Part shown: positions 1 to 64,000 of the stretch, piece by piece | How the letters are laid out: each line of letters begins with the position of its first letter | Position numbering within the stretch: position 1 is the first letter of the stretch | NCBI GenBank assembly: GCA_021794475.1 | Contig: JAJYQS010000101.1 | Location: 12,408-76,407, forward strand | DNA from: a bacterium | GTDB lineage: Bacteria > SZUA-79 > Acidulodesulfobacterales > Acidulodesulfobacteraceae | Direction: 5' to 3' | Length of the DNA stretch: 64,000 nt | The notes under the pieces: model-generated | Databases searched by the model: none | What the model saw: the letters and a program-made list of their open reading frames with translations, nothing else | Told to the model about the DNA's origin: nothing | Program-made: the position numbers and the translations under genes

Positions 1-275
1 CTAAGCTGCAAAACGATATGATTATTTCTATGAATCCCCGGACTTATCACAGTAGTGCCTATGTCGTCAATTTTATTTTTTAAAAAATCATGCGCGCTAT
101 TATTGTTAAAAAACAATACCCCGTCATCATTTTGATTTAATTTATTTATATCACCGTCATTTAAAAATTCATCATAAATAGCAATACTATTTTTAGCGTT
201 ATTTTTATTTAAGAAATCTAACACCGCTCTGCCTGTTCTGCCGTAACCTATAATTAGAGTATTTAAATTTTCCAT
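1..275 (-). CDS. murD: UDP-N-acetylmuramoylalanine--D-glutamate ligase MurD, N-terminal fragment (gene runs off the left edge)
   Basis: Not in the ORF track. My translation of the reverse strand from the ATG at 275-273 gives MENLNTLIIGYGRTGRAVLDFLNKNNAKNSIAIYDEF..., a MurD-type GxGxxG N-terminus. It lies directly downstream of mraY, as in canonical dcw clusters. Confidence 0.7.
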   Translation of the reverse strand, partial: MENLNTLIIGYGRTGRAVLDFLNKNNAKNSIAIYDEFLNDGDINKLNQNDDGVLFFNNNSAHDFLKNKIDDIGTTVISPGIHRNNHIVLQL

Positions 276-410
276 AATTTTTGCTAATTTTGCTATAATT
301 TTTCCTACTATATTATATAATACATAAATACAAATTTTTAATATTTTTTTATATTTTTATAATAAACTTTATTATAAAAATTTTTTAATTAATATTATAT
401 ATAGTATTAA

Positions 411-1469
411 TTAAAAAAACCTAAGTTTTAATGTTGACAGAGCAAATATAGTTAAAATTAGGCTCACTATCCATAATCTTATTATTATTTTTGGTTCAGG
501 CACCCCTCCCATTTCAAAATGATGATGTATAGGCGCCATTTTAAATATTCTTTTTTTTCTCAGTTTATAAGAACCTACTTGAAAAATAACGCTTAAAGCC
601 TCGAGCACAAAAACAAATCCTATGACTACAAGCAATACCTCTTCCCTTGTCACAATTGATATATAGCCTAAAATAGCCCCAAGCGATATTGAACCGGTAT
701 CGCCCATAAAAACAGAAGCAGGAAAAGCATTAAACCACAAAAAACCGATAGAAGCTCCTAATAAAGCGGCGCAAAATACAACTATTTCTCCTATATTGTA
801 AATGAACGGTATAGATAAATAATCTGCAAATTTAAAATTTGAACTTGCATAAGAAAATATAAGATAACCCGCAATAGCAATAGCAAATATTCCTATTGCA
901 AGCCCGTCAAGTCCGTCAGTGAGATTTACTGCATTAGACGCACCCACTATCACAAACATTGATAAAATTATAAAAAAAGGTCCGAGATTAAAATAATAAT
1001 TTTTAACAAACGGAATAACTATAAAACTTAACGACGGAACATTGATATATAAAATTATGGAAATTATCAGCGCAAATACGCTCTGCATTAAAATCTTGTA
1101 TTTTCCTCTTAATCCTTTAGAATTTTGCCTTTTTACCTTGAGATAATCGTCTAAAAATCCGATAAACGCAAAAGATACGATTGTAATAATCGCCATGTAT
1201 ATATAAAAATTAAATAAATTAGTGAATAAAATTACCGGAATTAATATCGAAAATAATATTAAAAGCCCCCCCATCGTTGGAACATTTTTTTTATCAGATA
1301 TATGAGATTTTGGACCATCTTCTCTTATTGTCTGAGAAACATGAAATTTTTTAAGCAATTTTATAAATGTTTTTCCAAAAATTATACTTAAAAGTAAGGC
1401 AATGATTAAAGCATAGGAAGCTCTGAACGTTATAAACCTGAAAAAAATCTGGTTAAATATAAAAATCAT
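411..1469 (-). CDS. mraY: phospho-N-acetylmuramoyl-pentapeptide transferase MraY
   Basis: 352-aa polytopic membrane protein with MraY motifs (PTMGG, NAVNLTDGLDGLA, GDTGS, PIHHHFE) in dcw context. Confidence 0.95.
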   Translation of the reverse strand: MIFIFNQIFFRFITFRASYALIIALLLSIIFGKTFIKLLKKFHVSQTIREDGPKSHISDKKNVPTMGGLLILFSILIPVILFTNLFNFYIYMAIITIVSFAFIGFLDDYLKVKRQNSKGLRGKYKILMQSVFALIISIILYINVPSLSFIVIPFVKNYYFNLGPFFIILSMFVIVGASNAVNLTDGLDGLAIGIFAIAIAGYLIFSYASSNFKFADYLSIPFIYNIGEIVVFCAALLGASIGFLWFNAFPASVFMGDTGSISLGAILGYISIVTREEVLLVVIGFVFVLEALSVIFQVGSYKLRKKRIFKMAPIHHHFEMGGVPEPKIIIRLWIVSLILTIFALSTLKLRFF

Positions 1470-1518
1470 ACATCACGCCTTATATTGATTTTATTATTAT
1501 TTAATATTTCTAAAATTT

Positions 1519-2943
1519 TTATTTTTCAACTACATCAATAAAATTTTCAAGCTGCATTCCTCTTGAACCTTTAAATAAAATTACGCTGCCGGCTTTATCT
1601 GCTGCAGCTAATTTTTCCTGAAAATCTTTTTTATCATCAAATAAAATTATTTTATCGGGATTAAAACCGCTGCTGATTAAACCGTCAATTAAAAATTTAC
1701 TATAATTGCCAGTATAAAAAACATAATCTGCAATTTTTGCGGCTTCTTCTCCTGCTTTAAAATGTTCTGTTTCTGCCGACTCTCCAAGCTCCAGCATATC
1801 GCCGAGGATAAGAATCTTTTTCTTGCCAGGATATGTATCTCTTATTGCATTGAATGCCGCCTTTAAAGAAGTAGGGTTTGAATTATAAGAATCATTTATT
1901 ATTATAGAATTATTAGAATTTTCAGATATTAGTTCCATTCTGCCTTTCGGCAATTCAAAAGATTCTATGGCTTCTATCCCTGAGCGGAAATCAACACCGC
2001 ATATATGGGCGGCTAAAATAGCGCACATAAAATCATATACAAAATGCAGTCCGTTTGGTTTCAATTTTGCTTTATAAGTTTCTCCATTATAAAGAAGCTC
2101 AAAATGCATAAATCCTTCAGAGTCTGCATTGAATTCAATATTTTTATATGTCAAATCGGCATTTTTTGCCCCAAACGAAATAAAATTTATTCCGGCGTCT
2201 GTTTTATACTTGCCTGCAAGAAGTGCATCATCAGCATTAATTATGAAATATGAACCTGAAGACATAGCTGAAACCATTGAATATTTTTCTTTCAGGACTC
2301 CTTCAAGATTTATAAACTCTTCTAAATGCGATTTGCCTATATTAATGATTGCCCCTACGTCAGGATTAATTATATTAGAAAGTTTTTCTATTTCACCTTT
2401 TTTATTTGTACCTATTTCAAGAATTAATAATTTATGACTGCCGTTTAATTCAAAAATAGTATTTGGAATACCTACCTGATTATTATAATTATATTTATTT
2501 TTCAGTATATAATTTTCTCCAAAATATTTGCTTAATATTACATAAAGCATCTCTTTTACGGTAGTCTTTCCGGATGAACCTGTTATAGCAATTTTGTGCT
2601 GCAAATTAAATAGACTCAAATACTTTTTCGCTAATAAACCATAAGCATAAAGCGTATCTTCGACAGCTATTATTGTTTTTTCCGCATATTCTGAAATATT
2701 ATTTTTTTCCAAAAAATCCCATGAAACTACAGCACATGGACATCCCATTTTAAATATCTTATCAATAAAATCTTCACCGTTAAAATTTTTACCTTTTAAA
2801 GCAAAAAAAATAGAATTCTCTGAAAAAAGGGCTCTGGAATCAATAAATACTTCGTTAAAAACTAGATGCGTGCCGAGCTTAACAGCTTTGCCGCCGGTTG
2901 CATTTAAGATATCATCTAAATTTAAGTTAAATTCTAATTTCAT
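1519..2943 (-). CDS. murF: UDP-N-acetylmuramoyl-tripeptide--D-alanyl-D-alanine ligase MurF
   Basis: Mur ligase P-loop ITGSSGKTT, C-terminal DSYNSNP motif, and position between murE and mraY. Confidence 0.9.
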   Translation of the reverse strand: MKLEFNLNLDDILNATGGKAVKLGTHLVFNEVFIDSRALFSENSIFFALKGKNFNGEDFIDKIFKMGCPCAVVSWDFLEKNNISEYAEKTIIAVEDTLYAYGLLAKKYLSLFNLQHKIAITGSSGKTTVKEMLYVILSKYFGENYILKNKYNYNNQVGIPNTIFELNGSHKLLILEIGTNKKGEIEKLSNIINPDVGAIINIGKSHLEEFINLEGVLKEKYSMVSAMSSGSYFIINADDALLAGKYKTDAGINFISFGAKNADLTYKNIEFNADSEGFMHFELLYNGETYKAKLKPNGLHFVYDFMCAILAAHICGVDFRSGIEAIESFELPKGRMELISENSNNSIIINDSYNSNPTSLKAAFNAIRDTYPGKKKILILGDMLELGESAETEHFKAGEEAAKIADYVFYTGNYSKFLIDGLISSGFNPDKIILFDDKKDFQEKLAAADKAGSVILFKGSRGMQLENFIDVVEK

Positions 2944-3092
2944 AATATTTTATATTATTTGATTATACTGAGCAAATAAAACCATTGTTTATTAAATGAT
3001 TTCCATTGTTTAATTCTTTTTTATTATATTTTTATGTATTATTTATTATGCATAAGTTACTTTTATTATTATCTATAAATTACTTTGAAATT

Positions 3093-5096
3093 TTATAAAT
3101 TATAAAACTTTAAAACCTCTTCTTTGTCGCTGAAATGGGTTTTGTTTGCGCCTATTATCATGTAGTCTTCATGTCCTTTGCCGGATATAAGCACGGTATC
3201 TTTTTCTGAACACGCTATCGATAGGGCAGTTTTTATAGCTTTTTCTCTATCGGGTACTATTGTATATATATGCACGAGTTTATGGTCATCTATAATATCA
3301 ATATCGTCTCCGGCGTATTCTGTGCCTTGAATGCTTCTATTATCTTTACCTTTATCGGTATTATGTTTATGAACATATTTGCTATTGTTATTATCTTTAT
3401 CAATATTAAGCCTTCTTATTTCATTTTTTAATCTGTTTATGTCTCCTATGCTGCCATCGCAAGATATAAAAAAAACATTTTCCTCTTTTATTCCGTTTTC
3501 TATTTCTTTAATAATTGACATCGGGTTTTCGCTTCTTGGATTGTCTGAGGTAATAACGGTAATATCGGCTAATCTTCCGGCATGCCTGCCCATCATAGGA
3601 CGTTTACCTTTATCTCTGTCGCCGCCGCATCCGAAAACACATATTAAATTATTGGATGTAATATCTCTCAGAGCGGACAGCACTCTGTTTAATGCATCGT
3701 CGGTATGGGCGTAGTCAACGCAAACCAAGGGAATCGCCTCGTTATTGCTATCCAAAGTGCAAATACCGTTTTTATGTCCGTTTACAGAGCTGCTATTGCC
3801 GTCATTGCCGCCGTTATCACTATCGCTGCCACTATCCGCGTTATTACTATTAATATTTATTCTAATTTTTTCTACTCTGCCGGGTACGCTCGTTAAAGCT
3901 GAAATACCCTTAGAAATATTTTCGTTATCAACCGATAGCGCAAAAGCAGAGGTGGCGGCAGCTAACATATTATATACATTAAAACTTCCCATTAAACTTG
4001 ATTTTACGATAAAAAATTTAACGTCCGGCGCCGGCGTTTTAAGATTATAATTCATTTTATTAATTAAATTATTATAATATAATTTAAATTCAAGCCCTTT
4101 GGTAGTGGACTTTATATCTTTTGCAAAAACATCGGCTTTTTCGGTTAAGCCGTAAGTTATGACGTTAAAATTATTTAAACTCTCCGGTTCGCTTAGCTCA
4201 CTAATTAACCGCGCTCCATATTCGTCATCGTTATTTATTACTGCATATTTTTTATTTTTTAAACTCTTAGATAGTACTTCGGTGAATAAAAGTTTTTTTG
4301 CCTGATAGTATGATTCCATATCTTTATGGTAGTCTAAATGGTCACGGGTCAAATTTGTAAATATCGCTATATCAAAATCAATTCCATATGTACGCCTCTG
4401 AATAAGACTATGGGAAGATACCTCCATAACGCATGACTTAAGATTGTTTAAAATCATAGTGTTTAACATATCATTAAGCATATAAGAATCCGGCGTCGTG
4501 TTTACTGAAGGAATATCAATTCCGTTATCTTTATCGGTAAATGCTATTTTATAATCTATAGTACCTATCAAACCTGAAAAAAGACCTGCAGTGTTTAAAA
4601 TTGAATTAAGCAGATAGGAAGTCGTAGTTTTTCCGTTTGTTCCGGTGATACCCGCCATTTTCAATTTCATTGCAGGTCTGTTAAAAAAATTTCTTGATAT
4701 AACCGCATACGCCTTTAACGCATCATCGACTATAATTACCGATATGCCGTTTTTTCCGCGATTCAGAGCATTTTTATTATATTCGTTTATGTAAGATTCT
4801 AAAGCACCGTCTATCTGCTCATCGGTAAGAATACTCGACGCTCCCTTTTCTGCCGCATCCTTTATGTATTTATTCGAGTTTATACTGTTTCCCTTTCTTG
4901 CGGCAAAAAGGTACCCCTCCGAAATATTTCGCGAATCATTAGATATTCCTTTTATATCTATATCCAAATCTTTATACTCATCTATATTTATATTTGCATT
5001 CCCTGCGTCCCGACATATATTTTTATCAGAACTGTTTCCAATAAAAGATATAATTTTGAAATCATCTGTATTCTGTATCAATTTATTAAATTTCAT
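3093..5096 (-). CDS. murE: UDP-N-acetylmuramoyl-L-alanyl-D-glutamate--2,6-diaminopimelate ligase MurE, expanded by low-complexity insertions (667 aa)
   Basis: GITGTNGKTTT P-loop, DYAHTDDAL, and a DNPRSE motif of the type associated with meso-DAP-adding MurE. In dcw order. Carries extra Asn/Ser/Gly/Asp-rich segments. Confidence 0.9.
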   Translation of the reverse strand: MKFNKLIQNTDDFKIISFIGNSSDKNICRDAGNANINIDEYKDLDIDIKGISNDSRNISEGYLFAARKGNSINSNKYIKDAAEKGASSILTDEQIDGALESYINEYNKNALNRGKNGISVIIVDDALKAYAVISRNFFNRPAMKLKMAGITGTNGKTTTSYLLNSILNTAGLFSGLIGTIDYKIAFTDKDNGIDIPSVNTTPDSYMLNDMLNTMILNNLKSCVMEVSSHSLIQRRTYGIDFDIAIFTNLTRDHLDYHKDMESYYQAKKLLFTEVLSKSLKNKKYAVINNDDEYGARLISELSEPESLNNFNVITYGLTEKADVFAKDIKSTTKGLEFKLYYNNLINKMNYNLKTPAPDVKFFIVKSSLMGSFNVYNMLAAATSAFALSVDNENISKGISALTSVPGRVEKIRININSNNADSGSDSDNGGNDGNSSSVNGHKNGICTLDSNNEAIPLVCVDYAHTDDALNRVLSALRDITSNNLICVFGCGGDRDKGKRPMMGRHAGRLADITVITSDNPRSENPMSIIKEIENGIKEENVFFISCDGSIGDINRLKNEIRRLNIDKDNNNSKYVHKHNTDKGKDNRSIQGTEYAGDDIDIIDDHKLVHIYTIVPDREKAIKTALSIACSEKDTVLISGKGHEDYMIIGANKTHFSDKEEVLKFYNL

Positions 5097-5176
5097 GATA
5101 GCAATTTAATTCTTTATTTAATTTATTTATTAAAATTCTTTACTTATTTATTTTATTAATTACTTATTTATTTTTT

Positions 5177-5243
5177 ATTGTTTTATTGTTTTATCGTTTT
5201 ATTGTTTTATTGTTTTATTGTTTTATTATTTTATCGTTTTATT
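5177..5243. repeat. tandem octamer array, about 8 copies of ATTGTTTT (variants ATCGTTTT, ATTATTTT)
   Basis: Read directly in the murE-ftsI spacer. Preceded by a duplicated TACTTATTTATTTT at about 5141 and 5161. Confidence 0.9.
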
Positions 5244-5273
5244 AATTATCTTATTTTTTTATTGATTCGAACC

Positions 5274-7262
5274 TTAAGGTTTAAATTTTAATACAATAAT
5301 CTGATTTTTTTTGATTTTAGCTCCGGGTTTTATATTCTGATAGTATAAAAAACCGCTGCCTTTTACTATTATATTTTCATCGTATCCATTGATATTTTTT
5401 ATAGCAGAAAGTATTGTATCGCCCTGCAAATTTGGCATTATACCGATGTTATGATTATTTTTATTAATAACATTTTTTTTGTTTATGTTGTTGTTCTTAG
5501 CAGTACCTGAAACAATCTGTAAATTATTCAGCGCCATTGCATGAACCTGCTTTTTATATGCCTTATTGCCCGGAGAAATATTTAAAATATTTAAAGCTCG
5601 TTTAAAAACCTCTCTCACGACCGGCGCACTGACAGCTCCTCCGTAGTAACTTATTTTTAACGGCTTTTCCTGAACTACCAGCATAGCAAGCTTAGGATGT
5701 TTATAAGGAACAAAAGCCATAAATGAAGCAGTATATAAATTCTTATAATATGTCCCTGTTTTAGGGTTTGCAATCTGACCGGTTCCGGTCTTACCCGAAA
5801 CTTTATAGTCTATCAGCTTACAGTACTGCCCTGTGCCGCCCTTTACTACAAGACGCATCATGTATTTTATTTCTCTGTCTGTTTTCGAATTAATTACACG
5901 CCTTATTACTTTTGGTTTTGCCATGAAAAGTACTTTTCCGTAAGGATTAACAATCTTTTTAATTATATACGGTTTCATTAAAAATCCGCCGTTTGCAATT
6001 GCGGAAAGCGCGGTTATTTCTTGAAGTCCCGTTATAGCCGCCCCCTGTCCGAATGCCTCTTCGCACGGTCCGACCTGTGACCATTTGCTTACAGGTCTGT
6101 CTATACCTGACGATTCCCCGAGCAGTCCGGCATGAGGCTGAACTAAAAATCCCCATTTTTTAAGCCAGTACCACAGTCTTTGCTTGCCCATTTTCATACC
6201 TACCTGACAAGCGCATACGTTACATGAATATTCTATCAGCTGATTTATAGTCATATGTCCGAATGATGTACCTACATCATGGACAGTTATGCCGTCTATA
6301 TAGTAAGCACCGTGATGTCCGTTTATTATAGTAGTCGGTTTTATAACACCGTCCTGCATTGCGCCGGATATTATAAAAGGCTTCATCGTAGAGCCTGGTT
6401 CGAAATCATCCGTAACCGCCCTGTTTCTCCAGTAGCGCGGCTTATATCTCCAGTAATAATTAGGATTAAAAGCCGGATAATCCGCCATGGCAAGAATAGC
6501 TCCCGTATTTGGGTCCATAATAATAGCAACAGCACCGCGCGAATCAGCGGCTTTAGCTTCTTTATCTAAATAATGCTCCGTTATATACTGCAATTTTTTA
6601 TTTATTGTCAAATATATATTATCGCCGTGCGTTTCTTTTTCAAGACCAAAACCTCTTATAAAAATATTCTGTCCAAGACCGTCGTGCATAATTTTCAGAG
6701 CTTTTTTATTTCCCTTAAGAATTTTATTATATTTATATTCTATGCCGGATAATCCGTTATCGTTTATTCCTACAAATCCTAAGACATGGGCAAGAAGATC
6801 GCCGTCAGGATAATATCTGACAGGCTGCTCAATTATGCTTATGCCGCCGACGCCTAAACTTTCAATTTTATCTGCAGTTCTGTTAGACACTTTTTTTTTT
6901 AACCAGGTAAATTGTAAATTTAAATTTAATTCTCTGATAACTTTTTTAAGTTTGATATCTAATAATTGCGATAGTTCTTTGCCTACTTTATATTTATGCT
7001 TTATCATTAAAGGATCTAATGCTATACCGTCCACGTCAATGCTTGTTGCCAGCAATCCGCCGTCAGTGGAATAAATATTACCTCTTTTTGGCGTAAAATA
7101 AATTTTTGTATGAAACTGCGCATCAGCCATTTTCCGGAGCGAAGCTGCATCTATCACCTGTAAATAGAAAGCTTTAATTAATAATAATCCTCCAAATACA
7201 AAAATTAGAGAGAATACTATTAGTATTCGGACTTTCATTGTTGTTTTCCATATCTTATTCAT
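5274..7262 (-). CDS. ftsI: class B penicillin-binding protein / peptidoglycan D,D-transpeptidase FtsI with a C-terminal PASTA-like domain
   Basis: N-terminal TM anchor, transpeptidase motifs STMKP and KTGT, dcw position after ftsL. The last ~55 aa (MPNLQGDTILSAIKNI...QIIVLKFKP) fit the PASTA pattern. Confidence 0.85.
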   Translation of the reverse strand: MNKIWKTTMKVRILIVFSLIFVFGGLLLIKAFYLQVIDAASLRKMADAQFHTKIYFTPKRGNIYSTDGGLLATSIDVDGIALDPLMIKHKYKVGKELSQLLDIKLKKVIRELNLNLQFTWLKKKVSNRTADKIESLGVGGISIIEQPVRYYPDGDLLAHVLGFVGINDNGLSGIEYKYNKILKGNKKALKIMHDGLGQNIFIRGFGLEKETHGDNIYLTINKKLQYITEHYLDKEAKAADSRGAVAIIMDPNTGAILAMADYPAFNPNYYWRYKPRYWRNRAVTDDFEPGSTMKPFIISGAMQDGVIKPTTIINGHHGAYYIDGITVHDVGTSFGHMTINQLIEYSCNVCACQVGMKMGKQRLWYWLKKWGFLVQPHAGLLGESSGIDRPVSKWSQVGPCEEAFGQGAAITGLQEITALSAIANGGFLMKPYIIKKIVNPYGKVLFMAKPKVIRRVINSKTDREIKYMMRLVVKGGTGQYCKLIDYKVSGKTGTGQIANPKTGTYYKNLYTASFMAFVPYKHPKLAMLVVQEKPLKISYYGGAVSAPVVREVFKRALNILNISPGNKAYKKQVHAMALNNLQIVSGTAKNNNINKKNVINKNNHNIGIMPNLQGDTILSAIKNINGYDENIIVKGSGFLYYQNIKPGAKIKKNQIIVLKFKP

Positions 7263-7521
7263 GAATCATTATAACTTGGCCTTCTTTCGGATAAACAAAG
7301 CCTAATTTTTTCGCTATCTTGTAAATACGTGCGGGAGAAGCCAGCGAAGCTTTGACTATTAACAATCTTTTATTTTTATGTACCAATCCCGCTTTAATTG
7401 TCTCCAGTTTGTTAATTTCATAGCCTAATTTCATACTTTCCATATTTGTCCAGACATAAAATATTCCGGTCAATGAAATAATAAAAATCATAATAATTAA
7501 ATAAGGTTTTATTTTTGACAT
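7255..7521 (-). CDS. ftsL: cell division protein FtsL-like (small bitopic membrane protein)
   Basis: 88 aa with a single N-terminal TM helix then a coiled-coil-like segment. Overlaps rsmH and ftsI at the canonical position. Confidence 0.6.
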   Translation of the reverse strand: MSKIKPYLIIMIFIISLTGIFYVWTNMESMKLGYEINKLETIKAGLVHKNKRLLIVKASLASPARIYKIAKKLGFVYPKEGQVIMIHE

Positions 7522-8408
7522 ATGAAACTCGCCGCTCTTAATTTTGCGCTTCTAGATCTCGGATTTGCCTTAATTTCTTCAAATGATGGGACTAAAGGCT
7601 TTTTTGTTATTATGTGAAAATCTTTATTATTTTTGAAGAAATTTTTTACTAATCTGTCTTCACCTGAATGGAAGGCTATAATACAGACAACCGCCCCATG
7701 ATTTAAAATATTCTTTAATTTATTTAAAAATTGCATTAAATATTCATATTCGTTATTTACCGCAATTCTTAAAGCCAAAAACGACCTGGTAGCCGGATCT
7801 ATTTTATTTCTTCCGTTTTGCCTGTAACCTATGCTATTTTTAATCAATTTGGATAACTCCAGCGGAGTTTCTATTAATTTTTTTTTTCTATATTCGATAA
7901 TTTTCTTTGCAATTTTTCTTGAAAATCTTTCATCTCCGTAATTCCATAGGATATCTGAAATTTCTTCCTCCCGATAATAATTTACAATATCAAAAGCGGT
8001 AGTTGTGCCGTCGGTATTGATTCTCATATCTAAATGCCCTTCATCTTTAAAGCTGAAACCCCTGCCGCTTTCAAGCTGAATGGAGCTTATACCTAAATCC
8101 AGCACGATACCATCGACTTTTTCAAAACCTGCATCGCGGATAACTGAATCAACATCGCTAAAATTAGAATGGAAAACGTTAAATCTTTTTTTATCGAACT
8201 TCTTTTCTAATTTTAACCTTACATAATTAACGGCATTTTCGTCGCTGTCTAAAGCTATTAAAACCCCGTCAGGCGCTGATAATTCTAAAATTACCTCAGA
8301 AAATCCGCCCGCTCCCGCCGTGCCGTCAACATAGATACTACCCTGTTTTATATTCAGCAGCTCAATCGACTCCTTCAGCATAACAGGAATATGTTCTATG
8401 TTGTCCAT
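7509..8408 (-). CDS. rsmH: 16S rRNA (cytosine1402-N4)-methyltransferase RsmH
   Basis: HIPVML start, DGTAGAGG SAM motif, DLGISS, FHSGEDR. Follows mraZ. Confidence 0.95.
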   Translation of the reverse strand: MDNIEHIPVMLKESIELLNIKQGSIYVDGTAGAGGFSEVILELSAPDGVLIALDSDENAVNYVRLKLEKKFDKKRFNVFHSNFSDVDSVIRDAGFEKVDGIVLDLGISSIQLESGRGFSFKDEGHLDMRINTDGTTTAFDIVNYYREEEISDILWNYGDERFSRKIAKKIIEYRKKKLIETPLELSKLIKNSIGYRQNGRNKIDPATRSFLALRIAVNNEYEYLMQFLNKLKNILNHGAVVCIIAFHSGEDRLVKNFFKNNKDFHIITKKPLVPSFEEIKANPRSRSAKLRAASFICQK

Positions 8409-8452
8409 ATAATCTAATTCATATAATTTAATTTATTTAAAATATAATATAA

Positions 8453-8896
8453 CTAAAAACCGATTTGCGACATGGTAGCGGATATAGTTTCAAAGTTTGC
8501 TTTTGCGTTTTCAAAATTGTTATCCCATAACCCTTTGTCCCAAATTTCAAATTTATTAATAATTCCTACAATCATAGCCTCTTTATTCAGTCCTCCGCTG
8601 CCCCTCAGCGAAGACGGTATCAAAAACCTGTCTTGGGAATCAAGTTCTAATTCTAACCCCCCTGAAAAAAAATATCTTAAAAATTCTAATACATCCTTTT
8701 GCATTGACGGTAATTTAAGTGCCTTTTCCTCAAGCTTTCTCCACTCTTCGACAGGATAAACTACGAGACATTTGTCTAAATTAGTAATTACAAGATTGGT
8801 ATCATTATAATTAGACACAAGCGCTTCCTTTATTTTCAATGGGAGCTTTATTCTGCCCTTATCGTCTATCGAATGAACGTATCTTCCGCTTAACAT
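8453..8896 (-). CDS. mraZ: transcriptional regulator MraZ
   Basis: 147 aa with a duplicated SpoVT/AbrB-like fold and the DxxGR signatures (DDKGRIKLP and DSQDRFLIP). First gene of the dcw cluster. Confidence 0.95.
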   Translation of the reverse strand: MLSGRYVHSIDDKGRIKLPLKIKEALVSNYNDTNLVITNLDKCLVVYPVEEWRKLEEKALKLPSMQKDVLEFLRYFFSGGLELELDSQDRFLIPSSLRGSGGLNKEAMIVGIINKFEIWDKGLWDNNFENAKANFETISATMSQIGF

Positions 8897-8997
8897 CTTA
8901 AATATATTAAATATATTTATATAAAATTAAAATTATAAAAACATTATTGTGATTTAATGAATTAATTATCTTTTGTTTTAATAATTTACATAATAGT

Positions 8998-9027
8998 TTT
9001 TTACCACTTTTTACCACTTTTTACCAC
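8998..9027 (-). promoter_or_regulatory. three direct GTGGTAAAAA repeats with a 10-bp period: putative MraZ operator
   Basis: The plus strand reads TTTTTACCAC x3 (8998-9007, 9008-9017, 9018-9027), 100-130 nt upstream of the mraZ ATG. Matches the known MraZ-box style (GTGG-type repeats at 10-bp spacing). Confidence 0.7.
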
Positions 9028-9033
9028 AATTAA

Positions 9034-9062
9034 ATAATATTAGTAATTTGAATAAAAGTCAA
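9034..9062 (-). promoter_or_regulatory. putative sigma70-type promoter of the dcw operon (Pmra)
   Basis: The minus strand reads TTGACT (9062-9057), a 17-nt spacer, then TATTAT (9039-9034). The predicted start falls at the first MraZ box. Confidence 0.5.
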
Positions 9063-9100
9063 GTACTAAGAAAATAAATTTTTTAAAATATGGGTAAAAT

Positions 9101-9113
9101 AGGGACGGACACC
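9101..9113 (+). repeat. degenerate copy (AGGGACGGACACC) of the dispersed 13-mer
   Basis: Two mismatches to GGGGACAGACACC. Lies 28 nt upstream of an exact copy. Confidence 0.7.
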
Positions 9114-9128
9114 TTTTATTGTTTAAAT

Positions 9129-9141
9129 GGGGACAGACACC
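9129..9141 (+). repeat. dispersed intergenic 13-mer GGGGACAGACACC, exact copy
   Basis: Read directly. Flanked by A/T runs (AAATGGGGACAGACACCTTTTTT). Confidence 0.85.
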
Positions 9142-9270
9142 TTTTTTAGAATAGAATAAGAATGGATTGAAAACACAGAGATACATGAAAATAAAAGATA
9201 GGTTAAAATAAGAATGGAAGCAATTAATTTGCAGTGTAATTCTAAAATAGAAGCTGACTATATTTGAAAA

Positions 9271-9666
9271 TTAAAAAAAATATGCATGAGCGCTCGATGT
9301 TTTAAGCGAATGCAGCGTCAGCATTCCGGCTATCTGGATAGGTTTTACGGAAGTCACAAGTATATCTTCTTCAAGATGAAGAAGTTCTTTGCTTTTAGAG
9401 CAGATATAAATATTAATATATTCACCGTCATTTGTAAGATAAGAAATATTCTCATTCATAAGCTGCAAATATCCGGTTTCTATTTTATCGCTTTTATTTA
9501 AGTCTTTGGTGTAAAGAAGAGGTGACCTTGCCATACTGAAAATGAAAATATTCTGCTCCATAACCGCTAGCGTTCTGGCAAATATTAAACTGGCAATACA
9601 TTTTTCAGGTTCTTTTTCAGGATCGGACAGCTGAACAATAAGAATATTAGAATTTTCTTCTTCCAT
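9271..9666 (-). CDS. hypothetical protein, possibly DsrE/TusD-family sulfur-relay-like
   Basis: 131 aa. By-eye resemblance to DsrE/TusD topology: N-terminal beta strand ILIVQLS, central INIYICSKS with a Cys at the position of the TusD active-site Cys, C-terminal ...LTLHSLKTSSAHAYFF. No search was run. Confidence 0.35.
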   Translation of the reverse strand: MEEENSNILIVQLSDPEKEPEKCIASLIFARTLAVMEQNIFIFSMARSPLLYTKDLNKSDKIETGYLQLMNENISYLTNDGEYINIYICSKSKELLHLEEDILVTSVKPIQIAGMLTLHSLKTSSAHAYFF

Positions 9667-9854
9667 AAAATTTAATAATTACATTTAAGTTAATTTAAAT
9701 TAGAGTATTGATACCGTTTTTTAAATCTTTATATTAATTAATAGAATAATAAATTTGAAATGGACATTATTGTTTCGCAAATTTCCATTTTTCAAATATT
9801 AAAAACGAAAAGAAATTATAAATTGAGAAAAACAAAATTAAAACATGTCCGTCC

Positions 9855-10769
9855 TTAATTTTCTACTTTTAAGTAATCGGTGAGCCAGTCTTTTAAATGC
9901 AGTCTGTTAAGTCCGAATAAATCATCAATTTCTTTCATATCGTTTTCACAGATATTATCGTATTTAAGCATTTTAATCTGGTCTGACGTTACAGGCAGAC
10001 CTTTTGCCCTAAAAAATTTTTCTACAAATTCAATCCCATTTTCAACTATAAACGACGGTGCATGAATTTTTATTTTTTTAGGAGGCATTATTTCCATTAT
10101 TAAATCTATAATACCTTCAAAAGAATAAATATCCGGTCCGCACAGAGTATATATTTTATGATATGCCGTTTCGTTAAATAAAGCTCCCGCGTACGATTTG
10201 GCAACGGACAAGACATCTACCGGAGCAAACTTGTCTTCGCCGGTTCCAATGATGGGAACAAAAAGCCGTCCTTTAATCAGTTTAATTAAATCGTCAAAAA
10301 AAGCCGCATTATCTCCAAATATCAGCGAAGGTTTAAAAATTGTCCAGTCTAATCCGGAGTTTTCAACTAACTTCTGACCTTCATACTTAGATGTATAATA
10401 AACGGATTCTGATTTCTCAGACGCCCCGTTAGCGCTCATGTGGACAAACCTTTTTATATTATGATTCTTTGCCAGTTGTAATAAAATTTCAGAATATTCA
10501 ACATGTACTTTTTGGAAAGAAAAATCGGACTGCTGTTTTATAATACCGACAAGATTTATTATAGCGTCAAATTTATTTTCAGCAAAAAAATCATCTAGAG
10601 AATTGATATTTTCCAGATTTCCTTCAAAAACCTCGAAACCGGTCTGTCTCAACGTTGAAGCCTTTTTACTGTTTCTTTCAAGTAAAACAACTGATGCTCC
10701 GCTCTTTTTTATTTCACCGCTAATTATCGAACCGACAAAACCTGTTCCGCCTGTAATAAAAACTTTCAT
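9855..10769 (-). CDS. NAD(P)-binding SDR-family protein (NmrA/NDUFA9/epimerase-like)
   Basis: N-terminal Rossmann motif MKVFITGGTGFVGS, 304 aa, extended-SDR layout. Confidence 0.7.
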   Translation of the reverse strand: MKVFITGGTGFVGSIISGEIKKSGASVVLLERNSKKASTLRQTGFEVFEGNLENINSLDDFFAENKFDAIINLVGIIKQQSDFSFQKVHVEYSEILLQLAKNHNIKRFVHMSANGASEKSESVYYTSKYEGQKLVENSGLDWTIFKPSLIFGDNAAFFDDLIKLIKGRLFVPIIGTGEDKFAPVDVLSVAKSYAGALFNETAYHKIYTLCGPDIYSFEGIIDLIMEIMPPKKIKIHAPSFIVENGIEFVEKFFRAKGLPVTSDQIKMLKYDNICENDMKEIDDLFGLNRLHLKDWLTDYLKVEN

Positions 10770-10942
10770 AAAATTTTATAGTTCCAAGAACAGCGTATTC
10801 ATGCTGAATAGAAGAACTATCCTTTTTGTTTTAAGCGTAAAAAATATTTAATTATCAATGTTGAATTATCGAGTTTTTATCAAATCTTAAACCTTATATC
10901 TTAAATCTTTATTTAAAATATATCTATTTAAGATATATCTAT

Positions 10943-11899
10943 TTAAGATATATCCTTATAATCAAAATAATGTATTGCTTCAATATATCTTGCAGTTCTT
11001 GTTTTTGACCTCATAACGACAGAACTGGTTTTTGCTCCGCCGGGAAAAAAAACTACGCCAGGCAAATATTCGCCGGTTGTAACCCCTGTTGCGGCAAAAA
11101 TAACATCGCCGGAAGCAAGCTCATCTATGCTGTATATTTTATCGAAATCCTCAATGCCCATTTTCTTAGCGCGTTCTTTTTCTTCTTCGTTTCTAAATGT
11201 AAGCCTCCCCTGCATATCGCCGCCGACGCATCTGAGTGCGGCAGCGCTGATAACCCCCTCTGGAGCTCCGCCTATTCCCATAAGCACATCAACACCCGTA
11301 TCTTCTTTTGCCGCAGCAATAGCGCCGGAGATATCGCCGTCTTGAATCAATTTTATTCTTGCGCCGGACTTTCTTACTTCGCTAATTAAGTTTTGATGAC
11401 GTTCTCTATTGAGAATCACGACGGTAAGGTCTTCAACATATCTGTTGAGAGCCTCGGCAATTCTCTGAAGATTTTTAGAAGGACTGAGTGTTAAATCTAT
11501 CGCTCCTTTTGCTTTTGGTCCGACAGCTATTTTATCCATATAAGTGTCAGGCGCATGTAAAAAATGCCCGTGGTCGGCTATAGCCATAACCGAGATGCTG
11601 TTCTGCCCGCCCTGAGCGCAAATAGTCGTTCCTTCCAACGGGTCAACCGCTATATCTACCGCCTGTCCTTTACCTGTTCCGACTTTTTCGCCTATATAAA
11701 GCATAGGCGCCTGATCTCTTTCTCCTTCACCGATAACAATTGTGCCGTCAATATCTATCCAGTCAAGCGAACTTCTCATTGAATCCACCGCAGCCTTATC
11801 GGCAGCTTTTTCATCACCTCTTCCTACATGCTTTGCAGATGCGATAGCAGCATGTTCTGTAACACGTACAAACTCAATTGTTAAGGTCTTATCATCCAT
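10943..11899 (-). CDS. glpX: class II fructose-1,6-bisphosphatase (GlpX type)
   Basis: 318 aa with GlpX hallmarks (VTEHAAIASAKHVGRGDEKAADKAAVDSMR, DPLEGTT, MGIGGAPEGV). Confidence 0.9.
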   Translation of the reverse strand: MDDKTLTIEFVRVTEHAAIASAKHVGRGDEKAADKAAVDSMRSSLDWIDIDGTIVIGEGERDQAPMLYIGEKVGTGKGQAVDIAVDPLEGTTICAQGGQNSISVMAIADHGHFLHAPDTYMDKIAVGPKAKGAIDLTLSPSKNLQRIAEALNRYVEDLTVVILNRERHQNLISEVRKSGARIKLIQDGDISGAIAAAKEDTGVDVLMGIGGAPEGVISAAALRCVGGDMQGRLTFRNEEEKERAKKMGIEDFDKIYSIDELASGDVIFAATGVTTGEYLPGVVFFPGGAKTSSVVMRSKTRTARYIEAIHYFDYKDIS

Positions 11900-12041
11900 T
11901 TTTAGCCATCCTTATATAATTAATATATTATTAATCAGCGCATTAATTAATATATAAATCGACATATTACATTAGTCAATATAACAAATATGATAATGTA
12001 TAATTTTTAAAAAATTATCAAATTTTAATCCTTTTAATGCT

Positions 12042-12839
12042 TTAATCCTGTGGCAGAGGGCGCTCGGGAACACCGTCGTATTCATGCAGGTCAGACCTTA
12101 ATCTTCTGAATGGTTTTTCCCTGAGCCATTCTTCAAACACCTGTCCGACTAATCCCGCAGACCTTGCTATAATAAACAATCCTTTTCCGAGTCTATAATC
12201 TAAACCCATATCTGACATTATAGCGCCTATTGCTCCGTCAACGTTGAGAGGCAATTTTTGTTCAGGCTTTTTATTTTTAAATTCTTCGGCAATCGCAACT
12301 GCAAGTTCTACATAGGCACCGCCAAAATTTAATGATTTTGCGACTGTAAGCAGTCTTGTAGTTCTAGGGTCAATTGAGTGCAGTTTATGACCGTAACCTG
12401 CCAATCTTTTTTTATTCTTAAGCGCATCTTCGACTATTTTTTTAGCCGTTTCGGCGATATTAATATTTTTAACATCTTTATCTTTTAATTCGTCTTGAAA
12501 TAACTTGGCAGCTTTCTCTATAGCACCGCCGTGCGCATCTCCAAGTGTAAGTATTCCGCCGGCAACAGCTGCATTAAGAGAATTTCCGCCTGAAAATATG
12601 GTTCTCGCCGCAACGGCGGAAGGCGGAGCAATGCCTGCATCAATGCTTGAAACCAATATGGCATCAAGCATTTTTGCTTCAGCCTGATTCGGCATTTCTC
12701 CTTTTAAAAGAAGAAAACAGACGTCGGCATATGACTTATTTCCAATTAAATTATCGAGATTGTATCCGCGAATTAGAATTTTACCGTCCTGATTTGACGT
12801 TATAGCAGTGCGCCATTCTTTTGGTTTTTCATCAGACAT
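12042..12839 (-). CDS. ccl: citryl-CoA lyase (short citrate-synthase-like protein)
   Basis: 265 aa matching the C-terminal citrate-synthase/ACL lyase core (GDAHGGA, GYGHKLH). Adjacent to the ccsAB-like genes. Confidence 0.75.
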   Translation of the reverse strand: MSDEKPKEWRTAITSNQDGKILIRGYNLDNLIGNKSYADVCFLLLKGEMPNQAEAKMLDAILVSSIDAGIAPPSAVAARTIFSGGNSLNAAVAGGILTLGDAHGGAIEKAAKLFQDELKDKDVKNINIAETAKKIVEDALKNKKRLAGYGHKLHSIDPRTTRLLTVAKSLNFGGAYVELAVAIAEEFKNKKPEQKLPLNVDGAIGAIMSDMGLDYRLGKGLFIIARSAGLVGQVFEEWLREKPFRRLRSDLHEYDGVPERPLPQD

Positions 12840-13185
12840 ATTAGATTTACTCCAGGATTTTGTATAATTTTTTAATTTTAATAATTAATAATTATATATA
12901 ATTCTTATAATTCTTATAATTCTACTAATATAATACTATTTCTTATATTTTGCAAACATAAAATAATCAGAAATAGTAAAACAATGCCCAGATAAAAAAT
13001 TAACACCTTGATATCGTAAAACATCAAGTAAAACATCAAGATGTTAATTATAAATTTACTCCGGTGAAAACTACCTATTAATAAATTAACAGGGCGAGCA
13101 GCCTGAATGCTGGTTAAAAACGACCTGTCTCAACGTACGACAGCTACACCGATATTTTTCTAAAAATATTTAATATTTAATTAAG

Positions 13186-14187
13186 TTAAGAAGCCTTAAG
13201 AGTGCTATAAAGAGGTTTTACATTATCGGAAGAAGTGTCTTCAAAGTCTTTTTTTACTCCGAGAGATATAAGACAATTGACTAAATCGTGATAGAATCTC
13301 GCTACTTTAACAGTACCTGTTTTTTTTCCGACTTCTTCAAGGAAATTAATCTTATCGGTAGCCTTGCCCATACCCCTTTCAACAATAGCGCCGGCATGAC
13401 CGAATGCAACACCGTCCGGCATATTTTCCTGAAATACACCTGAAACAAATATTGCAAGAGGCTTAGTATATCCGCCTTTTAATATTAATTCTGCAACCTG
13501 TTCTTCGTATGTTCCTCCCGGTTCACCAAGAATTACGCAGGCATTAACATTAGTATCTTTTTCCAGTTCCGGCAGCACATCCGCAAAAGTAGTGCAGGAT
13601 ATAATATCTCCTCCCAGAGCAAGTGCCATATATATGCCGTATCCGCGTCTTTTAATCATTTCGGAAGTAGTTACCGTTAGCCCCCCGCTTTTTGATAAAA
13701 CAACTACGGAGCCTTCTTTAAAAGCAATGCTTGGGTCTTTTCCGCCGATTGCGCCGATCCTACCCACAGAGGGCACGAAACACCCTAACGAAGTACCTCC
13801 TATAACGGTCACTCCCTTAGATTTAGCTATTTCATAAATAATAATAGAATCTCTGATAGGAACGTGTTCCGTTATTATATACATAAGTTTTATACCGTGG
13901 TTAATCAATTCCATTACCGCGTCCAGAACAGAAGTAGGCGGCACATATATAAGCCCGGTATTTACTGTTTTTTTAAATTCCGGAACTGTGAGCGCTTCTT
14001 TAACTGTATCAAAAACAGGAACTTTCAGCGCATCGTTGGGAATTCCGCCTTTACCCGGAGTAACTCCGCATTTTACTATCCCCGGATAAAGTTTTTCAGA
14101 TTCTATTACAACCTGCGAAGCTTCTCTTCCTGTAATCCCGATAACTATAACGCCCGTCTCGTCATTTAAATATTTAGTGCCTTTCAT
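13186..14187 (-). CDS. ccsB: citryl-CoA synthetase small subunit (succinyl-CoA synthetase alpha-like)
   Basis: CoA-binding start VIGITGREAS, SKSGGLT, phosphohistidine loop GHAGAIV. Paired with the SucC-like gene and ccl. Confidence 0.75.
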   Translation of the reverse strand: MKGTKYLNDETGVIVIGITGREASQVVIESEKLYPGIVKCGVTPGKGGIPNDALKVPVFDTVKEALTVPEFKKTVNTGLIYVPPTSVLDAVMELINHGIKLMYIITEHVPIRDSIIIYEIAKSKGVTVIGGTSLGCFVPSVGRIGAIGGKDPSIAFKEGSVVVLSKSGGLTVTTSEMIKRRGYGIYMALALGGDIISCTTFADVLPELEKDTNVNACVILGEPGGTYEEQVAELILKGGYTKPLAIFVSGVFQENMPDGVAFGHAGAIVERGMGKATDKINFLEEVGKKTGTVKVARFYHDLVNCLISLGVKKDFEDTSSDNVKPLYSTLKAS

Positions 14188-14223
14188 AATTTAATTATCT
14201 CCATGTCTGTTATAATCTGATAT

Positions 14224-15465
14224 TTAAATAATTTTTCTTTCTTTTAATATATCGTAAAGTTTTTGAGGAGCGGCCGTTAAAGGAAGCTCTGAATCATAAA
14301 TTACAGCTTCTATATTATTTTTTACAAAACAGTCGTTTAACATCTGCAATCCTTTTTTGTATTCAGGACCGCTCCTTCTTACAACCCATATTATTCCTTG
14401 AGGAAAAGTCCCTGCCTCTATCATTTCTTCGATGGCGGAAACAAGACCCTCTCCAAGCGTCACGTCAATTCTGGTATTGCTTGCAGTGCCTCCGCAGACG
14501 AGGACGGCTTTTAATCCCGGCTTGGATAAAATTATTTTGGTTATTTTATTCATTTTTTCCGCCGGCGGATTGCCGCCGATATCTGTCAGATTTGCCGGTT
14601 TTAATCCGAGTGCGATAACCGTTTCTGCCGTAATTGTGGAGCCGCCTCCGCCGAAAGTCATAAGAGCAATATTACCGTCAAGTTCGACATAAGAACCTGC
14701 TTTCCCACGATGGTCGTCCCTGTCTATAAGATGGGCTGCCGATTCCCTTTCCGTTAACGGTCTTCCCATTGACCCTCTTGCCGAATATATCTTTGACGGC
14801 GCGATTCGTGCGTCGTCGTCAATTATTGTTACGGCATCAAGAGCGAGTATTTTTTGTTTTCCAGGGACTTTTTTATCCTCAACAATAGCTATCGGATTAA
14901 CTTCCACTAGCCTTGCTTCTGAACTCCAGAAACCGTGATACATATTTGCAACAACTTCAGAAAGCTGCCTTAGAATTTCTTTATCCTGCAATCCAATTTC
15001 AAGAAGAATCTCTCTAACTTTGTAAGCAAAAAGCCCTTCCAGCGGGTCAATATCAAACGTAAAAATTTTTGCAGGCTCCTGTTCTTCAATTTCCATACCG
15101 CCTTGCAAGGAAATTACAAGCACAGGCTTTCTATGCTTTGAAGAATATGTAAAACTTACATAAAGTTCTTTCAATATTGAAGCCTTTTCCTGCAAAATAA
15201 CGCTTACAGGCATTTCCCCATAAACATCGCTGGACATTAAAGCCTTCACTTGTTCGTTTGCTTCATCTCCGGTCGACGCAAATTTAACGGCTCCAGCCTT
15301 GCCCCTTTTCCCGACCAGAACCTGAGATTTCAAAACAACATCGCCATACTGGTCAACAAAATCCTCGACATTTTGCCCGGGATGTTGAACTACTAAATAT
15401 TTAGGAGTAGGGACACCGTATTTTTTAAATATCGCGTCATATGTTTCATATTCATAAAGTTTCAT
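14224..15465 (-). CDS. ccsA: citryl-CoA synthetase large subunit (succinyl-CoA synthetase beta / ACL beta-like ATP-grasp)
   Basis: 413 aa with an ATP-grasp N-terminus (MKLYEYETYDAIFKKYGVPTP). GGAGG Shine-Dalgarno 8 nt upstream. Sits between cfiA and ccsB. Confidence 0.75.
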   Translation of the reverse strand: MKLYEYETYDAIFKKYGVPTPKYLVVQHPGQNVEDFVDQYGDVVLKSQVLVGKRGKAGAVKFASTGDEANEQVKALMSSDVYGEMPVSVILQEKASILKELYVSFTYSSKHRKPVLVISLQGGMEIEEQEPAKIFTFDIDPLEGLFAYKVREILLEIGLQDKEILRQLSEVVANMYHGFWSSEARLVEVNPIAIVEDKKVPGKQKILALDAVTIIDDDARIAPSKIYSARGSMGRPLTERESAAHLIDRDDHRGKAGSYVELDGNIALMTFGGGGSTITAETVIALGLKPANLTDIGGNPPAEKMNKITKIILSKPGLKAVLVCGGTASNTRIDVTLGEGLVSAIEEMIEAGTFPQGIIWVVRRSGPEYKKGLQMLNDCFVKNNIEAVIYDSELPLTAAPQKLYDILKERKII

Positions 15466-15486
15466 AAGTAAATACCTCCATTAATA

Positions 15487-17412
15487 TCAGGGTTCTATTC
15501 TAAGAAGTGCATCTGCAGGGGTTATATTGTCGCCGGCTTTAACATAAATAGCTTTTACCGTCCCTGATATCGGAGCATGAATTTCATTTTCCATTTTCAT
15601 TGCTTCCACTATTGCTATTGTTTGACCCTTTTCAACCTTATCGGCTTCTTTGACAAGAATTTTTGCGACTCTGCCGGATATCGGGGCAGTAGCGTCACCT
15701 TCCTGAAGAACATTACGCTGCGCCGTTGATTGTGCTCCTGGTGTTCTGCACTGGGAATAATTGCCGCCACCTACTGCAGCTTCAACTTTTGAATAAAGCT
15801 GAACTTCTTCAAGTTTGCCTTGTACTCTCACGTAATATTTTCTTGGTTTTCCCTGTTCCTGGCTTGGAGAAACGCCTTCTACTTTAACGCTGAATTTATC
15901 GCCATGATATGTAATGTCAAACTCTACAGGAGCTGCATTTTCCATAACACCCGGCTGCGTTTCTATCATTTCCTCAGCGCCGGCAATAACATCAGACACA
16001 AGACCTCCGCTCTCTCTGGCCTTTAAAAATTCCATTCCCTGCATCGGGAAAAGTACATATAAAAGTATATCTTCATCTGATTTTGCTAATATTCCGACTT
16101 CCTTAACGGCATTATCCCATTCGTTTGCGTCCGCGCTTTCGCTGGGCTTTTTGCTGTAATCAGGTTTTTTGTCCGGTCCCAAAATTTTAGTAACAAGTTC
16201 CTTAGACACCGTTCCTGGAGGCATTCCATATTTTCCGGCTACATAGTCTCTGACTTCCTTTGTAATAATTTTATATCTTTCTCCTGAAATAACGTTCAAA
16301 ACAGCCTGAACGCCGACTATCTGAGAAGACGGAGTAAGAAGAGGCGGATAGCCAAGGTCCTTTTCCACTATAGGGGTTTCCTTTAAAACTTCTTCTATTC
16401 TATCTGAAGCATTAGCTTCTTTTAACTGCGCCACCATATTTGAAATCATGCCGCCGGGGATTTTATGAATTAAAACCTTAGCGTTTACCCCGCCGTATTC
16501 TGTTTCGTATTTTTTATAATCCTTCCTTATCCCCGACATTATAGCAGCTGCTTCTTCTAAAATTTTAATATCTATGCCGGTATCATAAGGCGTACCCTGC
16601 AAAGCTGCAACAACGCTTTCAGTTGCGGGGTGAGAAGAACCGAAAGCCAAAGGTGATAAAACCGTATCCAGCATATCCACGCCTGCATAGATAGCCATCA
16701 TATGGTTCATTATTGCCGTTCCGCTCATATCGTGATTATGAAGTAAAACCTTTATTTTATCGCCGACTTTATCTTTTATGCTTTTTATAATATTATACGT
16801 ATCTAAAGGCATCATGATACCTGTTGCATCTTTGAATGATATCCAGTCTGGAGCAATCTCGATAAGCTCATCGGCATATTGCATCCATTTTTCGTAAGTG
16901 TGAACAGGGCTTTTCGTGTAGCTTATTTCGGCGTGGCACTCGCCGCCCAGTTCTTTTACCGCCTTGCAGGCAACTTCAATATTTCTGTTATCGTTCAGCG
17001 AATCGAAAACTCTAAAAACTGTTATTCCGTTTTTAAGCGCTTTTTCCACAAACTTATACACTACTTTATCCGCTCTAGGTCTATAGCCGACTATGCTCTG
17101 ACCGCGGAACAGCATCTGAAGTTTTGTTTTGGGCATTACTTCTTTTATGCGTCTCAGTCTTTCCCACGGGTCTTCTTTCAAGTACCTGAGGCAAACATCG
17201 TATGTAGCTCCTCCCCACATCTCAAAAGCATACAAACCGGCTTTGTCCATTTTTTCGCATAACGGAATTAAATCATCGGTCTTAACCCTTGTTGCTAACT
17301 TGCATTGAATCCCGTCTCTTGCCGTTAAATCAGTTATTAATATTTTCTTTGGCTTTGCCGCTTCAATCTTACCTTCTTTCAACATTTCTTCAATAGTTTC
17401 GATAGTGCTCAT
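15487..17412 (-). CDS. cfiA: 2-oxoglutarate carboxylase large subunit (carboxyltransferase + C-terminal biotinyl domain); a two-subunit pyruvate carboxylase B subunit is the alternative
   Basis: HMGL-like TIM-barrel start (ITDLTARDGIQ) and a C-terminal biotin attachment motif EAMKMEN. Start moved to the ATG at 17412 (MSTIETIEEM), which has AGGAGG 6 nt upstream; the track ORF extends to 17445. Confidence 0.7.
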   Translation of the reverse strand: MSTIETIEEMLKEGKIEAAKPKKILITDLTARDGIQCKLATRVKTDDLIPLCEKMDKAGLYAFEMWGGATYDVCLRYLKEDPWERLRRIKEVMPKTKLQMLFRGQSIVGYRPRADKVVYKFVEKALKNGITVFRVFDSLNDNRNIEVACKAVKELGGECHAEISYTKSPVHTYEKWMQYADELIEIAPDWISFKDATGIMMPLDTYNIIKSIKDKVGDKIKVLLHNHDMSGTAIMNHMMAIYAGVDMLDTVLSPLAFGSSHPATESVVAALQGTPYDTGIDIKILEEAAAIMSGIRKDYKKYETEYGGVNAKVLIHKIPGGMISNMVAQLKEANASDRIEEVLKETPIVEKDLGYPPLLTPSSQIVGVQAVLNVISGERYKIITKEVRDYVAGKYGMPPGTVSKELVTKILGPDKKPDYSKKPSESADANEWDNAVKEVGILAKSDEDILLYVLFPMQGMEFLKARESGGLVSDVIAGAEEMIETQPGVMENAAPVEFDITYHGDKFSVKVEGVSPSQEQGKPRKYYVRVQGKLEEVQLYSKVEAAVGGGNYSQCRTPGAQSTAQRNVLQEGDATAPISGRVAKILVKEADKVEKGQTIAIVEAMKMENEIHAPISGTVKAIYVKAGDNITPADALLRIEP

Positions 17413-17422
17413 TGATATCCTC

Positions 17423-18841
17423 CTATAAACCGTGATAGGCTGCAAGCGCAGCGCTTATAAATGCAACATAGTCTTCTTTGTCTTTAACTTCGTCATAATT
17501 AAAAACTTCAGGATGTTCTTCTAAATATTTTGTAGTAAATAAACCTGTTTTAAAATCTTCCTGCTGAATTATTTGTTTAAGAATCGGTATAGTAGTTTTT
17601 ATGCCGCTTATTTCATAAGAATCCAGAGCTATTTTTGTTTTTTGTATCGCTTCTTCAAATGTTTTTCCCCAGCATATTAATTTAGCAATCAGAGAATCAT
17701 AATATGGCGTAACTTCAAAGCCGACTGAAACAGCGCTTTCAACCCTGATGTTATTGCCTCCCGGCACATAATATCTCTCTACCGTGCCGATACTCGGACG
17801 GAAATCATGTTTAGAATCCTCGGCATTTATTCGACATTCTATCGCAAATCCGTTTAATTTTACGTCTTCCTGTTTTATCTCAAGCTTTTGACCGGCGGCT
17901 ATCTTGATTTGCTCTTTTACTATATCGACACCTGTGATCATTTCGGTAACAGGATGCTCAACCTGCACCCTTGTATTCATTTCAATAAAATAAGTATTAC
18001 CCTGCAAATCCGAAACGTTCTCGATGGTACCTGCGCTGTAATAACCTATCTGCTTACATGCATTCACCATAGCATCGCCGTAAAACTTACGTTTTTCTTC
18101 GGTAAGTATTATAGAAGGTGCTATTTCAATCATCTTTTGATTTTTTCTCTGAATTGAACAGTCTCTTTCACCAAGATGAATTACATTACCGTATTTATCT
18201 CCAAGAATTTGAAACTCGGTGTGCTTCGGGTTCTCAATAAATTTTTCTAAAAGCAGGTCACCGTTTCCAAATGCCTTTTTGGCTTCCGAATAAGCGCTTT
18301 CATAGTTCTTTTTCAATTCTTCTTCATTTTTGCATAGCCTGATACCGCGTCCGCCGCCGCCTGCCGTAGCCTTAAGAAGGATAGGGTAAGTAATTTCTTT
18401 AGCAATTTCAATAGCTTCTTCTAAAGATTTCAAAATACCGTCGCTCCCCGGAACTGTAGCAACCCCAAATCTTTTCATAACCTCTTTTGAGCGCGCCTTA
18501 TCACCCATTAAGGCAATAACTTTCGAAGACGGGCCTATGAAATTAACATTGTTATCCTCGGCAGCCTTTGCAAATTCTGCATTTTCCGCCAGAAAACCGT
18601 ATCCGGGATGAACCGCATCCGCGCCTATTGATTTTGCCAAGTCAATAATAAGCTCGTAATTTAAATAGGCATCCAAGGGATTAGCTCCCAGCATATATGC
18701 TTCATCTGCCATTTTTACGTGTCTTGCCGTCGGCTCGACTTCGGAAAAAATTGCAGCCGTCGGAATATCCAGTTCTTTAGCCGCCCTGATAATTCTGCAG
18801 GCTATTTCTCCCCGATTTGCTATAAGAATTTTCTTGAACAT
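17423..18841 (-). CDS. cfiB: 2-oxoglutarate carboxylase small subunit (biotin carboxylase)
   Basis: Biotin carboxylase N-terminus MFKKILIANRGEIACRIIRA, with ATP-grasp and BC C-terminal domains, 472 aa. Directly upstream of cfiA and downstream of icd. Confidence 0.7.
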   Translation of the reverse strand: MFKKILIANRGEIACRIIRAAKELDIPTAAIFSEVEPTARHVKMADEAYMLGANPLDAYLNYELIIDLAKSIGADAVHPGYGFLAENAEFAKAAEDNNVNFIGPSSKVIALMGDKARSKEVMKRFGVATVPGSDGILKSLEEAIEIAKEITYPILLKATAGGGGRGIRLCKNEEELKKNYESAYSEAKKAFGNGDLLLEKFIENPKHTEFQILGDKYGNVIHLGERDCSIQRKNQKMIEIAPSIILTEEKRKFYGDAMVNACKQIGYYSAGTIENVSDLQGNTYFIEMNTRVQVEHPVTEMITGVDIVKEQIKIAAGQKLEIKQEDVKLNGFAIECRINAEDSKHDFRPSIGTVERYYVPGGNNIRVESAVSVGFEVTPYYDSLIAKLICWGKTFEEAIQKTKIALDSYEISGIKTTIPILKQIIQQEDFKTGLFTTKYLEEHPEVFNYDEVKDKEDYVAFISAALAAYHGL

Positions 18842-18886
18842 AATTATATATTGCCCTCCATAATTGTTTATTATCCAGAGTATTGC

Positions 18887-19297
18887 TTACTGCACTATCT
18901 TAAAGGAATATGAAATAGGAGCTACTTGATTTATCAGATAAGCAATGCTGCATGTCTTATTAAGAGCTTCCTCGATAGCTTTCGTAACATCTTCGTCGGT
19001 AAGTTCTTTAGCTTTTATGATAAAAGATAAAGAAATCTTTGTGAAAACTTTAGGAGAAGTTTCTTTTCGTTCGCTGTCGGTATCCACTATAATATCTTCT
19101 ATATGCTTACCGCTTTTATGAAGAGCTTCGTAAACATGAATACCCATACACCCTGCAATAGAATAAAGAAAAAGTTCAGGCGGTCTTACCCCTCTGCCTT
19201 TTCCGCCGACGTATCCTGCCGCGTCAATGTTTATTTCGCCTGAGTCGCCTGAGCCGATAAAATGAAAATCTTCTTTCTGTCTAACCGATAATTTCAT
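18887..19297 (-). CDS. OsmC/Ohr-family protein
   Basis: 136 aa with OsmC-like spacing of two Cys (IAGCMG and KTCSIA). Confidence 0.65.
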   Translation of the reverse strand: MKLSVRQKEDFHFIGSGDSGEINIDAAGYVGGKGRGVRPPELFLYSIAGCMGIHVYEALHKSGKHIEDIIVDTDSERKETSPKVFTKISLSFIIKAKELTDEDVTKAIEEALNKTCSIAYLINQVAPISYSFKIVQ

Positions 19298-19326
19298 AAT
19301 TCACCCCCAAAATTTTGTTGCATAGT

Positions 19327-20583
19327 TTATATTTCAATTAGAATAGCCTCGCCAAACTCGGCAGTCTTAAGCTCCGTTGCCTCTTTACCCATTTTTTTAA
19401 ATCCATAAAACATATCGCTTGTACCTTTACGCTGTTCTATAACGCTTTTTACAGCTTTATAAATAAGGTCTGCAGCTTCTTTAAAGCCGATGTATTCAAG
19501 CATCATAGCGCCTGATAAAGTAATAGATAAAGGATTTGCCATACCTTTTCCGGCAATGTCCATGCCGACTCCGTGAGTACTTTCAAAAAGAGCGTAACCG
19601 TCTCCGATATTTCCGCTTGGAACAAAACCAGGTCCTCCTACGAGAGCAGAAGCAAGGTCTGATATATAATCGCCGTTCAAATTCTGGGTAATGATAACAT
19701 CATAAGCATCAGGCTTTAAAACTAACTGCATAAGCATCTGGTCGGTTATGACTTTGGAAAGTTTTATCTGATTGCCGGCAACCGGTCCTGCCGATATTTT
19801 ATCCTTAAATTCATCTTCTTTCGCTACTTCAAAAGCCCAATTCATAAAAGCGCCTTCGGTAGCTTTCATAATATTACCTTTTCCGGCTACCGCAATCGAT
19901 TTTTTATTATTCTCTATGGCATATCTGAAAGCTTTTCTTACATGCCTTTTTGTTTTAAATTCACTCATAGGTTTAACGGTAATACCCGCATCTTCAGGAA
20001 TAGCGTCCGATTTTACGCCCATTTCATTGATAAAAAACTCCCGCACTTTTTTTGCTCCGTCTGATTTCGGCATATATTCTATGGACATATAAACATCGTC
20101 TGAATTTTCCCTGAAAACCGTTACATTTACCCGTCCGGCATCTGGTATAGGCGACGGCTGTCCAAGATAGTAGACCGGTCTTATTGCCGAGTAAAAATCC
20201 ATGGACTGCCTTAGAATCGAATTAAGAGACTTTCCCGGTTTGCCGACAGGAGTGCCGAGAGGTCCTTTTATAGAAACAACGCTCTGTTTTAAAATCTCCA
20301 ACGTTGCTTCGGGCATTCTTTCTAATCCGTTCTTTTCAGCTTTGTCTCCAGCCAGAGCTTCAACCCAATAAATAACTTTTGAGCCGTTATATGCTTTTTT
20401 TACGGCGCTATTTAAAACTTTATGCATTACCGGAACAATTTCAGGACCTATTCCGTCTCCTTCAATATAAGGAATTATAGGGTTATGAGGTATTTCTAAT
20501 GTTTTATCCTCTTTTAGCTTAATAAAACTTCCTTCTTTTGGAATACATACTTTACTATCCCATTTAAACACATTTTCGTTCAT
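19327..20583 (-). CDS. icd: NADP-dependent isocitrate dehydrogenase (homodimeric prokaryotic type)
   Basis: 418 aa with motifs GDGIGPEI, SLNSILRQ, NLNGDYISD. Confidence 0.9.
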   Translation of the reverse strand: MNENVFKWDSKVCIPKEGSFIKLKEDKTLEIPHNPIIPYIEGDGIGPEIVPVMHKVLNSAVKKAYNGSKVIYWVEALAGDKAEKNGLERMPEATLEILKQSVVSIKGPLGTPVGKPGKSLNSILRQSMDFYSAIRPVYYLGQPSPIPDAGRVNVTVFRENSDDVYMSIEYMPKSDGAKKVREFFINEMGVKSDAIPEDAGITVKPMSEFKTKRHVRKAFRYAIENNKKSIAVAGKGNIMKATEGAFMNWAFEVAKEDEFKDKISAGPVAGNQIKLSKVITDQMLMQLVLKPDAYDVIITQNLNGDYISDLASALVGGPGFVPSGNIGDGYALFESTHGVGMDIAGKGMANPLSITLSGAMMLEYIGFKEAADLIYKAVKSVIEQRKGTSDMFYGFKKMGKEATELKTAEFGEAILIEI

Positions 20584-20813
20584 TCCGTGTTCTCCTAATT
20601 TAATAGCATAACAAAAATATATAAATAAATAGATAAAACGAATTTAAGTTATTACAGAGATTATATTTTAATAAAACATTTTTTTAAAAGCAACTAAAAA
20701 ATACAATTTGCCGTTAAAAATTTTAAAATAATCAGATTTGGCTATATATTCATTTGTAAAAATTCATTAGTCGATAGAAATGCTAACATAATATGATTTA
20801 GCAATGTATTTAT

Positions 20814-22058
20814 TTATAAGAATTCATTAAAAGAATTTAAAAAATTTTTAAATAGTTTAGCACCTGAGTCAAAAAATAAACCGGTGTTTTGAGAATTTTT
20901 TTCGGAAAAATTAGACGCATGATATTTAAAATGCGTATCTTTCATCGACGGCGAAAAAGCGCAAAAAGGGACAGGTCCTGCGGTGTGTTTTTTCAATTTT
21001 ACCGGATTATAATGGTCGGGTAAAATCATAATAATAAAATCCTGATATTTTTTAACTCCTTTAAGGACGCCGCCGACTATATATTTATCAAAATCCTGTA
21101 TAGCCTGTATTTTTTTTTCAATGCTGCCTTCATGGGACGCCTCGTCTGGAGCCTCTACATGGATATATACAAAATCGCCTGAATTTAGTGAATTTAAACC
21201 GTATTCGACTTTGCCTTTATAATTTGTGTCAAGATATCCTGTAGCCCCTGGAACATCAATAGAATTTAGTCCTGCGTATTTTCCTATTCCTTTCACAAGG
21301 TCAACCGCGGATATGACGGAACCTTCTATTCCGTACTCTTCCTTCATAGTGGGCATAGTAGGCCTGTGTCCTTGTCCCCATAGCCATATAGAATTTGCAG
21401 GAAGCTTGCCGGAAGCTATTCTTGCTTTATTAACATCGTGATTTTTAAGTATATCCTCTGCTTTTTTCATTATTTCCAGCAAAATACCGCTTGATGAATT
21501 TCCGTGGGGCAGATATTCGTCTATTTGCAAATCCGGTATATCATGAGGAGCTACGGTCTGCAGCCCTTTTATGTCAAGAGAATTTTTTGCAACCATAAGG
21601 TGTCTATAGCTGACGCCGGGATAAAATTGAAAATCAGCGCCGCCTAATTCTTTTTGTAATGTCTCCAATATGCTCTTTGCTTCTTCCGTAGTGATATGTC
21701 CGCCGGAATAATCATGCATAATTCTTTTTCCGTTTTCATCAAGTATATTGACAAGATTAAGTCTGAAAGCGACATCGCTGTCCATAAGCTCAATGCCCAT
21801 GCTCATAGCTTCTAAGGGAGACCTTCCCGTATAATATTTAACCGGGTCATACCCTAAGATACTCATAGAACCGATATCGCTTCCCGGAAGACAGTCGTCG
21901 GGAATTGTCTTGACAAGTCCCGTAATGCCGTTAGAAGCAATATAATCCATGTTGGGTGTTGAGGCGAAATCAAGCGGAGATTTATTATTCAGCTCTGTTA
22001 AAGGAAAATCAGCCATACCGTCAGGACACAGAATAATATATTTTTTTTCTTTTTCCAT
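20814..22058 (-). CDS. cofactor-independent phosphoglycerate mutase, archaeal-type (ApgM family); member of the subgroup proposed to act as homoserine kinase
   Basis: 414 aa alkaline-phosphatase-superfamily start (IILCPDGMADFP...STPNMDYIA, LPGSDIGSMSILGYDP). Immediately downstream of hom-thrC. Confidence 0.75.
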   Translation of the reverse strand: MEKEKKYIILCPDGMADFPLTELNNKSPLDFASTPNMDYIASNGITGLVKTIPDDCLPGSDIGSMSILGYDPVKYYTGRSPLEAMSMGIELMDSDVAFRLNLVNILDENGKRIMHDYSGGHITTEEAKSILETLQKELGGADFQFYPGVSYRHLMVAKNSLDIKGLQTVAPHDIPDLQIDEYLPHGNSSSGILLEIMKKAEDILKNHDVNKARIASGKLPANSIWLWGQGHRPTMPTMKEEYGIEGSVISAVDLVKGIGKYAGLNSIDVPGATGYLDTNYKGKVEYGLNSLNSGDFVYIHVEAPDEASHEGSIEKKIQAIQDFDKYIVGGVLKGVKKYQDFIIMILPDHYNPVKLKKHTAGPVPFCAFSPSMKDTHFKYHASNFSEKNSQNTGLFFDSGAKLFKNFLNSFNEFL

Positions 22059-22151
22059 ATTTTCAATCTCTCCATATTTATTTACTTTATGTTATTTATT
22101 ATCTATTTATTATTATTTATTTATTTTATGTATTATATTTATTATCTATTG

Positions 22152-23219
22152 CTAAATAAGCTCCATTGTCTTCAAGACTGATTTTTTATCACATGGAACA
22201 ACTATCGGCTCGCTTGAAACTTTTATTGCATTTTGCGGGTCTTTGAGTCCGTGTCCTGTTAAAGTCAAAACACAGACATCGCCTTTTTTGAAAAATCCGC
22301 GTTTATTTAACTGAATTAAACCGGCTAACGTTATAGCCGAAGCGGGTTCGCAAAATATTCCTTCTGTTCTTGCAAGCAGAGCATAAGCGGAAAGCAAATC
22401 TTCATCCGTCACCGCTTCAATTAGCCCTCCAGATTCTTCTTTTGCCTTAACCGCTTTTTGCCAGCTTGCGGGGTTTCCTATTCTTATAGCGGTGGCAATA
22501 GTATGCGGTTCTTTAACTATATGATTGAGTACTATGGGCGCAGCTCCTGCAGCTTGAAAGCCGAGCATTTTAGGCAAGTTTTGAATTTTTCCGGCTTGCT
22601 TATATTCTTTATAACCATTCCAGTATGCAGTAATATTGCCTGCATTACCTACCGGAAGTATATGATAGTCGGGAGCTTTCCCAAGTTCGTCCGCTATTTC
22701 AAAGCTGGCTGTTTTCTGTCCTTCTATGCGATAGGGATTAACCGAATTTACCAAAGTCACTTCAAATTCTTCCGATATTTCTTTGGCTATAATAAGCGCA
22801 TCGTCAAAATTTCCCTGAATTTGCATGACAACCGAACCATGCATGAGTGCCTGAGAAAGTTTACCCATCGCAATTTTACCTTCAGGAATAAGCACGAATG
22901 ATTTTATACCGGCTCTGGCGGCATAAGCGGCGGCGGCGGCAGAAGTATTGCCGGTAGAAGCGCATATTATCGCTTTTGAACCGTCCGCTACGGCTTTTGA
23001 TACAGCCATAGTCATTCCTCTATCCTTAAAAGAACCGGTCGGGTTTAACCCTTCATATTTGAAATAAATTTCAATATCAGGGTTTATAATTTTATAAACA
23101 TTTCTTGATTTAATGAGAGGTGTATTTCCCTCATTAATGCTTATAATAAACTCGTCGTCTATCTCCGGTAAAAATTCACGATATTTTTTTATAATACCTT
23201 CGTATTTCCGCGGCTGCAA
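22152..23219 (-). CDS. thrC: threonine synthase
   Basis: PLP lysine motif NPTGSFKDRG and a GNTSAAAAAYAA segment, 355 aa. Confidence 0.9.
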   Translation of the reverse strand: MQPRKYEGIIKKYREFLPEIDDEFIISINEGNTPLIKSRNVYKIINPDIEIYFKYEGLNPTGSFKDRGMTMAVSKAVADGSKAIICASTGNTSAAAAAYAARAGIKSFVLIPEGKIAMGKLSQALMHGSVVMQIQGNFDDALIIAKEISEEFEVTLVNSVNPYRIEGQKTASFEIADELGKAPDYHILPVGNAGNITAYWNGYKEYKQAGKIQNLPKMLGFQAAGAAPIVLNHIVKEPHTIATAIRIGNPASWQKAVKAKEESGGLIEAVTDEDLLSAYALLARTEGIFCEPASAITLAGLIQLNKRGFFKKGDVCVLTLTGHGLKDPQNAIKVSSEPIVVPCDKKSVLKTMELI

Positions 23220-23270
23220 AATTAACCCCCCATAATATGATTCACAATATTAATTAAATAAGATGTTATT

Positions 23271-24614
23271 TTAGTTTACGTTATCTTCAATTCTCAAAAT
23301 CATAGTTTTCGCAAGAATAATATCTAATTTGTCGCATAATTCTATACTTTTTAATAATTCTTCTTCATTTGCTTCGTGAGTGGTTATAACTATAGGAACA
23401 GAACCGTCTATCTTCCTGCCCTGCTGAATCATCGAACTTATGCTGATTGAATTGTCTCCGAGAATCTTAGAAATTTTAGCAAGGACGCCCGGTCTGTCCA
23501 TTGCTGAAAATCTTAAATAGTATCGCGATATTATGTCCTTTTTCCTTTTTATCTGAACTTTATTTGAACTTTCATTAAGAAAAATATCATGATGTTTTTC
23601 ACTGTTTATAATTTTTCCGCCTATTTCAATAAAATCTCCCATAACCGCGCTTGCAGTTGCCATACCGCCTGCGCCGTAACCGGTCAGGCTTATGGGGCCT
23701 GCAAATTTTGCGTTCAGAAAAAATGCGTTAAATACCCCATCCACGTTTGATAATAAACTGGCTGAAGGAATAAGGGTCGGATGCACTCTTATCTCTATTT
23801 TTGAATCATCATTTTTAAGAATACCTAAAAGTTTAATTTTATATCCAAGGTCACGCGCAAAACAAATATCTATATCGCTGACCTCTTTAATTCCTTCTAT
23901 TATAACGTCTTTTAACGATATGCTCGCAGCAAATGCAAGCCTGCCTAATATAACTAATTTATGGGCGCTGTCGATTCCGTTTATGTCGAAAGAAGGGTCT
24001 GCTTCGGCATAGCCTTTTTCCTGAGCTTTTTTTAGTATATCGTCAAACTTTCCGCCTTCATTCGTCATCTTTGATAAAATATAGTTTGACGTTCCGTTTA
24101 TTATAGAAAACACGGACGTTATTGAATCTCCGGCAAGACCATTTTTTATTGACCTTAAAATAGGAATGCCGCCACCGACTGCAGCCTCAAACCCGATATG
24201 CGCATTATGTTTTTTGCATAATTTAAATATCCCTTCCCCATGCTCCGCTAAAAGGGCTTTATTTGCAGTTATAACGCTTTTACCGTTTTTTATGGCTTTT
24301 TCGATATACTCTTTAGCAGGGTCAATTCCACCCATAAGTTCAACTATTACATTTATACTTTTATCGTTTAAAATATCATCTGCATTATTGACCATTAAAT
24401 TGCCGATGTTATCAATTGACGGATTTCTATTTCCCCGTGTAAATATCTTTTTTATCGTCACATCGGCGGAAAGCATTGCTTCTATTTCTTTTTTACGGAT
24501 ATCTAATATCCTGTAAAAACTCCCGCCCACGGTTCCGAAGCCGAAAAGTCCTATATTAATCTTATTGCCGACACCTTTACTGATATCTTTATTTTCCATA
24601 TTTTTAAGTTCCAT
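23271..24614 (-). CDS. hom: homoserine dehydrogenase with C-terminal ACT domain
   Basis: GLFGFGTVGG Rossmann start, catalytic region, C-terminal ACT (DRPGVLAKISKILGDNSISI). Confidence 0.9.
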   Translation of the reverse strand: MELKNMENKDISKGVGNKINIGLFGFGTVGGSFYRILDIRKKEIEAMLSADVTIKKIFTRGNRNPSIDNIGNLMVNNADDILNDKSINVIVELMGGIDPAKEYIEKAIKNGKSVITANKALLAEHGEGIFKLCKKHNAHIGFEAAVGGGIPILRSIKNGLAGDSITSVFSIINGTSNYILSKMTNEGGKFDDILKKAQEKGYAEADPSFDINGIDSAHKLVILGRLAFAASISLKDVIIEGIKEVSDIDICFARDLGYKIKLLGILKNDDSKIEIRVHPTLIPSASLLSNVDGVFNAFFLNAKFAGPISLTGYGAGGMATASAVMGDFIEIGGKIINSEKHHDIFLNESSNKVQIKRKKDIISRYYLRFSAMDRPGVLAKISKILGDNSISISSMIQQGRKIDGSVPIVITTHEANEEELLKSIELCDKLDIILAKTMILRIEDNVN

Positions 24615-24792
24615 AATTACCTTGGCAATTACGTTAATAAAATAATTACCTTTAGTTAATTTTTTATTTATTGTTTTATTTATTTATTTGTTTATTTTAG
24701 TTTTATTTATTATTCTAGATTTTGCATTCTTGTCTATGTACTCTTCATGTACCTTTATAGTGAATTTATCTATAATAAATATCCTCTCAAAA

Positions 24793-26001
24793 TCACGCAT
24801 GATGCAAATCGGACTGGCTGTTCAAAAAATGTTTAACCCCTTTAGCCGCCTGTCTTATACGCATTTCGTTTTCCACAAGGGCAAACCTGACATACTGGTC
24901 GCCGTATTCGCCAAACCCTATTCCAGGGGATACCGCCACCTTTCCTTTTTCTAAAAGCATTTTGGAAAATTCCAGAGAACCTATGCCTGCACTCAAATAA
25001 TGTTCCGGTATTTTAGCCCAGACAAACATTGTAGCCTTAGGTTTTTCAATATGCCATCCTGCATTATTGAAACTTTCAATTAAAACATCTCTCCTTTTCT
25101 TATAATGTTCAACCATCTTGCTTATTGCATCGTGCTTATATTCTTCATTTAAAGCAATAATGGAAGCTATTTGGATAGGCTGAAACATACCGTAGTCAAG
25201 ATAGCTTTTTATTCTTGACAGCGCATTTATCAATGTCTGATTGCCTAGCGCGTAGCCGACTCTGAATCCTGCCATGCTGTAGCTTTTAGACATGGTAAAA
25301 AATTCGACTCCCACGTCCTTAGCCCCTTTCGCTTGTAAAAAACTGGGGGATTTGTATCCGTCAAAAGTAAGGTCTGCGTATGCATGGTCATGAATAATAT
25401 AAATACCGTTTTCCTTTGCAAAATCCACCAATTTTTCAAAAAAATCTATATCTACCGTTATGGTCGTCGGATTATGCGGAAAACTTAATATAATCATCTT
25501 AGGTTTAGGCCATGTTTGTTTTAAAGCAGTCATAAGATTTTCAAAAAAATCTTCCCCGGGCACTAACGGAATACTCCTGACATCGCCGCCTGCAATAATA
25601 ACGGAATAGGCATGTATCGGATAAGACGGATTCGGGACAAACGCAACATCCCCTTTGTTAATGGTAGCCAGCATTAAATGGCTCAGGCCTTCTTTAATAC
25701 CCATTGTAACTATCGCTTCGCTGTCAGGGTCTAAATCTACATCATAATTTCTTTTATACATATTGCATATGGCAACCCGCAGTTTGTATATACCCTTAGA
25801 AACAGAATACCTGTGATTTTTCGAATTTCGGGATGCTTCAACTAATTTTTCTATAATATAGTCCGGAGTCGGGGAATCGGGGTTTCCCATACCGAGGTCT
25901 ATTATGTCTTCTCCTTTCTTTCTCGCTTCAGCCTTAATCTTATTAACCTCCGCAAAAACATAAGGCGGAAGTCTTTTAATTGTTTCAAAATCTTCGGTCA
26001 T
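24793..26001 (-). CDS. class I/II PLP-dependent aminotransferase (aspartate/alanine aminotransferase family)
   Basis: 402 aa with NPDSPTP, NPSYP, FPHNPTT, and [13 protein letters not shown] carrying the PLP lysine. Confidence 0.85.
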
Positions 26002-26174
26002 AATTTATATCACCCGGTTTAATTTATTATTGTTTTTAAGTTTGATACGTTTTTAAGTTTAATACGTTTAATATTCATTAATTATTGAAATTTAATGTCG
26101 TTGCGGTTTTAAAGTTTAATGTTAATTTAATGTCCCTTAAATCTTAAAGCTGTCGTTATTTTTAATTTTAGTAA

Positions 26175-27050
26175 TTATTGAAGCTTAACACTGTTGTTGT
26201 AAAATTTTTCAGCTCCGAAAGAACTTCTCACTAATGGGGCAGAAAAGACATTTTTTATCCCTTTGTTTTTTGCATACTCTCTATATTCAATAAACATTTT
26301 AAGTGGAACATATTCCTTAACCTCGATATTTTTCACTGAAGGTCTCATATACTGTCCGATAGTCATAAAGTCTACATTTACCGACGCTATATCGTCAATT
26401 GTCTTAAAAACATCATCTTTGCTTTCTCCGAGACCAACCATTATACCGGATTTTGTCTGTATATGCGGACGTTCTTTTTTAACAAAATCAAGTATACCCA
26501 AAGAACGTGCATAAGAGCTTTGCGGTCTTACGGTATCGTAAAGTTTTTCAACAGTTTCAATGTTATGTCCGAAGATATCTACGCCTGAGTCAAAAACAAC
26601 GTTAATTGAATTTTTATTTCCCATAAAATCAGAAGTTAAAACTTCGACAATTTTACAATTAGTTCCGGATTTTATAGCTTTAACTGCCGCAGCAATTATC
26701 GATGCCCCGCCGTCATATATATCGTCCCGTGCAACCATTGTTATAACTGCGTGATTCAATTTTAAAGCCTTAACTGCATATGCTATATTTTCCGGTTCAG
26801 ACATGTCAACATAAGATTTTTCATCATATCCAATGTTACAGAAAGGACACTGCCTTGTGCATTTATCGCCGAGCATAAGAAATGTGGCAGTTTTATTAGA
26901 AAAACAAAGATTTAAATTAGGACACCTTGAAGACGAGCATACTGTATTCAAACCTTTTTCTTTGATTATTTTAGAGGTAGAATAAATATCTTTTCTTGAT
27001 TTTATTTTTAATATCTCATTTCTTATATGAGAAGGAATTCTCTGATTCAT
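26175..27050 (-). CDS. lipA: lipoyl synthase
   Basis: Auxiliary cluster CSSSRCPNLNLC and radical-SAM CTRQCPFC motifs. Start placed at MNQRIPSH (ATG at 27050). The upstream 34 codons of the track ORF are Ile/Tyr/Phe-rich AT-rich read-through. Confidence 0.85.
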   Translation of the reverse strand: MNQRIPSHIRNEILKIKSRKDIYSTSKIIKEKGLNTVCSSSRCPNLNLCFSNKTATFLMLGDKCTRQCPFCNIGYDEKSYVDMSEPENIAYAVKALKLNHAVITMVARDDIYDGGASIIAAAVKAIKSGTNCKIVEVLTSDFMGNKNSINVVFDSGVDIFGHNIETVEKLYDTVRPQSSYARSLGILDFVKKERPHIQTKSGIMVGLGESKDDVFKTIDDIASVNVDFMTIGQYMRPSVKNIEVKEYVPLKMFIEYREYAKNKGIKNVFSAPLVRSSFGAEKFYNNSVKLQ

Positions 27051-27220
27051 GAAAAGATTATAAATTTTAATGTAACATAATGTGATATAAATATATAAAA
27101 ATATAAACTTAAGCTTCAATTGTATAACATTATAACAAAAAAATAAAATCAAATTTTTGTTATCCTAAAATTTTATCTTAAGCATCCTTTTCTAGTGTAT
27201 TTTTATATAAACTTGATTCA

Positions 27221-27242
27221 TATTATGATATATATCATAATA
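27221..27242. promoter_or_regulatory. 22-bp perfect palindrome TATTATGATATATATCATAATA in the lipA/tadA divergent spacer
   Basis: Read directly; perfectly self-complementary. Confidence 0.4.
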
Positions 27243-27337
27243 TATCGATTAATTTCAATACTTTTTATTAATCAGGTTAATTAGTATTAATTGAGAACAG
27301 ATGTCTATTTTTTATAAACTAAAACAATAAAATAAAA

Positions 27338-27823
27338 ATGACTGAAAACGAAATATACAAACTTGATGAATACTTTATGAAAGCCGCAATAGAAGAAGCA
27401 GCCAACTCATACCAAATGGGGGAAGTTCCTGTCGGAGCCGTCATAGTAAAAAACAATAAAATAATTTCAGCTTCTTCAAACAGCGTAGAAAAGGATTTAT
27501 CGTCTGTTATGCATGCCGAAATCAAAGCAATTATGTCAGCGCAAAAAGTATTAAATTCATGGAGGCTAAGCGGCTGTACTCTATATGTAACATTAGAACC
27601 TTGTTTAATGTGCTGCGGAGCAATAATATTGTCCAGAATGGATAAAGTAATTTATGCTGCCGACGACCCTAAAGCCGGAGCAGTCAATTCTTTATATAAC
27701 ACTTTGTCCGACAAAAGATTAAACCATAATACGGAAATTCTTAGCGGTATTTTGAAGGAAGAATCATCTGCTTTATTAAAAAAATTTTTCCAGGCAAAAA
27801 GAAATAAGGGAAACCGCGATTAG
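27338..27823 (+). CDS. tadA: tRNA adenosine(34) deaminase
   Basis: Deaminase zinc motifs HAE and PCLMCCGA, 161 aa. Confidence 0.9.
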   Translation: MTENEIYKLDEYFMKAAIEEAANSYQMGEVPVGAVIVKNNKIISASSNSVEKDLSSVMHAEIKAIMSAQKVLNSWRLSGCTLYVTLEPCLMCCGAIILSRMDKVIYAADDPKAGAVNSLYNTLSDKRLNHNTEILSGILKEESSALLKKFFQAKRNKGNRD

Positions 27824-27829
27824 GAAAAT

Positions 27830-27842
27830 GGTGTCTGTCCCC
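27830..27842 (-). repeat. dispersed 13-mer, exact copy in reverse orientation (plus strand GGTGTCTGTCCCC)
   Basis: Read directly, 7 nt after the tadA stop, between convergent genes. Confidence 0.85.
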
Positions 27843-27869
27843 AATTTTGTCCATATTCCTAATTTTCTG

Positions 27870-29123
27870 CTATGCGCCTGTTTCTGCCATTTTACTTTCA
27901 TTTTTTGCATATCTGCTATAAGTATAAACTCCGCCTGTCAGGAGTATATTCGTAATTATAATGACCAAAAAAGCATATTCTGGAAAATCCTGAGTTCCGG
28001 CAACTCCGGCATTTAGAGGCATATAAGCCATTATTGCCGTTGCAAGTGCGCGCCCTATCATTGACCATAAAAAGTATTTTTCTCTTTTCGGAAGCGCATC
28101 CTCTTTCTTCTTTTTTAAATTTTCTAAGTAAAATGTTAAAGAAGCGCTTATATACCTTCCTGCTACTATCATTATTATAATAATAAAAAGTCTGTCGGCA
28201 AATTCCCAGCCTATGTGTGATAATTCTACTACAACACCTAAAAATACGAAAAAAAGCGTCCTTATTAAAAACGAGAACTCATAGTTAAACTGTTTTATGG
28301 AAGAATCTTTTAAACTCATTTTGAAAAAATTAACTTTCAACCTGGTCAGCAGTTCTTCATTCCCCATTACTATTCCGAAAACTAATATAGCTATTGCTCC
28401 GTTGCCTTTAACAAAATGGATTATCAGATACAGTATCAGCATGCCTCCGAATGTAATGGAATAGGCATATTTTGTTTTTGAAATATATTTTAATAAAACG
28501 AACCATATAATTCCAAATGCAATTGCTATAACTGATGAAATTCCGAAAGAATAAAGAAGACTCCCCGCCGTGGATAAATAGTTAACGGCTGCCGATGAAT
28601 TTTTTGCGAAATTTATTAAAACTATTAAGATTATTATTGCGAATGCGTCATTAAACGTAGATTCAATTGCTATCACCGTTTTATTTTTAGCGCTTGCGTT
28701 TATATTAGACAGAAGGGGCATTATAACGGTAGAGCTGGAGCATGAGACAATAGTGCCTAACATCAACGACTGCATCACATCTCCGCCTCCCATAATATAA
28801 AAAAAACTGCCTACAAGCACTATTGAAAGAAAAAGACCGATTAGAATCAGAATCATTGAATATATGGAACTTTTGAAAACAGTTATAAAATTGAGTTCGA
28901 GTCCGCCGGAAAACATTATGAGAATAAGAACCAAAGTGCTTAAATACGGTGCAAAATCTATAAAAAGCTGCTGATTGAAAATATGGTAAATAGGACCTAA
29001 AATAAGACCTGCCAGCATTAAAAATAAAATGGACGGAATTTTGGTAAAGGAGAAAAACATCTCTCCAACAAAACCGAGAAGAATAACTATTCCGATAATC
29101 CCTATAGCTATTGACGGGCTCAT
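27870..29123 (-). CDS. monovalent cation:proton antiporter (CPA1/CPA2 superfamily, Na+/H+ exchanger-like)
   Basis: 417 aa, about 11-12 predicted TM helices, sodium/hydrogen-exchanger-like layout. Family assigned by eye only. Confidence 0.7.
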   Translation of the reverse strand: MSPSIAIGIIGIVILLGFVGEMFFSFTKIPSILFLMLAGLILGPIYHIFNQQLFIDFAPYLSTLVLILIMFSGGLELNFITVFKSSIYSMILILIGLFLSIVLVGSFFYIMGGGDVMQSLMLGTIVSCSSSTVIMPLLSNINASAKNKTVIAIESTFNDAFAIIILIVLINFAKNSSAAVNYLSTAGSLLYSFGISSVIAIAFGIIWFVLLKYISKTKYAYSITFGGMLILYLIIHFVKGNGAIAILVFGIVMGNEELLTRLKVNFFKMSLKDSSIKQFNYEFSFLIRTLFFVFLGVVVELSHIGWEFADRLFIIIIMIVAGRYISASLTFYLENLKKKKEDALPKREKYFLWSMIGRALATAIMAYMPLNAGVAGTQDFPEYAFLVIIITNILLTGGVYTYSRYAKNESKMAETGA

Positions 29124-29249
29124 AGTGAAATTAACATCATTATTTTATTATATTATATGAATTATAATAGTATATGTTTGAATAAATATCAATACCAACT
29201 TATTATTTTATTGCTATTTTATTGCTATAAAAATTTATAAAATTTTTGC

Positions 29250-29278
29250 TTGACATAAATTTTTAATAATAGGATAAT
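29250..29278 (+). promoter_or_regulatory. near-consensus sigma70-type promoter TTGACA-17 nt-GATAAT
   Basis: TTGACA at 29250-29255, 17-nt spacer, GATAAT at 29273-29278, inside the 1.1-kb non-coding gap. Confidence 0.45.
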
Positions 29279-29473
29279 TTAAAAAAATAAAGATATAGCA
29301 TATATTAATGTATGTTAATATAGATAGCATTTTTTTATGCAGCGCATATAGCGCATATTTTTTATATTATAAATTATTATTAATAGTTATTAAGCATAAT
29401 TAACTTAATTTAACTTAGGATAATCGCATATAATATAAAAACTAATTTAATTATTTGTTATTACGGAGGCTTT

Positions 29474-29569
29474 ATGCAAAGTGAACCTGGTGGCAGTAGC
29501 AGCGGTCATTGCTTTAAAATAATTATTAAAATTAAAACTAAGGCAGCGCATATCAGCAAATACAAATAA
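29474..29569 (+). CDS. candidate small ORF, 31 aa (MQSEPGGSSSGHCFKIIIKIKTKAAHISKYK)
   Basis: GGAGG at 29465-29469, 4 nt before the ATG. About 190 nt downstream of the candidate promoter. No homology known to me. Confidence 0.2.
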   Translation: MQSEPGGSSSGHCFKIIIKIKTKAAHISKYK

Positions 29570-30252
29570 TAAATTAAATATAAATTAATAATCAATTCAG
29601 TTATTTTCCTCCGATTTCCTATAACTTAATTTATCTTAATTGATTTTTAACGGTATTTATTGTATTTGCTCTATGCTCTATATTGCAAATACAGATGTCA
29701 ATGTTAGAAATTAACGGATAAATTTTACCGCTTGTTTGCTTTTTTTTATCAATAAAATAAAAAATAAAGATACGGATAAAAATAGAAAGATTTAAATTAA
29801 TTCAATAAAATAACTTGACGAATTAATCAAATAAATTAAACCAGTCTGCTAAACACGCATATGGCTTTTTTATAATATCTATTTTATATCTATCTATCTG
29901 ATATATTTGACTTATTTATATCATAATATGTCTAACTTATTTATATCTTTATTTCCTTATTATTTTATTTCTTATATTTTTATGTGTTTAAAAAAAGTAA
30001 ATCTTCGGTATTACTTTACTCGTCTTTCACTGCTTTCCTATTTTGCCTTTATAATTTGTTTTAATAACCTGTTTTAATAATTTTAATAATTAAAATTTAC
30101 TAAAAGTTAATAAGTTAATAAGTTAATAGACTATAAAATATAATCGTTCCGACAGTAAGTAAGTAACTCATGCTATTTTATACATTGGCACATTTATTTA
30201 TACGTCTATGCGCATTAACATCTGCATTATCATCTATTATGTTAATTTATAA

Positions 30253-31632
30253 TTGCAAATTATGGGGGATTCCGCTATGAAAGATATGAAAGATATTAAA
30301 GATAAATTAGACGAACTTCCAATCGATATTAAATTAAGGGCAGTCGATAGATTAAAGATTCATATAATGAGACAAAAATACGGATATTTCTCAAGGCTTT
30401 GTCTGCTTCTTTCTCTTATCGGTCCCGGCATCCTTGTAATGATAGCAGACAATGACGCCGGCGGTGTAATTACTTACGCTCAGACAGGGTCAATTTTCGG
30501 TCTCGGATTTTTTATTCCTTTTATGGTCTTAATGCTTCCGGTTGCATATATAGTCCAGGAAATGACCGTCAGGCTGGGGGCAGTTACTCACAGGGGTCAT
30601 GCCGAAATGATCTGGAAAAGATACGGAAAATTTTGGGGCGCGTTCTCGTTAGCCGACTTGGTTATCGCAAATATTTTAACTTTAATCACGGAGTTTATCG
30701 GAATAACTTTAGGAATGCAATTTTTTGGTGTTTCTCCGGTTGTTTCTTCTATTGTCGCTTTAATTGTAGTTTTTTCAATACAGCTGTTTTTGAGATATTA
30801 TACATGGGAATGGATTAGTCTTAGTATTGCCGCATTAAATTTGATTTTTGTTCCATTGGTATTTTTTGTGCCGCATCTTCACTGGAATGCGGTTGCCGAT
30901 AGTTTTAAAACATGGCATATAAGCGGCGGCGTCAGCTCATTGTTTATTTATGTAGTCCTTGCAAATTTGGGTACTACGATAGCCCCCTGGATGCTGTTTT
31001 TTCAGCAGTCTTCAGTTGTAGATAAAGGATTAACCGTAAAAGATATAAGGGACGGGCAGATAGATACATTTGTAGGTTCTTTTTTTATGGTGGCGGTAGC
31101 CATTGCAATAGTTATCATAACCGGTTCCGTAGTGCATGGAGTTCAGGGCAGTTCTAATATGAGTATTGACCAGATATTGCATATAATTTCCATAAAAATG
31201 GGGATTATTCCGATGAAATTATTTGCACTAGGATTAATAGAAGCAGGTTTAATTGCAACAATTGCAATATCTGCAAGCACTTCGTGGGCCGCCGGAGAAG
31301 CACTGGGCTGGCCTAAAAGTATAAATCTTCCTCCGCTTCAGGGATGGTATTTTTATTTACCCGGGTTAATAAGCGTTTTAATTGCCGGCGGCGTTGTTTT
31401 AATACCGAATATTCCGTTAGGTTTTTTAAACTTAACTGTTCAGGTTGTGGCTTCTATATTTATGCCGGCTGCAATGCTGTTCTTACTCCTGCTGCTGAAC
31501 GATAAAGAAATTATGGGAGAGCATACAAATAAAAAATGGCAAAACATTTCGGCTTTTATAATAGTCGGATTTTTAATAATAATGAACGGATTATATGGAA
31601 TAACCGTGGTATTTCCGCATATTTTCGGATAA
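30253..31632 (+). CDS. SLC11/NRAMP-family transporter with non-canonical metal-site residues (NRMT-like)
   Basis: 459 aa NRAMP fold. Where canonical MntH has DPGN, this protein has DAGG (30454-30465). Where canonical MntH has GATVMPH, it has GTTIAPW. The track start is TTG at 30253; the ATG at 30277 (preceded by GGGGA) is an alternative start. Confidence 0.8.
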   Translation: MQIMGDSAMKDMKDIKDKLDELPIDIKLRAVDRLKIHIMRQKYGYFSRLCLLLSLIGPGILVMIADNDAGGVITYAQTGSIFGLGFFIPFMVLMLPVAYIVQEMTVRLGAVTHRGHAEMIWKRYGKFWGAFSLADLVIANILTLITEFIGITLGMQFFGVSPVVSSIVALIVVFSIQLFLRYYTWEWISLSIAALNLIFVPLVFFVPHLHWNAVADSFKTWHISGGVSSLFIYVVLANLGTTIAPWMLFFQQSSVVDKGLTVKDIRDGQIDTFVGSFFMVAVAIAIVIITGSVVHGVQGSSNMSIDQILHIISIKMGIIPMKLFALGLIEAGLIATIAISASTSWAAGEALGWPKSINLPPLQGWYFYLPGLISVLIAGGVVLIPNIPLGFLNLTVQVVASIFMPAAMLFLLLLLNDKEIMGEHTNKKWQNISAFIIVGFLIIMNGLYGITVVFPHIFG

Positions 31633-31708
31633 CAAATAATTAATATTAATAGCAGGAATAACAAAAACAACGCGAAGTAAATGATGCTTATTCAAATAAA
31701 ATTAAAAT

Positions 31709-31757
31709 AACTAATAACTAATAACTAATAACTAATAACTAATAACTAATAACTAAA
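31709..31757. repeat. tandem heptamer array, about 7 copies of AACTAAT
   Basis: Read directly, downstream of the NRAMP-like gene. Confidence 0.9.
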
Positions 31758-31790
31758 TAAAGTATACGTTAAAATAAATATAAATAATAG

Positions 31791-32069
31791 TTGGAGAAAC
31801 TTAAAATGGCATTAGACAATAAAAAAATAAAAAATAACCGCGAAGACAAAATGATAAAAAAATTGAACAACACTGAATCGCAAAATGGAACCAATTTGGA
31901 AGACGATTGGGACAATTTTGTGCAGGAAGAGGGGCTGATTGATTACAATAAAATCCCTCTTAAAAGAGCTGAAATAAAAGGCTGGGTCAAATTTGCCTTC
32001 TGGTTTTTACGAATTTATATAGTAGTTATGATTGTTCTTGTTATTATCGGATTTTCCAGAATTCATTAG
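31791..32069 (+). CDS. small membrane-anchored hypothetical protein
   Basis: Charged N-terminal part and one C-terminal TM helix (FAFWFLRIYIVVMIVLVIIGF). Likely true start is the ATG at 31806 (MALDNKK), with GGAG 9 nt upstream. Confidence 0.4.
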   Translation: MEKLKMALDNKKIKNNREDKMIKKLNNTESQNGTNLEDDWDNFVQEEGLIDYNKIPLKRAEIKGWVKFAFWFLRIYIVVMIVLVIIGFSRIH

Positions 32070-32094
32070 AAAATTGGGGAAAATGGGGGGAAAT

Positions 32095-32107
32095 GGGGAC
32101 AGACACC
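32095..32107 (+). repeat. dispersed 13-mer GGGGACAGACACC, exact copy, preceded by G-tracts
   Basis: Context reads AAATTGGGGAAAATGGGGGGAAATGGGGACAGACACCATTT. Confidence 0.85.
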
Positions 32108-32127
32108 ATTTAATTATTTAATTCTAA

Positions 32128-33708
32128 ATGGGTTTGTTAATGTTAATTATGAAAAAATTAATTTTTATATTAAAAGTTTTGAATTTTGCTATCTGCATTC
32201 AAATTATAACAGTTTGCATGCTTGTTGAGAATTCAAATGCGTTAAGCAAAATATCAGTAGGCGCCGGCAGTAATAATATAAGCAGAAGCTCCAATATTAA
32301 CATTAACAGGAAGACTGAGACTATTACCGGCTTAAATGAGCAGCTTTTAGACACATCAGACATAAACTATAACATCGGCAGAAAGACTTGTATTAACTGC
32401 AGAACGCACAATCACATGCAATCCTTTAATATCAGAAATTCTAACATTAGCATGAAAGCAGGCGGCGTTGACTTTAAAAACAGCTCTTTTTTATCACAGA
32501 TTAGACTTCTCGGCACATTTGCCGCTTCCTATACTTATAATTTTGCAGACCCTGTTGCAAATATTGAGTTTCCGCAAGGTAATTATAACGGAAATTATAT
32601 TAACGATTATAAAGTTAACGGTTTTACTATTAACGAATTAGACCTGAGCGTTTCCAAAAATGCGTTTTCAGACGGCAGGCATGCTTTCGGTCTTGGTTTC
32701 AGGGCAACATTTGATACCGGAGAAAATATACAGGACGTAGGACCTTATACCGGCAATTATTCTTACTACATAGAGTCTCTTTATAACAGACCGCTTTATG
32801 GTTTTAGGAATTTATTTATATCTTTTGGTTTACCGATTGGAAACGGTTTGAAGATTGATATAGGCGAAAAAAATTATCTCATAGGTTTTGAATCTTACAA
32901 CCTATCGAGATTATGGGAAAATACGTATTCGCCCATCACCGCCATAGAACCAGGAGAGCTGACCGGAATTTTTTTAAGCTATCCTGTTATTCCGAGAAAA
33001 TTAAAAATGGTCTTCGGAACGGCTATGACAGACAATGCTATGGTACCGATAGACAGGTATCCGACATTTGAGTTTATCGCCTCATATAAGCCGTTCGATG
33101 ATTTAAAATTTCACGAAGGAATAGTTTACGGAGCAGAGAATTTTGTAATATATAATAATAATTTAATACAGGATAATTTAAATAAATTTTTCTATAATTT
33201 TGCGGATGCCAAGTATAAACCGTTTCATTTCTGGACTTTTGTAATTGACTACGAAACTGGATTAAACGGAGGAATTAATAAATCAATTGTGAAAAATAGC
33301 GGCATAAATATTGACAAATTTAATTACTTAGGGGAAACGGCATCTTCGGTATATCCTGATTATTTAATTTCAACATCAAATGCAACGTATGACAAATCTC
33401 GTTTTTCAGGATTAGCCTTTTATATTCATCATTATAATTTATTAAATAATATAGGCAGATTTTCACAAACTATAAGGGAAGTCAGGGTATGGGACCCGCA
33501 GGGAATGTGGGAAGAAACCAGTATTCCGGGCGAGGCATTTAACTATTTTGATTCAACGCTGACTTTTGGTTTAAGACCGTCTTGCAGTTTTTTTAAAAAT
33601 ACACAGTTTAGACTGGAATTTGAAAATCAGTTAGCAAATCATAAAATTTACGGAGACGGAAACAGCATACAGAATACCGTCAATTTTATGCTCGTCAGAA
33701 CATTTTAG
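32128..33708 (+). CDS. putative outer-membrane beta-barrel protein (porin-like)
   Basis: Signal-peptide-like N-terminus (probable start MKKLIFILK at 32149), alternating aromatic/polar strands rich in Y/F/G/N, and a C-terminal ...NFMLVRTF ending in Phe, like the OMP beta-signal. Confidence 0.5.
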   Translation: MGLLMLIMKKLIFILKVLNFAICIQIITVCMLVENSNALSKISVGAGSNNISRSSNININRKTETITGLNEQLLDTSDINYNIGRKTCINCRTHNHMQSFNIRNSNISMKAGGVDFKNSSFLSQIRLLGTFAASYTYNFADPVANIEFPQGNYNGNYINDYKVNGFTINELDLSVSKNAFSDGRHAFGLGFRATFDTGENIQDVGPYTGNYSYYIESLYNRPLYGFRNLFISFGLPIGNGLKIDIGEKNYLIGFESYNLSRLWENTYSPITAIEPGELTGIFLSYPVIPRKLKMVFGTAMTDNAMVPIDRYPTFEFIASYKPFDDLKFHEGIVYGAENFVIYNNNLIQDNLNKFFYNFADAKYKPFHFWTFVIDYETGLNGGINKSIVKNSGINIDKFNYLGETASSVYPDYLISTSNATYDKSRFSGLAFYIHHYNLLNNIGRFSQTIREVRVWDPQGMWEETSIPGEAFNYFDSTLTFGLRPSCSFFKNTQFRLEFENQLANHKIYGDGNSIQNTVNFMLVRTF

Positions 33709-33768
33709 AAAATTAGAAAAATTGGATAAACAGCCGCCGATTAATTAAGTAAAATTAATTAAATTAAA

Positions 33769-33781
33769 GGGGACAGACACC
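33769..33781 (+). repeat. dispersed 13-mer GGGGACAGACACC, exact copy
   Basis: Read directly, between the convergent OMP and hppA genes, 6 nt from the hppA stop codon. Confidence 0.85.
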
Positions 33782-33787
33782 TTTAAA

Positions 33788-35860
33788 TTATTTCCATAAA
33801 ATTAATACGATGGGAACTATTAATATTGTAAAAATATTGACGACCTTTATCATCGGATTAATTGCCGGACCGGCAGTGTCTTTATAAGGATCGCCTACCG
33901 TATCTCCAGTAATAGCCGCTTGATGTGCAAAACTGCCCTTGCCGCCGTACGCTCCGCTTTCTATAAGTTTTTTTGCGTTATCCCATGCAGCGCCTCCGCT
34001 AGTCATTGAAATAGCAAGGAAAAGACCTGAAATTATAGTACCGAGCAAAATTCCTCCAAGAACAAGAGGCCCAAGGGTTAAACCGAAAATAACAGGGCCT
34101 GCTATAGGTATCAGTGCCGGCAATATCATCTCTTTTAAAGCAGATTTCGTGACTATATCAACGGATTTGCCGTAATCAGGTTTAGCCGTCCCTTCCATTA
34201 TGCCGGGTATTTCTTTAAATTGCCTCCTTACCTCAACTACTATCTCTCCTGCGGATTTTCCGACGGCTTTCATTGCCAGCGAAGCAAATAAAAAAGGAAA
34301 CATAGCGCCTATAAACAATCCTGCCAGAACGGAAGGCTGAGAAATCATAAAAATATAATGAATGGAACCATTTTCAATCAGCCTTGCATATTCTGCAAAC
34401 AGCACAATTGCGGCAAGTGCGGCAGAACCTATTGCATAGCCTTTTGTAACAGCTTTCGTAGTATTGCCGACGGCATCCAACGCATCGGTAGTTTCTCTTA
34501 CTTCGCTTGAAAGATTACTCATCTCGGCAATTCCTCCGGCATTATCCGTTATAGGTCCAAACGAATCTACGGAAATAATAATACCTGCCATAGAAAGCAT
34601 ACTGGAAGCTGCAATCGCAATACCGTAAAACCCTGCAAATCGATAAGACAAAATAATAGAAGCTGCAATAAATAAAACAGGCAGAGCCGTCGACATCTGT
34701 CCTACCGCCAGTCCGGCTATTATATTTGTGGCGTGACCGGTAGTCGAGGCCTTTGAAATAGACTTAACTGGAGCAAAATGCGTTGATGTAAAATAATCTG
34801 TTATGATAATAATAAAACCGGTAAGGAATAAACCTACCAGAGCGGCGTAATAATAATTTATAGTCGGGTAATCGCCTACCCCTTTCATAAAATACATTGT
34901 AAAAAAATAATATAAAACCGCTGAAATTATGCCTGTTGCAAACATTCCTTTATATAGGCCTTTCATTATTTTTTCTTTAGACGATGCCCCTACGAAAAAA
35001 ATTCCCGCTATAGATGTAACGACCGCTATAGCGCCTAACATCAAAGGATACATCATAGTTCTTATAAGAATATTAAAATCATAATATTTGAAAATAGAAT
35101 ATGCTAAAAGCATTGAAGCAATTATAGTCACCGCAAAAGTTTCAAAAACATCCGCAGCCATTCCCGCACAATCCCCTACGTTATCACCTACCTGATCGGC
35201 TATAACTGCCGGATTTCTTGGGTCATCTTCAGGAATACCTTCTTCAATCTTGCCTACAAGGTCGGCTCCTACATCCGCCGCTTTGGTATATATCCCGCCG
35301 CCAAGCCTTGCAAATACGCTTATAAGACTGCAGCCGAATGCAAACCCTATCATTGAATCTAATGCGCCGCCGACCGTGCCGGTTATATAGAACGATAAAT
35401 CAAGAAAAATAGAAATACCGAGAACGCCAAGACCAAGAACCATAAGCCCCGTTACCGAACCTGTTTTAAAGGCGAACTGCAGCGCCGATTTTGTTCCGTA
35501 TTTTGCAATCTCGGCAGTCCTGACGTTAGCTCTCACTGCGTTAAACATACCAAAATACCCGGCTGAGGCGGAAAGAACAGCGCCGAATACAAAACCTGCC
35601 GCAGTAAGCATTCCAAATTGCGGAACCCATATGCCTCCGACTAAAATTAACAGAAAAATAATAAAACCGACTATCGCCACCGTCCTATACTGCCGATTAA
35701 GAAAAGCTTTTGCGCCTTCCTGGATAGCGGCGGCAATTTCCTGCATTTTAGGAGTTCCGTCTGAATGTTTTAATGCCCAGAATGTTATTATAACGCTGTA
35801 AATTACTGCGATAATACCGGCTATAAGTCCAAACAGGATGGAATAATCAAATATAATCAT
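33788..35860 (-). CDS. hppA: membrane-bound proton-translocating pyrophosphatase, K+-independent signature
   Basis: 690 aa with motifs [49 protein letters not shown]. The [10 protein letters not shown] segment has Lys/Thr where K+-dependent enzymes have Ala/Gly. Confidence 0.93.
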
Positions 35861-36201
35861 GATGAGCGCCTTTTTTATTTAGGTTATATTGGCAACTAAT
35901 TAAATTAATAAACAAATTAAATTAAGCTAAAATAAAATGAAATAAAATCTGCTAATAAGTTAAATTATTTTTATTTTATGTTGAAAAATCAGTTATATAA
36001 AAAACTTATTTATATAAATAATCAACAAACACATTAACCAAAACCAATACTTAATTTAATTATACCACAATAAAGAAATAAAAAAATTTTGCTCATCTTT
36101 ATAACGTCATCATCTTTTTACCGCAATAAAAAAATAACGCAAATATCTGCCGAATTATTAAGGTAAGTTCCCGTCTCTAATTTATTTTCGATTTTTTATT
36201 A

Positions 36202-37524
36202 TTATAAATTATCGTCGGCAGCTGCTGCAGCGCTATCCGCAACGCCTGCGCCGGCTTCGGCTTCATTAAGTTTTGAGGCCTTTTCTTTTAATGCTGCAAA
36301 ATAAATTGCAATAGGTCTGTATGCAAGATGCGACCATTTAGAAAACGGCACTTCAATGACGAGCATAGGAATTACTATCATTAAGTGAATCAAATATAAG
36401 TAAAAAACCCACGACGAAGGGTCTTTATAAACAACGAAAGCCCTCAGCATTATTCCTGTAAAAGCTGTCATAAAAAGCAGAACGATAAACGCCCAGTCGG
36501 TATGATGAGAAAATTTGCTTCTTTCGATTTTCTTTGTGAGTCTTTTATATGCAAAATAAATAGTTCCGAATATGAGTCCTATACTTGCATAATAATCAAA
36601 TAATATAGTATGGAACAATACGTATTTATCATCAGTCTGAAACCATTTTAAGAAAACTACTATTCCTATAAATAAAGCTACATAGCTGGTCATAAGGAAC
36701 ACGTGCGTAAGCCAGAAATTATATTTTCCTTCGGAAAGTTTTTTAAAAAAAGTCTCTTTCTGCGCTTCTTCATCTTCGCATTTTGAGAATCTTATCTGCG
36801 TAAAAAAATTAAATATCAGCGCCCATAATTCAGTAAAATAAAGTTTAAAAGGAATCTTGACATTTTTATCGCTTAAAACAGTTTTTTTAAACATATTAAA
36901 AATAAATGAGAGCAGCAGCGCTGAAAGTATAACTATCATGGGATAATCAAAAAAATAATCTATCTTATACGCCGGAACCATTTGATTGATAGTCAGTATT
37001 TTATTGCCGCCGCCCGCACTGCCCATGACACTTGCATTGCCGCTGATATTTGCATTGGAGTGAGGGGTTAATCCAAAAAGAACAGCCCATTCTATAAATA
37101 CAATCACCGCCACTATTAACAATGCAATATATTCTGCAATTTTGGATTTATAAAGCAATCTTGAAATTCCTGTCCAGTCGTAAACGGTAGTCAGCCAGCG
37201 TCGAAGCGACATCATAAGCTGTCCGGGGTCTGCTTTTCTAGGACAGAACTCGGAGCATTTTCCGCAATAATAACATAGCCAAGGGTCAAGGTCTCCTTCT
37301 AATTTATTTTTCAAACCCCACTGAGACCATATCATTTCCTTTCGCGGGAAAGGTTTATCGTCAGACGATAAAGGACATATTGCAGAACACGTGCCGCACT
37401 GAAAACATTTTTTAAAAGGACTGTCTCCGATATCCTTAATATTCTTAACAAGATTAAAATTATTAATATCGTTATCGTTACCGTTGATATTAATGCCTTT
37501 GGCGTTTTGCGAATTGCTGGACAT
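36202..37524 (-). CDS. qmoC: quinone-interacting membrane-bound oxidoreductase subunit QmoC (HdrC-like FeS domain fused to HdrE/NarI-like membrane domain)
   Basis: Two CxxCxxCxxxCP motifs (CFQCGTCSAICP, CYYCGKCSEFCP) followed by several TM helices. Downstream of qmoAB. Confidence 0.8.
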   Translation of the reverse strand: MSSNSQNAKGININGNDNDINNFNLVKNIKDIGDSPFKKCFQCGTCSAICPLSSDDKPFPRKEMIWSQWGLKNKLEGDLDPWLCYYCGKCSEFCPRKADPGQLMMSLRRWLTTVYDWTGISRLLYKSKIAEYIALLIVAVIVFIEWAVLFGLTPHSNANISGNASVMGSAGGGNKILTINQMVPAYKIDYFFDYPMIVILSALLLSFIFNMFKKTVLSDKNVKIPFKLYFTELWALIFNFFTQIRFSKCEDEEAQKETFFKKLSEGKYNFWLTHVFLMTSYVALFIGIVVFLKWFQTDDKYVLFHTILFDYYASIGLIFGTIYFAYKRLTKKIERSKFSHHTDWAFIVLLFMTAFTGIMLRAFVVYKDPSSWVFYLYLIHLMIVIPMLVIEVPFSKWSHLAYRPIAIYFAALKEKASKLNEAEAGAGVADSAAAAADDNL

Positions 37525-37856
37525 ATATTTTTATCTCCCGAAACTGAAACCTGATTATGCTATAAATAAAATAATTATAAAATAATTAATATAAACAATT
37601 ATTAATAATGAAATAAGTAAAATAATTAATATTGTATAACATATAATTGCAAAGCCGTCTGCGTCTGTTCACTATATCTGCTGAAACAAACGAATAAATA
37701 ATTGATTAAATAACTAAATAATTAATCAAACAAATAAATCATTAACAAAATAACTGAATAACTAAATAACAAAACCGAATAAACAGCCTATTTATTAAAT
37801 AAATCAAAATTCCTTATTTAGATAGCTAATTGAATAAAAAAATTAGAATGCCTTAT

Positions 37857-40800
37857 TTAGAATTCCTTATAGGGATTAGAACCTAAAGATTTTATTTTGT
37901 CTGCAAACTCATTTAATATATCAGGTAATTTCTTGTAATCGGAGAATTCCAGCTGAACCTGTTTTATTCTTTCAGATTCCAACACTAATCTTGTCAAAGT
38001 TTCTTTAAGATTTTCCATTCTATAAGATGCCAATTCTGAACCTTTGATGAAATGGCATTGATAATCATCTCCAAATTTACAGCCCAAAAGAAGTATTCCG
38101 TCTATTCCTCTTGAAAGAGCGTCGGCATACCATACATTATTTATAGAGCCGAGGCATCTTACCGGAATAACTCTGATATTCGACGGAAGCTGTATCTTAT
38201 TCATTCCTGCAATATCAAGAGCGGGATATGCATCATTTTCACAGGCGAAGACTAATATCCTGAAATCATCTATTTTTTCAGCCTCGCCCGGAACGTTTAT
38301 GCTTTTCAGCATTGAACCTATTATATCTACCGAATAATTCTTAAACGAAATAATCTTAACCGGACACGCTCCCATGCAAACCCCGCATCTTCTGCATCTT
38401 TCCGGATTTGGTTTAGGCGTGCCTTTTTCATCTTCGTCGATAGCTCCGAAAGGACATTCCTCTGTGCATCTTTTGCATTGCGTACATCTTTGCAAGTCAA
38501 AAAACGGATAAGTAGTATCATTTGACCTTGGATGTACTGCTCTGCCCTTAGAAGTCTGCTCAATGCACTGTATTGCTTTAAGAACCGCTCCTTTTGCATC
38601 GTCAACTGAAAAAACCGTATCCATCGGTGCTCTGACGGAACCGGCCGGATATATACCTGTTCTTCTCGATTCATAGGGAAAACAAATAAAATTAGAATCA
38701 GGGAAGCCGTATATAAGGTCGGGCATTTCCTTGCCCTGTCTGTATGTTAAATTAAGAAGACCGCCTTTACTGTTAGTTTTAGAGGTAGACACTGAACCGG
38801 ACTGCATGGTCGTACAGCATGAAACCGTTGTAGCAGTAGCAGACGCAATAGAACTCTTTGATGATGCGGCAGGCGGCTGCACGGAAGTTCCGGTACTTTC
38901 CGGAGCAGTTTTAGGCGCAGCACCGCCTATTGCATTTATTTTTATAGCTGCAGCGGTACTTAAGGCGGCATTTGTACTGACATTGCTCTTTCCGCTGCCA
39001 TTGCCTATGCTGATACTTGAAATTTTTGACGTGCCTGAAATATTGTCTTTGTTATTTAAATCTTTATCTTCATCTTTATCATTATTGCTGCTATTATTAC
39101 TGTTATTAATATTAATGCTGAAACTGCTTCTGATAACGGCGGGATTAGAACCGCCTGTTTTATTATGAATTGCATTATCATTAGTTTCATTGCTGCTGCC
39201 TGCAGCTGGATTAATATTTATACTGCTTCGTTGAATATTTATACTGCTTTTAGTTGTTGTACTGCTGCCGTCAGCATTTTTATCAGCTGCCACAGCGCCA
39301 TCAGGCGCCTTACTTACGGGATTAATATTTATACTGCTTCGTTGAATATTTATACTGCTTTTAGTTGTTGTCGAATCGCTGCTGCTGTTAGCATTATTGC
39401 CTGCATTACTGCTGTTATTAACGACATTATTGCTGCTGCCTGCAGCAGGATTAATGTTTATACTGCTTCGTTGAATATTTATACTGCTTTTAGTTGTTGA
39501 TGCGTTTATATTTTTGTTTGCATTTATATCTATATTAGTATTAGTATTTACATTTGTGTCTGCATTGCTTGGATTTGTATTTTTATTTTCCGCGGAAACG
39601 GCGTTCATACCCGGAATGCTAATTTTTGATGTTTTTACAGATATAGACGAAGTTTTCTGATTTGCTCCGCCGGTAGAGATTTTATTATCGCCATTGTTAT
39701 TATCATTATTAATATCACTACTGTTATTGCCGTTAGCGGACGAAACCGCAGCAGTACTACTTTTAGCGTTGATTTGAATTTTATTATTAATTTGAATTTG
39801 GCTCTGGTTCTTGCCGCTATTTTGGCTCTGAACGCCGGCTTCATTTTGATTGGTGCATTGTTTGCATTGTTCTTGTTCTTGCATCTGTATACTTGCAGAA
39901 TCAACATCTGCAGAGATTACTTCGTCGTTTGCCGTAAAATTGCCTGAATTTGGAACCATGCCTGAAGCAAGTATGACCATATCCACATCTAACTCAAGAC
40001 TGCCTCCAAAAAGTGTATCGTTAACTTTTAACTTTATAGTATTATTTTTTCCGTCGTATGAGACATCGGACATGATTCCTTTAACCATAAATATTCCGTC
40101 GTCATTCTGCATACTTTTATAATAATTTTCATATTCACCAGGTGTTCTTATATCGCGGTATATTATATATACTTTGGCATCCGGATTATTCTTTCTGAAT
40201 AAATTAGCTTCTTTCAAGGAAGTCATGCAGCAGACAGTAGAACAGTAAGGCAGATAATTTTCGTCTCTTGAACCGGCACATAAAATAAACGCAACAGATT
40301 TAACATCTTTGCCGTCGGATTTTCTTTTAACGGCAAAATCTTCATCGCCGCTTTTTAAATACAGTTCGGAATAAAGTTCTTCAAGTTCGACATTCGTCAG
40401 AATATCAGGGGTCAAACCGTATCCTAAATATGACAGATTATGCGCATCATACGGTTTCCAGCCGGTTGCTACAATGATTGCGCCTGCTTTTTCAATAACG
40501 GTTTCTTCATTTATATTTTTACTATTTTTATCATTTTTAGATATATCAGATTTATCTTTTATATCTTTATCGGAATCAAAATCGGAACCGGAACCCAAAC
40601 GGAAATTCGTACTTGTCTTTACTTTTATTTTTACTTCAAATTTTCCCGGAGCGCCTGATATTTCACTAATTTCCGAATTTTTATATATTTTAATTTTTTT
40701 AGAACTTTCAACATTATCAATAAGTTTGCCAAGGTCATTTTTAATAAGCAGATTATTTTCGAAAGGCGGGCTTGTCTCCCATTTTTTATACTTTAAATAA

Positions 40801-41324
40801 GGAAATCCGCCTAGATGCTCTTTTTTCTCTATTAATATTACATCGTATCCCGCTTTTGCAGAATTCAGAGCGGCAGTTAAACCAGTAACGCCTCCGCCTA
40901 CAACTAAAATAGTCTTATTTAATTCTGCCGCCAGAGGAACAGTAATTTCAGCTTTTTTTGCTCTTGCGATCCCCATTCTTAAATAATCTTCGGCAAGCAT
41001 CTGAGCACCTTTGCTGTTTGGTTCGCTCACCCATATCACATGCTCCCTTAAATTAACCCTTTCCGTAAATATTTTTGACAAGTCAAAGCTAAATACATCC
41101 TGTTTTGACCTCATTGAGCACGCTGCTATAACTATTTTATTTACACCGGAAGATTTAATATCTTCATTGATAATATTTAAACCTTCTTTAGAGCAAAGAA
41201 AATCATTCGCTCTGCAAATTTCCGGTTTATATTCGTTTTTTGCAATATTTTCAAGTTTTTCTATATTCAGGTATTTACCTATATCGCACCCGGAACATAT
41301 ATAAACTCCAAGCTTATTATCCAT
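37857..41324 (-). CDS. qmoB: QmoB (HdrA-like flavoprotein + ferredoxin + MvhD-like domain) carrying a ~390-codon low-complexity insertion
   Basis: N-terminal part has VVGGGVTGLTAAL. C-terminal part has CTQCKRCTEECP and CRRCGVCMGACP, plus an MvhD-like ILVFACENDAYPALD...GCKFGDDYQCHF. One open frame of 1155 codons. Confidence 0.85.
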   Translation of the reverse strand: MDNKLGVYICSGCDIGKYLNIEKLENIAKNEYKPEICRANDFLCSKEGLNIINEDIKSSGVNKIVIAACSMRSKQDVFSFDLSKIFTERVNLREHVIWVSEPNSKGAQMLAEDYLRMGIARAKKAEITVPLAAELNKTILVVGGGVTGLTAALNSAKAGYDVILIEKKEHLGGFPYLKYKKWETSPPFENNLLIKNDLGKLIDNVESSKKIKIYKNSEISEISGAPGKFEVKIKVKTSTNFRLGSGSDFDSDKDIKDKSDISKNDKNSKNINEETVIEKAGAIIVATGWKPYDAHNLSYLGYGLTPDILTNVELEELYSELYLKSGDEDFAVKRKSDGKDVKSVAFILCAGSRDENYLPYCSTVCCMTSLKEANLFRKNNPDAKVYIIYRDIRTPGEYENYYKSMQNDDGIFMVKGIMSDVSYDGKNNTIKLKVNDTLFGGSLELDVDMVILASGMVPNSGNFTANDEVISADVDSASIQMQEQEQCKQCTNQNEAGVQSQNSGKNQSQIQINNKIQINAKSSTAAVSSANGNNSSDINNDNNNGDNKISTGGANQKTSSISVKTSKISIPGMNAVSAENKNTNPSNADTNVNTNTNIDINANKNINASTTKSSINIQRSSININPAAGSSNNVVNNSSNAGNNANSSSDSTTTKSSINIQRSSININPVSKAPDGAVAADKNADGSSTTTKSSINIQRSSININPAAGSSNETNDNAIHNKTGGSNPAVIRSSFSININNSNNSSNNDKDEDKDLNNKDNISGTSKISSISIGNGSGKSNVSTNAALSTAAAIKINAIGGAAPKTAPESTGTSVQPPAASSKSSIASATATTVSCCTTMQSGSVSTSKTNSKGGLLNLTYRQGKEMPDLIYGFPDSNFICFPYESRRTGIYPAGSVRAPMDTVFSVDDAKGAVLKAIQCIEQTSKGRAVHPRSNDTTYPFFDLQRCTQCKRCTEECPFGAIDEDEKGTPKPNPERCRRCGVCMGACPVKIISFKNYSVDIIGSMLKSINVPGEAEKIDDFRILVFACENDAYPALDIAGMNKIQLPSNIRVIPVRCLGSINNVWYADALSRGIDGILLLGCKFGDDYQCHFIKGSELASYRMENLKETLTRLVLESERIKQVQLEFSDYKKLPDILNEFADKIKSLGSNPYKEF
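38769..39945 (-). other. in-frame low-complexity insertion within qmoB (Asn/Ser/Ala/Thr/Gly-rich)
   Basis: Lies between ...DMVILASGMVPNSG and LLNLTYRQGKEMPDL..., with no resemblance to HdrA/QmoB core sequence. Confidence 0.8.
39208..39499 (-). repeat. three ~52-nt direct repeats encoding TTKSSINIQRSSININP
   Basis: Copies at about 39208-39259, 39318-39370 and 39448-39499 (plus strand ...GGATTAATATTTATACTGCTTCGTTGAATATTTATACTGCTTTTAGTTGTTG). Confidence 0.9.
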
Positions 41325-41331
41325 GTTTTAT

Positions 41332-42732
41332 TTAACCTCTTTTATTAGCGGAAAACTGTAAAACGGAAAGAGCGGCTCCGGTTGAAGCCTGAACTGAACT
41401 GTAAACATCGGCTGGATTTTTTGCAACGCCTGCTGAAAAAATTCCCGAATTTTCATTCTGGTTAAATAGAAAACCATTTGCATCATAGCCGAACTTAACA
41501 TTGCCTGTTTTTATAGATGGTCTGTTTGGGACCATACCTGCTGCAAGAACTACCATATCGGCTCTAAATTTTATTTTTTTGCCTGAAAGTATATCTTCCG
41601 CTTCAAGAAAAAGGTCTCCAGAAATCTCGTCTTCGAAGATATTTGCTACAATCCCTTTAATAAACTTAGTTTTTTCGTCAGATGACGCCCTATTGTAAAA
41701 CTTTTCATATCTTCCGGGCGTTCTTATATCAATATAAAAAATCGTAGAGCTGGATTCCGGATTTTTTTCCCTGAGATAAATCGACTGCTTCAAGGAGGCT
41801 AAACAGCATATTGCCGAGCAATACGGAAGGTGATTTTCATTCCTCGAACCTGCGCATTGCACGAATGCAACATTCTTAGCTTCTTTGCCGTCAGACGGTC
41901 TAAGAATTTTTCCGCCTGTAGGACCGTTATCCGCCGCAAGTCTTTCCATCATAACATTCGTAATTACATTTTTATATTTACCGAAACCGAGATTTGTAAT
42001 TTTCCCTGCGTCGTAAGGTTTCCAGCCGGAAGCTACGACGATAGATTCTGCTTCTATGTCAAATATTTCTTCTTTTGCGTTAAGATTTATCGCATTATAT
42101 CCGCAGGCACTTTCGCATTTTTTACATGAGTCAAATTTGCAAACTTCTGCATCAACATTATATTTTGACGGATAAGCAGATATATTTGTTATATAAATAG
42201 CTTTCTGCGTATCCATGCTATAATTAAAATCATTTAATCTATTTTCAGGACACACCTTCGCGCATTCGCCGCAAATAGTGCAGTTATCGTTAATATACTG
42301 CGGTTTCTGCCTTATTTTAACTTTATAGCCGTTAACACAACCGCTGCCATTACCATAATTATTACTATTAACGTTAACATCAACGGCGGCGCTGCTGACA
42401 GTATTTCCTGCCGAGACAGCGCTATTTCCTATTTCCCGTCCGCCTGAGTTTTTCTGAATTTCAGTAATTTCTTCTATTTCTGATGAAACATAAAATTTTA
42501 TCCTGCCTTCATCGGCTGACTTAATTCTTCTCAAATTAATTTCGAAACCGCAAAACGACGGACACAGTTTTGGAAAATATTTGTACATCTGCAAAACTCT
42601 GCCTCCGATGTACGGATTTTTTTCCACGACAATAACCGATTTTGACGATGCCTCGGTTATTTCAAGAGCCGCAGATATGCCGCTGAATCCTCCGCCGATA
42701 ATAAGAACAGGTCTTTCGTTCAATTTGCTCAC
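41332..42732 (-). CDS. qmoA: QmoA (HdrA-like FAD flavoprotein)
   Basis: IIGGGFSGISAAL dinucleotide motif and ferredoxin-like CTICGECAKVCP. GTG start. Sits between aprA and qmoB. Confidence 0.85.
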   Translation of the reverse strand: MSKLNERPVLIIGGGFSGISAALEITEASSKSVIVVEKNPYIGGRVLQMYKYFPKLCPSFCGFEINLRRIKSADEGRIKFYVSSEIEEITEIQKNSGGREIGNSAVSAGNTVSSAAVDVNVNSNNYGNGSGCVNGYKVKIRQKPQYINDNCTICGECAKVCPENRLNDFNYSMDTQKAIYITNISAYPSKYNVDAEVCKFDSCKKCESACGYNAINLNAKEEIFDIEAESIVVASGWKPYDAGKITNLGFGKYKNVITNVMMERLAADNGPTGGKILRPSDGKEAKNVAFVQCAGSRNENHLPYCSAICCLASLKQSIYLREKNPESSSTIFYIDIRTPGRYEKFYNRASSDEKTKFIKGIVANIFEDEISGDLFLEAEDILSGKKIKFRADMVVLAAGMVPNRPSIKTGNVKFGYDANGFLFNQNENSGIFSAGVAKNPADVYSSVQASTGAALSVLQFSANKRG

Positions 42733-42742
42733 CGATTGTCAA

Positions 42743-42792
42743 GCATGATACAGATTAACATATTATAAATATCATGCCAAAAGGTATCATGC
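42743..42792 (-). other. intercistronic stem-loop between aprA and qmoA (9-bp perfect stem GCATGATAC/GTATCATGC, 32-nt loop)
   Basis: Arms at 42743-42751 and 42784-42792, read directly. Confidence 0.4.
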
Positions 42793-42821
42793 GGATTAAA
42801 CTAAATATTTAGTTAAATAAA

Positions 42822-44747
42822 TTAATTTTTAGGAACTATTTCTACCCACGGTTTTTTAAATACTTCAATCTCACCGGTTGATTTATTAATCTTTGAATTT
42901 ACAAAAACCTTCCAGTTCACTTCGTCTAATTTCTGATGGTCCATTCTGTAATAGAAACCTGGGTATCTTGTTTCTTCCCTGAATAAAATATGCCTTAAAT
43001 GAAGTTCGCCTACAACCGACCTGTGATAGTTTTCCCATGCGCGCATAAGCTCGTGAAGATTACCTGCTGCCAATTTTTTAGAATCTTCTTTAAGTTTATT
43101 TAAAAGTTCCAAGCCTCTTTCTAGCGACTTTCCGTTTGTTCTGTAGAAATTTGACGTTCCTGCAACATATTCGTCCATAATTTTATTAAGTCTATAAAGA
43201 TATAATCTCGGACTTATATAATTCGGATTAACGCTCGGGTCTGTAGAATAATTTTTAAATGTTTCAAACTGAATCATAGGTCTGTATATTTCTTCCGCAA
43301 GAGCCTGTCCGTCAGCATAAACTGTGGGTTTAAATCCCGGGTCGTCTAATATGAATTTTACCGCCGATTTTCCGGCTAACCGCCCTTCAGTAAATGAACC
43401 TGAAGAAAATTTATGTCCTGAAGCACCGACACCGTCTCCTGCCGTAAATAGACCGCTTACGGTTGTCATTCTATTATAACCCCAGTGCCATTCCTGGGGC
43501 GATATATCTTTAGGACCGCTTACCCACATACCGCAAGCACCTGCATGAGACCCCAAAAGGTAAGGCTCTGTAGGCATAACCTCCGAGTTTGTATCCTTCG
43601 GGTCTATATCCATAGCCGCCCATAGACCTGCTTGAGCAATAGTCATATCAAGAAAATCTTCCCATGCGTCGCTTTCCAATGACTTTTGTCTTTTTTCAGG
43701 CAATGTTTCATATAATTTTTTTATAGCACCGCTTGTATCCATAAAAAACGGACCGTTGCCTTCATGCCAGTCTTTTAACATAACGTGATTCCACAAACAT
43801 GTGGCAGGAACCTGAGATAACCCGTATGGAGCATAGTCTTTCAGCATTTCTCCCCATTTCTGCATATAATCATCGCCGTATGCGTTTTTAACTCTGGATT
43901 TAAAGAGTGTAAACCATGCGCCGACCGGACCGTAACCGTCTTTAAATCTGTTTGGCACAAATCTGTTTTCCATAGTCGTCATTTCAGCGCCTGCTTCAAA
44001 ACCCATAGCATAAGTAGAACCTGCATTCCATAATGCATACCATGTTCTTCCCATGCCTTCCGCCTGCGAACGGGGTCTGAACACGTTGACTGCTCCGCCG
44101 CATGCCATCATTACGGCTTTTGCCTTATAGATATATATCTTTGCTTCTCTTAAGCTAAAACCTATGGCTCCTGCAACCCTGTTCGGATTATTCTCATCCA
44201 TCAGAAGTCTTATAATAAATACTCTTTCATAAATATTTTCATCGCCAAGAGCTTTTCTTGCAGCCTCTGCGACTAAAACTTTAAATGATTCGCCGTGAAT
44301 CATTATCTGCCATTTTCCGGCTCTCAATGGTTTAGCGCCTTCAGCCAGCGTCCTTTTATCTTCTTCATCTTCTTTCATAATAGGAAGCCCTAATTTTTCA
44401 AAAAGATGCACTGAACTGTCAACATGTCTGCCTACATCATATATAAGGTCTTCCCTTGTTATGCCCATAAGGTCGTTTGAGACCATTTTAACGTAATCTT
44501 CGGGCTGATTATCGCCGAGATAAGTATTTATTGCCGATAAACCTTGAGCTACTGCTCCGCTTCTGTCGATAGCCGCTTTTTCGACCATAGTTATTTTCAT
44601 ATCTTTAGGAGCCCACTTTTTAATCTCAAAAGCGGCGCCGCATCCTGCCATACCCCCGCCGACAATGAGCAGGTCGGTATTTACTTCTTCAATGGTAAAA
44701 TTGCTCAATACCTCAGAGCTCGTCAAAGAACCTTTCTGTTCTGCCAT
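42822..44747 (-). CDS. aprA: adenylylsulfate (APS) reductase alpha subunit
   Basis: 641 aa FAD flavoprotein (LIVGGGMAGCGAAFE) of fumarate-reductase-family architecture. Follows aprB. Confidence 0.93.
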   Translation of the reverse strand: MAEQKGSLTSSEVLSNFTIEEVNTDLLIVGGGMAGCGAAFEIKKWAPKDMKITMVEKAAIDRSGAVAQGLSAINTYLGDNQPEDYVKMVSNDLMGITREDLIYDVGRHVDSSVHLFEKLGLPIMKEDEEDKRTLAEGAKPLRAGKWQIMIHGESFKVLVAEAARKALGDENIYERVFIIRLLMDENNPNRVAGAIGFSLREAKIYIYKAKAVMMACGGAVNVFRPRSQAEGMGRTWYALWNAGSTYAMGFEAGAEMTTMENRFVPNRFKDGYGPVGAWFTLFKSRVKNAYGDDYMQKWGEMLKDYAPYGLSQVPATCLWNHVMLKDWHEGNGPFFMDTSGAIKKLYETLPEKRQKSLESDAWEDFLDMTIAQAGLWAAMDIDPKDTNSEVMPTEPYLLGSHAGACGMWVSGPKDISPQEWHWGYNRMTTVSGLFTAGDGVGASGHKFSSGSFTEGRLAGKSAVKFILDDPGFKPTVYADGQALAEEIYRPMIQFETFKNYSTDPSVNPNYISPRLYLYRLNKIMDEYVAGTSNFYRTNGKSLERGLELLNKLKEDSKKLAAGNLHELMRAWENYHRSVVGELHLRHILFREETRYPGFYYRMDHQKLDEVNWKVFVNSKINKSTGEIEVFKKPWVEIVPKN

Positions 44748-44856
44748 AGCAAATCCCCTTAATTTATATTTTAGGTATTTAGTATATGTTTAGTATAAAT
44801 TTAGTATAAGTTCAAGTTAATTTAAGTTAAGTTGCAGACTTCAGTCTATCAAGCAA

Positions 44857-45291
44857 TTATTTCTCAGGAACAGACAGCGTTATACCTGTTTCATCGCATA
44901 AAAGATCAGAATTTATATCTTTTATATCTGCGTCGGCTATCCCCTGATAAGGGTCAATCCCGCCTTCAGGTGTAGTCCTTATAGGAAATTTAAAGCGTTT
45001 TAAATTACCGTTGCGATATTTTATAGTCCACATAATAGAATCTGAACCTCTTAACGGGATAACAGATGAGCCCATTGGGGCAAAATCCTGATAAGCTCTG
45101 ATTTCAATTGCCGACTGAGGACAAATTTTTACACAATTGTAGCATTCCCAGCACTGTTCAGCTTCCTGATTGTAAGCTTTCATAATATCTTTATTGAGTA
45201 CCATAAGATCATTAGGACAGATATACTGACAGGCAGTTTTATCCCGTCCTTTGCAGCCGTCACATTTTTCCGCAATAACAAAACTTGGCAT
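44857..45291 (-). CDS. aprB: adenylylsulfate reductase beta subunit
   Basis: 144 aa with Cys clusters CDGCKG...CQYICP and CWECYNCVKICP, plus the AprB C-terminal tail. Confidence 0.93.
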   Translation of the reverse strand: MPSFVIAEKCDGCKGRDKTACQYICPNDLMVLNKDIMKAYNQEAEQCWECYNCVKICPQSAIEIRAYQDFAPMGSSVIPLRGSDSIMWTIKYRNGNLKRFKFPIRTTPEGGIDPYQGIADADIKDINSDLLCDETGITLSVPEK

Positions 45292-45360
45292 TTCGCAAAA
45301 CCTCCTTATAGAATTAGTTATTTAATTGCTCAATCATTTAATTATTAATTGCCTAATTAA

Positions 45361-46587
45361 TTAATTCAACTCGCCCTTTGCAGCTCTATGCAATTTTACT
45401 TCAACATTTTCATCTTTCGAGAGATTAGAATAATAATCCTTTAAAATTGCTAGAACTTCAGGTCTTGAAAAATGGTCGGGTATATCTTTCCCTTCCGACA
45501 AAAGTTTTCTGAGCATAGTTCCGCTAAGAATGAGCCTGTCTTCTTTCTGATGCGGACAGGTTTTGTTAGACGCCATTCCGTCACACTTGCGGCAGTAAAA
45601 GGTCCAATCTATTTTTAACGGTTTGAGTTCTAAAGCATTTTTAGGTATTTCGTCAAATATTTTATGGGCATCAAAAGGACCGTAATAATCACCTACACCA
45701 GCGTGGTCTCTGCCGACTATAAGCTGCGAACATCCGAAATTTTGTCTGAAAACGGCATGCAGCAATGCTTCTCTCGGTCCTGCATACCTCATTTCCATAG
45801 GATAGCCTGCCTGAATACAGGTATTAGCAACAAAATATTTGTCAATCAAAGTGTTAATAGCCTTAACTCTTACTTCTGCCGGAATATCTCCCGGCTTTAA
45901 TTTTCCTATCAATTGGTGTATCAAGACACCGTCAGATACTTCTATGGCAATTTTTGCCAGATATTCATGCGAGCGATGCATCGGATTGCGCAGTTGAAGC
46001 GCCGCCACCGTGCTCCACCCTTTTTCTTCAAATATTTTTCTTGTCTCGGCAGGTCTTTTATACACGTCTTTAAATTGCGCCGGATAAATGCCTTCGCTAA
46101 AAACTTTTACCTTTCCTGCAAGATTTATTTCTCCCTGAGCCATAACCTTTTGTACACCCGGATGTTCTAAATCGGTAGTTTTAAATATTTTTTGACATTC
46201 ATATGCTTTGTCTATAGAATATTTTTCTGACACGGTCATAGTGCCCATCAGTTCAGATGTTTCAGTATCTACTAAAGCAACTTCGTCGCCTATTTTTATA
46301 ACGTCTGATTTTTCTTTGGATGTTGAAAGAGTAATAGGAATCGGCCAAAACGTTCCATCCTGCATAGTAAAATCATCACAGACGCTCTTCCAATCTTTTT
46401 TGCCCATAAAACCTTCAAGCGGAGTGAAAGCGCCGATGCCCATCATTATAAGGTCTGACGTTTCACGCGAAGTTATTTCAATTTTATTCAGCTTTCCGGC
46501 TCTTTCTTTTGATTCTTTAAGCTCGCTGCCCGATAAAAGAAGCGGTTTTAAAATCTTTTCTTTTCCATGAGGATGAACTAATGCCAT
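45361..46587 (-). CDS. sat: sulfate adenylyltransferase (ATP sulfurylase)
   Basis: [13 protein letters not shown] (HxxH) and GRDHAGVG motifs, 408 aa. GGAGGA Shine-Dalgarno. Confidence 0.95.
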
Positions 46588-46643
46588 ACGCCTATTCCTC
46601 CGAGTAAAAATAAGTTCAGTTAGACTTTAGATTATACTTTTAG

Positions 46644-46720
46644 TTTATAGTTTATAGTTTATAGTTTATAGTTTATAGTTTATAGTTTATAGTTTATAGT
46701 TTATAGTTTATAGTTTATAG
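46644..46720. repeat. tandem heptamer array, 11 perfect copies of TTTATAG (minus strand CTATAAA), with degenerate copies at both ends
   Basis: Read directly. Lies 57-133 nt upstream of the sat start codon. Confidence 0.95.
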
Positions 46721-47238
46721 CATATAGCATAGATTGCGGTTTATATTTTTATAGAAGACTGATTTTAAAATAATTATATAATATATATTTTCTAAGCCTA
46801 AAAAGTCAATAGTTATCTTTAGTTGTTTTCGCGAAAAAAAGTAATACAAAAATATAATATTTCTTGCCATCTCATAAACGGTATGCATTTATACCTTGCA
46901 AAAGGAGACGGAAAGACTAAAGGCTGCTTTAAAACGTGCTCAACAATGTTAGTTTAAAATTGTCTTTGACAAAATATAATTCTTATGGAATAATTAAGTT
47001 TGCGAGTTAATTAACATATCAATATATTTATATATACTATATTTACCTGCGTTATATTTGTATATACATTTATACATAATAATAATATACTGATAATATA
47101 GTAAAATTTATTTATACTGCAATATTATAATTATATATATGTAATTTTATATGCTGCAAGTTATATACAATTTGTATCTATATTAAATATACTTATAAAA
47201 TAAAAAAATAAAAACTAACCATTAAGGAGCATCATTTC

Positions 47239-47772
47239 ATGGATTTTGAAAAAATTGAAACCGGCGACAACCCGCCGGAATATATTAACGCAATAATAGA
47301 AATTCCCAAAGACGGCAGCGTAAAATACGAACTTGATAAAAATTCCGGTATTATGGCTGTAGACAGATTTTTATATACGGCTATGTTTTATCCTTTTAAC
47401 TACGGATTTATTCCTAAAACCTTGGCAGCGGATAATGACCCGCTGGATATTATTGTTATTTCATCTATGTCCGTCGTGCCGGGCTGTCTTTTAAAAGTAC
47501 GGGTCATCGGAATGCTTGAAATGGAAGATGAAAACGGAAACGACGAAAAAATAATATCTGTTCCTATCAATAAAATAGATGCAGGTTTCAGCGATATAAG
47601 AGACATAAATGACGTACCAAAAGTATTTTTAGATCAGATAAGACACTTTTTTGAAAATTACAAAACGCTTGAACCTGAAAAATGGGTTAAATTAGAAAAC
47701 TTCGTAAATAAAGAAAAAGCTGCAAAGATTGTTACAGAAACAATGATAAAATATAAAGAAAAAAATAATTAA
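47239..47772 (+). CDS. ppa: soluble inorganic pyrophosphatase (family I)
   Basis: 177 aa with motifs IEIPKDGSVKYELDK, YGFIP, DPLDIIV. Confidence 0.95.
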   Translation: MDFEKIETGDNPPEYINAIIEIPKDGSVKYELDKNSGIMAVDRFLYTAMFYPFNYGFIPKTLAADNDPLDIIVISSMSVVPGCLLKVRVIGMLEMEDENGNDEKIISVPINKIDAGFSDIRDINDVPKVFLDQIRHFFENYKTLEPEKWVKLENFVNKEKAAKIVTETMIKYKEKNN

Positions 47773-47787
47773 TAAAAATAAAAATGC

Positions 47788-47812
47788 CGCCAAACATGAT
47801 TATTATTTGGCG
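47788..47812 (-). terminator. hairpin CGCCAAA-11 nt loop-TTTGGCG, followed on the minus strand by GCATTTTTATTTTTATT
   Basis: 7-bp stem read directly. The T-run is present only on the minus strand (downstream of tRNA-Ser), but the hairpin could also stop ppa transcripts. Confidence 0.45.
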
Positions 47813-47844
47813 AATATAAACACAAAATATAAACAGAATATAAC

Positions 47845-47936
47845 TGGCGGAGAGAGAGGGATTCGAACCCCCGGTAAGCTTACGCCTACAATTGATTTCG
47901 AGTCAATCGCCTTCAACCGGACTCGGCCATCTCTCC
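47845..47936 (-). tRNA. tRNA-Ser (anticodon CGA), long variable arm, CCA encoded
   Basis: The reverse complement folds by hand: acceptor GGAGAGA/UCUCUCC, anticodon stem AUUGA/UCAAU with loop CUCGAAA, long variable arm, T arm GGGGG-UUCGAAU-CCCUC (one U-G pair), then GCCA. Confidence 0.9.
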
Positions 47937-48004
47937 TTATAGCTTTATATATAATATAATAATTTAATGATTAAAAGAAGCGTTTAATATTTAATTAATT
48001 AATT

Positions 48005-48040
<36 letters not shown>

Positions 48041-48065
48041 TATTATTATTTTAATTAATTAAATA

Positions 48066-48656
48066 TTAGCGTTTGTTTTCTGTTAATTTTTTAAATTCGT
48101 AACTCAAATATCCTTGAGGCAATTCTCCTGTAAAATGTTTAACGACATACCCTTTTTTGTTGATAATAAAAGACTGTGGAATCTCATAAACGTTACCGTA
48201 TTCTTTTTCGATATGTTCATCTGCCATACCTACCGGATACGTTATTATGCCGCCTTTGAATGTTTTAATAAAATGACCAACATATTTAGAGCCCTGATTA
48301 TTTACAGATAAACCTATAATTTGGAATCCGTATTTTTTATTAGATTTATAAAATTTTTCAAGCCTCGGTATTTCAGCCCTGCACGGAGGACACCACGTTG
48401 CCCAGAAATTTACAAGAACTATTTTGCCTCTGTATTTATTTAACGTTAACGTCAAACCGGGGTAATTAATGCTTTTTACCTTAAAAGCAGGAGCTAACGG
48501 CAGTTTCTTAGTCTTTGACAGCGGTATCGTTTTCTTGCTATAATTACTGCCGTTTCCCCATAATATATTGGGCAGTTTAATTACGTAAATGGATGCTATT
48601 AAAATAGCCGCAAAAAATATTACAAGCTTTATGGATTGTTTCGCTTTATATTGCAA
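48066..48656 (-). CDS. TlpA/ResA-family periplasmic thiol:disulfide oxidoreductase
   Basis: N-terminal membrane anchor and thioredoxin fold with WATWCPPCRAE. TTG start. Confidence 0.8.
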   Translation of the reverse strand: MQYKAKQSIKLVIFFAAILIASIYVIKLPNILWGNGSNYSKKTIPLSKTKKLPLAPAFKVKSINYPGLTLTLNKYRGKIVLVNFWATWCPPCRAEIPRLEKFYKSNKKYGFQIIGLSVNNQGSKYVGHFIKTFKGGIITYPVGMADEHIEKEYGNVYEIPQSFIINKKGYVVKHFTGELPQGYLSYEFKKLTENKR

Positions 48657-49313
48657 TTGTAATCTTCCCTTTTATAATTTTATAATTTATGCAATTGTGT
48701 AATAATTAATAATATAGTTTATATAACACAAAATACTAATTACAAGTTCTTTTAATAATTTATAATTTTTTTTTGCGATAGATTCAGATATTTATAAAAT
48801 GTATGCTTAATGCAATAAGTATCAAAAGTATAAATATAATATATTATATAGTATAGTTAATTATTCTTTAATTATTTATCAATAAATATTATACAATTAT
48901 TATAATATTTTAGTAGCCGTATAGCAACCAAAATTATCTTAAAAATATTTATCGATTAATTTAATTTATCTATTATATATATAATAATTATAATAATTAA
49001 AATGTGTGATAAGTAAAAAATAATTAATTTTAATAAAGACAAGTTTTATGATATATTTGTGATACATTTTGTAATTATGTTTATAATTTATAATTTATAA
49101 TATGTTTTGCAGGCAGTTTTGTACTCTATGTGTTTACAGCGATAGTCATAATATGTTATTATATGCTTCAGCGTGTTTACGATAATATCTAATATTTATA
49201 TTTAATATTTATATTGAATATTCATAGTTTTACCAATATTTTTATTAATTTTTTTTATTATATATTTTTATTAATTTTATTGTATATTTTATTATCTAAG
49301 GGGTATTTTATAT

Positions 49314-50174
49314 ATGAAAGTCAACAAAGCTGTATTTCCTGCGGCAGGTTTAGGAACAAGGCTGCTGCCTATTACAAAATCTATACCTAAAGAAATGCTG
49401 ATTCTGGTAGATAAACCGCTGATACAATACGGCGTGGAAGAGTGTATTGAATCGGAAATTCAGGATATAATTATAATAACGGGAAGAGGAAAAACAGCAA
49501 TAGAAGACTATTTTGACAGATCTATCGAGCATGAAATACTTCTAAAAGAGAAAGGCAAACATGACTTGCTGCAATCGGTTAAAGATATCGCAAACATGAT
49601 TAATTTTTCTTACACCAGACAGAAAGAGGCATTGGGTCTAGGGCATGCGATATTATGCGCACAAAATCTAATAGGCGACGAACCTTTTTCGGTTGTGCTC
49701 AGCGATGATATAATTGACGCTAAAGTACCGGTCATGAAACAAATGATAGATATATACAAACAATACCGGTACAGCGTACTGGCAGTTCAAAAAGTAAAAG
49801 ACGAAGATATCTCAAAATATGGTATAATAAAAGGGACAGAGATAGAAAAAGGGGTCTATAAAATAGAAGATCTGGTCGAAAAACCGGAAAAAGAGGAAGC
49901 TCCTTCAAATCTTGCAATAATAGGAAGGTATATTCTTACTCCAAGAATTTTTGATTTTTTAAAAGAAACTAAACCGGGAAAAGGAGGAGAAATTCAATTG
50001 ACGGATGCAATAAAATCTCTTCTCAGCGTTCAACCTGTTTACGCTTTAGAATTTGAAGGAATAAGATACGACGGAGGTAATAAGCTTGAACTTCTAGAAG
50101 CTCAGGTTGCTTTCGGACTTAAAAACAAAGACCTTAAAGACGGATTGTTAGAATTTATAAAAAACATTATTTAA
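49314..50174 (+). CDS. galU: UTP--glucose-1-phosphate uridylyltransferase
   Basis: AVFPAAGLGTRLLPITKSIPKEML N-terminus, 286 aa. Confidence 0.9.
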   Translation: MKVNKAVFPAAGLGTRLLPITKSIPKEMLILVDKPLIQYGVEECIESEIQDIIIITGRGKTAIEDYFDRSIEHEILLKEKGKHDLLQSVKDIANMINFSYTRQKEALGLGHAILCAQNLIGDEPFSVVLSDDIIDAKVPVMKQMIDIYKQYRYSVLAVQKVKDEDISKYGIIKGTEIEKGVYKIEDLVEKPEKEEAPSNLAIIGRYILTPRIFDFLKETKPGKGGEIQLTDAIKSLLSVQPVYALEFEGIRYDGGNKLELLEAQVAFGLKNKDLKDGLLEFIKNII

Positions 50175-50192
50175 TTTGGGCTTAAAAATATT

Positions 50193-50678
50193 ATGAAGCA
50201 TTACAATGCAGGTGACAATTATAGCGGTAAAATAATAAATTTTAAAAAAGAGGTGCAAAGATTATTCAGAGAGTTGTTTGAATCGATCTATCTTGAAGAC
50301 TTATCAGCCTCTTTCAGCGCCAACGTTTCGCCTATAGATATTTACAGTACGAAAGACAAACTCATCATTGAACTGGAAGTTCCCGGCGTTAAAAAAGAAG
50401 ACATTACTGTAATAGTACAGGACAACATACTGATTATAAAGTGGGTTTTGAATTCAAACTTAAATCACAGACACGCAGAAAACGCAGAAAACGATAATAT
50501 CAGATTTTTATGCATGGAAAGGAGATTTGGAAAATTTGAAAAATTTTTGCTTTTGCCGTTCAGTCCATCTGATAAAAATGTCAGTGCGGTGCTGTCAAAC
50601 GGCGTGTTGAAGATTATATTTAACATAGAATTTCAAAGTATTCATTCAGAAATAAATATTGAAATAGATTATAATTAA
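50193..50678 (+). CDS. Hsp20/alpha-crystallin-family small heat-shock protein
   Basis: Alpha-crystallin core (IDIYSTKDKLIIELEVPGVKKEDITV ... RRFGKFEKFLLLP ... AVLSNGVLKI). Confidence 0.8.
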   Translation: MKHYNAGDNYSGKIINFKKEVQRLFRELFESIYLEDLSASFSANVSPIDIYSTKDKLIIELEVPGVKKEDITVIVQDNILIIKWVLNSNLNHRHAENAENDNIRFLCMERRFGKFEKFLLLPFSPSDKNVSAVLSNGVLKIIFNIEFQSIHSEINIEIDYN

Positions 50679-50894
50679 TTTATAATTAAATAATTAATTG
50701 CGTGCTATTGTTTGAAATTTTAATTAATTTTATTGATTGATTTTAATTGATTATCATATTAATTTAAAGATATAATCATATAATCAATTATAGTTATATT
50801 AATTTTAAAGATATAATTAATAGATATTATAAAATAGAACATATTGTTTTTAGACTAAATTGTTTTTACACTAATTTACGGGAGATATATTTAT

Positions 50895-53429
50895 ATGACG
50901 CTTATAGCTAATTTTAATTATGAAACAGATTTTAAAGGTACAGATGACGATATTACCGTCGGAAAAGGCGAAAATATCGACCAGCTTGGTTCGCAGGAGG
51001 AGATTAAAATTCCCGATGTTATACCGATGCTGCCTATAAGAGACCTTGTAGTTTTTCCTTTTATGATAATACCTCTTTTTGTAGGAAGGGAAGCTTCTAT
51101 AAAAGCCGTCGATGAGGCGCTGTCAAAGGACAGGCTAATACTTTTATCCGCACAAAAAGATATAGTAGTTGAAGAACCGGCGCAAAACGACATATTTGAC
51201 ATAGGCACCGTTGCAATGATAATGAAAATGCTTAAATTGCCGGACGGAAGAGTAAAAATATTGGTACAGGGCATTTCTAAAGCTAAGATAGAAAACTATG
51301 TGCAGGTGAAACCGTTTTATCTTGTTAAAATATCAAAAATTCAAGAAGAGGTCGTAACGGAAATAACACCGGCAATAGACGCATTAATGCGCAATGTAAA
51401 GGAACAGCTTGAAAAATACGTTTCGCTCGGAAGAATGCCTTCTCAAGATATACTTATAATACTGGAAAATATTAATAATCCGGGGAGACTTGCCGACATA
51501 GTAGCATCTAATCTGGGTCTGAAAGTCGAAGAATCTCAGAAAATACTGCAAGAATTTGATGCTGTCAAAAGGCTTAAAAAAATAAACGACGTACTTGCAA
51601 GAGAGATTGAAATTCTTTCCATGCAGGCAAAAATACAGTCTCAGGCTAAAGAAGAAATGACGAAAACTCAGAGAGACTATTTTTTAAGGGAGCAGCTAAG
51701 AGCAATTAAAAACGAACTCGGAGAAACAGACGATAAGACTCAGGATATGAATGAACTGAGAGAAAAAATCAGGGCAGCAAAACTGCCTCCCGAAATATTA
51801 AAAGAGACCGAAAAACAGCTCTCGAAACTCGAAATGATGCATCAGGACGCTGCCGAAGCTTCAACCATAAGAACTTATATTGAATGGATTATAGATGTGC
51901 CGTGGACTAAAAAAACCAAGGACAATCTAAATATTGAAGCCGCAAAAAAAATTCTTGACGAAGACCATTATGACCTTGAAAAAATAAAGGAAAGGATACT
52001 CGAATATTTAAGCGTACGCAAATTAAATAAAAAAATGAAGGGTCCTATACTCTGTTTTATAGGCCCTCCCGGCGTCGGCAAAACCTCGTTGGGAAAATCT
52101 ATTGCAAAAGCTATGAACAGAAAATTCATAAGAGTATCATTAGGCGGGGTTCACGATGAAGCTGAGATTAGAGGTCATAGAAGAACGTACGTCGGCGCAC
52201 TTCCCGGAAGGATTATCCAAGGTATTAAACAGGCCGGTACAAATAATCCTGTATTTATGATAGACGAAATAGACAAAGTAGGAACAGATTTTAGGGGCGA
52301 TCCCTCTTCAGCGCTGTTAGAAGTCTTAGACCCCGAGCAAAATTTTTCTTTTTCGGACCATTATTTAAATCTGCCGTTCGATCTGTCAAACGTTATGTTT
52401 GTTGCGACGGCAAATGTTGCAGATACAATACCTGGTCCGCTAAGAGATAGAATGGAAATCATTAATCTGTCGGGATACACCCTTGAAGAAAAAGAGAAGA
52501 TTGCGGAAAAATACCTTATACCGAGACAGATTAAAGAAAACGGCTTAAAATCGGACTATATAGAATTTATGCCCAGCGCCACAAGAACTATTATTGCAGG
52601 ATATACAAGGGAAGCAGGGCTAAGAAATTTGGAAAGAGAAATAGGCACCGTTTGCCGAAAAGTTGCAAGACAGATTGCAGAAAATAAAATAAAAAAATAT
52701 ACAATTTCTAATAAAAATATTGCTAAATACCTCGGAGCTATTAAAATACTGCCCGAAGAGGAACGTACGAAAGATGAAATAGGGATTGTTACCGGGCTTG
52801 CATGGACACCCGTCGGCGGCGAAGTGTTATACATAGAAACCGTCCTTTCTAAAGGCAAAGGTTCTTTATCTCTTACCGGACAGCTAGGAGACGTAATGAA
52901 AGAATCGGCGCAGGCAGGTTTGACCTATGCAAAATCCAAAGCTGACGAACTTGGCATAAAATCAGATATTTTTGAAACCAATGATATACATCTTCATATT
53001 CCGGAAGGAGCAATACCAAAAGACGGACCTTCTGCCGGAATTTCAATGGCTACTTCAATGATATCGGCGCTTACAAATAAACCGGTCAGAAAAGATATAG
53101 CTATGACGGGTGAAATAACGCTTCACGGAAATGTTTTGCCTATCGGCGGTTTAAAAGAGAAATCGCTTGCTGCTTTAAGAGCAAACATCAAAACAATTAT
53201 TATACCGGACAGGAACAAGAAAGATCTTGATGAAATTTCACCATTGGTTAGAAAACATTTAAAATTTGTTCCGGTAAAAAATATGGATGAAGTTGTAAGG
53301 TTAGCCATAATCGGTCTTGACAAGCCTATTCAGCTTGATAAAACAGATAAAGCATCCGAAAATAATAACGCCGATAAAGGCGGTAAAGGCGGTAACAAAA
53401 AACAAACATTAAAAATAAAGAAAAAATAA
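50895..53429 (+). CDS. lon: ATP-dependent Lon protease (LonA)
   Basis: Walker [10 protein letters not shown] and proteolytic Ser motif DGPSAGI, with an N-terminal LON domain. 844 aa with a Lys/Gly-rich tail. Confidence 0.95.
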
Positions 53430-53433
53430 AAAA

Positions 53434-54687
53434 TTGGACGAATTAAGCCTGATTTCTTATATCGAAAAAAATAGCCGTGAAAAGCTTAGATTTAACAGTG
53501 CTATGATAATTAAATCTATCGGGGACGACACGGCTATTTTTCGAGATAAAAATAACATATTAATTACATCGGATACGCTCACCGAAAACACCCATTTTAG
53601 AACAGACTATTACTCTTTCAGTCAGATAGGCGCTAAAGCGCTCCTTGCTAATATAAGCGACGTAGCGTCTATGGGAGGAACGCCAAGATTTTTTATTCTG
53701 TCATTGCTTGTGCCTGATTATTTGACTGAAGTCAATATAAAAGAAACTATCGATGGCATAATAGAAACGGCAAAAAATGACAAAATTTCTCTTATAGGCG
53801 GAAATATATCAAAAGCAAGAGAATTTTCAATATCTATTACCCTTCTGGGGGATTATACCGCTAAACAAACGGCTATTTCAAGATATCGCGCCGAATATGA
53901 TGACCTTATATTTGTTTCTGGAGATATCGGCAACGCATGGCTTTCCTATTACATTATGGAAAATCAAGAACGCATTGGAGAATGTATTGAAAAATTTATA
54001 CTAGATACGGATACGGATAATGACAGAACATCTGTAAACGCTGCGGCCCTTTCTAAAAAGCCGAACAAAATATATAAGACGAACAACAAATCTAAAACAT
54101 CCGGCGGATACAGAACATCCAAAAATACATTACTGCAATTTATTGAAAATTATGCAAAAAAAAATTTAATTCATCCTTCACGAGTCAAATTAGGCAAAAT
54201 ATTAGCCGCAAGTAAAATTGCAAATTCTATGACTGATATAAGCGACGGACTTTATAAAGATATAAACAATTTATTAAGCACCAAAGATAAAAATTCAGGC
54301 GCTTTGATAATAGCAGACAATATTCCTTTAAGCGATGAATTTAAAAATATAGTAAAAATTTTAAATTTAAAAGATACCGACATCTTAAATAATATTATTT
54401 CTTTCGGCGAAGATTATGAACTGCTGTGGTCAATGAGTCGCACAGGCGAGAACGAATTACTTGAAATTGCAAAAAAAGAAAAAATAAAAATCTCTAAAAT
54501 AGGTTCAATAGTTAAATGTAATACCGACGATAATTACAGTACTAACGATGCTTACTATAATGACGGCACAGTGTGTAACGACGCCGATTTCGGAGTAAAT
54601 AAAGAGATGAGGGTCAATTTTATATACAAAAACAAATCGTTAGTAATAACGCCTATGACATTTAAACACATATCTAACAATTTATAA
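53434..54687 (+). CDS. thiL: thiamine-monophosphate kinase, expanded by insertions (417 aa)
   Basis: AIR-synthase-like motifs IGDDTAIF, NISDVASMGG, GGNIS. TTG start. Confidence 0.8.
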   Translation: MDELSLISYIEKNSREKLRFNSAMIIKSIGDDTAIFRDKNNILITSDTLTENTHFRTDYYSFSQIGAKALLANISDVASMGGTPRFFILSLLVPDYLTEVNIKETIDGIIETAKNDKISLIGGNISKAREFSISITLLGDYTAKQTAISRYRAEYDDLIFVSGDIGNAWLSYYIMENQERIGECIEKFILDTDTDNDRTSVNAAALSKKPNKIYKTNNKSKTSGGYRTSKNTLLQFIENYAKKNLIHPSRVKLGKILAASKIANSMTDISDGLYKDINNLLSTKDKNSGALIIADNIPLSDEFKNIVKILNLKDTDILNNIISFGEDYELLWSMSRTGENELLEIAKKEKIKISKIGSIVKCNTDDNYSTNDAYYNDGTVCNDADFGVNKEMRVNFIYKNKSLVITPMTFKHISNNL

Positions 54688-54940
54688 TAATATTACACAA
54701 TAAATCACTAAGCTAAACAATTAATTAAATATAATTAAATAACAATTAAATAATTACGCTGTTTAAGTCAAATGGACAATTAAATATTGAGACGACGATT
54801 AAGTTACTCAGACAAAATAGACAACTGAGACAGACAATTAAGCTAAGAAAATACTTATTACATCGTCTCTAATGATATTTAATAATTTAATTAATTCAAT
54901 AAGTAAGCTTTATAATTATAATTAATATAATCATATAAGA

Positions 54941-55912
54941 ATGAACATACCTTTATTTATTTTTCTTTTTATTATTTTTTTAATTTTTTCCTCTTTGTTT
55001 TCACTTTCCGAATCTTCAGTTTTTTCTCTGACGCAAACTGAAATAGATGAATTGAATTTTAAAAAAAAATATAAAGTAATTTTTCTTATCAGAAAATCCG
55101 CTATCTTTTTAATAATAATACTTATAGGAAATTTAACGGCAAATGTACTGGCTGCCAGCATAGCTGCCTTAGTTTTAAATTACTATTTTCATAATATCTC
55201 TATTATTTACTCTATAATTATAATATCTTTGCTTTTAATAATTTTAGCAGAAATTATACCGAAAATAATTGCTTTAAAAAAACCGGTTGAATTTTCTATT
55301 ATTATCGCAAATATATTTTATCCAATTACAGTATTAATTGACTCTGCAACAAATAAAATAGGTTTTAGCGGTAAGATATTTCAATTAAGAAAAAATGAGT
55401 CTTTATCTAACGAAGAGCTCAGAACTATTATTGAAATAGGCAAAAATGAAGGTGAAATAAAAGAAAAAGAATATGAATTAATAAAAAATTTTTTAAAATT
55501 ATCACTGCTGAAAGCCGGCAATATAATGACTAAAAATGACAAAATATTTTCATTAGATGTCAGTACGCCTGTTGTAAATGCCGTCGCTCTGATTGAAGAC
55601 AATCATTTCTCAAGGATTCCAATATATTTCAGAGAAAAAGACAACGTCATAGGCATCTTACTCGCTAAAAATATATTAGCTAAAGTATATACAGACATCG
55701 AAGAAAAAAGAACGCTTAATTCTTTTTTAATTAAGCCTTATTTTATTCCGGCATCGAAAAATGTTCTTGACCTTTTCAGAGAGCTCCAGAAGAAAAAAAT
55801 CCATATTGCAATAGTCGTAAATGAATATGGTAAAATGACAGGTTTAGTCACCATGGAAGATTTGCTTGAAGAAATTTTCGGTGAAATTGAAGACGAATAC
55901 GATGTTCAATAG
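54941..55912 (+). CDS. CNNM/DUF21 transporter with CBS pair, lacking the CorC_HlyC C-terminal domain
   Basis: N-terminal 4-TM DUF21-like region, a CBS pair, ending ...MEDLLEEIFGEIEDEYD. Confidence 0.75.
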   Translation: MNIPLFIFLFIIFLIFSSLFSLSESSVFSLTQTEIDELNFKKKYKVIFLIRKSAIFLIIILIGNLTANVLAASIAALVLNYYFHNISIIYSIIIISLLLIILAEIIPKIIALKKPVEFSIIIANIFYPITVLIDSATNKIGFSGKIFQLRKNESLSNEELRTIIEIGKNEGEIKEKEYELIKNFLKLSLLKAGNIMTKNDKIFSLDVSTPVVNAVALIEDNHFSRIPIYFREKDNVIGILLAKNILAKVYTDIEEKRTLNSFLIKPYFIPASKNVLDLFRELQKKKIHIAIVVNEYGKMTGLVTMEDLLEEIFGEIEDEYDVQ

Positions 55913-55970
55913 TGATGCAGTAATGCAGTAACAATGAATTTTAAAAATAACTATTATAAATCAATATACT

Positions 55971-57230
55971 ATGCATAACGGCTATATTATCGTAAATTTG
56001 ATATATTATTTTATTATAATTATTATTGCTATTTTTTTCGAAGGATTCTTTGCAGGTTCAGAAATCGGCATTATAAGCTATGATAAGATAAAAATAAAGC
56101 ATAAAGAAATGCAGGGGAATAAACTTGCCGGTTTTTTAATTAAAAAAACGAAAAATCCTGAAAATACCTTCGCGACCACTTTAATAGGAAACAATATTTC
56201 CAATACCACAGCTACAATCATAGCGACGACTGTTTTATTTGAATATGTCCATAAGTGGACGCCTTTCGTGGTCGCTCTTCTGCTTACTCCGTTTATGATA
56301 ATATTCGGCGAAATTATTCCTAAGATGATTTACCGCAAATATGCTAACACGCTTATGCTTAAATCAATCCCGTTTATAGCTTTTTTCTCGATACTTTTTT
56401 ATCCGATAAATCTGATATTCATAGGATTATCAAAAATATTAAATATTATTTTTAAAGGTAAATCTAAAAATGTATTTCTGACAAAAGATGAATTGGTTAA
56501 AGTCCTTACAATAAGCGGAAACGTAGGCGAATTAAAAGATTATGAAAAAAAAATAATCAAACGTATTTTTGAATTCGGAAAAAAAACAGCTAAAGATATA
56601 ATGATACCTTTAATTAGTATTATAGCCATAGAAGAATCAACATCTGTAATTGAGGCTCATAAAACAATAATAGAATCTAACTATTCAAGGATACCTGTCT
56701 TCAGGGACCGCATAGATAATATTACAGGAATTGCCTTTGCTTTTGATATATACAATAAAGAAAATAACGATAAAATTATTAAAGATATTGCAAAACCGGT
56801 GTTATTTATTCCTGAAACGCTTAGCATTTCAGTTTTAATGCTTAGAATGCAGAAAAGCCATCAGCAGGCTTCTATAGTAGTTGATGAATACGGAGGCGCC
56901 GCCGGTTTAATAACTTTTGAAGATATACTTGAAGAAATAGTCGGCGAAATAAGAGATGAAACGGATGAAGAAGAATTTATGTATAAGAAAATCGGGAAAA
57001 ATACCTACATTATCAATACAAGATTAAGCTTAAATGAATTAAACGAATTATTGAATACAAAAATAAATAATCATGAAGAAACCGATTATGAAACAATTTC
57101 AGGATTAATTATGGACAGATTAGGACGAATACCTGCGCCTGGCGAAAAATTTCTGATAGATAATATGCAGTTTACGGTGACAAAAGCAACAAGCAAATCC
57201 GTCAAAGAGGTCACCCTCACTTATCTTTAA
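55971..57230 (+). CDS. CNNM/CorC-family (hemolysin-like) transporter: DUF21 + CBS pair + CorC_HlyC domain
   Basis: Same layout as the upstream paralogue, plus a C-terminal transporter-associated domain (...ETISGLIMDRLGRIPAPGEKF...). Confidence 0.8.
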   Translation: MHNGYIIVNLIYYFIIIIIAIFFEGFFAGSEIGIISYDKIKIKHKEMQGNKLAGFLIKKTKNPENTFATTLIGNNISNTTATIIATTVLFEYVHKWTPFVVALLLTPFMIIFGEIIPKMIYRKYANTLMLKSIPFIAFFSILFYPINLIFIGLSKILNIIFKGKSKNVFLTKDELVKVLTISGNVGELKDYEKKIIKRIFEFGKKTAKDIMIPLISIIAIEESTSVIEAHKTIIESNYSRIPVFRDRIDNITGIAFAFDIYNKENNDKIIKDIAKPVLFIPETLSISVLMLRMQKSHQQASIVVDEYGGAAGLITFEDILEEIVGEIRDETDEEEFMYKKIGKNTYIINTRLSLNELNELLNTKINNHEETDYETISGLIMDRLGRIPAPGEKFLIDNMQFTVTKATSKSVKEVTLTYL

Positions 57231-57547
57231 AGGTGTATGATTTATTTTATTTCCTGCTCCTGCCTGCGTCTGCTGTGGATTTGTAAAAAAACAATGGGAG
57301 TATTTGATTTATTCTAAGGAAATAAATCAAACACCCCAATTGTTGAAAAATCACTTCTATCTCTCAAATTATAACTAAGTTAGCGAACTACCTCGCCCTT
57401 ATGAACGAAAGTGGGCAATCTGAAAACTGTTTAAAAAACATGCTCGGCGGTTAAGTTAAAGCTATTAAGAGTTAAATAAAAAAGCGACTCTTATCTTAAC
57501 TGTTATTTTTAATCTTAGTTTTATTCTTAATCGTTTTATTCTTGATC

Positions 57548-57883
57548 TTAATTTGATATAGCCTTATCTATCATTTGTTTAAAAGCAGCTTTAGGAGCAG
57601 CACCGACAATCTGATCCACAACCTTTCCTTTATTAAACAATATGACGGTAGGAATACCTCTTACGCCATATGAACCCGGGGTAGCTTGATTTTCATCGAC
57701 ATTGACCTTGCCGACTTTTAAAACATCGCCATAATCAGCAGCAATTTCATCAATAACAGGAGCTACTGCTCTGCATGGCGCGCACCATACTGCCCAAAAA
57801 TCAACTAATACAGGTTTTGCAGATTTCAAAACCTCAGCATCAAAATTGCTGTCTGTAAAAGTCATGACTTTATCTGAAGCCAT
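57548..57883 (-). CDS. trxA: thioredoxin
   Basis: 111 aa with active site WAVWCAPCR (WCAPC variant of WCGPC). AGGAGG Shine-Dalgarno. Confidence 0.9.
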
Positions 57884-57962
57884 AAATAAATCCTCCTTAT
57901 TAAATTTAATTTTATTTTATTGCTATATCTATATCTATCTATTCTTTTTTATTTAATGCAAA

Positions 57963-59015
57963 TCAAGCTCTTTGTTCAGTTCTTAAAATAAGCTCATCGG
58001 AAATTTTGCTGAATACCGCTTTAACCTCTGGATTTCTATCTTTAGTCATAAAAGGCTCTCCAGAATCGGATAATTCGCAGATATCTTCAATTATCGGTAT
58101 TTCTCCAAGAAAATTTACACCTAATTTTTCCGCAGCAGTTTTCGCGCCGCCATGTTTAAATATGTCGGAACGTTTTCCACAATGAGGGCAGACAAAATAA
58201 CTCATATTTTCAACTATCCCAAAAACTGGAACATTAACTTTATCAAACATTCCCAATGCTTTTTTTGCGTCAATAAGCGATATATCCTGAGGCGTTGAAA
58301 CAACAATAGCGAAATTTATCGGAACGGTTTGAACAAGCGTCAGCTGAATATCGCCGGTGCCCGGAGGTAAATCGACGACAAGAAAATCTATATCGCCCCA
58401 TTCAACATCTTTTAGGAACTGAGTCGTGACCTGCATTACTATCGGACCTCTCCATATTGCAGGCGTGTCTTCCGGTATCAAAAAACCGAGCGACATTAAT
58501 TTTATGCCATATTTTTCTATAGGAACAATACGTTTATCTTCGGTTAATTCAGGTCTCTGGTTTATTCCCATCATCATAGGAACGCTGGGACCGTACATAT
58601 CTGCATCCATAAGGCCTACTTTTTTGCCCTGCTGAGCTAAACTGATAGCAAGATTTACGCTAAACGTAGACTTCCCTACTCCGCCTTTTCCGCTTGCTAC
58701 GGCAATTATATTTTTAACGCCTTTTATGGGAGACTGCTCATCAAAAGGATTTTTTCCGTGTCCTTCGCCATGGCTGCTTCCGCAGCCACAAGAATCGCCT
58801 TCTTCTTCATCATCGCCGCAGCCACAAGAATCACTTTCATGGCCGTGTCCCTCTTCTCCGCAGCCGCAAGAATCCCCCTCTTCATCGCGGTGGTAGCCAT
58901 GATGTTCCGCTTCATGTCCGCAACCGCACGAGCTGCCGTCATGATTTCCGTCTGTTCCGCATTCACAATCAATATCTTTACCGTCTTTTGTTTTGTTCTT
59001 ATCTAAGTTACCCAT
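57963..59015 (-). CDS. Mrp/NBP35/ApbC-family iron-sulfur cluster carrier ATPase with a Cys/His/acidic-rich N-terminal extension
   Basis: Deviant Walker [12 protein letters not shown] and C-terminal CPHCG motif. The N-terminal ~90 aa contain four SCGCG repeats. Confidence 0.85.
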
Positions 59016-59122
59016 AATATCTCCTGAAATTTAATTTAATTGTTTTCTATTTATTTACATTACTTACACTACATTATTTATATTATTTATTTAATTTAAT
59101 TTAATTTTCATATTATATTAAT

Positions 59123-59144
59123 CTATAACTATAACTATAACTAT
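59123..59144. repeat. hexamer repeat CTATAA, about 3.7 copies
   Basis: Read directly in the spacer upstream of the mrp-like gene. Confidence 0.8.
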
Positions 59145-59414
59145 CAAACCGAATTAAATGTTTATTAAATATCCATATATATAAATATTATCATAAAGAA
59201 TTAAAATATTCAAGAATATATTAACATACTTTATATTATCATATCTTTATGTTATATATCTTTATATTATATAACTTATATATTATCTTACACGTTTTCT
59301 ATTGCAACTCAATATAATCATACTGGCAGCATACTGACAGTTTAAAAGCGTCATCCGTAAATAAAGAAATTATTTGCGAAATTTTCTTACTCAGTTATTC
59401 AATAATCAATTAAA

Positions 59415-60731
59415 TCAAGCCGATAATTTAAAAGCATCCATAAAAGCGCTGACCGAAAATTCAGCTTTACCTGGACCTGCTTCTCCGTATCCTTCCGGTA
59501 TCGGCAGATTATATTTATAATGAATTTCATGCCACTTCAGAAGCAGTTTAATATAATATTCAAGCGGAGCCGGAACATTGCCGAATTTACCCAATTTGCT
59601 GGTCTTTTCTGGGCACCATGTAGTATATCTCGGAATAATATTATGCGACATAAATATTTCTAATCCTTCCGCAGTTGATTCAACGGCTTCGTCAACAGTT
59701 TTGAAACCGTAAGGTTTTGAAAGTTCAATGCCGGCGACAAAATTGGGAATAACCCTATAATCTCCAAAAACATCTACCGCATCTAAAATTCTGCCAACCC
59801 ATTTATCTCTGCCGATATATTTGCTTTTACCGGGACACAATTTATCAAACAACTCCTTGTTCCAAATTTCAAAATTAGTGTGATAAATGTAAGCTCCGGC
59901 ATTTTTCAATCTTTTTAAATTATCTTTATCGTGAGCCTGAACAACAATTTTACTTATCCATTTTCCTTTAAATTTATCTTCAATTTTCTCAAGAAATCTG
60001 ACATAAAAATCTACCTCGCCATCCCCGTTAAATTTCACTTCGTCTATAATGCTTCCGCCGGTCAGAGTATATGCTTTGGCGTTTGAATCTTTAGAAAGAG
60101 CGATAATATTAAGCGCATCAATTATATCGTCAATTGATTTGACCGCCGAATATTTTTGATTTATTTTTCGCTGATTGACATAATTAGAATTCATATCGCA
60201 AAACATACATTCAAGGTCTTCTCCAAAATACTGGCACATTCTAAAAACGGCAAGATATATTAAGTATCCCCATTCTATTGTCGGCGCCAGATCCCTGACA
60301 GATTTGCCGGATGCGGTAATTTCGGACATATAGGACTTCTCTTCCGAAAATAGGACATCCGCTATGAAATTTTCGTTTAGATAGAGAACAGGTTTAATTT
60401 CACCATTATTTTTATCTTCAACAAGCTTTATTATATATGGGGACGAATTATGAATTCTTACAGAAATTATCGTTCGTTTTAAATCGAAAGGACCTCCTGA
60501 AATTGCAATTTCTTCAGGATATTTTTTATTAAGCACTTCTTTATCATTATCAATATTGAATGAAAAAATAAAATAAGATTTGCCTGAGAAAGCAGTATCA
60601 GGCGTTGCTTCAAAGCGGATACCCTGCCTTAAAATATCTTCTTTTACAATTGCCTCAGGATTTATTTCACTTCCGAAATCCAGAATATACGCCTCTAATA
60701 TTTTAAATTCAGATTTTGATATATTATTCAT
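59415..60731 (-). CDS. hypothetical protein, possibly radical-SAM-like TIM-barrel enzyme with atypical Cys triad (C166-x8-C175-x2-C178)
   Basis: 438 aa. FRMCQYFGEDLECMFCDMN, followed by a GGE-like YTLTGGSIIDE and alternating beta/alpha segments reminiscent of radical SAM cores. ~150-aa N-terminal domain of unknown type. No clear Shine-Dalgarno. Confidence 0.35.
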   Translation of the reverse strand: MNNISKSEFKILEAYILDFGSEINPEAIVKEDILRQGIRFEATPDTAFSGKSYFIFSFNIDNDKEVLNKKYPEEIAISGGPFDLKRTIISVRIHNSSPYIIKLVEDKNNGEIKPVLYLNENFIADVLFSEEKSYMSEITASGKSVRDLAPTIEWGYLIYLAVFRMCQYFGEDLECMFCDMNSNYVNQRKINQKYSAVKSIDDIIDALNIIALSKDSNAKAYTLTGGSIIDEVKFNGDGEVDFYVRFLEKIEDKFKGKWISKIVVQAHDKDNLKRLKNAGAYIYHTNFEIWNKELFDKLCPGKSKYIGRDKWVGRILDAVDVFGDYRVIPNFVAGIELSKPYGFKTVDEAVESTAEGLEIFMSHNIIPRYTTWCPEKTSKLGKFGNVPAPLEYYIKLLLKWHEIHYKYNLPIPEGYGEAGPGKAEFSVSAFMDAFKLSA

Positions 60732-61166
60732 AAATTTTGATATATTGTTAGCAATTTGATATATATATGTATGAGATGCGTTTATATAATTATAAGTATG
60801 CTATAATTATCTATTATATATTTTTTATATTTGTCTTAATAATTTTTATTATTATATTTAACATCATTATATTATATTTTATTATTATATTTTTATTACT
60901 TATTGCTATATTTAAATTATTATCTTTAGCATTATTATATTTACATACGGCACAATTAACATCGACAGCTTATTTATATTGTGTTGATTTGATGATTTAA
61001 TTAATGAGTAATATTGGCAGCGTAAGTTTATTATTTATATAAACAACATATAATATATCTTTACAATATATCTTTTAATATATATTTATATATCTTTTAA
61101 TATATATTTGGGCAGCTCACGCTCCTTCTAATTTATTATTCTAACTTAATTGAGGGTTAATATCAA

Positions 61167-61958
61167 ATGAAAAACATAAATACTTTTAACAGGATGAAAA
61201 CCGACAATGAAAAAATAACCATGATAACGGCTTATGACTTTGTTCAAGCGCAAATTGCAGAAGAAGCAGATATAGACATTATTCTTATCGGAGATTCTCT
61301 GGCCACCACGATTCAAGGTAAAGAAAATACCTTGCCGGTTACGGTTGAAGAAATGATATATCATACGGAACTCGTACGGAGAGGCGCAAAAAATTCGTTT
61401 ATTGTTTCCGATATGCCTTTTATGTCATATCAGATTGACGAAAAAGAAGCGCTTAAAAATGCGGGCAGGTTCGTTAAAGAATCAGGTGCTAACGCCGTAA
61501 AAATTGAAGGAGGCATAAACATAAAACACACTATTGAGAAAATAACAGGCGCAGGTATTCCCGTTGTATCGCATATCGGTCTTATGCCACAGTTTATCAA
61601 TACTATGGGCGGATATAAAGTTCAGGGCAGATTAGAATCTGAAATAGAAAAATTAGTACTTGCGGCATTGGAACTTGAAAAAGCGGGCTCCTTTATGATG
61701 GTGCTGGAGGCAATGCCTGAAAATGCCGCAGACGCCGTTCAAAGTGCGGTTAAAATTCCTACAATAGGAATAGGCGCCGGCAGACACACGGACGGACAGG
61801 TACTGGTGTTCCATGATGCCGTCGGCATGCTGTCTTCTAAGCCTCCAAAATTTGTTAAAAAATATGCCGAAACAAGAAATATAATGCTCAAAGCTTTATC
61901 TGAATTCAAAGACGATGTTAAAAATAATATATTTCCTTCATCCGATAATATTTATTAA
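61167..61958 (+). CDS. panB: 3-methyl-2-oxobutanoate hydroxymethyltransferase
   Basis: 263 aa with MITAYD, LIGDSL, KIEGG, GHIGLMPQ motifs. Confidence 0.95.
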   Translation: MKNINTFNRMKTDNEKITMITAYDFVQAQIAEEADIDIILIGDSLATTIQGKENTLPVTVEEMIYHTELVRRGAKNSFIVSDMPFMSYQIDEKEALKNAGRFVKESGANAVKIEGGINIKHTIEKITGAGIPVVSHIGLMPQFINTMGGYKVQGRLESEIEKLVLAALELEKAGSFMMVLEAMPENAADAVQSAVKIPTIGIGAGRHTDGQVLVFHDAVGMLSSKPPKFVKKYAETRNIMLKALSEFKDDVKNNIFPSSDNIY

Positions 61959-61993
61959 TTAATTATTATTTAATTATACGGGATTGAAACAAA

Positions 61994-62033
61994 ATTTTGA
62001 ATGGTCTCAAACGATCTCATTTTGAATGGTCTC
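61994..62033. repeat. 15-nt direct repeat ATTTTGAATGGTCTC x2 (period 25 nt)
   Basis: Copies at 61994-62008 and 62019-62033, between convergent panB and purU. Confidence 0.85.
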
Positions 62034-62104
62034 TTAATTCAACGTCTTTAATTTTATGCAGCTCTAATTTCCCTTATATTCATTTACATTCATTCCGCAT
62101 TCGT

Positions 62105-63112
62105 TCAGTCGAACACTATAGTTTTATTGCCATATTCTATGATTCTGTCTTCAATAAATAATTTTACGGCTTTTGCCAATACTAATCTTTCTATTATTTT
62201 CCCCTTTCTTTTCAAATCATCAGTATCGTCTTCGTGAGTTATTCTTATAACATCCTGTTCTATTATAGGCCCGTCGTCCAATTTTTCATTGACAAAATGA
62301 GCAGTGGCGCCTATTATTTTAACGCCTTTTTCATATGCCTGTTCGTATGGTTTTGCCCCGGGAAAAGAAGGCAGAAATGAATGATGAATATTTATAATTT
62401 TTTTACCGAATAAATTAATAAATTGCTCTGAAAAAATCCTCATGTACTTTGCGAGTATAACAAAATCTACATCAAAATTATTTATTTTTTCAAGGATTAT
62501 TTCTTCCTGTTTTGTTATCATTGTTTTATTATCCGCTTTACAGATGTGCCCGCTATTATAAGCAGATGGGGCGTTATCCAATGCGCTAAATGTGCTCAAC
62601 GAAGCGCTGCCACAGGGGACATAAATAAAAGGTATTTTATAAAAATCTGCTATACTTGATAAATTTGTATGATTTGAAATTATACAGCTAATATTTAACA
62701 AAATGTCGTCTGCGTTCTTTTGCCATAAAAGTTCATTGAGACAATGGTCTTCTTTTGAAACGAATACCGCCGCATTCTTTTTAACCGAAAAGTCGCTTAT
62801 TTTATAATTTATATGAAACTCGGATGCGATATCATCTAACTTGCTTTTTATAGCGAGCATACTTTTATTTTTATCGGTGTTTACATCTAATTCAAAAACT
62901 ATTCTCATAAAAAAATGTCTGTTCGGAGGTTTTGTGGAATGCTGATTAGATTCAATTATATTAGCTCCGCCGTCAAAAAGCGCCTTGGAAACAGAAGCGA
63001 CAATTCCTTTTTTATCGGGGCATGACAATATTAATACTGCAGTATTGTTATGATTTTTATTATTCATACTATTATTTTTATTATTTACACTACTTTTGTC
63101 ATTTAAATTCAT
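62105..63112 (-). CDS. purU: formyltetrahydrofolate deformylase
   Basis: N-terminal ACT domain (LILSCPDKKGIVASVS) and formyltransferase core (INIHHSFLPSFPGAKPY, GATAHFV). 335 aa with an Asn-rich N-terminus and an internal insertion. Confidence 0.9.
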   Translation of the reverse strand: MNLNDKSSVNNKNNSMNNKNHNNTAVLILSCPDKKGIVASVSKALFDGGANIIESNQHSTKPPNRHFFMRIVFELDVNTDKNKSMLAIKSKLDDIASEFHINYKISDFSVKKNAAVFVSKEDHCLNELLWQKNADDILLNISCIISNHTNLSSIADFYKIPFIYVPCGSASLSTFSALDNAPSAYNSGHICKADNKTMITKQEEIILEKINNFDVDFVILAKYMRIFSEQFINLFGKKIINIHHSFLPSFPGAKPYEQAYEKGVKIIGATAHFVNEKLDDGPIIEQDVIRITHEDDTDDLKRKGKIIERLVLAKAVKLFIEDRIIEYGNKTIVFD

Positions 63113-63439
63113 GAACTTTATTATTCAAATAAAAGCACTCTTATATATTATATGTGAAACATATTTTCTAAATAATATACTAAAATGCTATTATTTTCAA
63201 GGCGGATTGCAGATTGTTTGCAAGTTATTTAGTGCTTCCTTGATAATTTTGCAGCAGAAAGTTAGGCGGTAATACCGCTTAGGAAAACCACATTTTAAAA
63301 TTGGGGGGGTTTATTTTGCAATAATTGGTAATTATATTATGTAATAAACAGACTACCTCTTCCAACCGTCACCATTATCCTGTCCTTTTTCCAAAAGCAA
63401 GTCGGAAAAGGCATCATGCTTAGGGGATATATTAATACC

Positions 63440-63762
63440 TTATCGGTTTATTAAAAGCATTATGTTAGTCGATATTGTTTTGCAGAAGTTTTTTACGTTA
63501 TTCCAATCCTGCCATTTTTTATCAAGATTTTTATATTTAGCTAAATCGGTTTCATTTAAGTCGTAAGGCAATTAACTACGAAATCGGTATCGTTTGAGGT
63601 TCTATGTTCTGCGTATATAGCTGAAGCTGTTCCGCCCACTACTACGGCGTCAGGCAAAATTTCATTAATTCTTGCTATATTAGAAACAACCTCTTCCCAT
63701 GAGCTCCGCTGATTTGAGCTCCACTGAACTTCGTTTGCAATTCCATTTTTATCGTTTGGCAT
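63440..63762 (-). pseudogene. small nucleotidyltransferase-fold gene (AbiEii/MNT-like), apparently frameshifted
   Basis: The 68-aa ORF (63556-63762) carries VVVGGTASAIYAEHRTSNDTDFV (GG...R.S.D.D NTase-like pattern) and stops early. A second frame continues as LPYDLNETDLAKYKNLDKKWQDWNNVKNF... down to the stop at 63442-63440. Confidence 0.35.
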
Positions 63763-64000
63763 TCAAATTTCCTTCTTTTAAAAATAATGCTAAATTATGC
63801 CATAAATGATATTTTTGCTCGGTCGGGTCAGAAATATAGCGTCCGGTTATCTTTAAAACATCGTCTAAAATTTCAGGGTGATTCAGACAATAATCCCTGA
63901 ATTTAAACCATGAATCCATCTCTCCTCTTGATATTATATCGTCAATGGCCTCAAGAGGAAACCCCTTTTGGATATCCACGTTTATATGACGATGGTTCAT
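63749..64000 (-). CDS. hypothetical small protein, candidate antitoxin-like partner of the nucleotidyltransferase (may extend beyond the window)
   Basis: Overlaps the downstream NTase ORF by 14 nt, a typical TA-style coupling. Helical, W/F-rich (EMDSWFKFRDYCLNHPEILDDVLKITGRY). Confidence 0.3.
   Translation of the reverse strand: MNHRHINVDIQKGFPLEAIDDIISRGEMDSWFKFRDYCLNHPEILDDVLKITGRYISDPTEQKYHLWHNLALFLKEGNLNAKR

Follow-up and report, generated by a model that had tools for sequence, protein, structure and literature searches.

A 13-nt motif dispersed between genes of an acid-mine-drainage bacterium is very probably the core of a hairpin repeat family of REP-type Y1 transposases

Results

A 13-mer recurs between genes of the window

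The window—the whole 64-kb stretch of DNA under analysis—carries the genes tadA, antiporter, NRAMP, a small ORF, porin and H+-PPase in this order, as well as mraZ. Between its genes lie four exact copies of GGGGACAGACACC, along with degenerate and partial ones (Table 1). The first-pass annotation had judged the four copies to be far above what composition predicts, and this was borne out: the exact 13-mer was absent from 100 dinucleotide-preserving shuffles of the window, and a base-composition estimate puts the chance expectation at ~2e-4 copies for both strands. The 13-mer contains 9 G/C, correcting the 8 given before.

The degenerate copies proposed earlier fared differently. The one at 9101-9113 is real. 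A copy at 9846-9854 is also plausible: in reverse complement the site reads AATTAAGGACGGACATG, which agrees at 14 of 16 positions with AATTGGGGACGGACAT, the unit of an array in the related locus L136. That at 54827 is doubtful, lying amid GACA-rich sequence. A search permitting three mismatches added just 2 matches in the window, both chance-like.

All copies in the window proved to be intergenic, as had been stated. The copy at 27830 begins 7 nt past the tadA stop, the copy at 33769 finishes 6 nt short of the H+-PPase stop, and those at 9101 and 9129 share the spacer between an unnamed ORF and mraZ. Apart from one tandem pair in the same orientation, copies in the window stand singly, and none forms a ‘+-’ doublet.

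Table 1 Copies and partial copies of the repeat in the window.
Feature	Position	Strand	Evidence	Setting
Degenerate copy AGGGACGGACACC	9101..9113	+	2 mismatches, A7G variant	Tandem with 9129 copy, same orientation
Hairpin repeat, exact core 9129-9141	9121..9149	+	Model R1, 30.5 bits	Between ORF 9271-9666(-) and mraZ 8453-8896(-)
Probable decayed partial copy, reverse complement AATTAAGGACGGACATG	9840..9860	-	Likeness to L136 unit AATTGGGGACGGACAT	Abuts stop of epimerase/SDR-type gene 9855-10769(-)
Decayed copy attGAGAACAGATGTCtatttttt	27290..27313	+	Orthologous to 4.5-unit array in relative L136	Upstream of tadA
Hairpin repeat, exact core 27830-27842	27822..27850	-	Model R1, 35.7 bits	Between convergent stops of tadA (27823) and Na+/H+ exchanger gene (27870)
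Partial 5' repeats AAAATTGGGG, AAAATGGGGGG	32070..32094	+	TRF period 10, 2.8 copies	Immediately upstream of full copy with core 32095-32107
Hairpin repeat, exact core 32095-32107	32087..32115	+	Model R1, 37.8 bits	Between small ORF 31791-32069 and BBP2-type porin gene (start 32128 or 32149)
Hairpin repeat, exact core 33769-33781	33761..33789	+	Model R1, 41.4 bits	Between porin stop (33708) and H+-PPase stop (33788)

A relative keeps the gene order without the bracketing copies

The mutually inverted copies at 27830 and 33769 had been proposed to bracket a 5.9-kb transporter cassette. One form of this idea makes the repeats integron attC sites or tyrosine-recombinase sites that delimit cassettes, in keeping with their structure, in which inverted arms enclose a conserved but asymmetric middle, and with the position of copies at gene boundaries. 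The bracketing idea fails, however, because L136 has the same gene order from tadA to the H+-PPase gene with no copy at either the tadA/antiporter or the porin/PPase junction. The bracketing pair moreover has ‘-+’ geometry, the opposite of the common one: close pairs in other loci comprise 72 ‘+-’ (spacers of 9-139 nt) versus 1 ‘-+’. The segment itself contains ordinary chromosomal genes, and the genes flanked by copies are housekeeping ones. Neither an integrase nor a recombinase turned up in the 20 window ORFs scanned, and direct reading of the sequence showed no GTTRRRY/RYYYAAC core sites. Recombination sites are thus an extremely improbable explanation.

Copies turn over between relatives. 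Copy number in the window differs from that in the close relative L052, which conserves the 33769 copy, and at orthologous sites in L136 copies are decayed or absent. Relatives of this acid-mine-drainage lineage are labelled Deltaproteobacteria or Candidatus Acidulodesulfobacterium.

The 13-mer forms the loop and closing pairs of a hairpin

The motif had been described as not self-complementary, which holds for the 13-mer alone but not once its A and T flanks are included: the sequence then forms a short hairpin, (A)AA(T)GG-GGACAGACA-CC(A)TT(T), of which the 13-mer supplies the loop and the closing G-C pairs. Folding and stem tables describe the repeat as a 20-40-nt imperfect extragenic palindrome. 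Its stem varies between copies with compensation (AAATGG/CCATTT versus AAAGG/CCTTT). Partial 5' repeats (AAAATGG, AAAATGGGG and others) precede full copies, also beside transposase genes; ones like those at 32070..32094 adjoin the transposase gene in locus L268.

Such a hairpin might mainly be a host RNA cis-element—a standardised intrinsic terminator or 3'-end stabiliser with a loop read by a conserved RNA-binding factor—and its adjacency to transposase genes (see below) secondary. Copies do lie close behind stops, at distances from a few nt to some tens of nt, and in Collinsella 14-28 nt behind those of unrelated genes. In Collinsella the hairpin is also strong (-24.6 kcal/mol), with T runs after it, and in orthologous Collinsella copies both arms change while pairing is kept. 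The window hairpins, however, are weak (-4.4 to -6.6 kcal/mol), two of the four being no better than shuffled sequence. G:U and A:C stem positions are about equal in number (6 vs 9), so neither strand is favoured, and orientation relative to the upstream gene (16 sense, 8 antisense, 5 both) shows no significant bias. An Rfam search of the window brought only tRNA-Ser to the gathering score, and in nine motif-bearing loci nothing over the motif appeared at E up to 1. Orthologous sites in relatives are decayed or empty, and both the 72:1 doublet geometry and the co-variation of core and enzyme are left unexplained. We therefore regard a primary role in host RNA as improbable.

One core is shared across many phyla

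The same hairpin is dispersed in many phyla with GC contents from 0.28 to 0.73, its hosts including Collinsella, Omnitrophota, a Myxococcales MAG, an Armatimonadia MAG, Firestonebacteria, Aminicenantes, Paceibacteria and Kosmotogales. A lineage-specific stem surrounds one constant core. Using the DNA pattern alone, we fetched 251 loci (1.55 Mb), which together with the window hold 302 exact copies; two loci of ~7-8 kb each from Omnitrophota MAG contigs (L023, L028) carry three apiece. Outside the window, the intergenic forms are single copies, ‘+ then -’ doublets and small clusters.

A core identical across phyla is also what a double-stranded DNA site of a widely conserved protein (MraZ-type or nucleoid), under selection at each position, might look like. 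Two copies lie upstream of mraZ, and upstream TGGGG boxes recur with a period of 9-11 nt. Yet among the motif-bearing loci that were clustered by protein comparison, no other has mraZ in common with the window, and MraZ boxes are described upstream of the dcw cluster, the sole occurrence in M. genitalium being the mraZ promoter (PMC8475190). Individual sites are not conserved between relatives, and the partial upstream unit varies in length by locus, so there is no fixed box. A protein-binding site is hence very unlikely.

An uptake sequence and a nucleoid or termination site, both suggested by the first-pass annotation, found no support. The element occurs in phyla spanning this GC range, its copies decay between relatives, and its orientation relative to genes shows no significant bias.

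REP-type transposase genes lie between inverted copies

When the 251 loci were scanned for Y1_Tnp, nine segments were found within 50 nt of an exact copy. In L156, a locus from the metagenome motif scan, the gene (90-746) sits between motif copies at 67(+) and 791(-), the ‘+-’ geometry also seen in close pairs. Its 219-aa product matches Pfam Y1_Tnp (E 6e-15); among NCBIfam models REP_Tyr_transpos scores best (76.2 bits, just below the curated cutoff of 80), while the IS200 model gives 23 bits. Three further loci (L247, L163, L255) likewise have the gene between inverted copies, and in L154, L207, L234, L006 and L092 it is cut by the contig end with the motif adjoining.

In a reverse test, homologues were picked by protein similarity alone (n = 6). 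The hairpin was present on both flanks of the transposase gene in all six; in one (L266) the two copies share the same orientation. The 5' copy begins some 50-65 nt ahead of the ATG; on the other side, between a few and ~25 nt separate the stop from the 3' copy. No tnpB was found among the called genes adjoining the six transposase genes examined. In homologues with 74-66% identity to the L156 protein the core is GGGGACAGACACC; at 61% it reads GGGGACAGCGACC, and at 59-56% GGGGACAGCGCCC. Its 3' half thus shifts with enzyme divergence, and core and enzyme co-vary. HUH (NHVH), WQ and YVENNP are invariant in an alignment of eight proteins (213-223 aa), whose profile matches the solved TnpA structures (ISDra2, IS608, Sulfolobus) weakly.

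Because the hairpin flanks a REP-type Y1 transposase gene on both sides in other bacteria, we assign it to a REP-like repeat family, and the earlier reading of the motif as a REP/MITE-like remnant gains support from the same flanks. The window lacks a Y1_Tnp gene, as do the syntenic loci L052 and L136; the window copies are therefore tied to the enzyme by family membership only.

Discussion

The 13-mer is, with high probability, the invariant core of a hairpin repeat belonging to the family known as TIRYT (TIR-associated tyrosine transposases), RAYT group 1 or TnpAY1 subclass 2.1. Like E. coli TnpA-REP and the TnpA of IS200/IS605, the enzyme would recognise the folded single-stranded hairpin, cut and rejoin it, and thereby spread the repeat in trans. 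Doublets are likely the mobile unit, as in REPINs, and single copies may be doublet remnants; the four exact, one two-mismatch and about two decayed copies of the window would then be dispersed singles left in post-gene spacers. There they may give transcript 3' ends weak hairpins, any role for the host being purely putative. Identity of the core across phyla would reflect both a sequence requirement of the enzyme and horizontal spread, which has been reported before for subclass 2.1.

A more specific scenario, which we think unlikely, holds that one subclass 2.1 clade is unusually strict in requiring a 13-nt loop and has moved repeatedly between very distant phyla (GC 0.28-0.73), each time seeding repeats with the same core and lineage-specific stems that hosts use as generic hairpins at gene ends. 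Partial 5' repeats could then be traces of a copying step that the enzyme aborted or reiterated; we know of no such step described for Y1 transposases.

Assignment to the TIRYT-type family places an intergenic repeat of a poorly known acid-mine-drainage lineage in a described element class, and it removes a false lead, the transporter segment being no mobile cassette. It also shows that TIRYT-type (subclass 2.1) genes can have short REP-like hairpin flanks with one 13-mer core in many phyla. This hairpin character is absent from the published description, in which no REP-like structures were found beside subclass 2.1 genes (Quentin et al. 2018, PMC6006769). The DNA signature AAA(W)GGGGACAG(ACA/CGA/CGC)CC(W)TTT can serve to find these elements and their transposase genes in metagenomes, and the hairpin offers a defined substrate for a first TIRYT biochemistry, activity of these enzymes on their own repeats not being shown in the TIRYT descriptions (PMC3733652; PMC6006769).

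Comparison with known systems

With IS200/IS605 elements, the enzymes share the catalytic fold, and subterminal hairpins serve as recognition elements in both. They differ in their scores (23 bits for the IS200 model versus 76 for the REP-type model), in the lack of tnpB among the called neighbours of the six genes and in the repeats, which far outnumber the gene.

Canonical REP/REPIN-RAYT systems (E. coli, Pseudomonas; RAYT groups 2 and 3) and the family described here both consist of short extragenic palindromes, located after genes and between convergent genes, with inverted copies flanking a lone Y1 transposase gene that looks domesticated. Both frequently show inverted doublets (here in loci outside the window), and the enzyme described here best matches NCBIfam REP_Tyr_transpos. 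The 5' GT[AG]G tetranucleotide that canonical REPs conserve at the hairpin foot is missing here, no copy having GTAG or GTGG at either foot, with A and T runs flanking it instead; the conserved part is the loop with its closing pairs rather than the hairpin foot, and the enzyme belongs to subclass 2.1, not 2.2 or 2.5.

The published counterparts most pertinent to our assignment are TIRtrons. The inverted repeats flanking TIRYT genes share GGGGWSAS, and some of them form moderately abundant families occurring as singles, dimers or clusters (Di Nocera et al. 2013, PMC3733652; Quentin et al. 2018, PMC6006769). The subclass 2.1 signature comprises NHVH or NH[YF]H, W[EQ], a YIELNP-like motif and a C-terminal extension (Table 1 of PMC6006769). 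Correspondingly, the related contigs encode a Y1/HUH enzyme with NHVH, WQ, Y-x-x-N-N-P and a C-terminal extension; inverted repeats flank its gene at similar distances, their outer end, GGGGACAG, fitting GGGGWSAS; and repeats are dispersed as singles, dimers and clusters, with a patchy distribution over many phyla. The window itself, unlike a TIRtron, holds no transposase gene. The repeat is a short hairpin with a core loop and an A/T stem, whereas the published ones are long TIRs; its local density can be high, as in L023 and L028; and identity across many phyla extends beyond 8 nt to all of the 13-mer.

A dispersed 13-mer forms the core of a short hairpin

The first-pass annotation had reported four exact copies of a 13-mer, GGGGACAGACACC, all intergenic. 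A sequence search of the window recovered these four copies—none arose in 100 dinucleotide-preserving shuffles—and a mismatch search added a two-mismatch copy, with every copy lying between genes. Allowing three mismatches yielded only two further matches, both chance-like, and our model of the repeat (R1) gained few degenerate copies over the exact ones. The motif had also been described as not self-complementary, which holds for the 13-mer alone and fails once the A/T flanks are included: the copies then read (A)AA(T)GG-GGACAGACA-CC(A)TT(T), a short hairpin whose stem varies among copies through compensating changes. Folding indicated these hairpins to be weak (-4.4 to -6.6 kcal/mol).

Membership of a known RNA family, raised as an alternative identity, found no support, as Rfam scans of the window and nine motif-bearing loci returned no family for the motif. 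A literature text search with the 13-mer and its 11-mers retrieved unrelated eukaryotic primers only, E. coli rRNA showed neither similarity nor complementarity to the motif, and an MraZ operator was rejected as its identity.

Coordinates of hairpin copies and other features.
Feature	Locus	Position	Strand	Context
GGGGACAGACACC, exact	window	9129	(+)	between unnamed ORF and mraZ
GGGGACAGACACC, two mismatches	window	9101		between unnamed ORF and mraZ
GGGGACAGACACC, exact	window	27830	(-)	between convergent stops of tadA and Na+/H+ exchanger gene
GGGGACAGACACC, exact	window	32095	(+)	between small ORF and BBP2-type porin gene
GGGGACAGACACC, exact	window	33769	(+)	between porin and H+-PPase stops
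5' partial units	window	32070-32094
5' partial units	L136	4585-4660
5' partial units	L268	9880-9958, 10672-10730
5' partial units	L090, L077, L095, L018, L017
TTTATTGT x10	window	5167-5243		intergenic
AATAACT x7	window	31706-31756		intergenic
TAGTTTA x13	window	46628-46720		intergenic
GATA x9	window	48005-48039		intergenic
Non-coding gap, 1.1 kb	window	29124-30252		Na+/H+ exchanger gene to NRAMP gene
tRNA-Ser(CGA)	window	47845-47936
Tandem duplication, ~80 nt	L136	11790-11930		porin/PPase spacer
Inverted copies	L156	67, 791	(+), (-)	enclose 219-aa ORF
Collinsella-type copy	L127	8775		IMG/VR contig
Expanded variant	L014	7937-7990	(-)	Omnitrophota MAG
Inverted pair enclosing ~200 nt	L016	6948-7190		Collinsella
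Inverted pair enclosing ~200 nt	L094	2334-2580		Collinsella
80-aa ORF	L023	2001-2195	(-)	Omnitrophota MAG

Tandem partial units, which retain the A-run plus more or less of GGGGACA (for example AAAATGG, AAAATGGGG or four copies of AATTGGGGACGGACAT), often lie 5' of full copies, and also on both flanks of the transposase gene at L268, a locus picked by protein homology; on the 3' side they are rare, with one possible case (L043). That the 5' units arose by retro-copying or a telomerase-like process gained no support; short tandem repeats fill the AT-rich spacers of the window anyway, and the example at L108 falls within a lysine-rich coding tail. Several intergenic repeats are perfect or near-perfect, and the spacers of this genome are generally prone to slippage. 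The very AT-rich gap between the exchanger and NRAMP genes contains many short tandem repeats and has no Rfam match. Most same-strain short contigs from other assemblies start near 31870, some 257 nt ahead of the porin gene; assembly of the sequence upstream of this position is therefore poor. The tRNA gene was the sole RNA gene found in the window, and no mobile-element genes adjoin it.

The hairpin recurs across bacterial phyla

A one-genome-per-species scan with the 13-mer, covering 596 Gb, matched at least 120 stretches; chance alone would yield about 550 matches in a collection of this size, so lone in-gene matches are uninformative. Among the matches listed, dozens share the same A-run/T-run hairpin context, several MAGs hold many copies, and the carriers include Collinsella, Omnitrophota, a Myxococcales MAG, an Armatimonadia MAG, Firestonebacteria, Aminicenantes, Paceibacteria and Kosmotogales. 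Local GC at carrier loci ranges from 0.28 to 0.73. Across carriers the stem is lineage-specific and the core constant, as illustrated by CCACCACAAAGG...CCTTTGTGGTGG in Collinsella and GGAAATGG...CCATTTCC in the Myxococcales MAG.

Scanning IMG/VR with the motif gave 11 matches, one of them a Collinsella-type copy on a contig (L127) that probably represents a prophage or chromosomal DNA labelled viral; three others (L123, L130, L131) passed only a loose A/T-flank filter, and the remainder lacked the hairpin context. BLAST searches of plasmids and phages gave no match.

An Omnitrophota copy is expanded to AAAAGGGGA-TAGTCTGAGCTAACCCGGGTTAGCTCAGAC-ACCTTTT, with a strong additional stem-loop within the core. 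In the two Collinsella genomes compared, the stretch enclosed by two inverted hairpins carries a long inverted repeat twice (TCTCGATCTGTAACA...TGTTACAGATCGAGA) and is conserved between them; this stretch may represent a small RNA or an operator.

Inverted copies flank a REP-type Y1 transposase gene

Among the matches listed from a metagenome scan with AAAWGGGGACAGACACCWTTT, many contigs bear close inverted pairs. On L156, such a pair encloses an ORF that matches Pfam Y1_Tnp (E 6e-15) and, among NCBIfam models, scores best against REP-associated tyrosine transposase (76.2 bits, cutoff 80; IS200, 23 bits). With this protein and related ones as queries, tblastn placed the gene between inverted copies on three further contigs (L247, L163, L255) and beside the motif on five where the contig end cuts it off (L154, L207, L234, L006, L092). 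Across 251 loci that had been retrieved solely by DNA pattern, an exact copy lies within 50 nt of 9 Y1_Tnp segments. The association supports the earlier reading of the motif as a REP/MITE-like element remnant.

A homologue search returned 6,155 proteins at E up to 1e-20. In the reverse test, based on P0046, P0077, P0093, P0119, P0144 and P0153—selected only by similarity and length of contig—the hairpin was present on both flanks in 6/6 genes. The core tracks enzyme divergence: it is GGGGACAGACACC at 74-66% identity to the L156 protein, GGGGACAGCGACC at 61% and GGGGACAGCGCCC at 59-56%. The HUH (NHVH), WQ and YVENNP motifs are invariant in the transposase alignment, and the corresponding profile matched IS200/IS605 TnpA weakly among solved structures, where a single-sequence search gave no match.

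Neither the window nor the syntenic loci of its relatives, L052 and L136, contain a Y1 transposase gene. When all ORFs lying up to 3 kb from the motif at the first 120 loci were clustered, no neighbour family was shared across phyla; the transposase escaped this comparison because no more than one or a few copies in each genome adjoin its gene. An HD-domain gene was rejected as partner: on visual inspection, the L029 gene between two copies resembles an HD-domain protein rather than a transposase. On an Omnitrophota contig with three hairpin copies (L023), the first ~65 residues of an 80-aa ORF match the transposase N-terminus (58% identity to the L271 protein); as no copy adjoins it, the ORF is probably a gene remnant.

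Pair geometry and turnover argue against a bracketed cassette

Neighbouring copies at most 150 nt apart are arranged '+-' in 72 cases, '-+' in 1 and in the same orientation in 23. The transposase genes are likewise flanked in '+-' order, which gives the '+-' doublets the look of mini-elements that lack the gene, comparable to REPINs. If it acts as established for E. coli TnpA-REP and IS200/IS605 TnpA, the enzyme would recognise the hairpin as a folded single strand and would cut and rejoin this strand, so that doublets spread in trans; copies found singly may be remnants of doublets.

The first-pass annotation had further proposed that the inverted copies at 27830 and 33769 bracket a transporter cassette. 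This pair is of the '-+' type with 5.9 kb of ordinary genes between, and L136 (porin 75% identical) keeps the gene order with no copy at either the tadA/antiporter or the porin/PPase junction, an outcome that the annotation itself had named as refuting the cassette reading. Upstream of its porin gene L136 has decayed copies only, and upstream of tadA a 4.5-unit array of AATTGGGGACGGACAT, at the place where the window retains a decayed copy. In the closer relative L052 (H+-PPase 98% identical, porin 84%), the element occupies the same two places as in the window at higher copy number, including a GGGGACACC variant and a tandem duplication of roughly 105 nt; strains whose porins are identical show no differences at either site. 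Individual sites thus decay, yet every genome retains perfect copies, a pattern better explained by proliferation of a repeat than by selection on each site. The porin/PPase spacer also differs in its duplications, that of L136 repeating ~80 nt beside the H+-PPase 3' end and that of L052 being a different one.

A role in host transcription was considered. In Collinsella, a strong stem followed by T runs lies 14-28 nt past the stops of unrelated genes, and this hairpin is a possible terminator or RNA stabiliser. Such a role is not supported across carriers in general: wobble positions in stems favour neither strand, and orientation relative to genes is indeed not constant, as had been noted (16 sense, 8 antisense, 5 both, counted programmatically); a sense bias of 18:4 in a hand tally was dropped, the programmatic 16:8 not being significant. 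Terminators predicted at 20-40 kb of the window all fall within genes and are uninformative here.

Relation to known repeat classes

RAYT-like genes bordered by terminal inverted repeats instead of GTAG REPs have been named TIRYTs (TIR-associated tyrosine transposases), and the elements TIRtrons; many of their flanking repeats share GGGGWSAS, and some make up families of moderate abundance that comprise singles, dimers or clusters (Di Nocera et al. 2013, PMC3733652). Most TIRYTs fall into TnpAY1 subclass 2.1, equivalent to RAYT group 1, which is patchily distributed over multiple phyla, carries NHVH, W[EQ] and YIELNP-like motifs with a C-terminal HTH-like extension, and was reported to have no REP-like hairpins beside its genes (Quentin et al. 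2018, PMC6006769). Because GGGGACAG fits GGGGWSAS and the motif-flanked transposases bear a signature that fits subclass 2.1, we assign the window motif, on sequence grounds, to this known class. Our data add to the published TIRYT descriptions that the repeat takes the form of a short hairpin, that the 13-mer is identical over its full length in different phyla and that core and enzyme co-vary.

Follow-up and report, generated by a model that had tools for sequence, protein, structure and literature searches.

QmoABC delivers electrons to APS reductase by a mechanism that is still under debate. In sulfate reducers and sulfur oxidisers, aprBA-qmoABC operons encode a canonical QmoB of about 714–776 aa, whereas the qmoB frame in the window (the whole 64,000-nucleotide stretch of DNA analysed here) is open for 1155 codons. 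The initial annotation had noted this open frame and the far shorter length of QmoBs from Desulfovibrio-type sulfate reducers, and both observations were borne out by our analysis. The locus raises the question of whether the additional sequence is a real part of the protein and, if so, what kind of segment it is. The gene and the segment at issue are as follows.

37857–41324, minus strand: qmoB, one uninterrupted ORF of 1155 codons whose product is an HdrA-like flavoprotein with a 2x[4Fe-4S] ferredoxin domain followed by an MvhD/FlpD domain
38757–39950, minus strand: expanded hypervariable loop (residues 459–856, 398 aa), rich in Asn, Ser, Ala, Ile and Thr and predicted to be disordered

The gene lies between qmoA and qmoC, 3' of aprBA (ORF map and genes called in related loci), in the operon order sat-aprB-aprA-qmoA-qmoB-qmoC that canonical systems share. 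The protein also has the canonical domain order, with an HdrA-like N-terminal Cys domain, a FAD domain with CxGSRD...C...CC, ferredoxin and MvhD/FlpD, and its core is 54–75% identical to canonical QmoB. Pfam matches cover the FAD/Pyr_redox part (residues 138–298; Pyr_redox_2 and FAD_oxidored), Fer4 (941–991) and FlpD/MvhD (1023–1148, E 1.6e-40). The PDB sequence matches were HdrA (E 2.7e-70) and MvhD chains only, with no Qmo subunit among them, and the best Foldseek matches were likewise HdrA (E 2.8e-35), consistent with an HdrA-like FAD-binding thioredoxin-reductase fold and a C-terminal ferredoxin plus MvhD/FlpD part. The cysteines of the N-terminal and flavin-domain [4Fe-4S] clusters (C10, C13, C44, C69 and C349, C361, C365, C366) are invariant in 71 QmoBs. 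Judged from sequence, the FAD domain, Fe-S motifs, ferredoxin and MvhD that make up the catalytic core are all intact and strongly constrained by purifying selection; the core dN/dS of 0.05–0.09, together with the transcription described below, argues for a functional QmoB, whose expected role is electron transfer between the menaquinol pool and APS reductase.

The insert occupies the loop that links the ...ILASGMVPN strand to the LLNLTY...TGIYPAG part, which binds flavin. With borders anchored on columns conserved across the 71 QmoBs, it begins and ends within a few codons of the 38769–39945 first assigned to it, and recognisable HdrA-like sequence stops at ...DMVILASGMVPNSG and restarts at LLNLTYRQGK, as had been described. 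Among the 71 QmoBs, this loop measures 6 aa in six and 35–51 aa in most; Ca. A. diazotrophicus has 67 aa and the insert-bearing forms 361–398 aa. The loop of Acidulodesulfobacterium is 42 aa long. In canonical QmoB, the loop after ...GMVPN has 6–51 aa, against 398 aa in the window QmoB. Methanogen HdrA (PDB 5odc, 8rvu and 7bkb) shares the fold (Foldseek E ~1e-35) and aligns through residues 324–514 and 534–656 on the two sides of the insert, but has ~20 residues at the insert site; at the place of a smaller low-complexity insert in the window QmoB, HdrA has an inserted ferredoxin domain. On these alignments, the position of the insert is not random: it falls in a loop of the HdrA-like flavin domain that varies naturally in length.

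An assembly or repeat-expansion artefact was one of the two options left by the initial annotation, and a pseudogene or a split gene would have the same consequence. Short reads resolve repeats of at least 71 nt poorly, and near-identical strains lie one repeat unit apart. However, the same qmoB DNA, with 0–1 nt differences, is present in seven other, independently assembled metagenome contigs, and four further clusters, with proteins 68–86% identical to the window QmoB, carry a 361–369-residue insert at the same site. Insert-bearing QmoBs form five 90%-identity clusters in all, the window's included, one of which is Ca. Acididesulfobacter guangdongensis (RZD16463.1). The insert contains no stop and no frameshift in the five orthologues, and every indel within it is a multiple of three. 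The qmoB gene of Ca. A. guangdongensis (AP2) is single-copy (PMC6776010 Tables S4 and S5), and this insert-bearing gene is transcribed, with RPKM values of 0.07–15.8 that come close to those of aprA, 0.04–21.8 (PMC6776010 Table S5). Together with the low core dN/dS on either side of the insert, these data have effectively refuted the artefact, pseudogene and split-gene readings, for which we see next to no probability.

The reading frame gives further information. The sense frame of the insert has 0 stops versus 26.5 expected, and none of 2000 dinucleotide shuffles was open. The other five frames contain 9–63 stops across the insert, with longest open runs of 46–146 codons, so the earlier caveat that this stretch is open in other frames was wrong. 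Openness in the sense frame only holds in 5/5 orthologues, each with 6–36 stops in the antisense frames. The other initial option, an in-frame translated disordered linker, is supported by dN/dS below 1, conserved motifs, low pLDDT and transcription. The idea that it might prove to be an already-described feature of the lineage held in part: the Ca. A. guangdongensis group shares the insert, but a literature search found no paper describing it. The insert-bearing QmoB of Candidatus Acididesulfobacter, a group of acid-mine bacteria, is an unusual, undescribed variant of a core enzyme.

Within the loop, repeats and conserved islands could be located as follows.

39447–39497, minus strand: repeat copy 1, TTKSSINIQRSSININP (residues 610–626)
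39318–39368, minus strand: repeat copy 2, TTKSSINIQRSSININP (residues 653–669)
39207–39257, minus strand: repeat copy 3, TTKSSINIQRSSININP (residues 690–706), missing from orthologues P0002, P0003 and P0004
39105–39149, minus strand: degenerate related motif SNPAVIRSSFSININ (residues 726–740)
39609–39650, minus strand: conserved island SSISVKTSKISIPG (residues 559–572)
39828–39881, minus strand: conserved island QEQEQCKQCTNQNEAGVQ with a CxxC pair (residues 482–499)
38925–38954, minus strand: conserved island AAAIKINAIG (residues 791–800)
38814–38825, minus strand: VSCC, two adjacent cysteines close to the base of the loop on its C-terminal side

The three near-identical 17-aa repeats and the degenerate fourth copy reported initially are thus all accounted for; at the DNA level, the repeats form three 71-nt copies that are 77–100% identical. 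The SNPAVIRSSFSININ motif is near-invariant in 5/5 orthologues (F/Y at one position) and is duplicated in orthologue P0005, which also has tandem arrays of 15, 111 and 111 nt with 95–99% identity. At strain level, the insert varies by repeat units of 7 aa or 40 aa, and collapse during short-read assembly could account for part of such copy-number differences among near-identical strains. A hydrophobic-x-hydrophobic pattern occurs 15 times in the insert versus 7.8 expected, an excess inflated by the repeats themselves. The loop has exactly four Cys in 5/5 long forms, and in the window QmoB these are C487, C490, C836 and C837; in P0005, the CxxC pair is reduced to one Cys and a further Cys lies elsewhere in the loop. 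At the VSCC position, one Cys is kept in 32/32 shorter-loop relatives sampled (P0006 to P0045; 69–80% identical to the window QmoB), and it is missing from nearly all more distant QmoBs.

The repeat motif was not found in other ORFs of the window or of related loci, and a DNA-motif scan of genome contigs matched two MAGs only, both via their qmoB orthologues. Six single DNA-motif matches on unrelated metagenome contigs were taken as chance. The similar 'SRSSNININRK' in the window's BBP2 porin ORF was likewise rejected as chance, because its codons differ and it is not conserved in BBP2 orthologues. The repeat unit has no Pfam match and no homologues in other proteins, so it belongs to no known protein repeat family found by these searches. 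Pfam (E up to 0.1) matched no family over the QmoB insert (~470–860), and when 1.84 billion protein representatives were searched exhaustively with phmmer, the insert-bearing QmoB cluster was the only match. A word-indexed search of protein sequences with just the insert as query was uninformative, as its candidate list was saturated by low-complexity proteins and it missed its own source protein.

Selection on the loop is weaker than on the core. Measured in the sense frame, dN/dS is 0.05–0.09 in the core versus 0.30–0.52 in the insert, where motif islands have 0.24–0.32 and spacers 0.37–0.54, the insert values being approximate because alignments inside low-complexity sequence are uncertain. 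At codons for invariant amino acids in the insert, synonymous variability was 43 observed versus 40 expected from core rates, and conservation therefore acts at the protein level; nucleotide-level conservation of the insert was rejected, as overall synonymous variability is as expected. The R-S-S codons (CGA/AGA AGC AGT) do not vary between copies or species, an invariance that is only marginal given two-fold degeneracy and concerted evolution. AlphaFold2, run with an alignment of five sequences only over the insert, predicted no secondary structure at residues 462–854 (pLDDT 23–30, flanks ~90), a result compatible with a fold induced by oligomerisation or a partner; it answers the initially proposed structure and disorder check, with pLDDT ~25 over this region. 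Ser makes up 19% of the insert, Asn 18%, Ala and Ile 10% each and Thr 8%; S+N+T+Q+G account for 56% and charged residues 14% (56/397), with a net charge of about +4.

Several further low-complexity segments were identified in the Qmo subunits.

40503–40616, minus strand: second, smaller low-complexity insert in QmoB, D/K/S/N-rich (residues 237–274)
42334–42456, minus strand: lineage-specific low-complexity insert in QmoA (residues 93–133)
37456–37503, minus strand: Asn-rich N-terminal extension of QmoC, ...KGININGNDNDINNF (residues 8–23)
37003–37062, minus strand: lineage-specific loop expansion in QmoC (residues 155–174)

The smaller QmoB insert has pLDDT <50 over residues 240–265 (AlphaFold2), and its site measures about 39 aa compared with 2–9 aa in other QmoBs, canonical ones included. 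Sat, AprB, AprA and HppA show no indels, save one gap column in HppA. MurE is ~500 aa in general, 518–551 aa in Acidulodesulfobacterium and 622–716 aa in Acididesulfobacter. The similar inserts of QmoA, QmoC and MurE suggest that the QmoB loop is the extreme case of a genus-wide protein inflation.

Three other origins or functions of the insert deserve consideration. It could be absent from the mature protein, as an intein, an intron or a mobile element, or it could serve at the nucleotide level as an antisense gene or a structured RNA; antisense open runs of up to 146 codons and the invariant R-S-S codons might be read in this way. Nevertheless, no Hint or endonuclease domain was present among the Pfam results, the C-terminal border ...SKGG/LLNL lacks the His-Asn plus Cys/Ser/Thr junction of an intein, an Rfam scan of 36000–42000 gave no relevant match, and the frame is uninterrupted in five orthologues. 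An intein or intron was rejected on the Pfam and Rfam scans, and so was an antisense gene, since each orthologue contains stops in all of its antisense frames. At conserved residues, synonymous variability is also normal overall. The coding strand of the insert contains no terminator-like site, and a scan for internal promoters and terminators yielded weak consensus matches only, typical of AT-rich DNA. We regard this whole group of explanations as extremely improbable. A folded or cofactor-binding module, either a β-solenoid of ~37-aa units or a tetra-Cys metal or Fe-S site stapling the loop ends, would fit the regular ~37-aa period (111-nt spacing), the constant number of loop Cys in the long forms and the Cys retained near the C-terminal base across the close-relative clade. 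On the other hand, AlphaFold2 predicts no structure, the number and order of repeat units vary between species, the spacers diverge quickly, and four Cys per ~400 residues is not unusual by chance, making such a module very unlikely.

A prion-like or condensate-forming multivalent domain, clustering Qmo or tethering AprAB/Sat together with the QmoA and QmoC inserts, is also unlikely, though less so than the foregoing. The tract is polar, of low charge and Asn/Ser-rich, contains repeated and conserved short β-prone motifs, and shows dN/dS below 1 even in the spacers; moreover, all three Qmo subunits have inserts in the same lineage and Sat, AprAB and HppA have none. Yet MurE is inflated in the same manner, so that a Qmo-specific purpose is not required, and no partner motif is evident because the motif is absent elsewhere in the window and related loci. 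The insert contains 17.6% N and 4.5% Q, an N+Q content of ~22% that seems lower than in classic prion domains. A more elaborate form, in which the loop and the QmoA/QmoC inserts would be a selected multivalent self-assembly or tethering domain organising Sat/Apr/Qmo, possibly with a tetra-Cys metal site at its base, is unlikely. If it were true, a disordered low-complexity region would regulate or scaffold a bacterial respiratory complex, and would do so in a lineage without dsrAB in its type genome (PMC6776010).

We consider it likely that the insert is a translated, disordered expansion segment, built by tandem duplication in a hypervariable surface loop and held under weak constraint; it is probably a tolerated expansion and not a new catalytic module. 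The proposed setting is the AT-rich genus Candidatus Acididesulfobacter, with Asn/Ser/Asp/Lys-rich inserts in MurE and the three Qmo subunits. In-frame duplications, tandem or segmental, of units of ~21 nt and ~111–120 nt would have given rise to the loop and would still be altering it. Both halves of the flavin domain would fold together, with the loop extruded at the surface, outside electron transfer. Weak purifying selection acts on the loop, whose frame remains open, whose sequence remains polar and whose length changes little, with stronger protein-level constraint on a few short [KR]-S-S-(I/F)-x-I-N-I-type motifs. Without adding an enzymatic step, these motifs might mediate weak multivalent association with themselves or with partners, or compact the loop, which is a guess. 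The conserved motifs, the similar length (361–398 aa) despite varied repeats and the four Cys hint at more than a passive passenger loop. As a separate observation, the motifs show a hydrophobic/polar alternation, as in short β-strands.

A comparable case is Plasmodium falciparum, an AT-rich organism in which conserved housekeeping proteins carry Asn-rich in-frame inserts in surface loops, length-variable between strains. Those low-complexity inserts are fast-evolving and seen across the proteome. The QmoB case differs in that the host is a bacterium with a genome of ~2.2 Mb and the insert has motifs conserved across species; in Acididesulfobacter, the proteins affected are QmoA, QmoB, QmoC and MurE. 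Among bacteria, Rho insertion or prion-like domains, e.g., that of Clostridium botulinum, appear similar in being long, Asn-rich, disordered and lineage-specific (PMC4703818, PMC6400439, PMC11347177). The Rho insertions also lie inside an essential, otherwise conserved enzyme of an AT-rich bacterium, and the QmoB insert resembles the Rho-type domains in being a long disordered region of biased polar composition. Rho is a different host protein with a different insertion site, and its insertions are Asn/Gln-rich, whereas the QmoB insert is Ser/Asn/Thr/Ala-rich with recognisable tandem units.

A small-genome acidophile (~2.2 Mb) thus inflates core enzymes with low-complexity sequence, a phenomenon better known in Plasmodium and in bacterial Rho factors. 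Because this QmoB variant tolerates ~350 additional disordered residues midway through its flavin domain, the site offers a surface position suited to engineering, such as tags and fusions for purification or cryo-EM. Should the [KR]SS-I-x-I-N motifs be interaction sites, the loop would be a rare disordered scaffold in bacterial energy metabolism; if not, it would be a clean example of near-neutral repeat expansion. Annotation pipelines let such proteins through unflagged as 'hydrogenase iron-sulfur subunit'. Sulfate-reduction proteins of SZUA-79 MAGs have been detected in a metaproteome from Sudbury (PMC13594681). Candidate tryptic peptides that the loop would yield are ISIPGMNAVSAENK, SSININPVSK, TGGSNPAVIR, INAIGGAAPK and SSINIQR.

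The G+C content of the window is 34.6%. In its sulfate-activation and electron-transfer operon, ordered sat, aprB, aprA, qmoA, qmoB, qmoC, qmoB is a single uninterrupted open reading frame.

45361-46587, minus strand: sat
between sat and qmoA, minus strand: aprB and aprA
41332-42732, minus strand: qmoA
37857-41324, minus strand: qmoB, 1155 codons
36202-37524, minus strand: qmoC
after qmoC, minus strand: membrane pyrophosphatase gene, the operon's downstream neighbor

In QmoB, Pfam recognized residues 138-298 as an FAD/pyridine-nucleotide-disulfide part, 941-991 as a di-cluster ferredoxin and 1023-1148 as an MvhD/FlpD domain; residues ~470-860 matched no domain. The insert (residues 459-856; 38757-39950, minus strand) is rich in Ser (19%), Asn (18%), Ala (10%), Ile (10%) and Thr (8%); 56 of 397 residues are charged, and aromatics are almost absent. 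Three copies of TTKSSINIQRSSININP, a degenerate copy (IRSSFSININN) and the underlying DNA repeats, all reported in the initial annotation, were confirmed in place. Its caveat that other frames are also open is only weakly true, because the remaining five frames contain 9-63 stops across the insert; the sense frame is open far beyond chance: 26.5 stops would be expected where none occurs, and none of 2000 dinucleotide-preserving shuffles was open.

The initial annotation had also considered an assembly or repeat-expansion artefact. However, the gene DNA differs by 0-1 nucleotides from the window in seven independent metagenome contigs, and an identical protein is recorded in NCBI, JGI and ENA. 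An insert at the same position occurs in four further 90%-identity clusters (overall identity 68-86%), namely P0002 (1122 aa), P0003 (1130 aa), P0004 (1116 aa) and the most distant orthologue, P0005 (1161 aa), all with the neighborhood sat-aprBA-qmoABC-hppA. The insert is real, and artefact or non-protein explanations retain only a very slight chance. The P0004 cluster includes RZD16463.1 (UniProt A0A519BGR6), a protein of the Candidatus Acididesulfobacter guangdongensis type MAG, and the window is therefore assigned to Candidatus Acididesulfobacter. In the sister species, Ca. A. diazotrophicus, QmoB is 825-838 aa long with a 67-residue loop; in Ca. Acidulodesulfobacterium it has ~767 aa and a loop of ~42 residues. 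Separately, a Logan assembly outside the window encodes a QmoA-QmoB fusion of 1114 aa (P0060), with a minimal loop at the insertion site (...GMTPSNSEDLNLTY...).

Bin AP2, the Ca. A. guangdongensis type MAG (~94% complete, 5 scaffolds; Tan et al. 2019, PMC6776010), has only one qmoB (PMC6776010 Table S4), which was transcribed in all five metatranscriptomes (RPKM 0.07, 1.24, 0.70, 2.45 and 15.8) and tracks aprA (0.04-21.8) and qmoA (0.18-12.6) (PMC6776010 Table S5). AP2 was reported to lack the dsr operon while keeping sat-aprAB-qmoABC (PMC6776010), suggesting that the insert-bearing lineage may run Apr/Qmo without DsrAB. The main text of PMC6776010 does not mention Qmo, and a 2025 paper on the phylum mentions it once. 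No description of the feature, which the initial annotation had allowed might already be known, came up in literature searches on QmoB insertion or disorder or on the genus; public annotation of these sequences reads only 'hydrogenase iron-sulfur subunit' or 'HdrA-like polyferredoxin'.

Sequence and fold searches returned only HdrA and MvhD as structure matches to QmoB. The insert is flanked in alignment by HdrA residues 324-514 and 534-656, indicating that its 398 aa replace a connection of ~20 residues, as found in methanogen HdrA, within the thioredoxin-reductase-like flavin domain. In 71 aligned QmoBs, the loop was delimited by MVP458, which is nearly invariant, and L857, which is invariant.

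Loop lengths among the 71 aligned QmoBs
6 aa: six sequences
22 aa: one sequence
35-51 aa: most sequences
60 aa: one sequence
67 aa: Ca. A. diazotrophicus, P0006
361-398 aa: the five insert-bearing forms

The insert thus lengthens a family-wide hypervariable loop eight- to nine-fold and disrupts no conserved element. QmoB has a further low-complexity insert, smaller than the first, at residues 237-274 (40503-40616, minus strand), where methanogen HdrA instead has an inserted ferredoxin domain; at this site P0005 carries a 15-nt × 8.9 tandem array encoding (KDLNE)n (locus L008, 6753-6885).

Insert length is polymorphic among orthologues, in differences that are all multiples of three, and the sense frame is kept as the sole open frame of the insert in every orthologue. 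Pairwise Nei-Gojobori dN/dS was 0.05-0.09 in the core and 0.30-0.52 in the large insert, where substitutions are distributed near-evenly among codon positions; selection is therefore much relaxed, with the frame still under purifying selection. Conserved islands persist even in P0005: (Q)CxNQNEAG(V/I)Q, (K/Q)RSSI(N/S)INP, SNPAVIRSS(F/Y)SININ, I(N/K)(I/V)NAIG and SCC. With islands delimited on the P0003-P0005 comparison and omega measured on other pairs, islands scored 0.24-0.32 and spacers 0.37-0.54. Insert codons with an invariant amino acid showed synonymous variation like that of core codons (43 observed, 40 expected), which places the conservation at the protein level.

Repeat turnover is active. 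P0005 contains tandem arrays of 15 nt × 8.9, 111 nt × 3.6 and 111 nt × 2.1 (95-99% identity), the 17-aa motif is present in three copies in the window versus two in P0002, P0003 and P0004, and Ca. A. guangdongensis has one additional 40-aa unit relative to P0004. An internal 7-aa half-repeat, INIQRSS, is missing from two strain-level variants; short-read collapse could lie behind some such strain-level differences. The R-S-S codons (CGA or AGA, then AGC AGT) show no synonymous change in any copy, across window 39207-39497 and loci L008, L010, L011 and L012 (both motif types, five species). This invariance is only marginally unexpected and could stem from concerted evolution.

The segment is in-frame, transcribed, lineage-conserved, repeat-built and fast-evolving, within a permissive loop of a QmoB whose remainder is strongly conserved, and we consider it probable that it represents a tolerated disordered expansion under weak constraint. 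Replication slippage, or else unequal recombination, would have generated it in an AT-rich genome; the halves of the flavin domain would fold together with the loop extruded, and the loop would take no part in electron transfer. Speculatively, the conserved [KR]SS-(I/F)-x-I-N-I motifs might act as short β-strand interaction elements; 15 instances of the hydrophobic-x-hydrophobic pattern were counted where 7.8 were expected, but the repeats inflate this count. AlphaFold2, run on an alignment of 71 sequences, five of them spanning the insert, predicted the domains with pLDDT ~90 and residues 462-854 with pLDDT 23-30 and no secondary structure, in agreement with the long disordered linker initially proposed. 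This prediction argues against a cryptic folded or cofactor module, which we regard as improbable even though every long form has four loop Cys. One of these is kept in all 32 sampled shorter-loop relatives (P0006 to P0045; 69-80% identical to the window QmoB), usually as GASC, ~14-21 residues ahead of the loop end, and is almost never present in more distant QmoBs. It is doubled to SCC in Ca. Acididesulfobacter (38814-38825, VSCC), and an island at 39828-39881 holds a CxxC pair, CKQC. The loop Cys count is exactly four in all five long-insert forms; P0005 has lost one Cys of the pair and has one elsewhere. These residues may form a candidate metal site at the loop base, which is speculative.

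A selected scaffold or self-assembly segment also seems unlikely. The insert matched no family in Pfam or Rfam, and when 1.84 billion cluster representatives were searched exhaustively with phmmer, its sole match was the representative of the insert-bearing QmoB cluster. The 17-aa motif is absent from all other ORFs of the window and related loci; a look-alike in the neighboring BBP2 porin was rejected, as its codons differ and it is not conserved. Other essential enzymes of bacteria, Rho factors among them, are known to carry long disordered insertions rich in Asn (PMC4703818, PMC11347177), so the QmoB insert is not a new kind of system. Its size would surprise a sulfate-reduction specialist; nothing yet indicates new chemistry.

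The genome group with the large QmoB insert also carries low-complexity inserts in QmoA (~40-57 aa; 42334-42456) and in QmoC, at the N-terminus (37456-37503), in one loop (37003-37062) and in the C-terminal tail. Sat, AprB, AprA and the pyrophosphatase HppA are 90-100% identical across six genomes, without indels except one HppA gap column. MurE (3093-5096, minus strand; 667 aa) has two inserts rich in Asn, Asp, Ser and Lys: one separates the middle ligase domain from the C-terminal one, and the other lies within the C-terminal domain. MurE length increases stepwise, from about 500 aa in bacteria in general to 518-551 aa in Acidulodesulfobacterium, 622-645 aa in the Ca. A. diazotrophicus group and 626-716 aa in the Ca. 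A. guangdongensis group. Inflation is thus not confined to Qmo, with the QmoB loop as the extreme case of a genus-wide tendency.

A BBP2-type porin ORF (32128-33708, plus strand) has a variable low-complexity N-terminal stretch past the signal peptide; orthologues span 459-578 aa, and the variant in L001, an otherwise identical strain, has 517 aa. Elsewhere, 10943-20583 (minus strand) holds genes for enzymes of the reductive-TCA type (citryl-CoA lyase and synthetase-like ORFs, both subunits of a carboxylase for 2-oxoglutarate or pyruvate, and isocitrate dehydrogenase) as well as GlpX, a gene set that agrees with the autotrophy proposed for the order.
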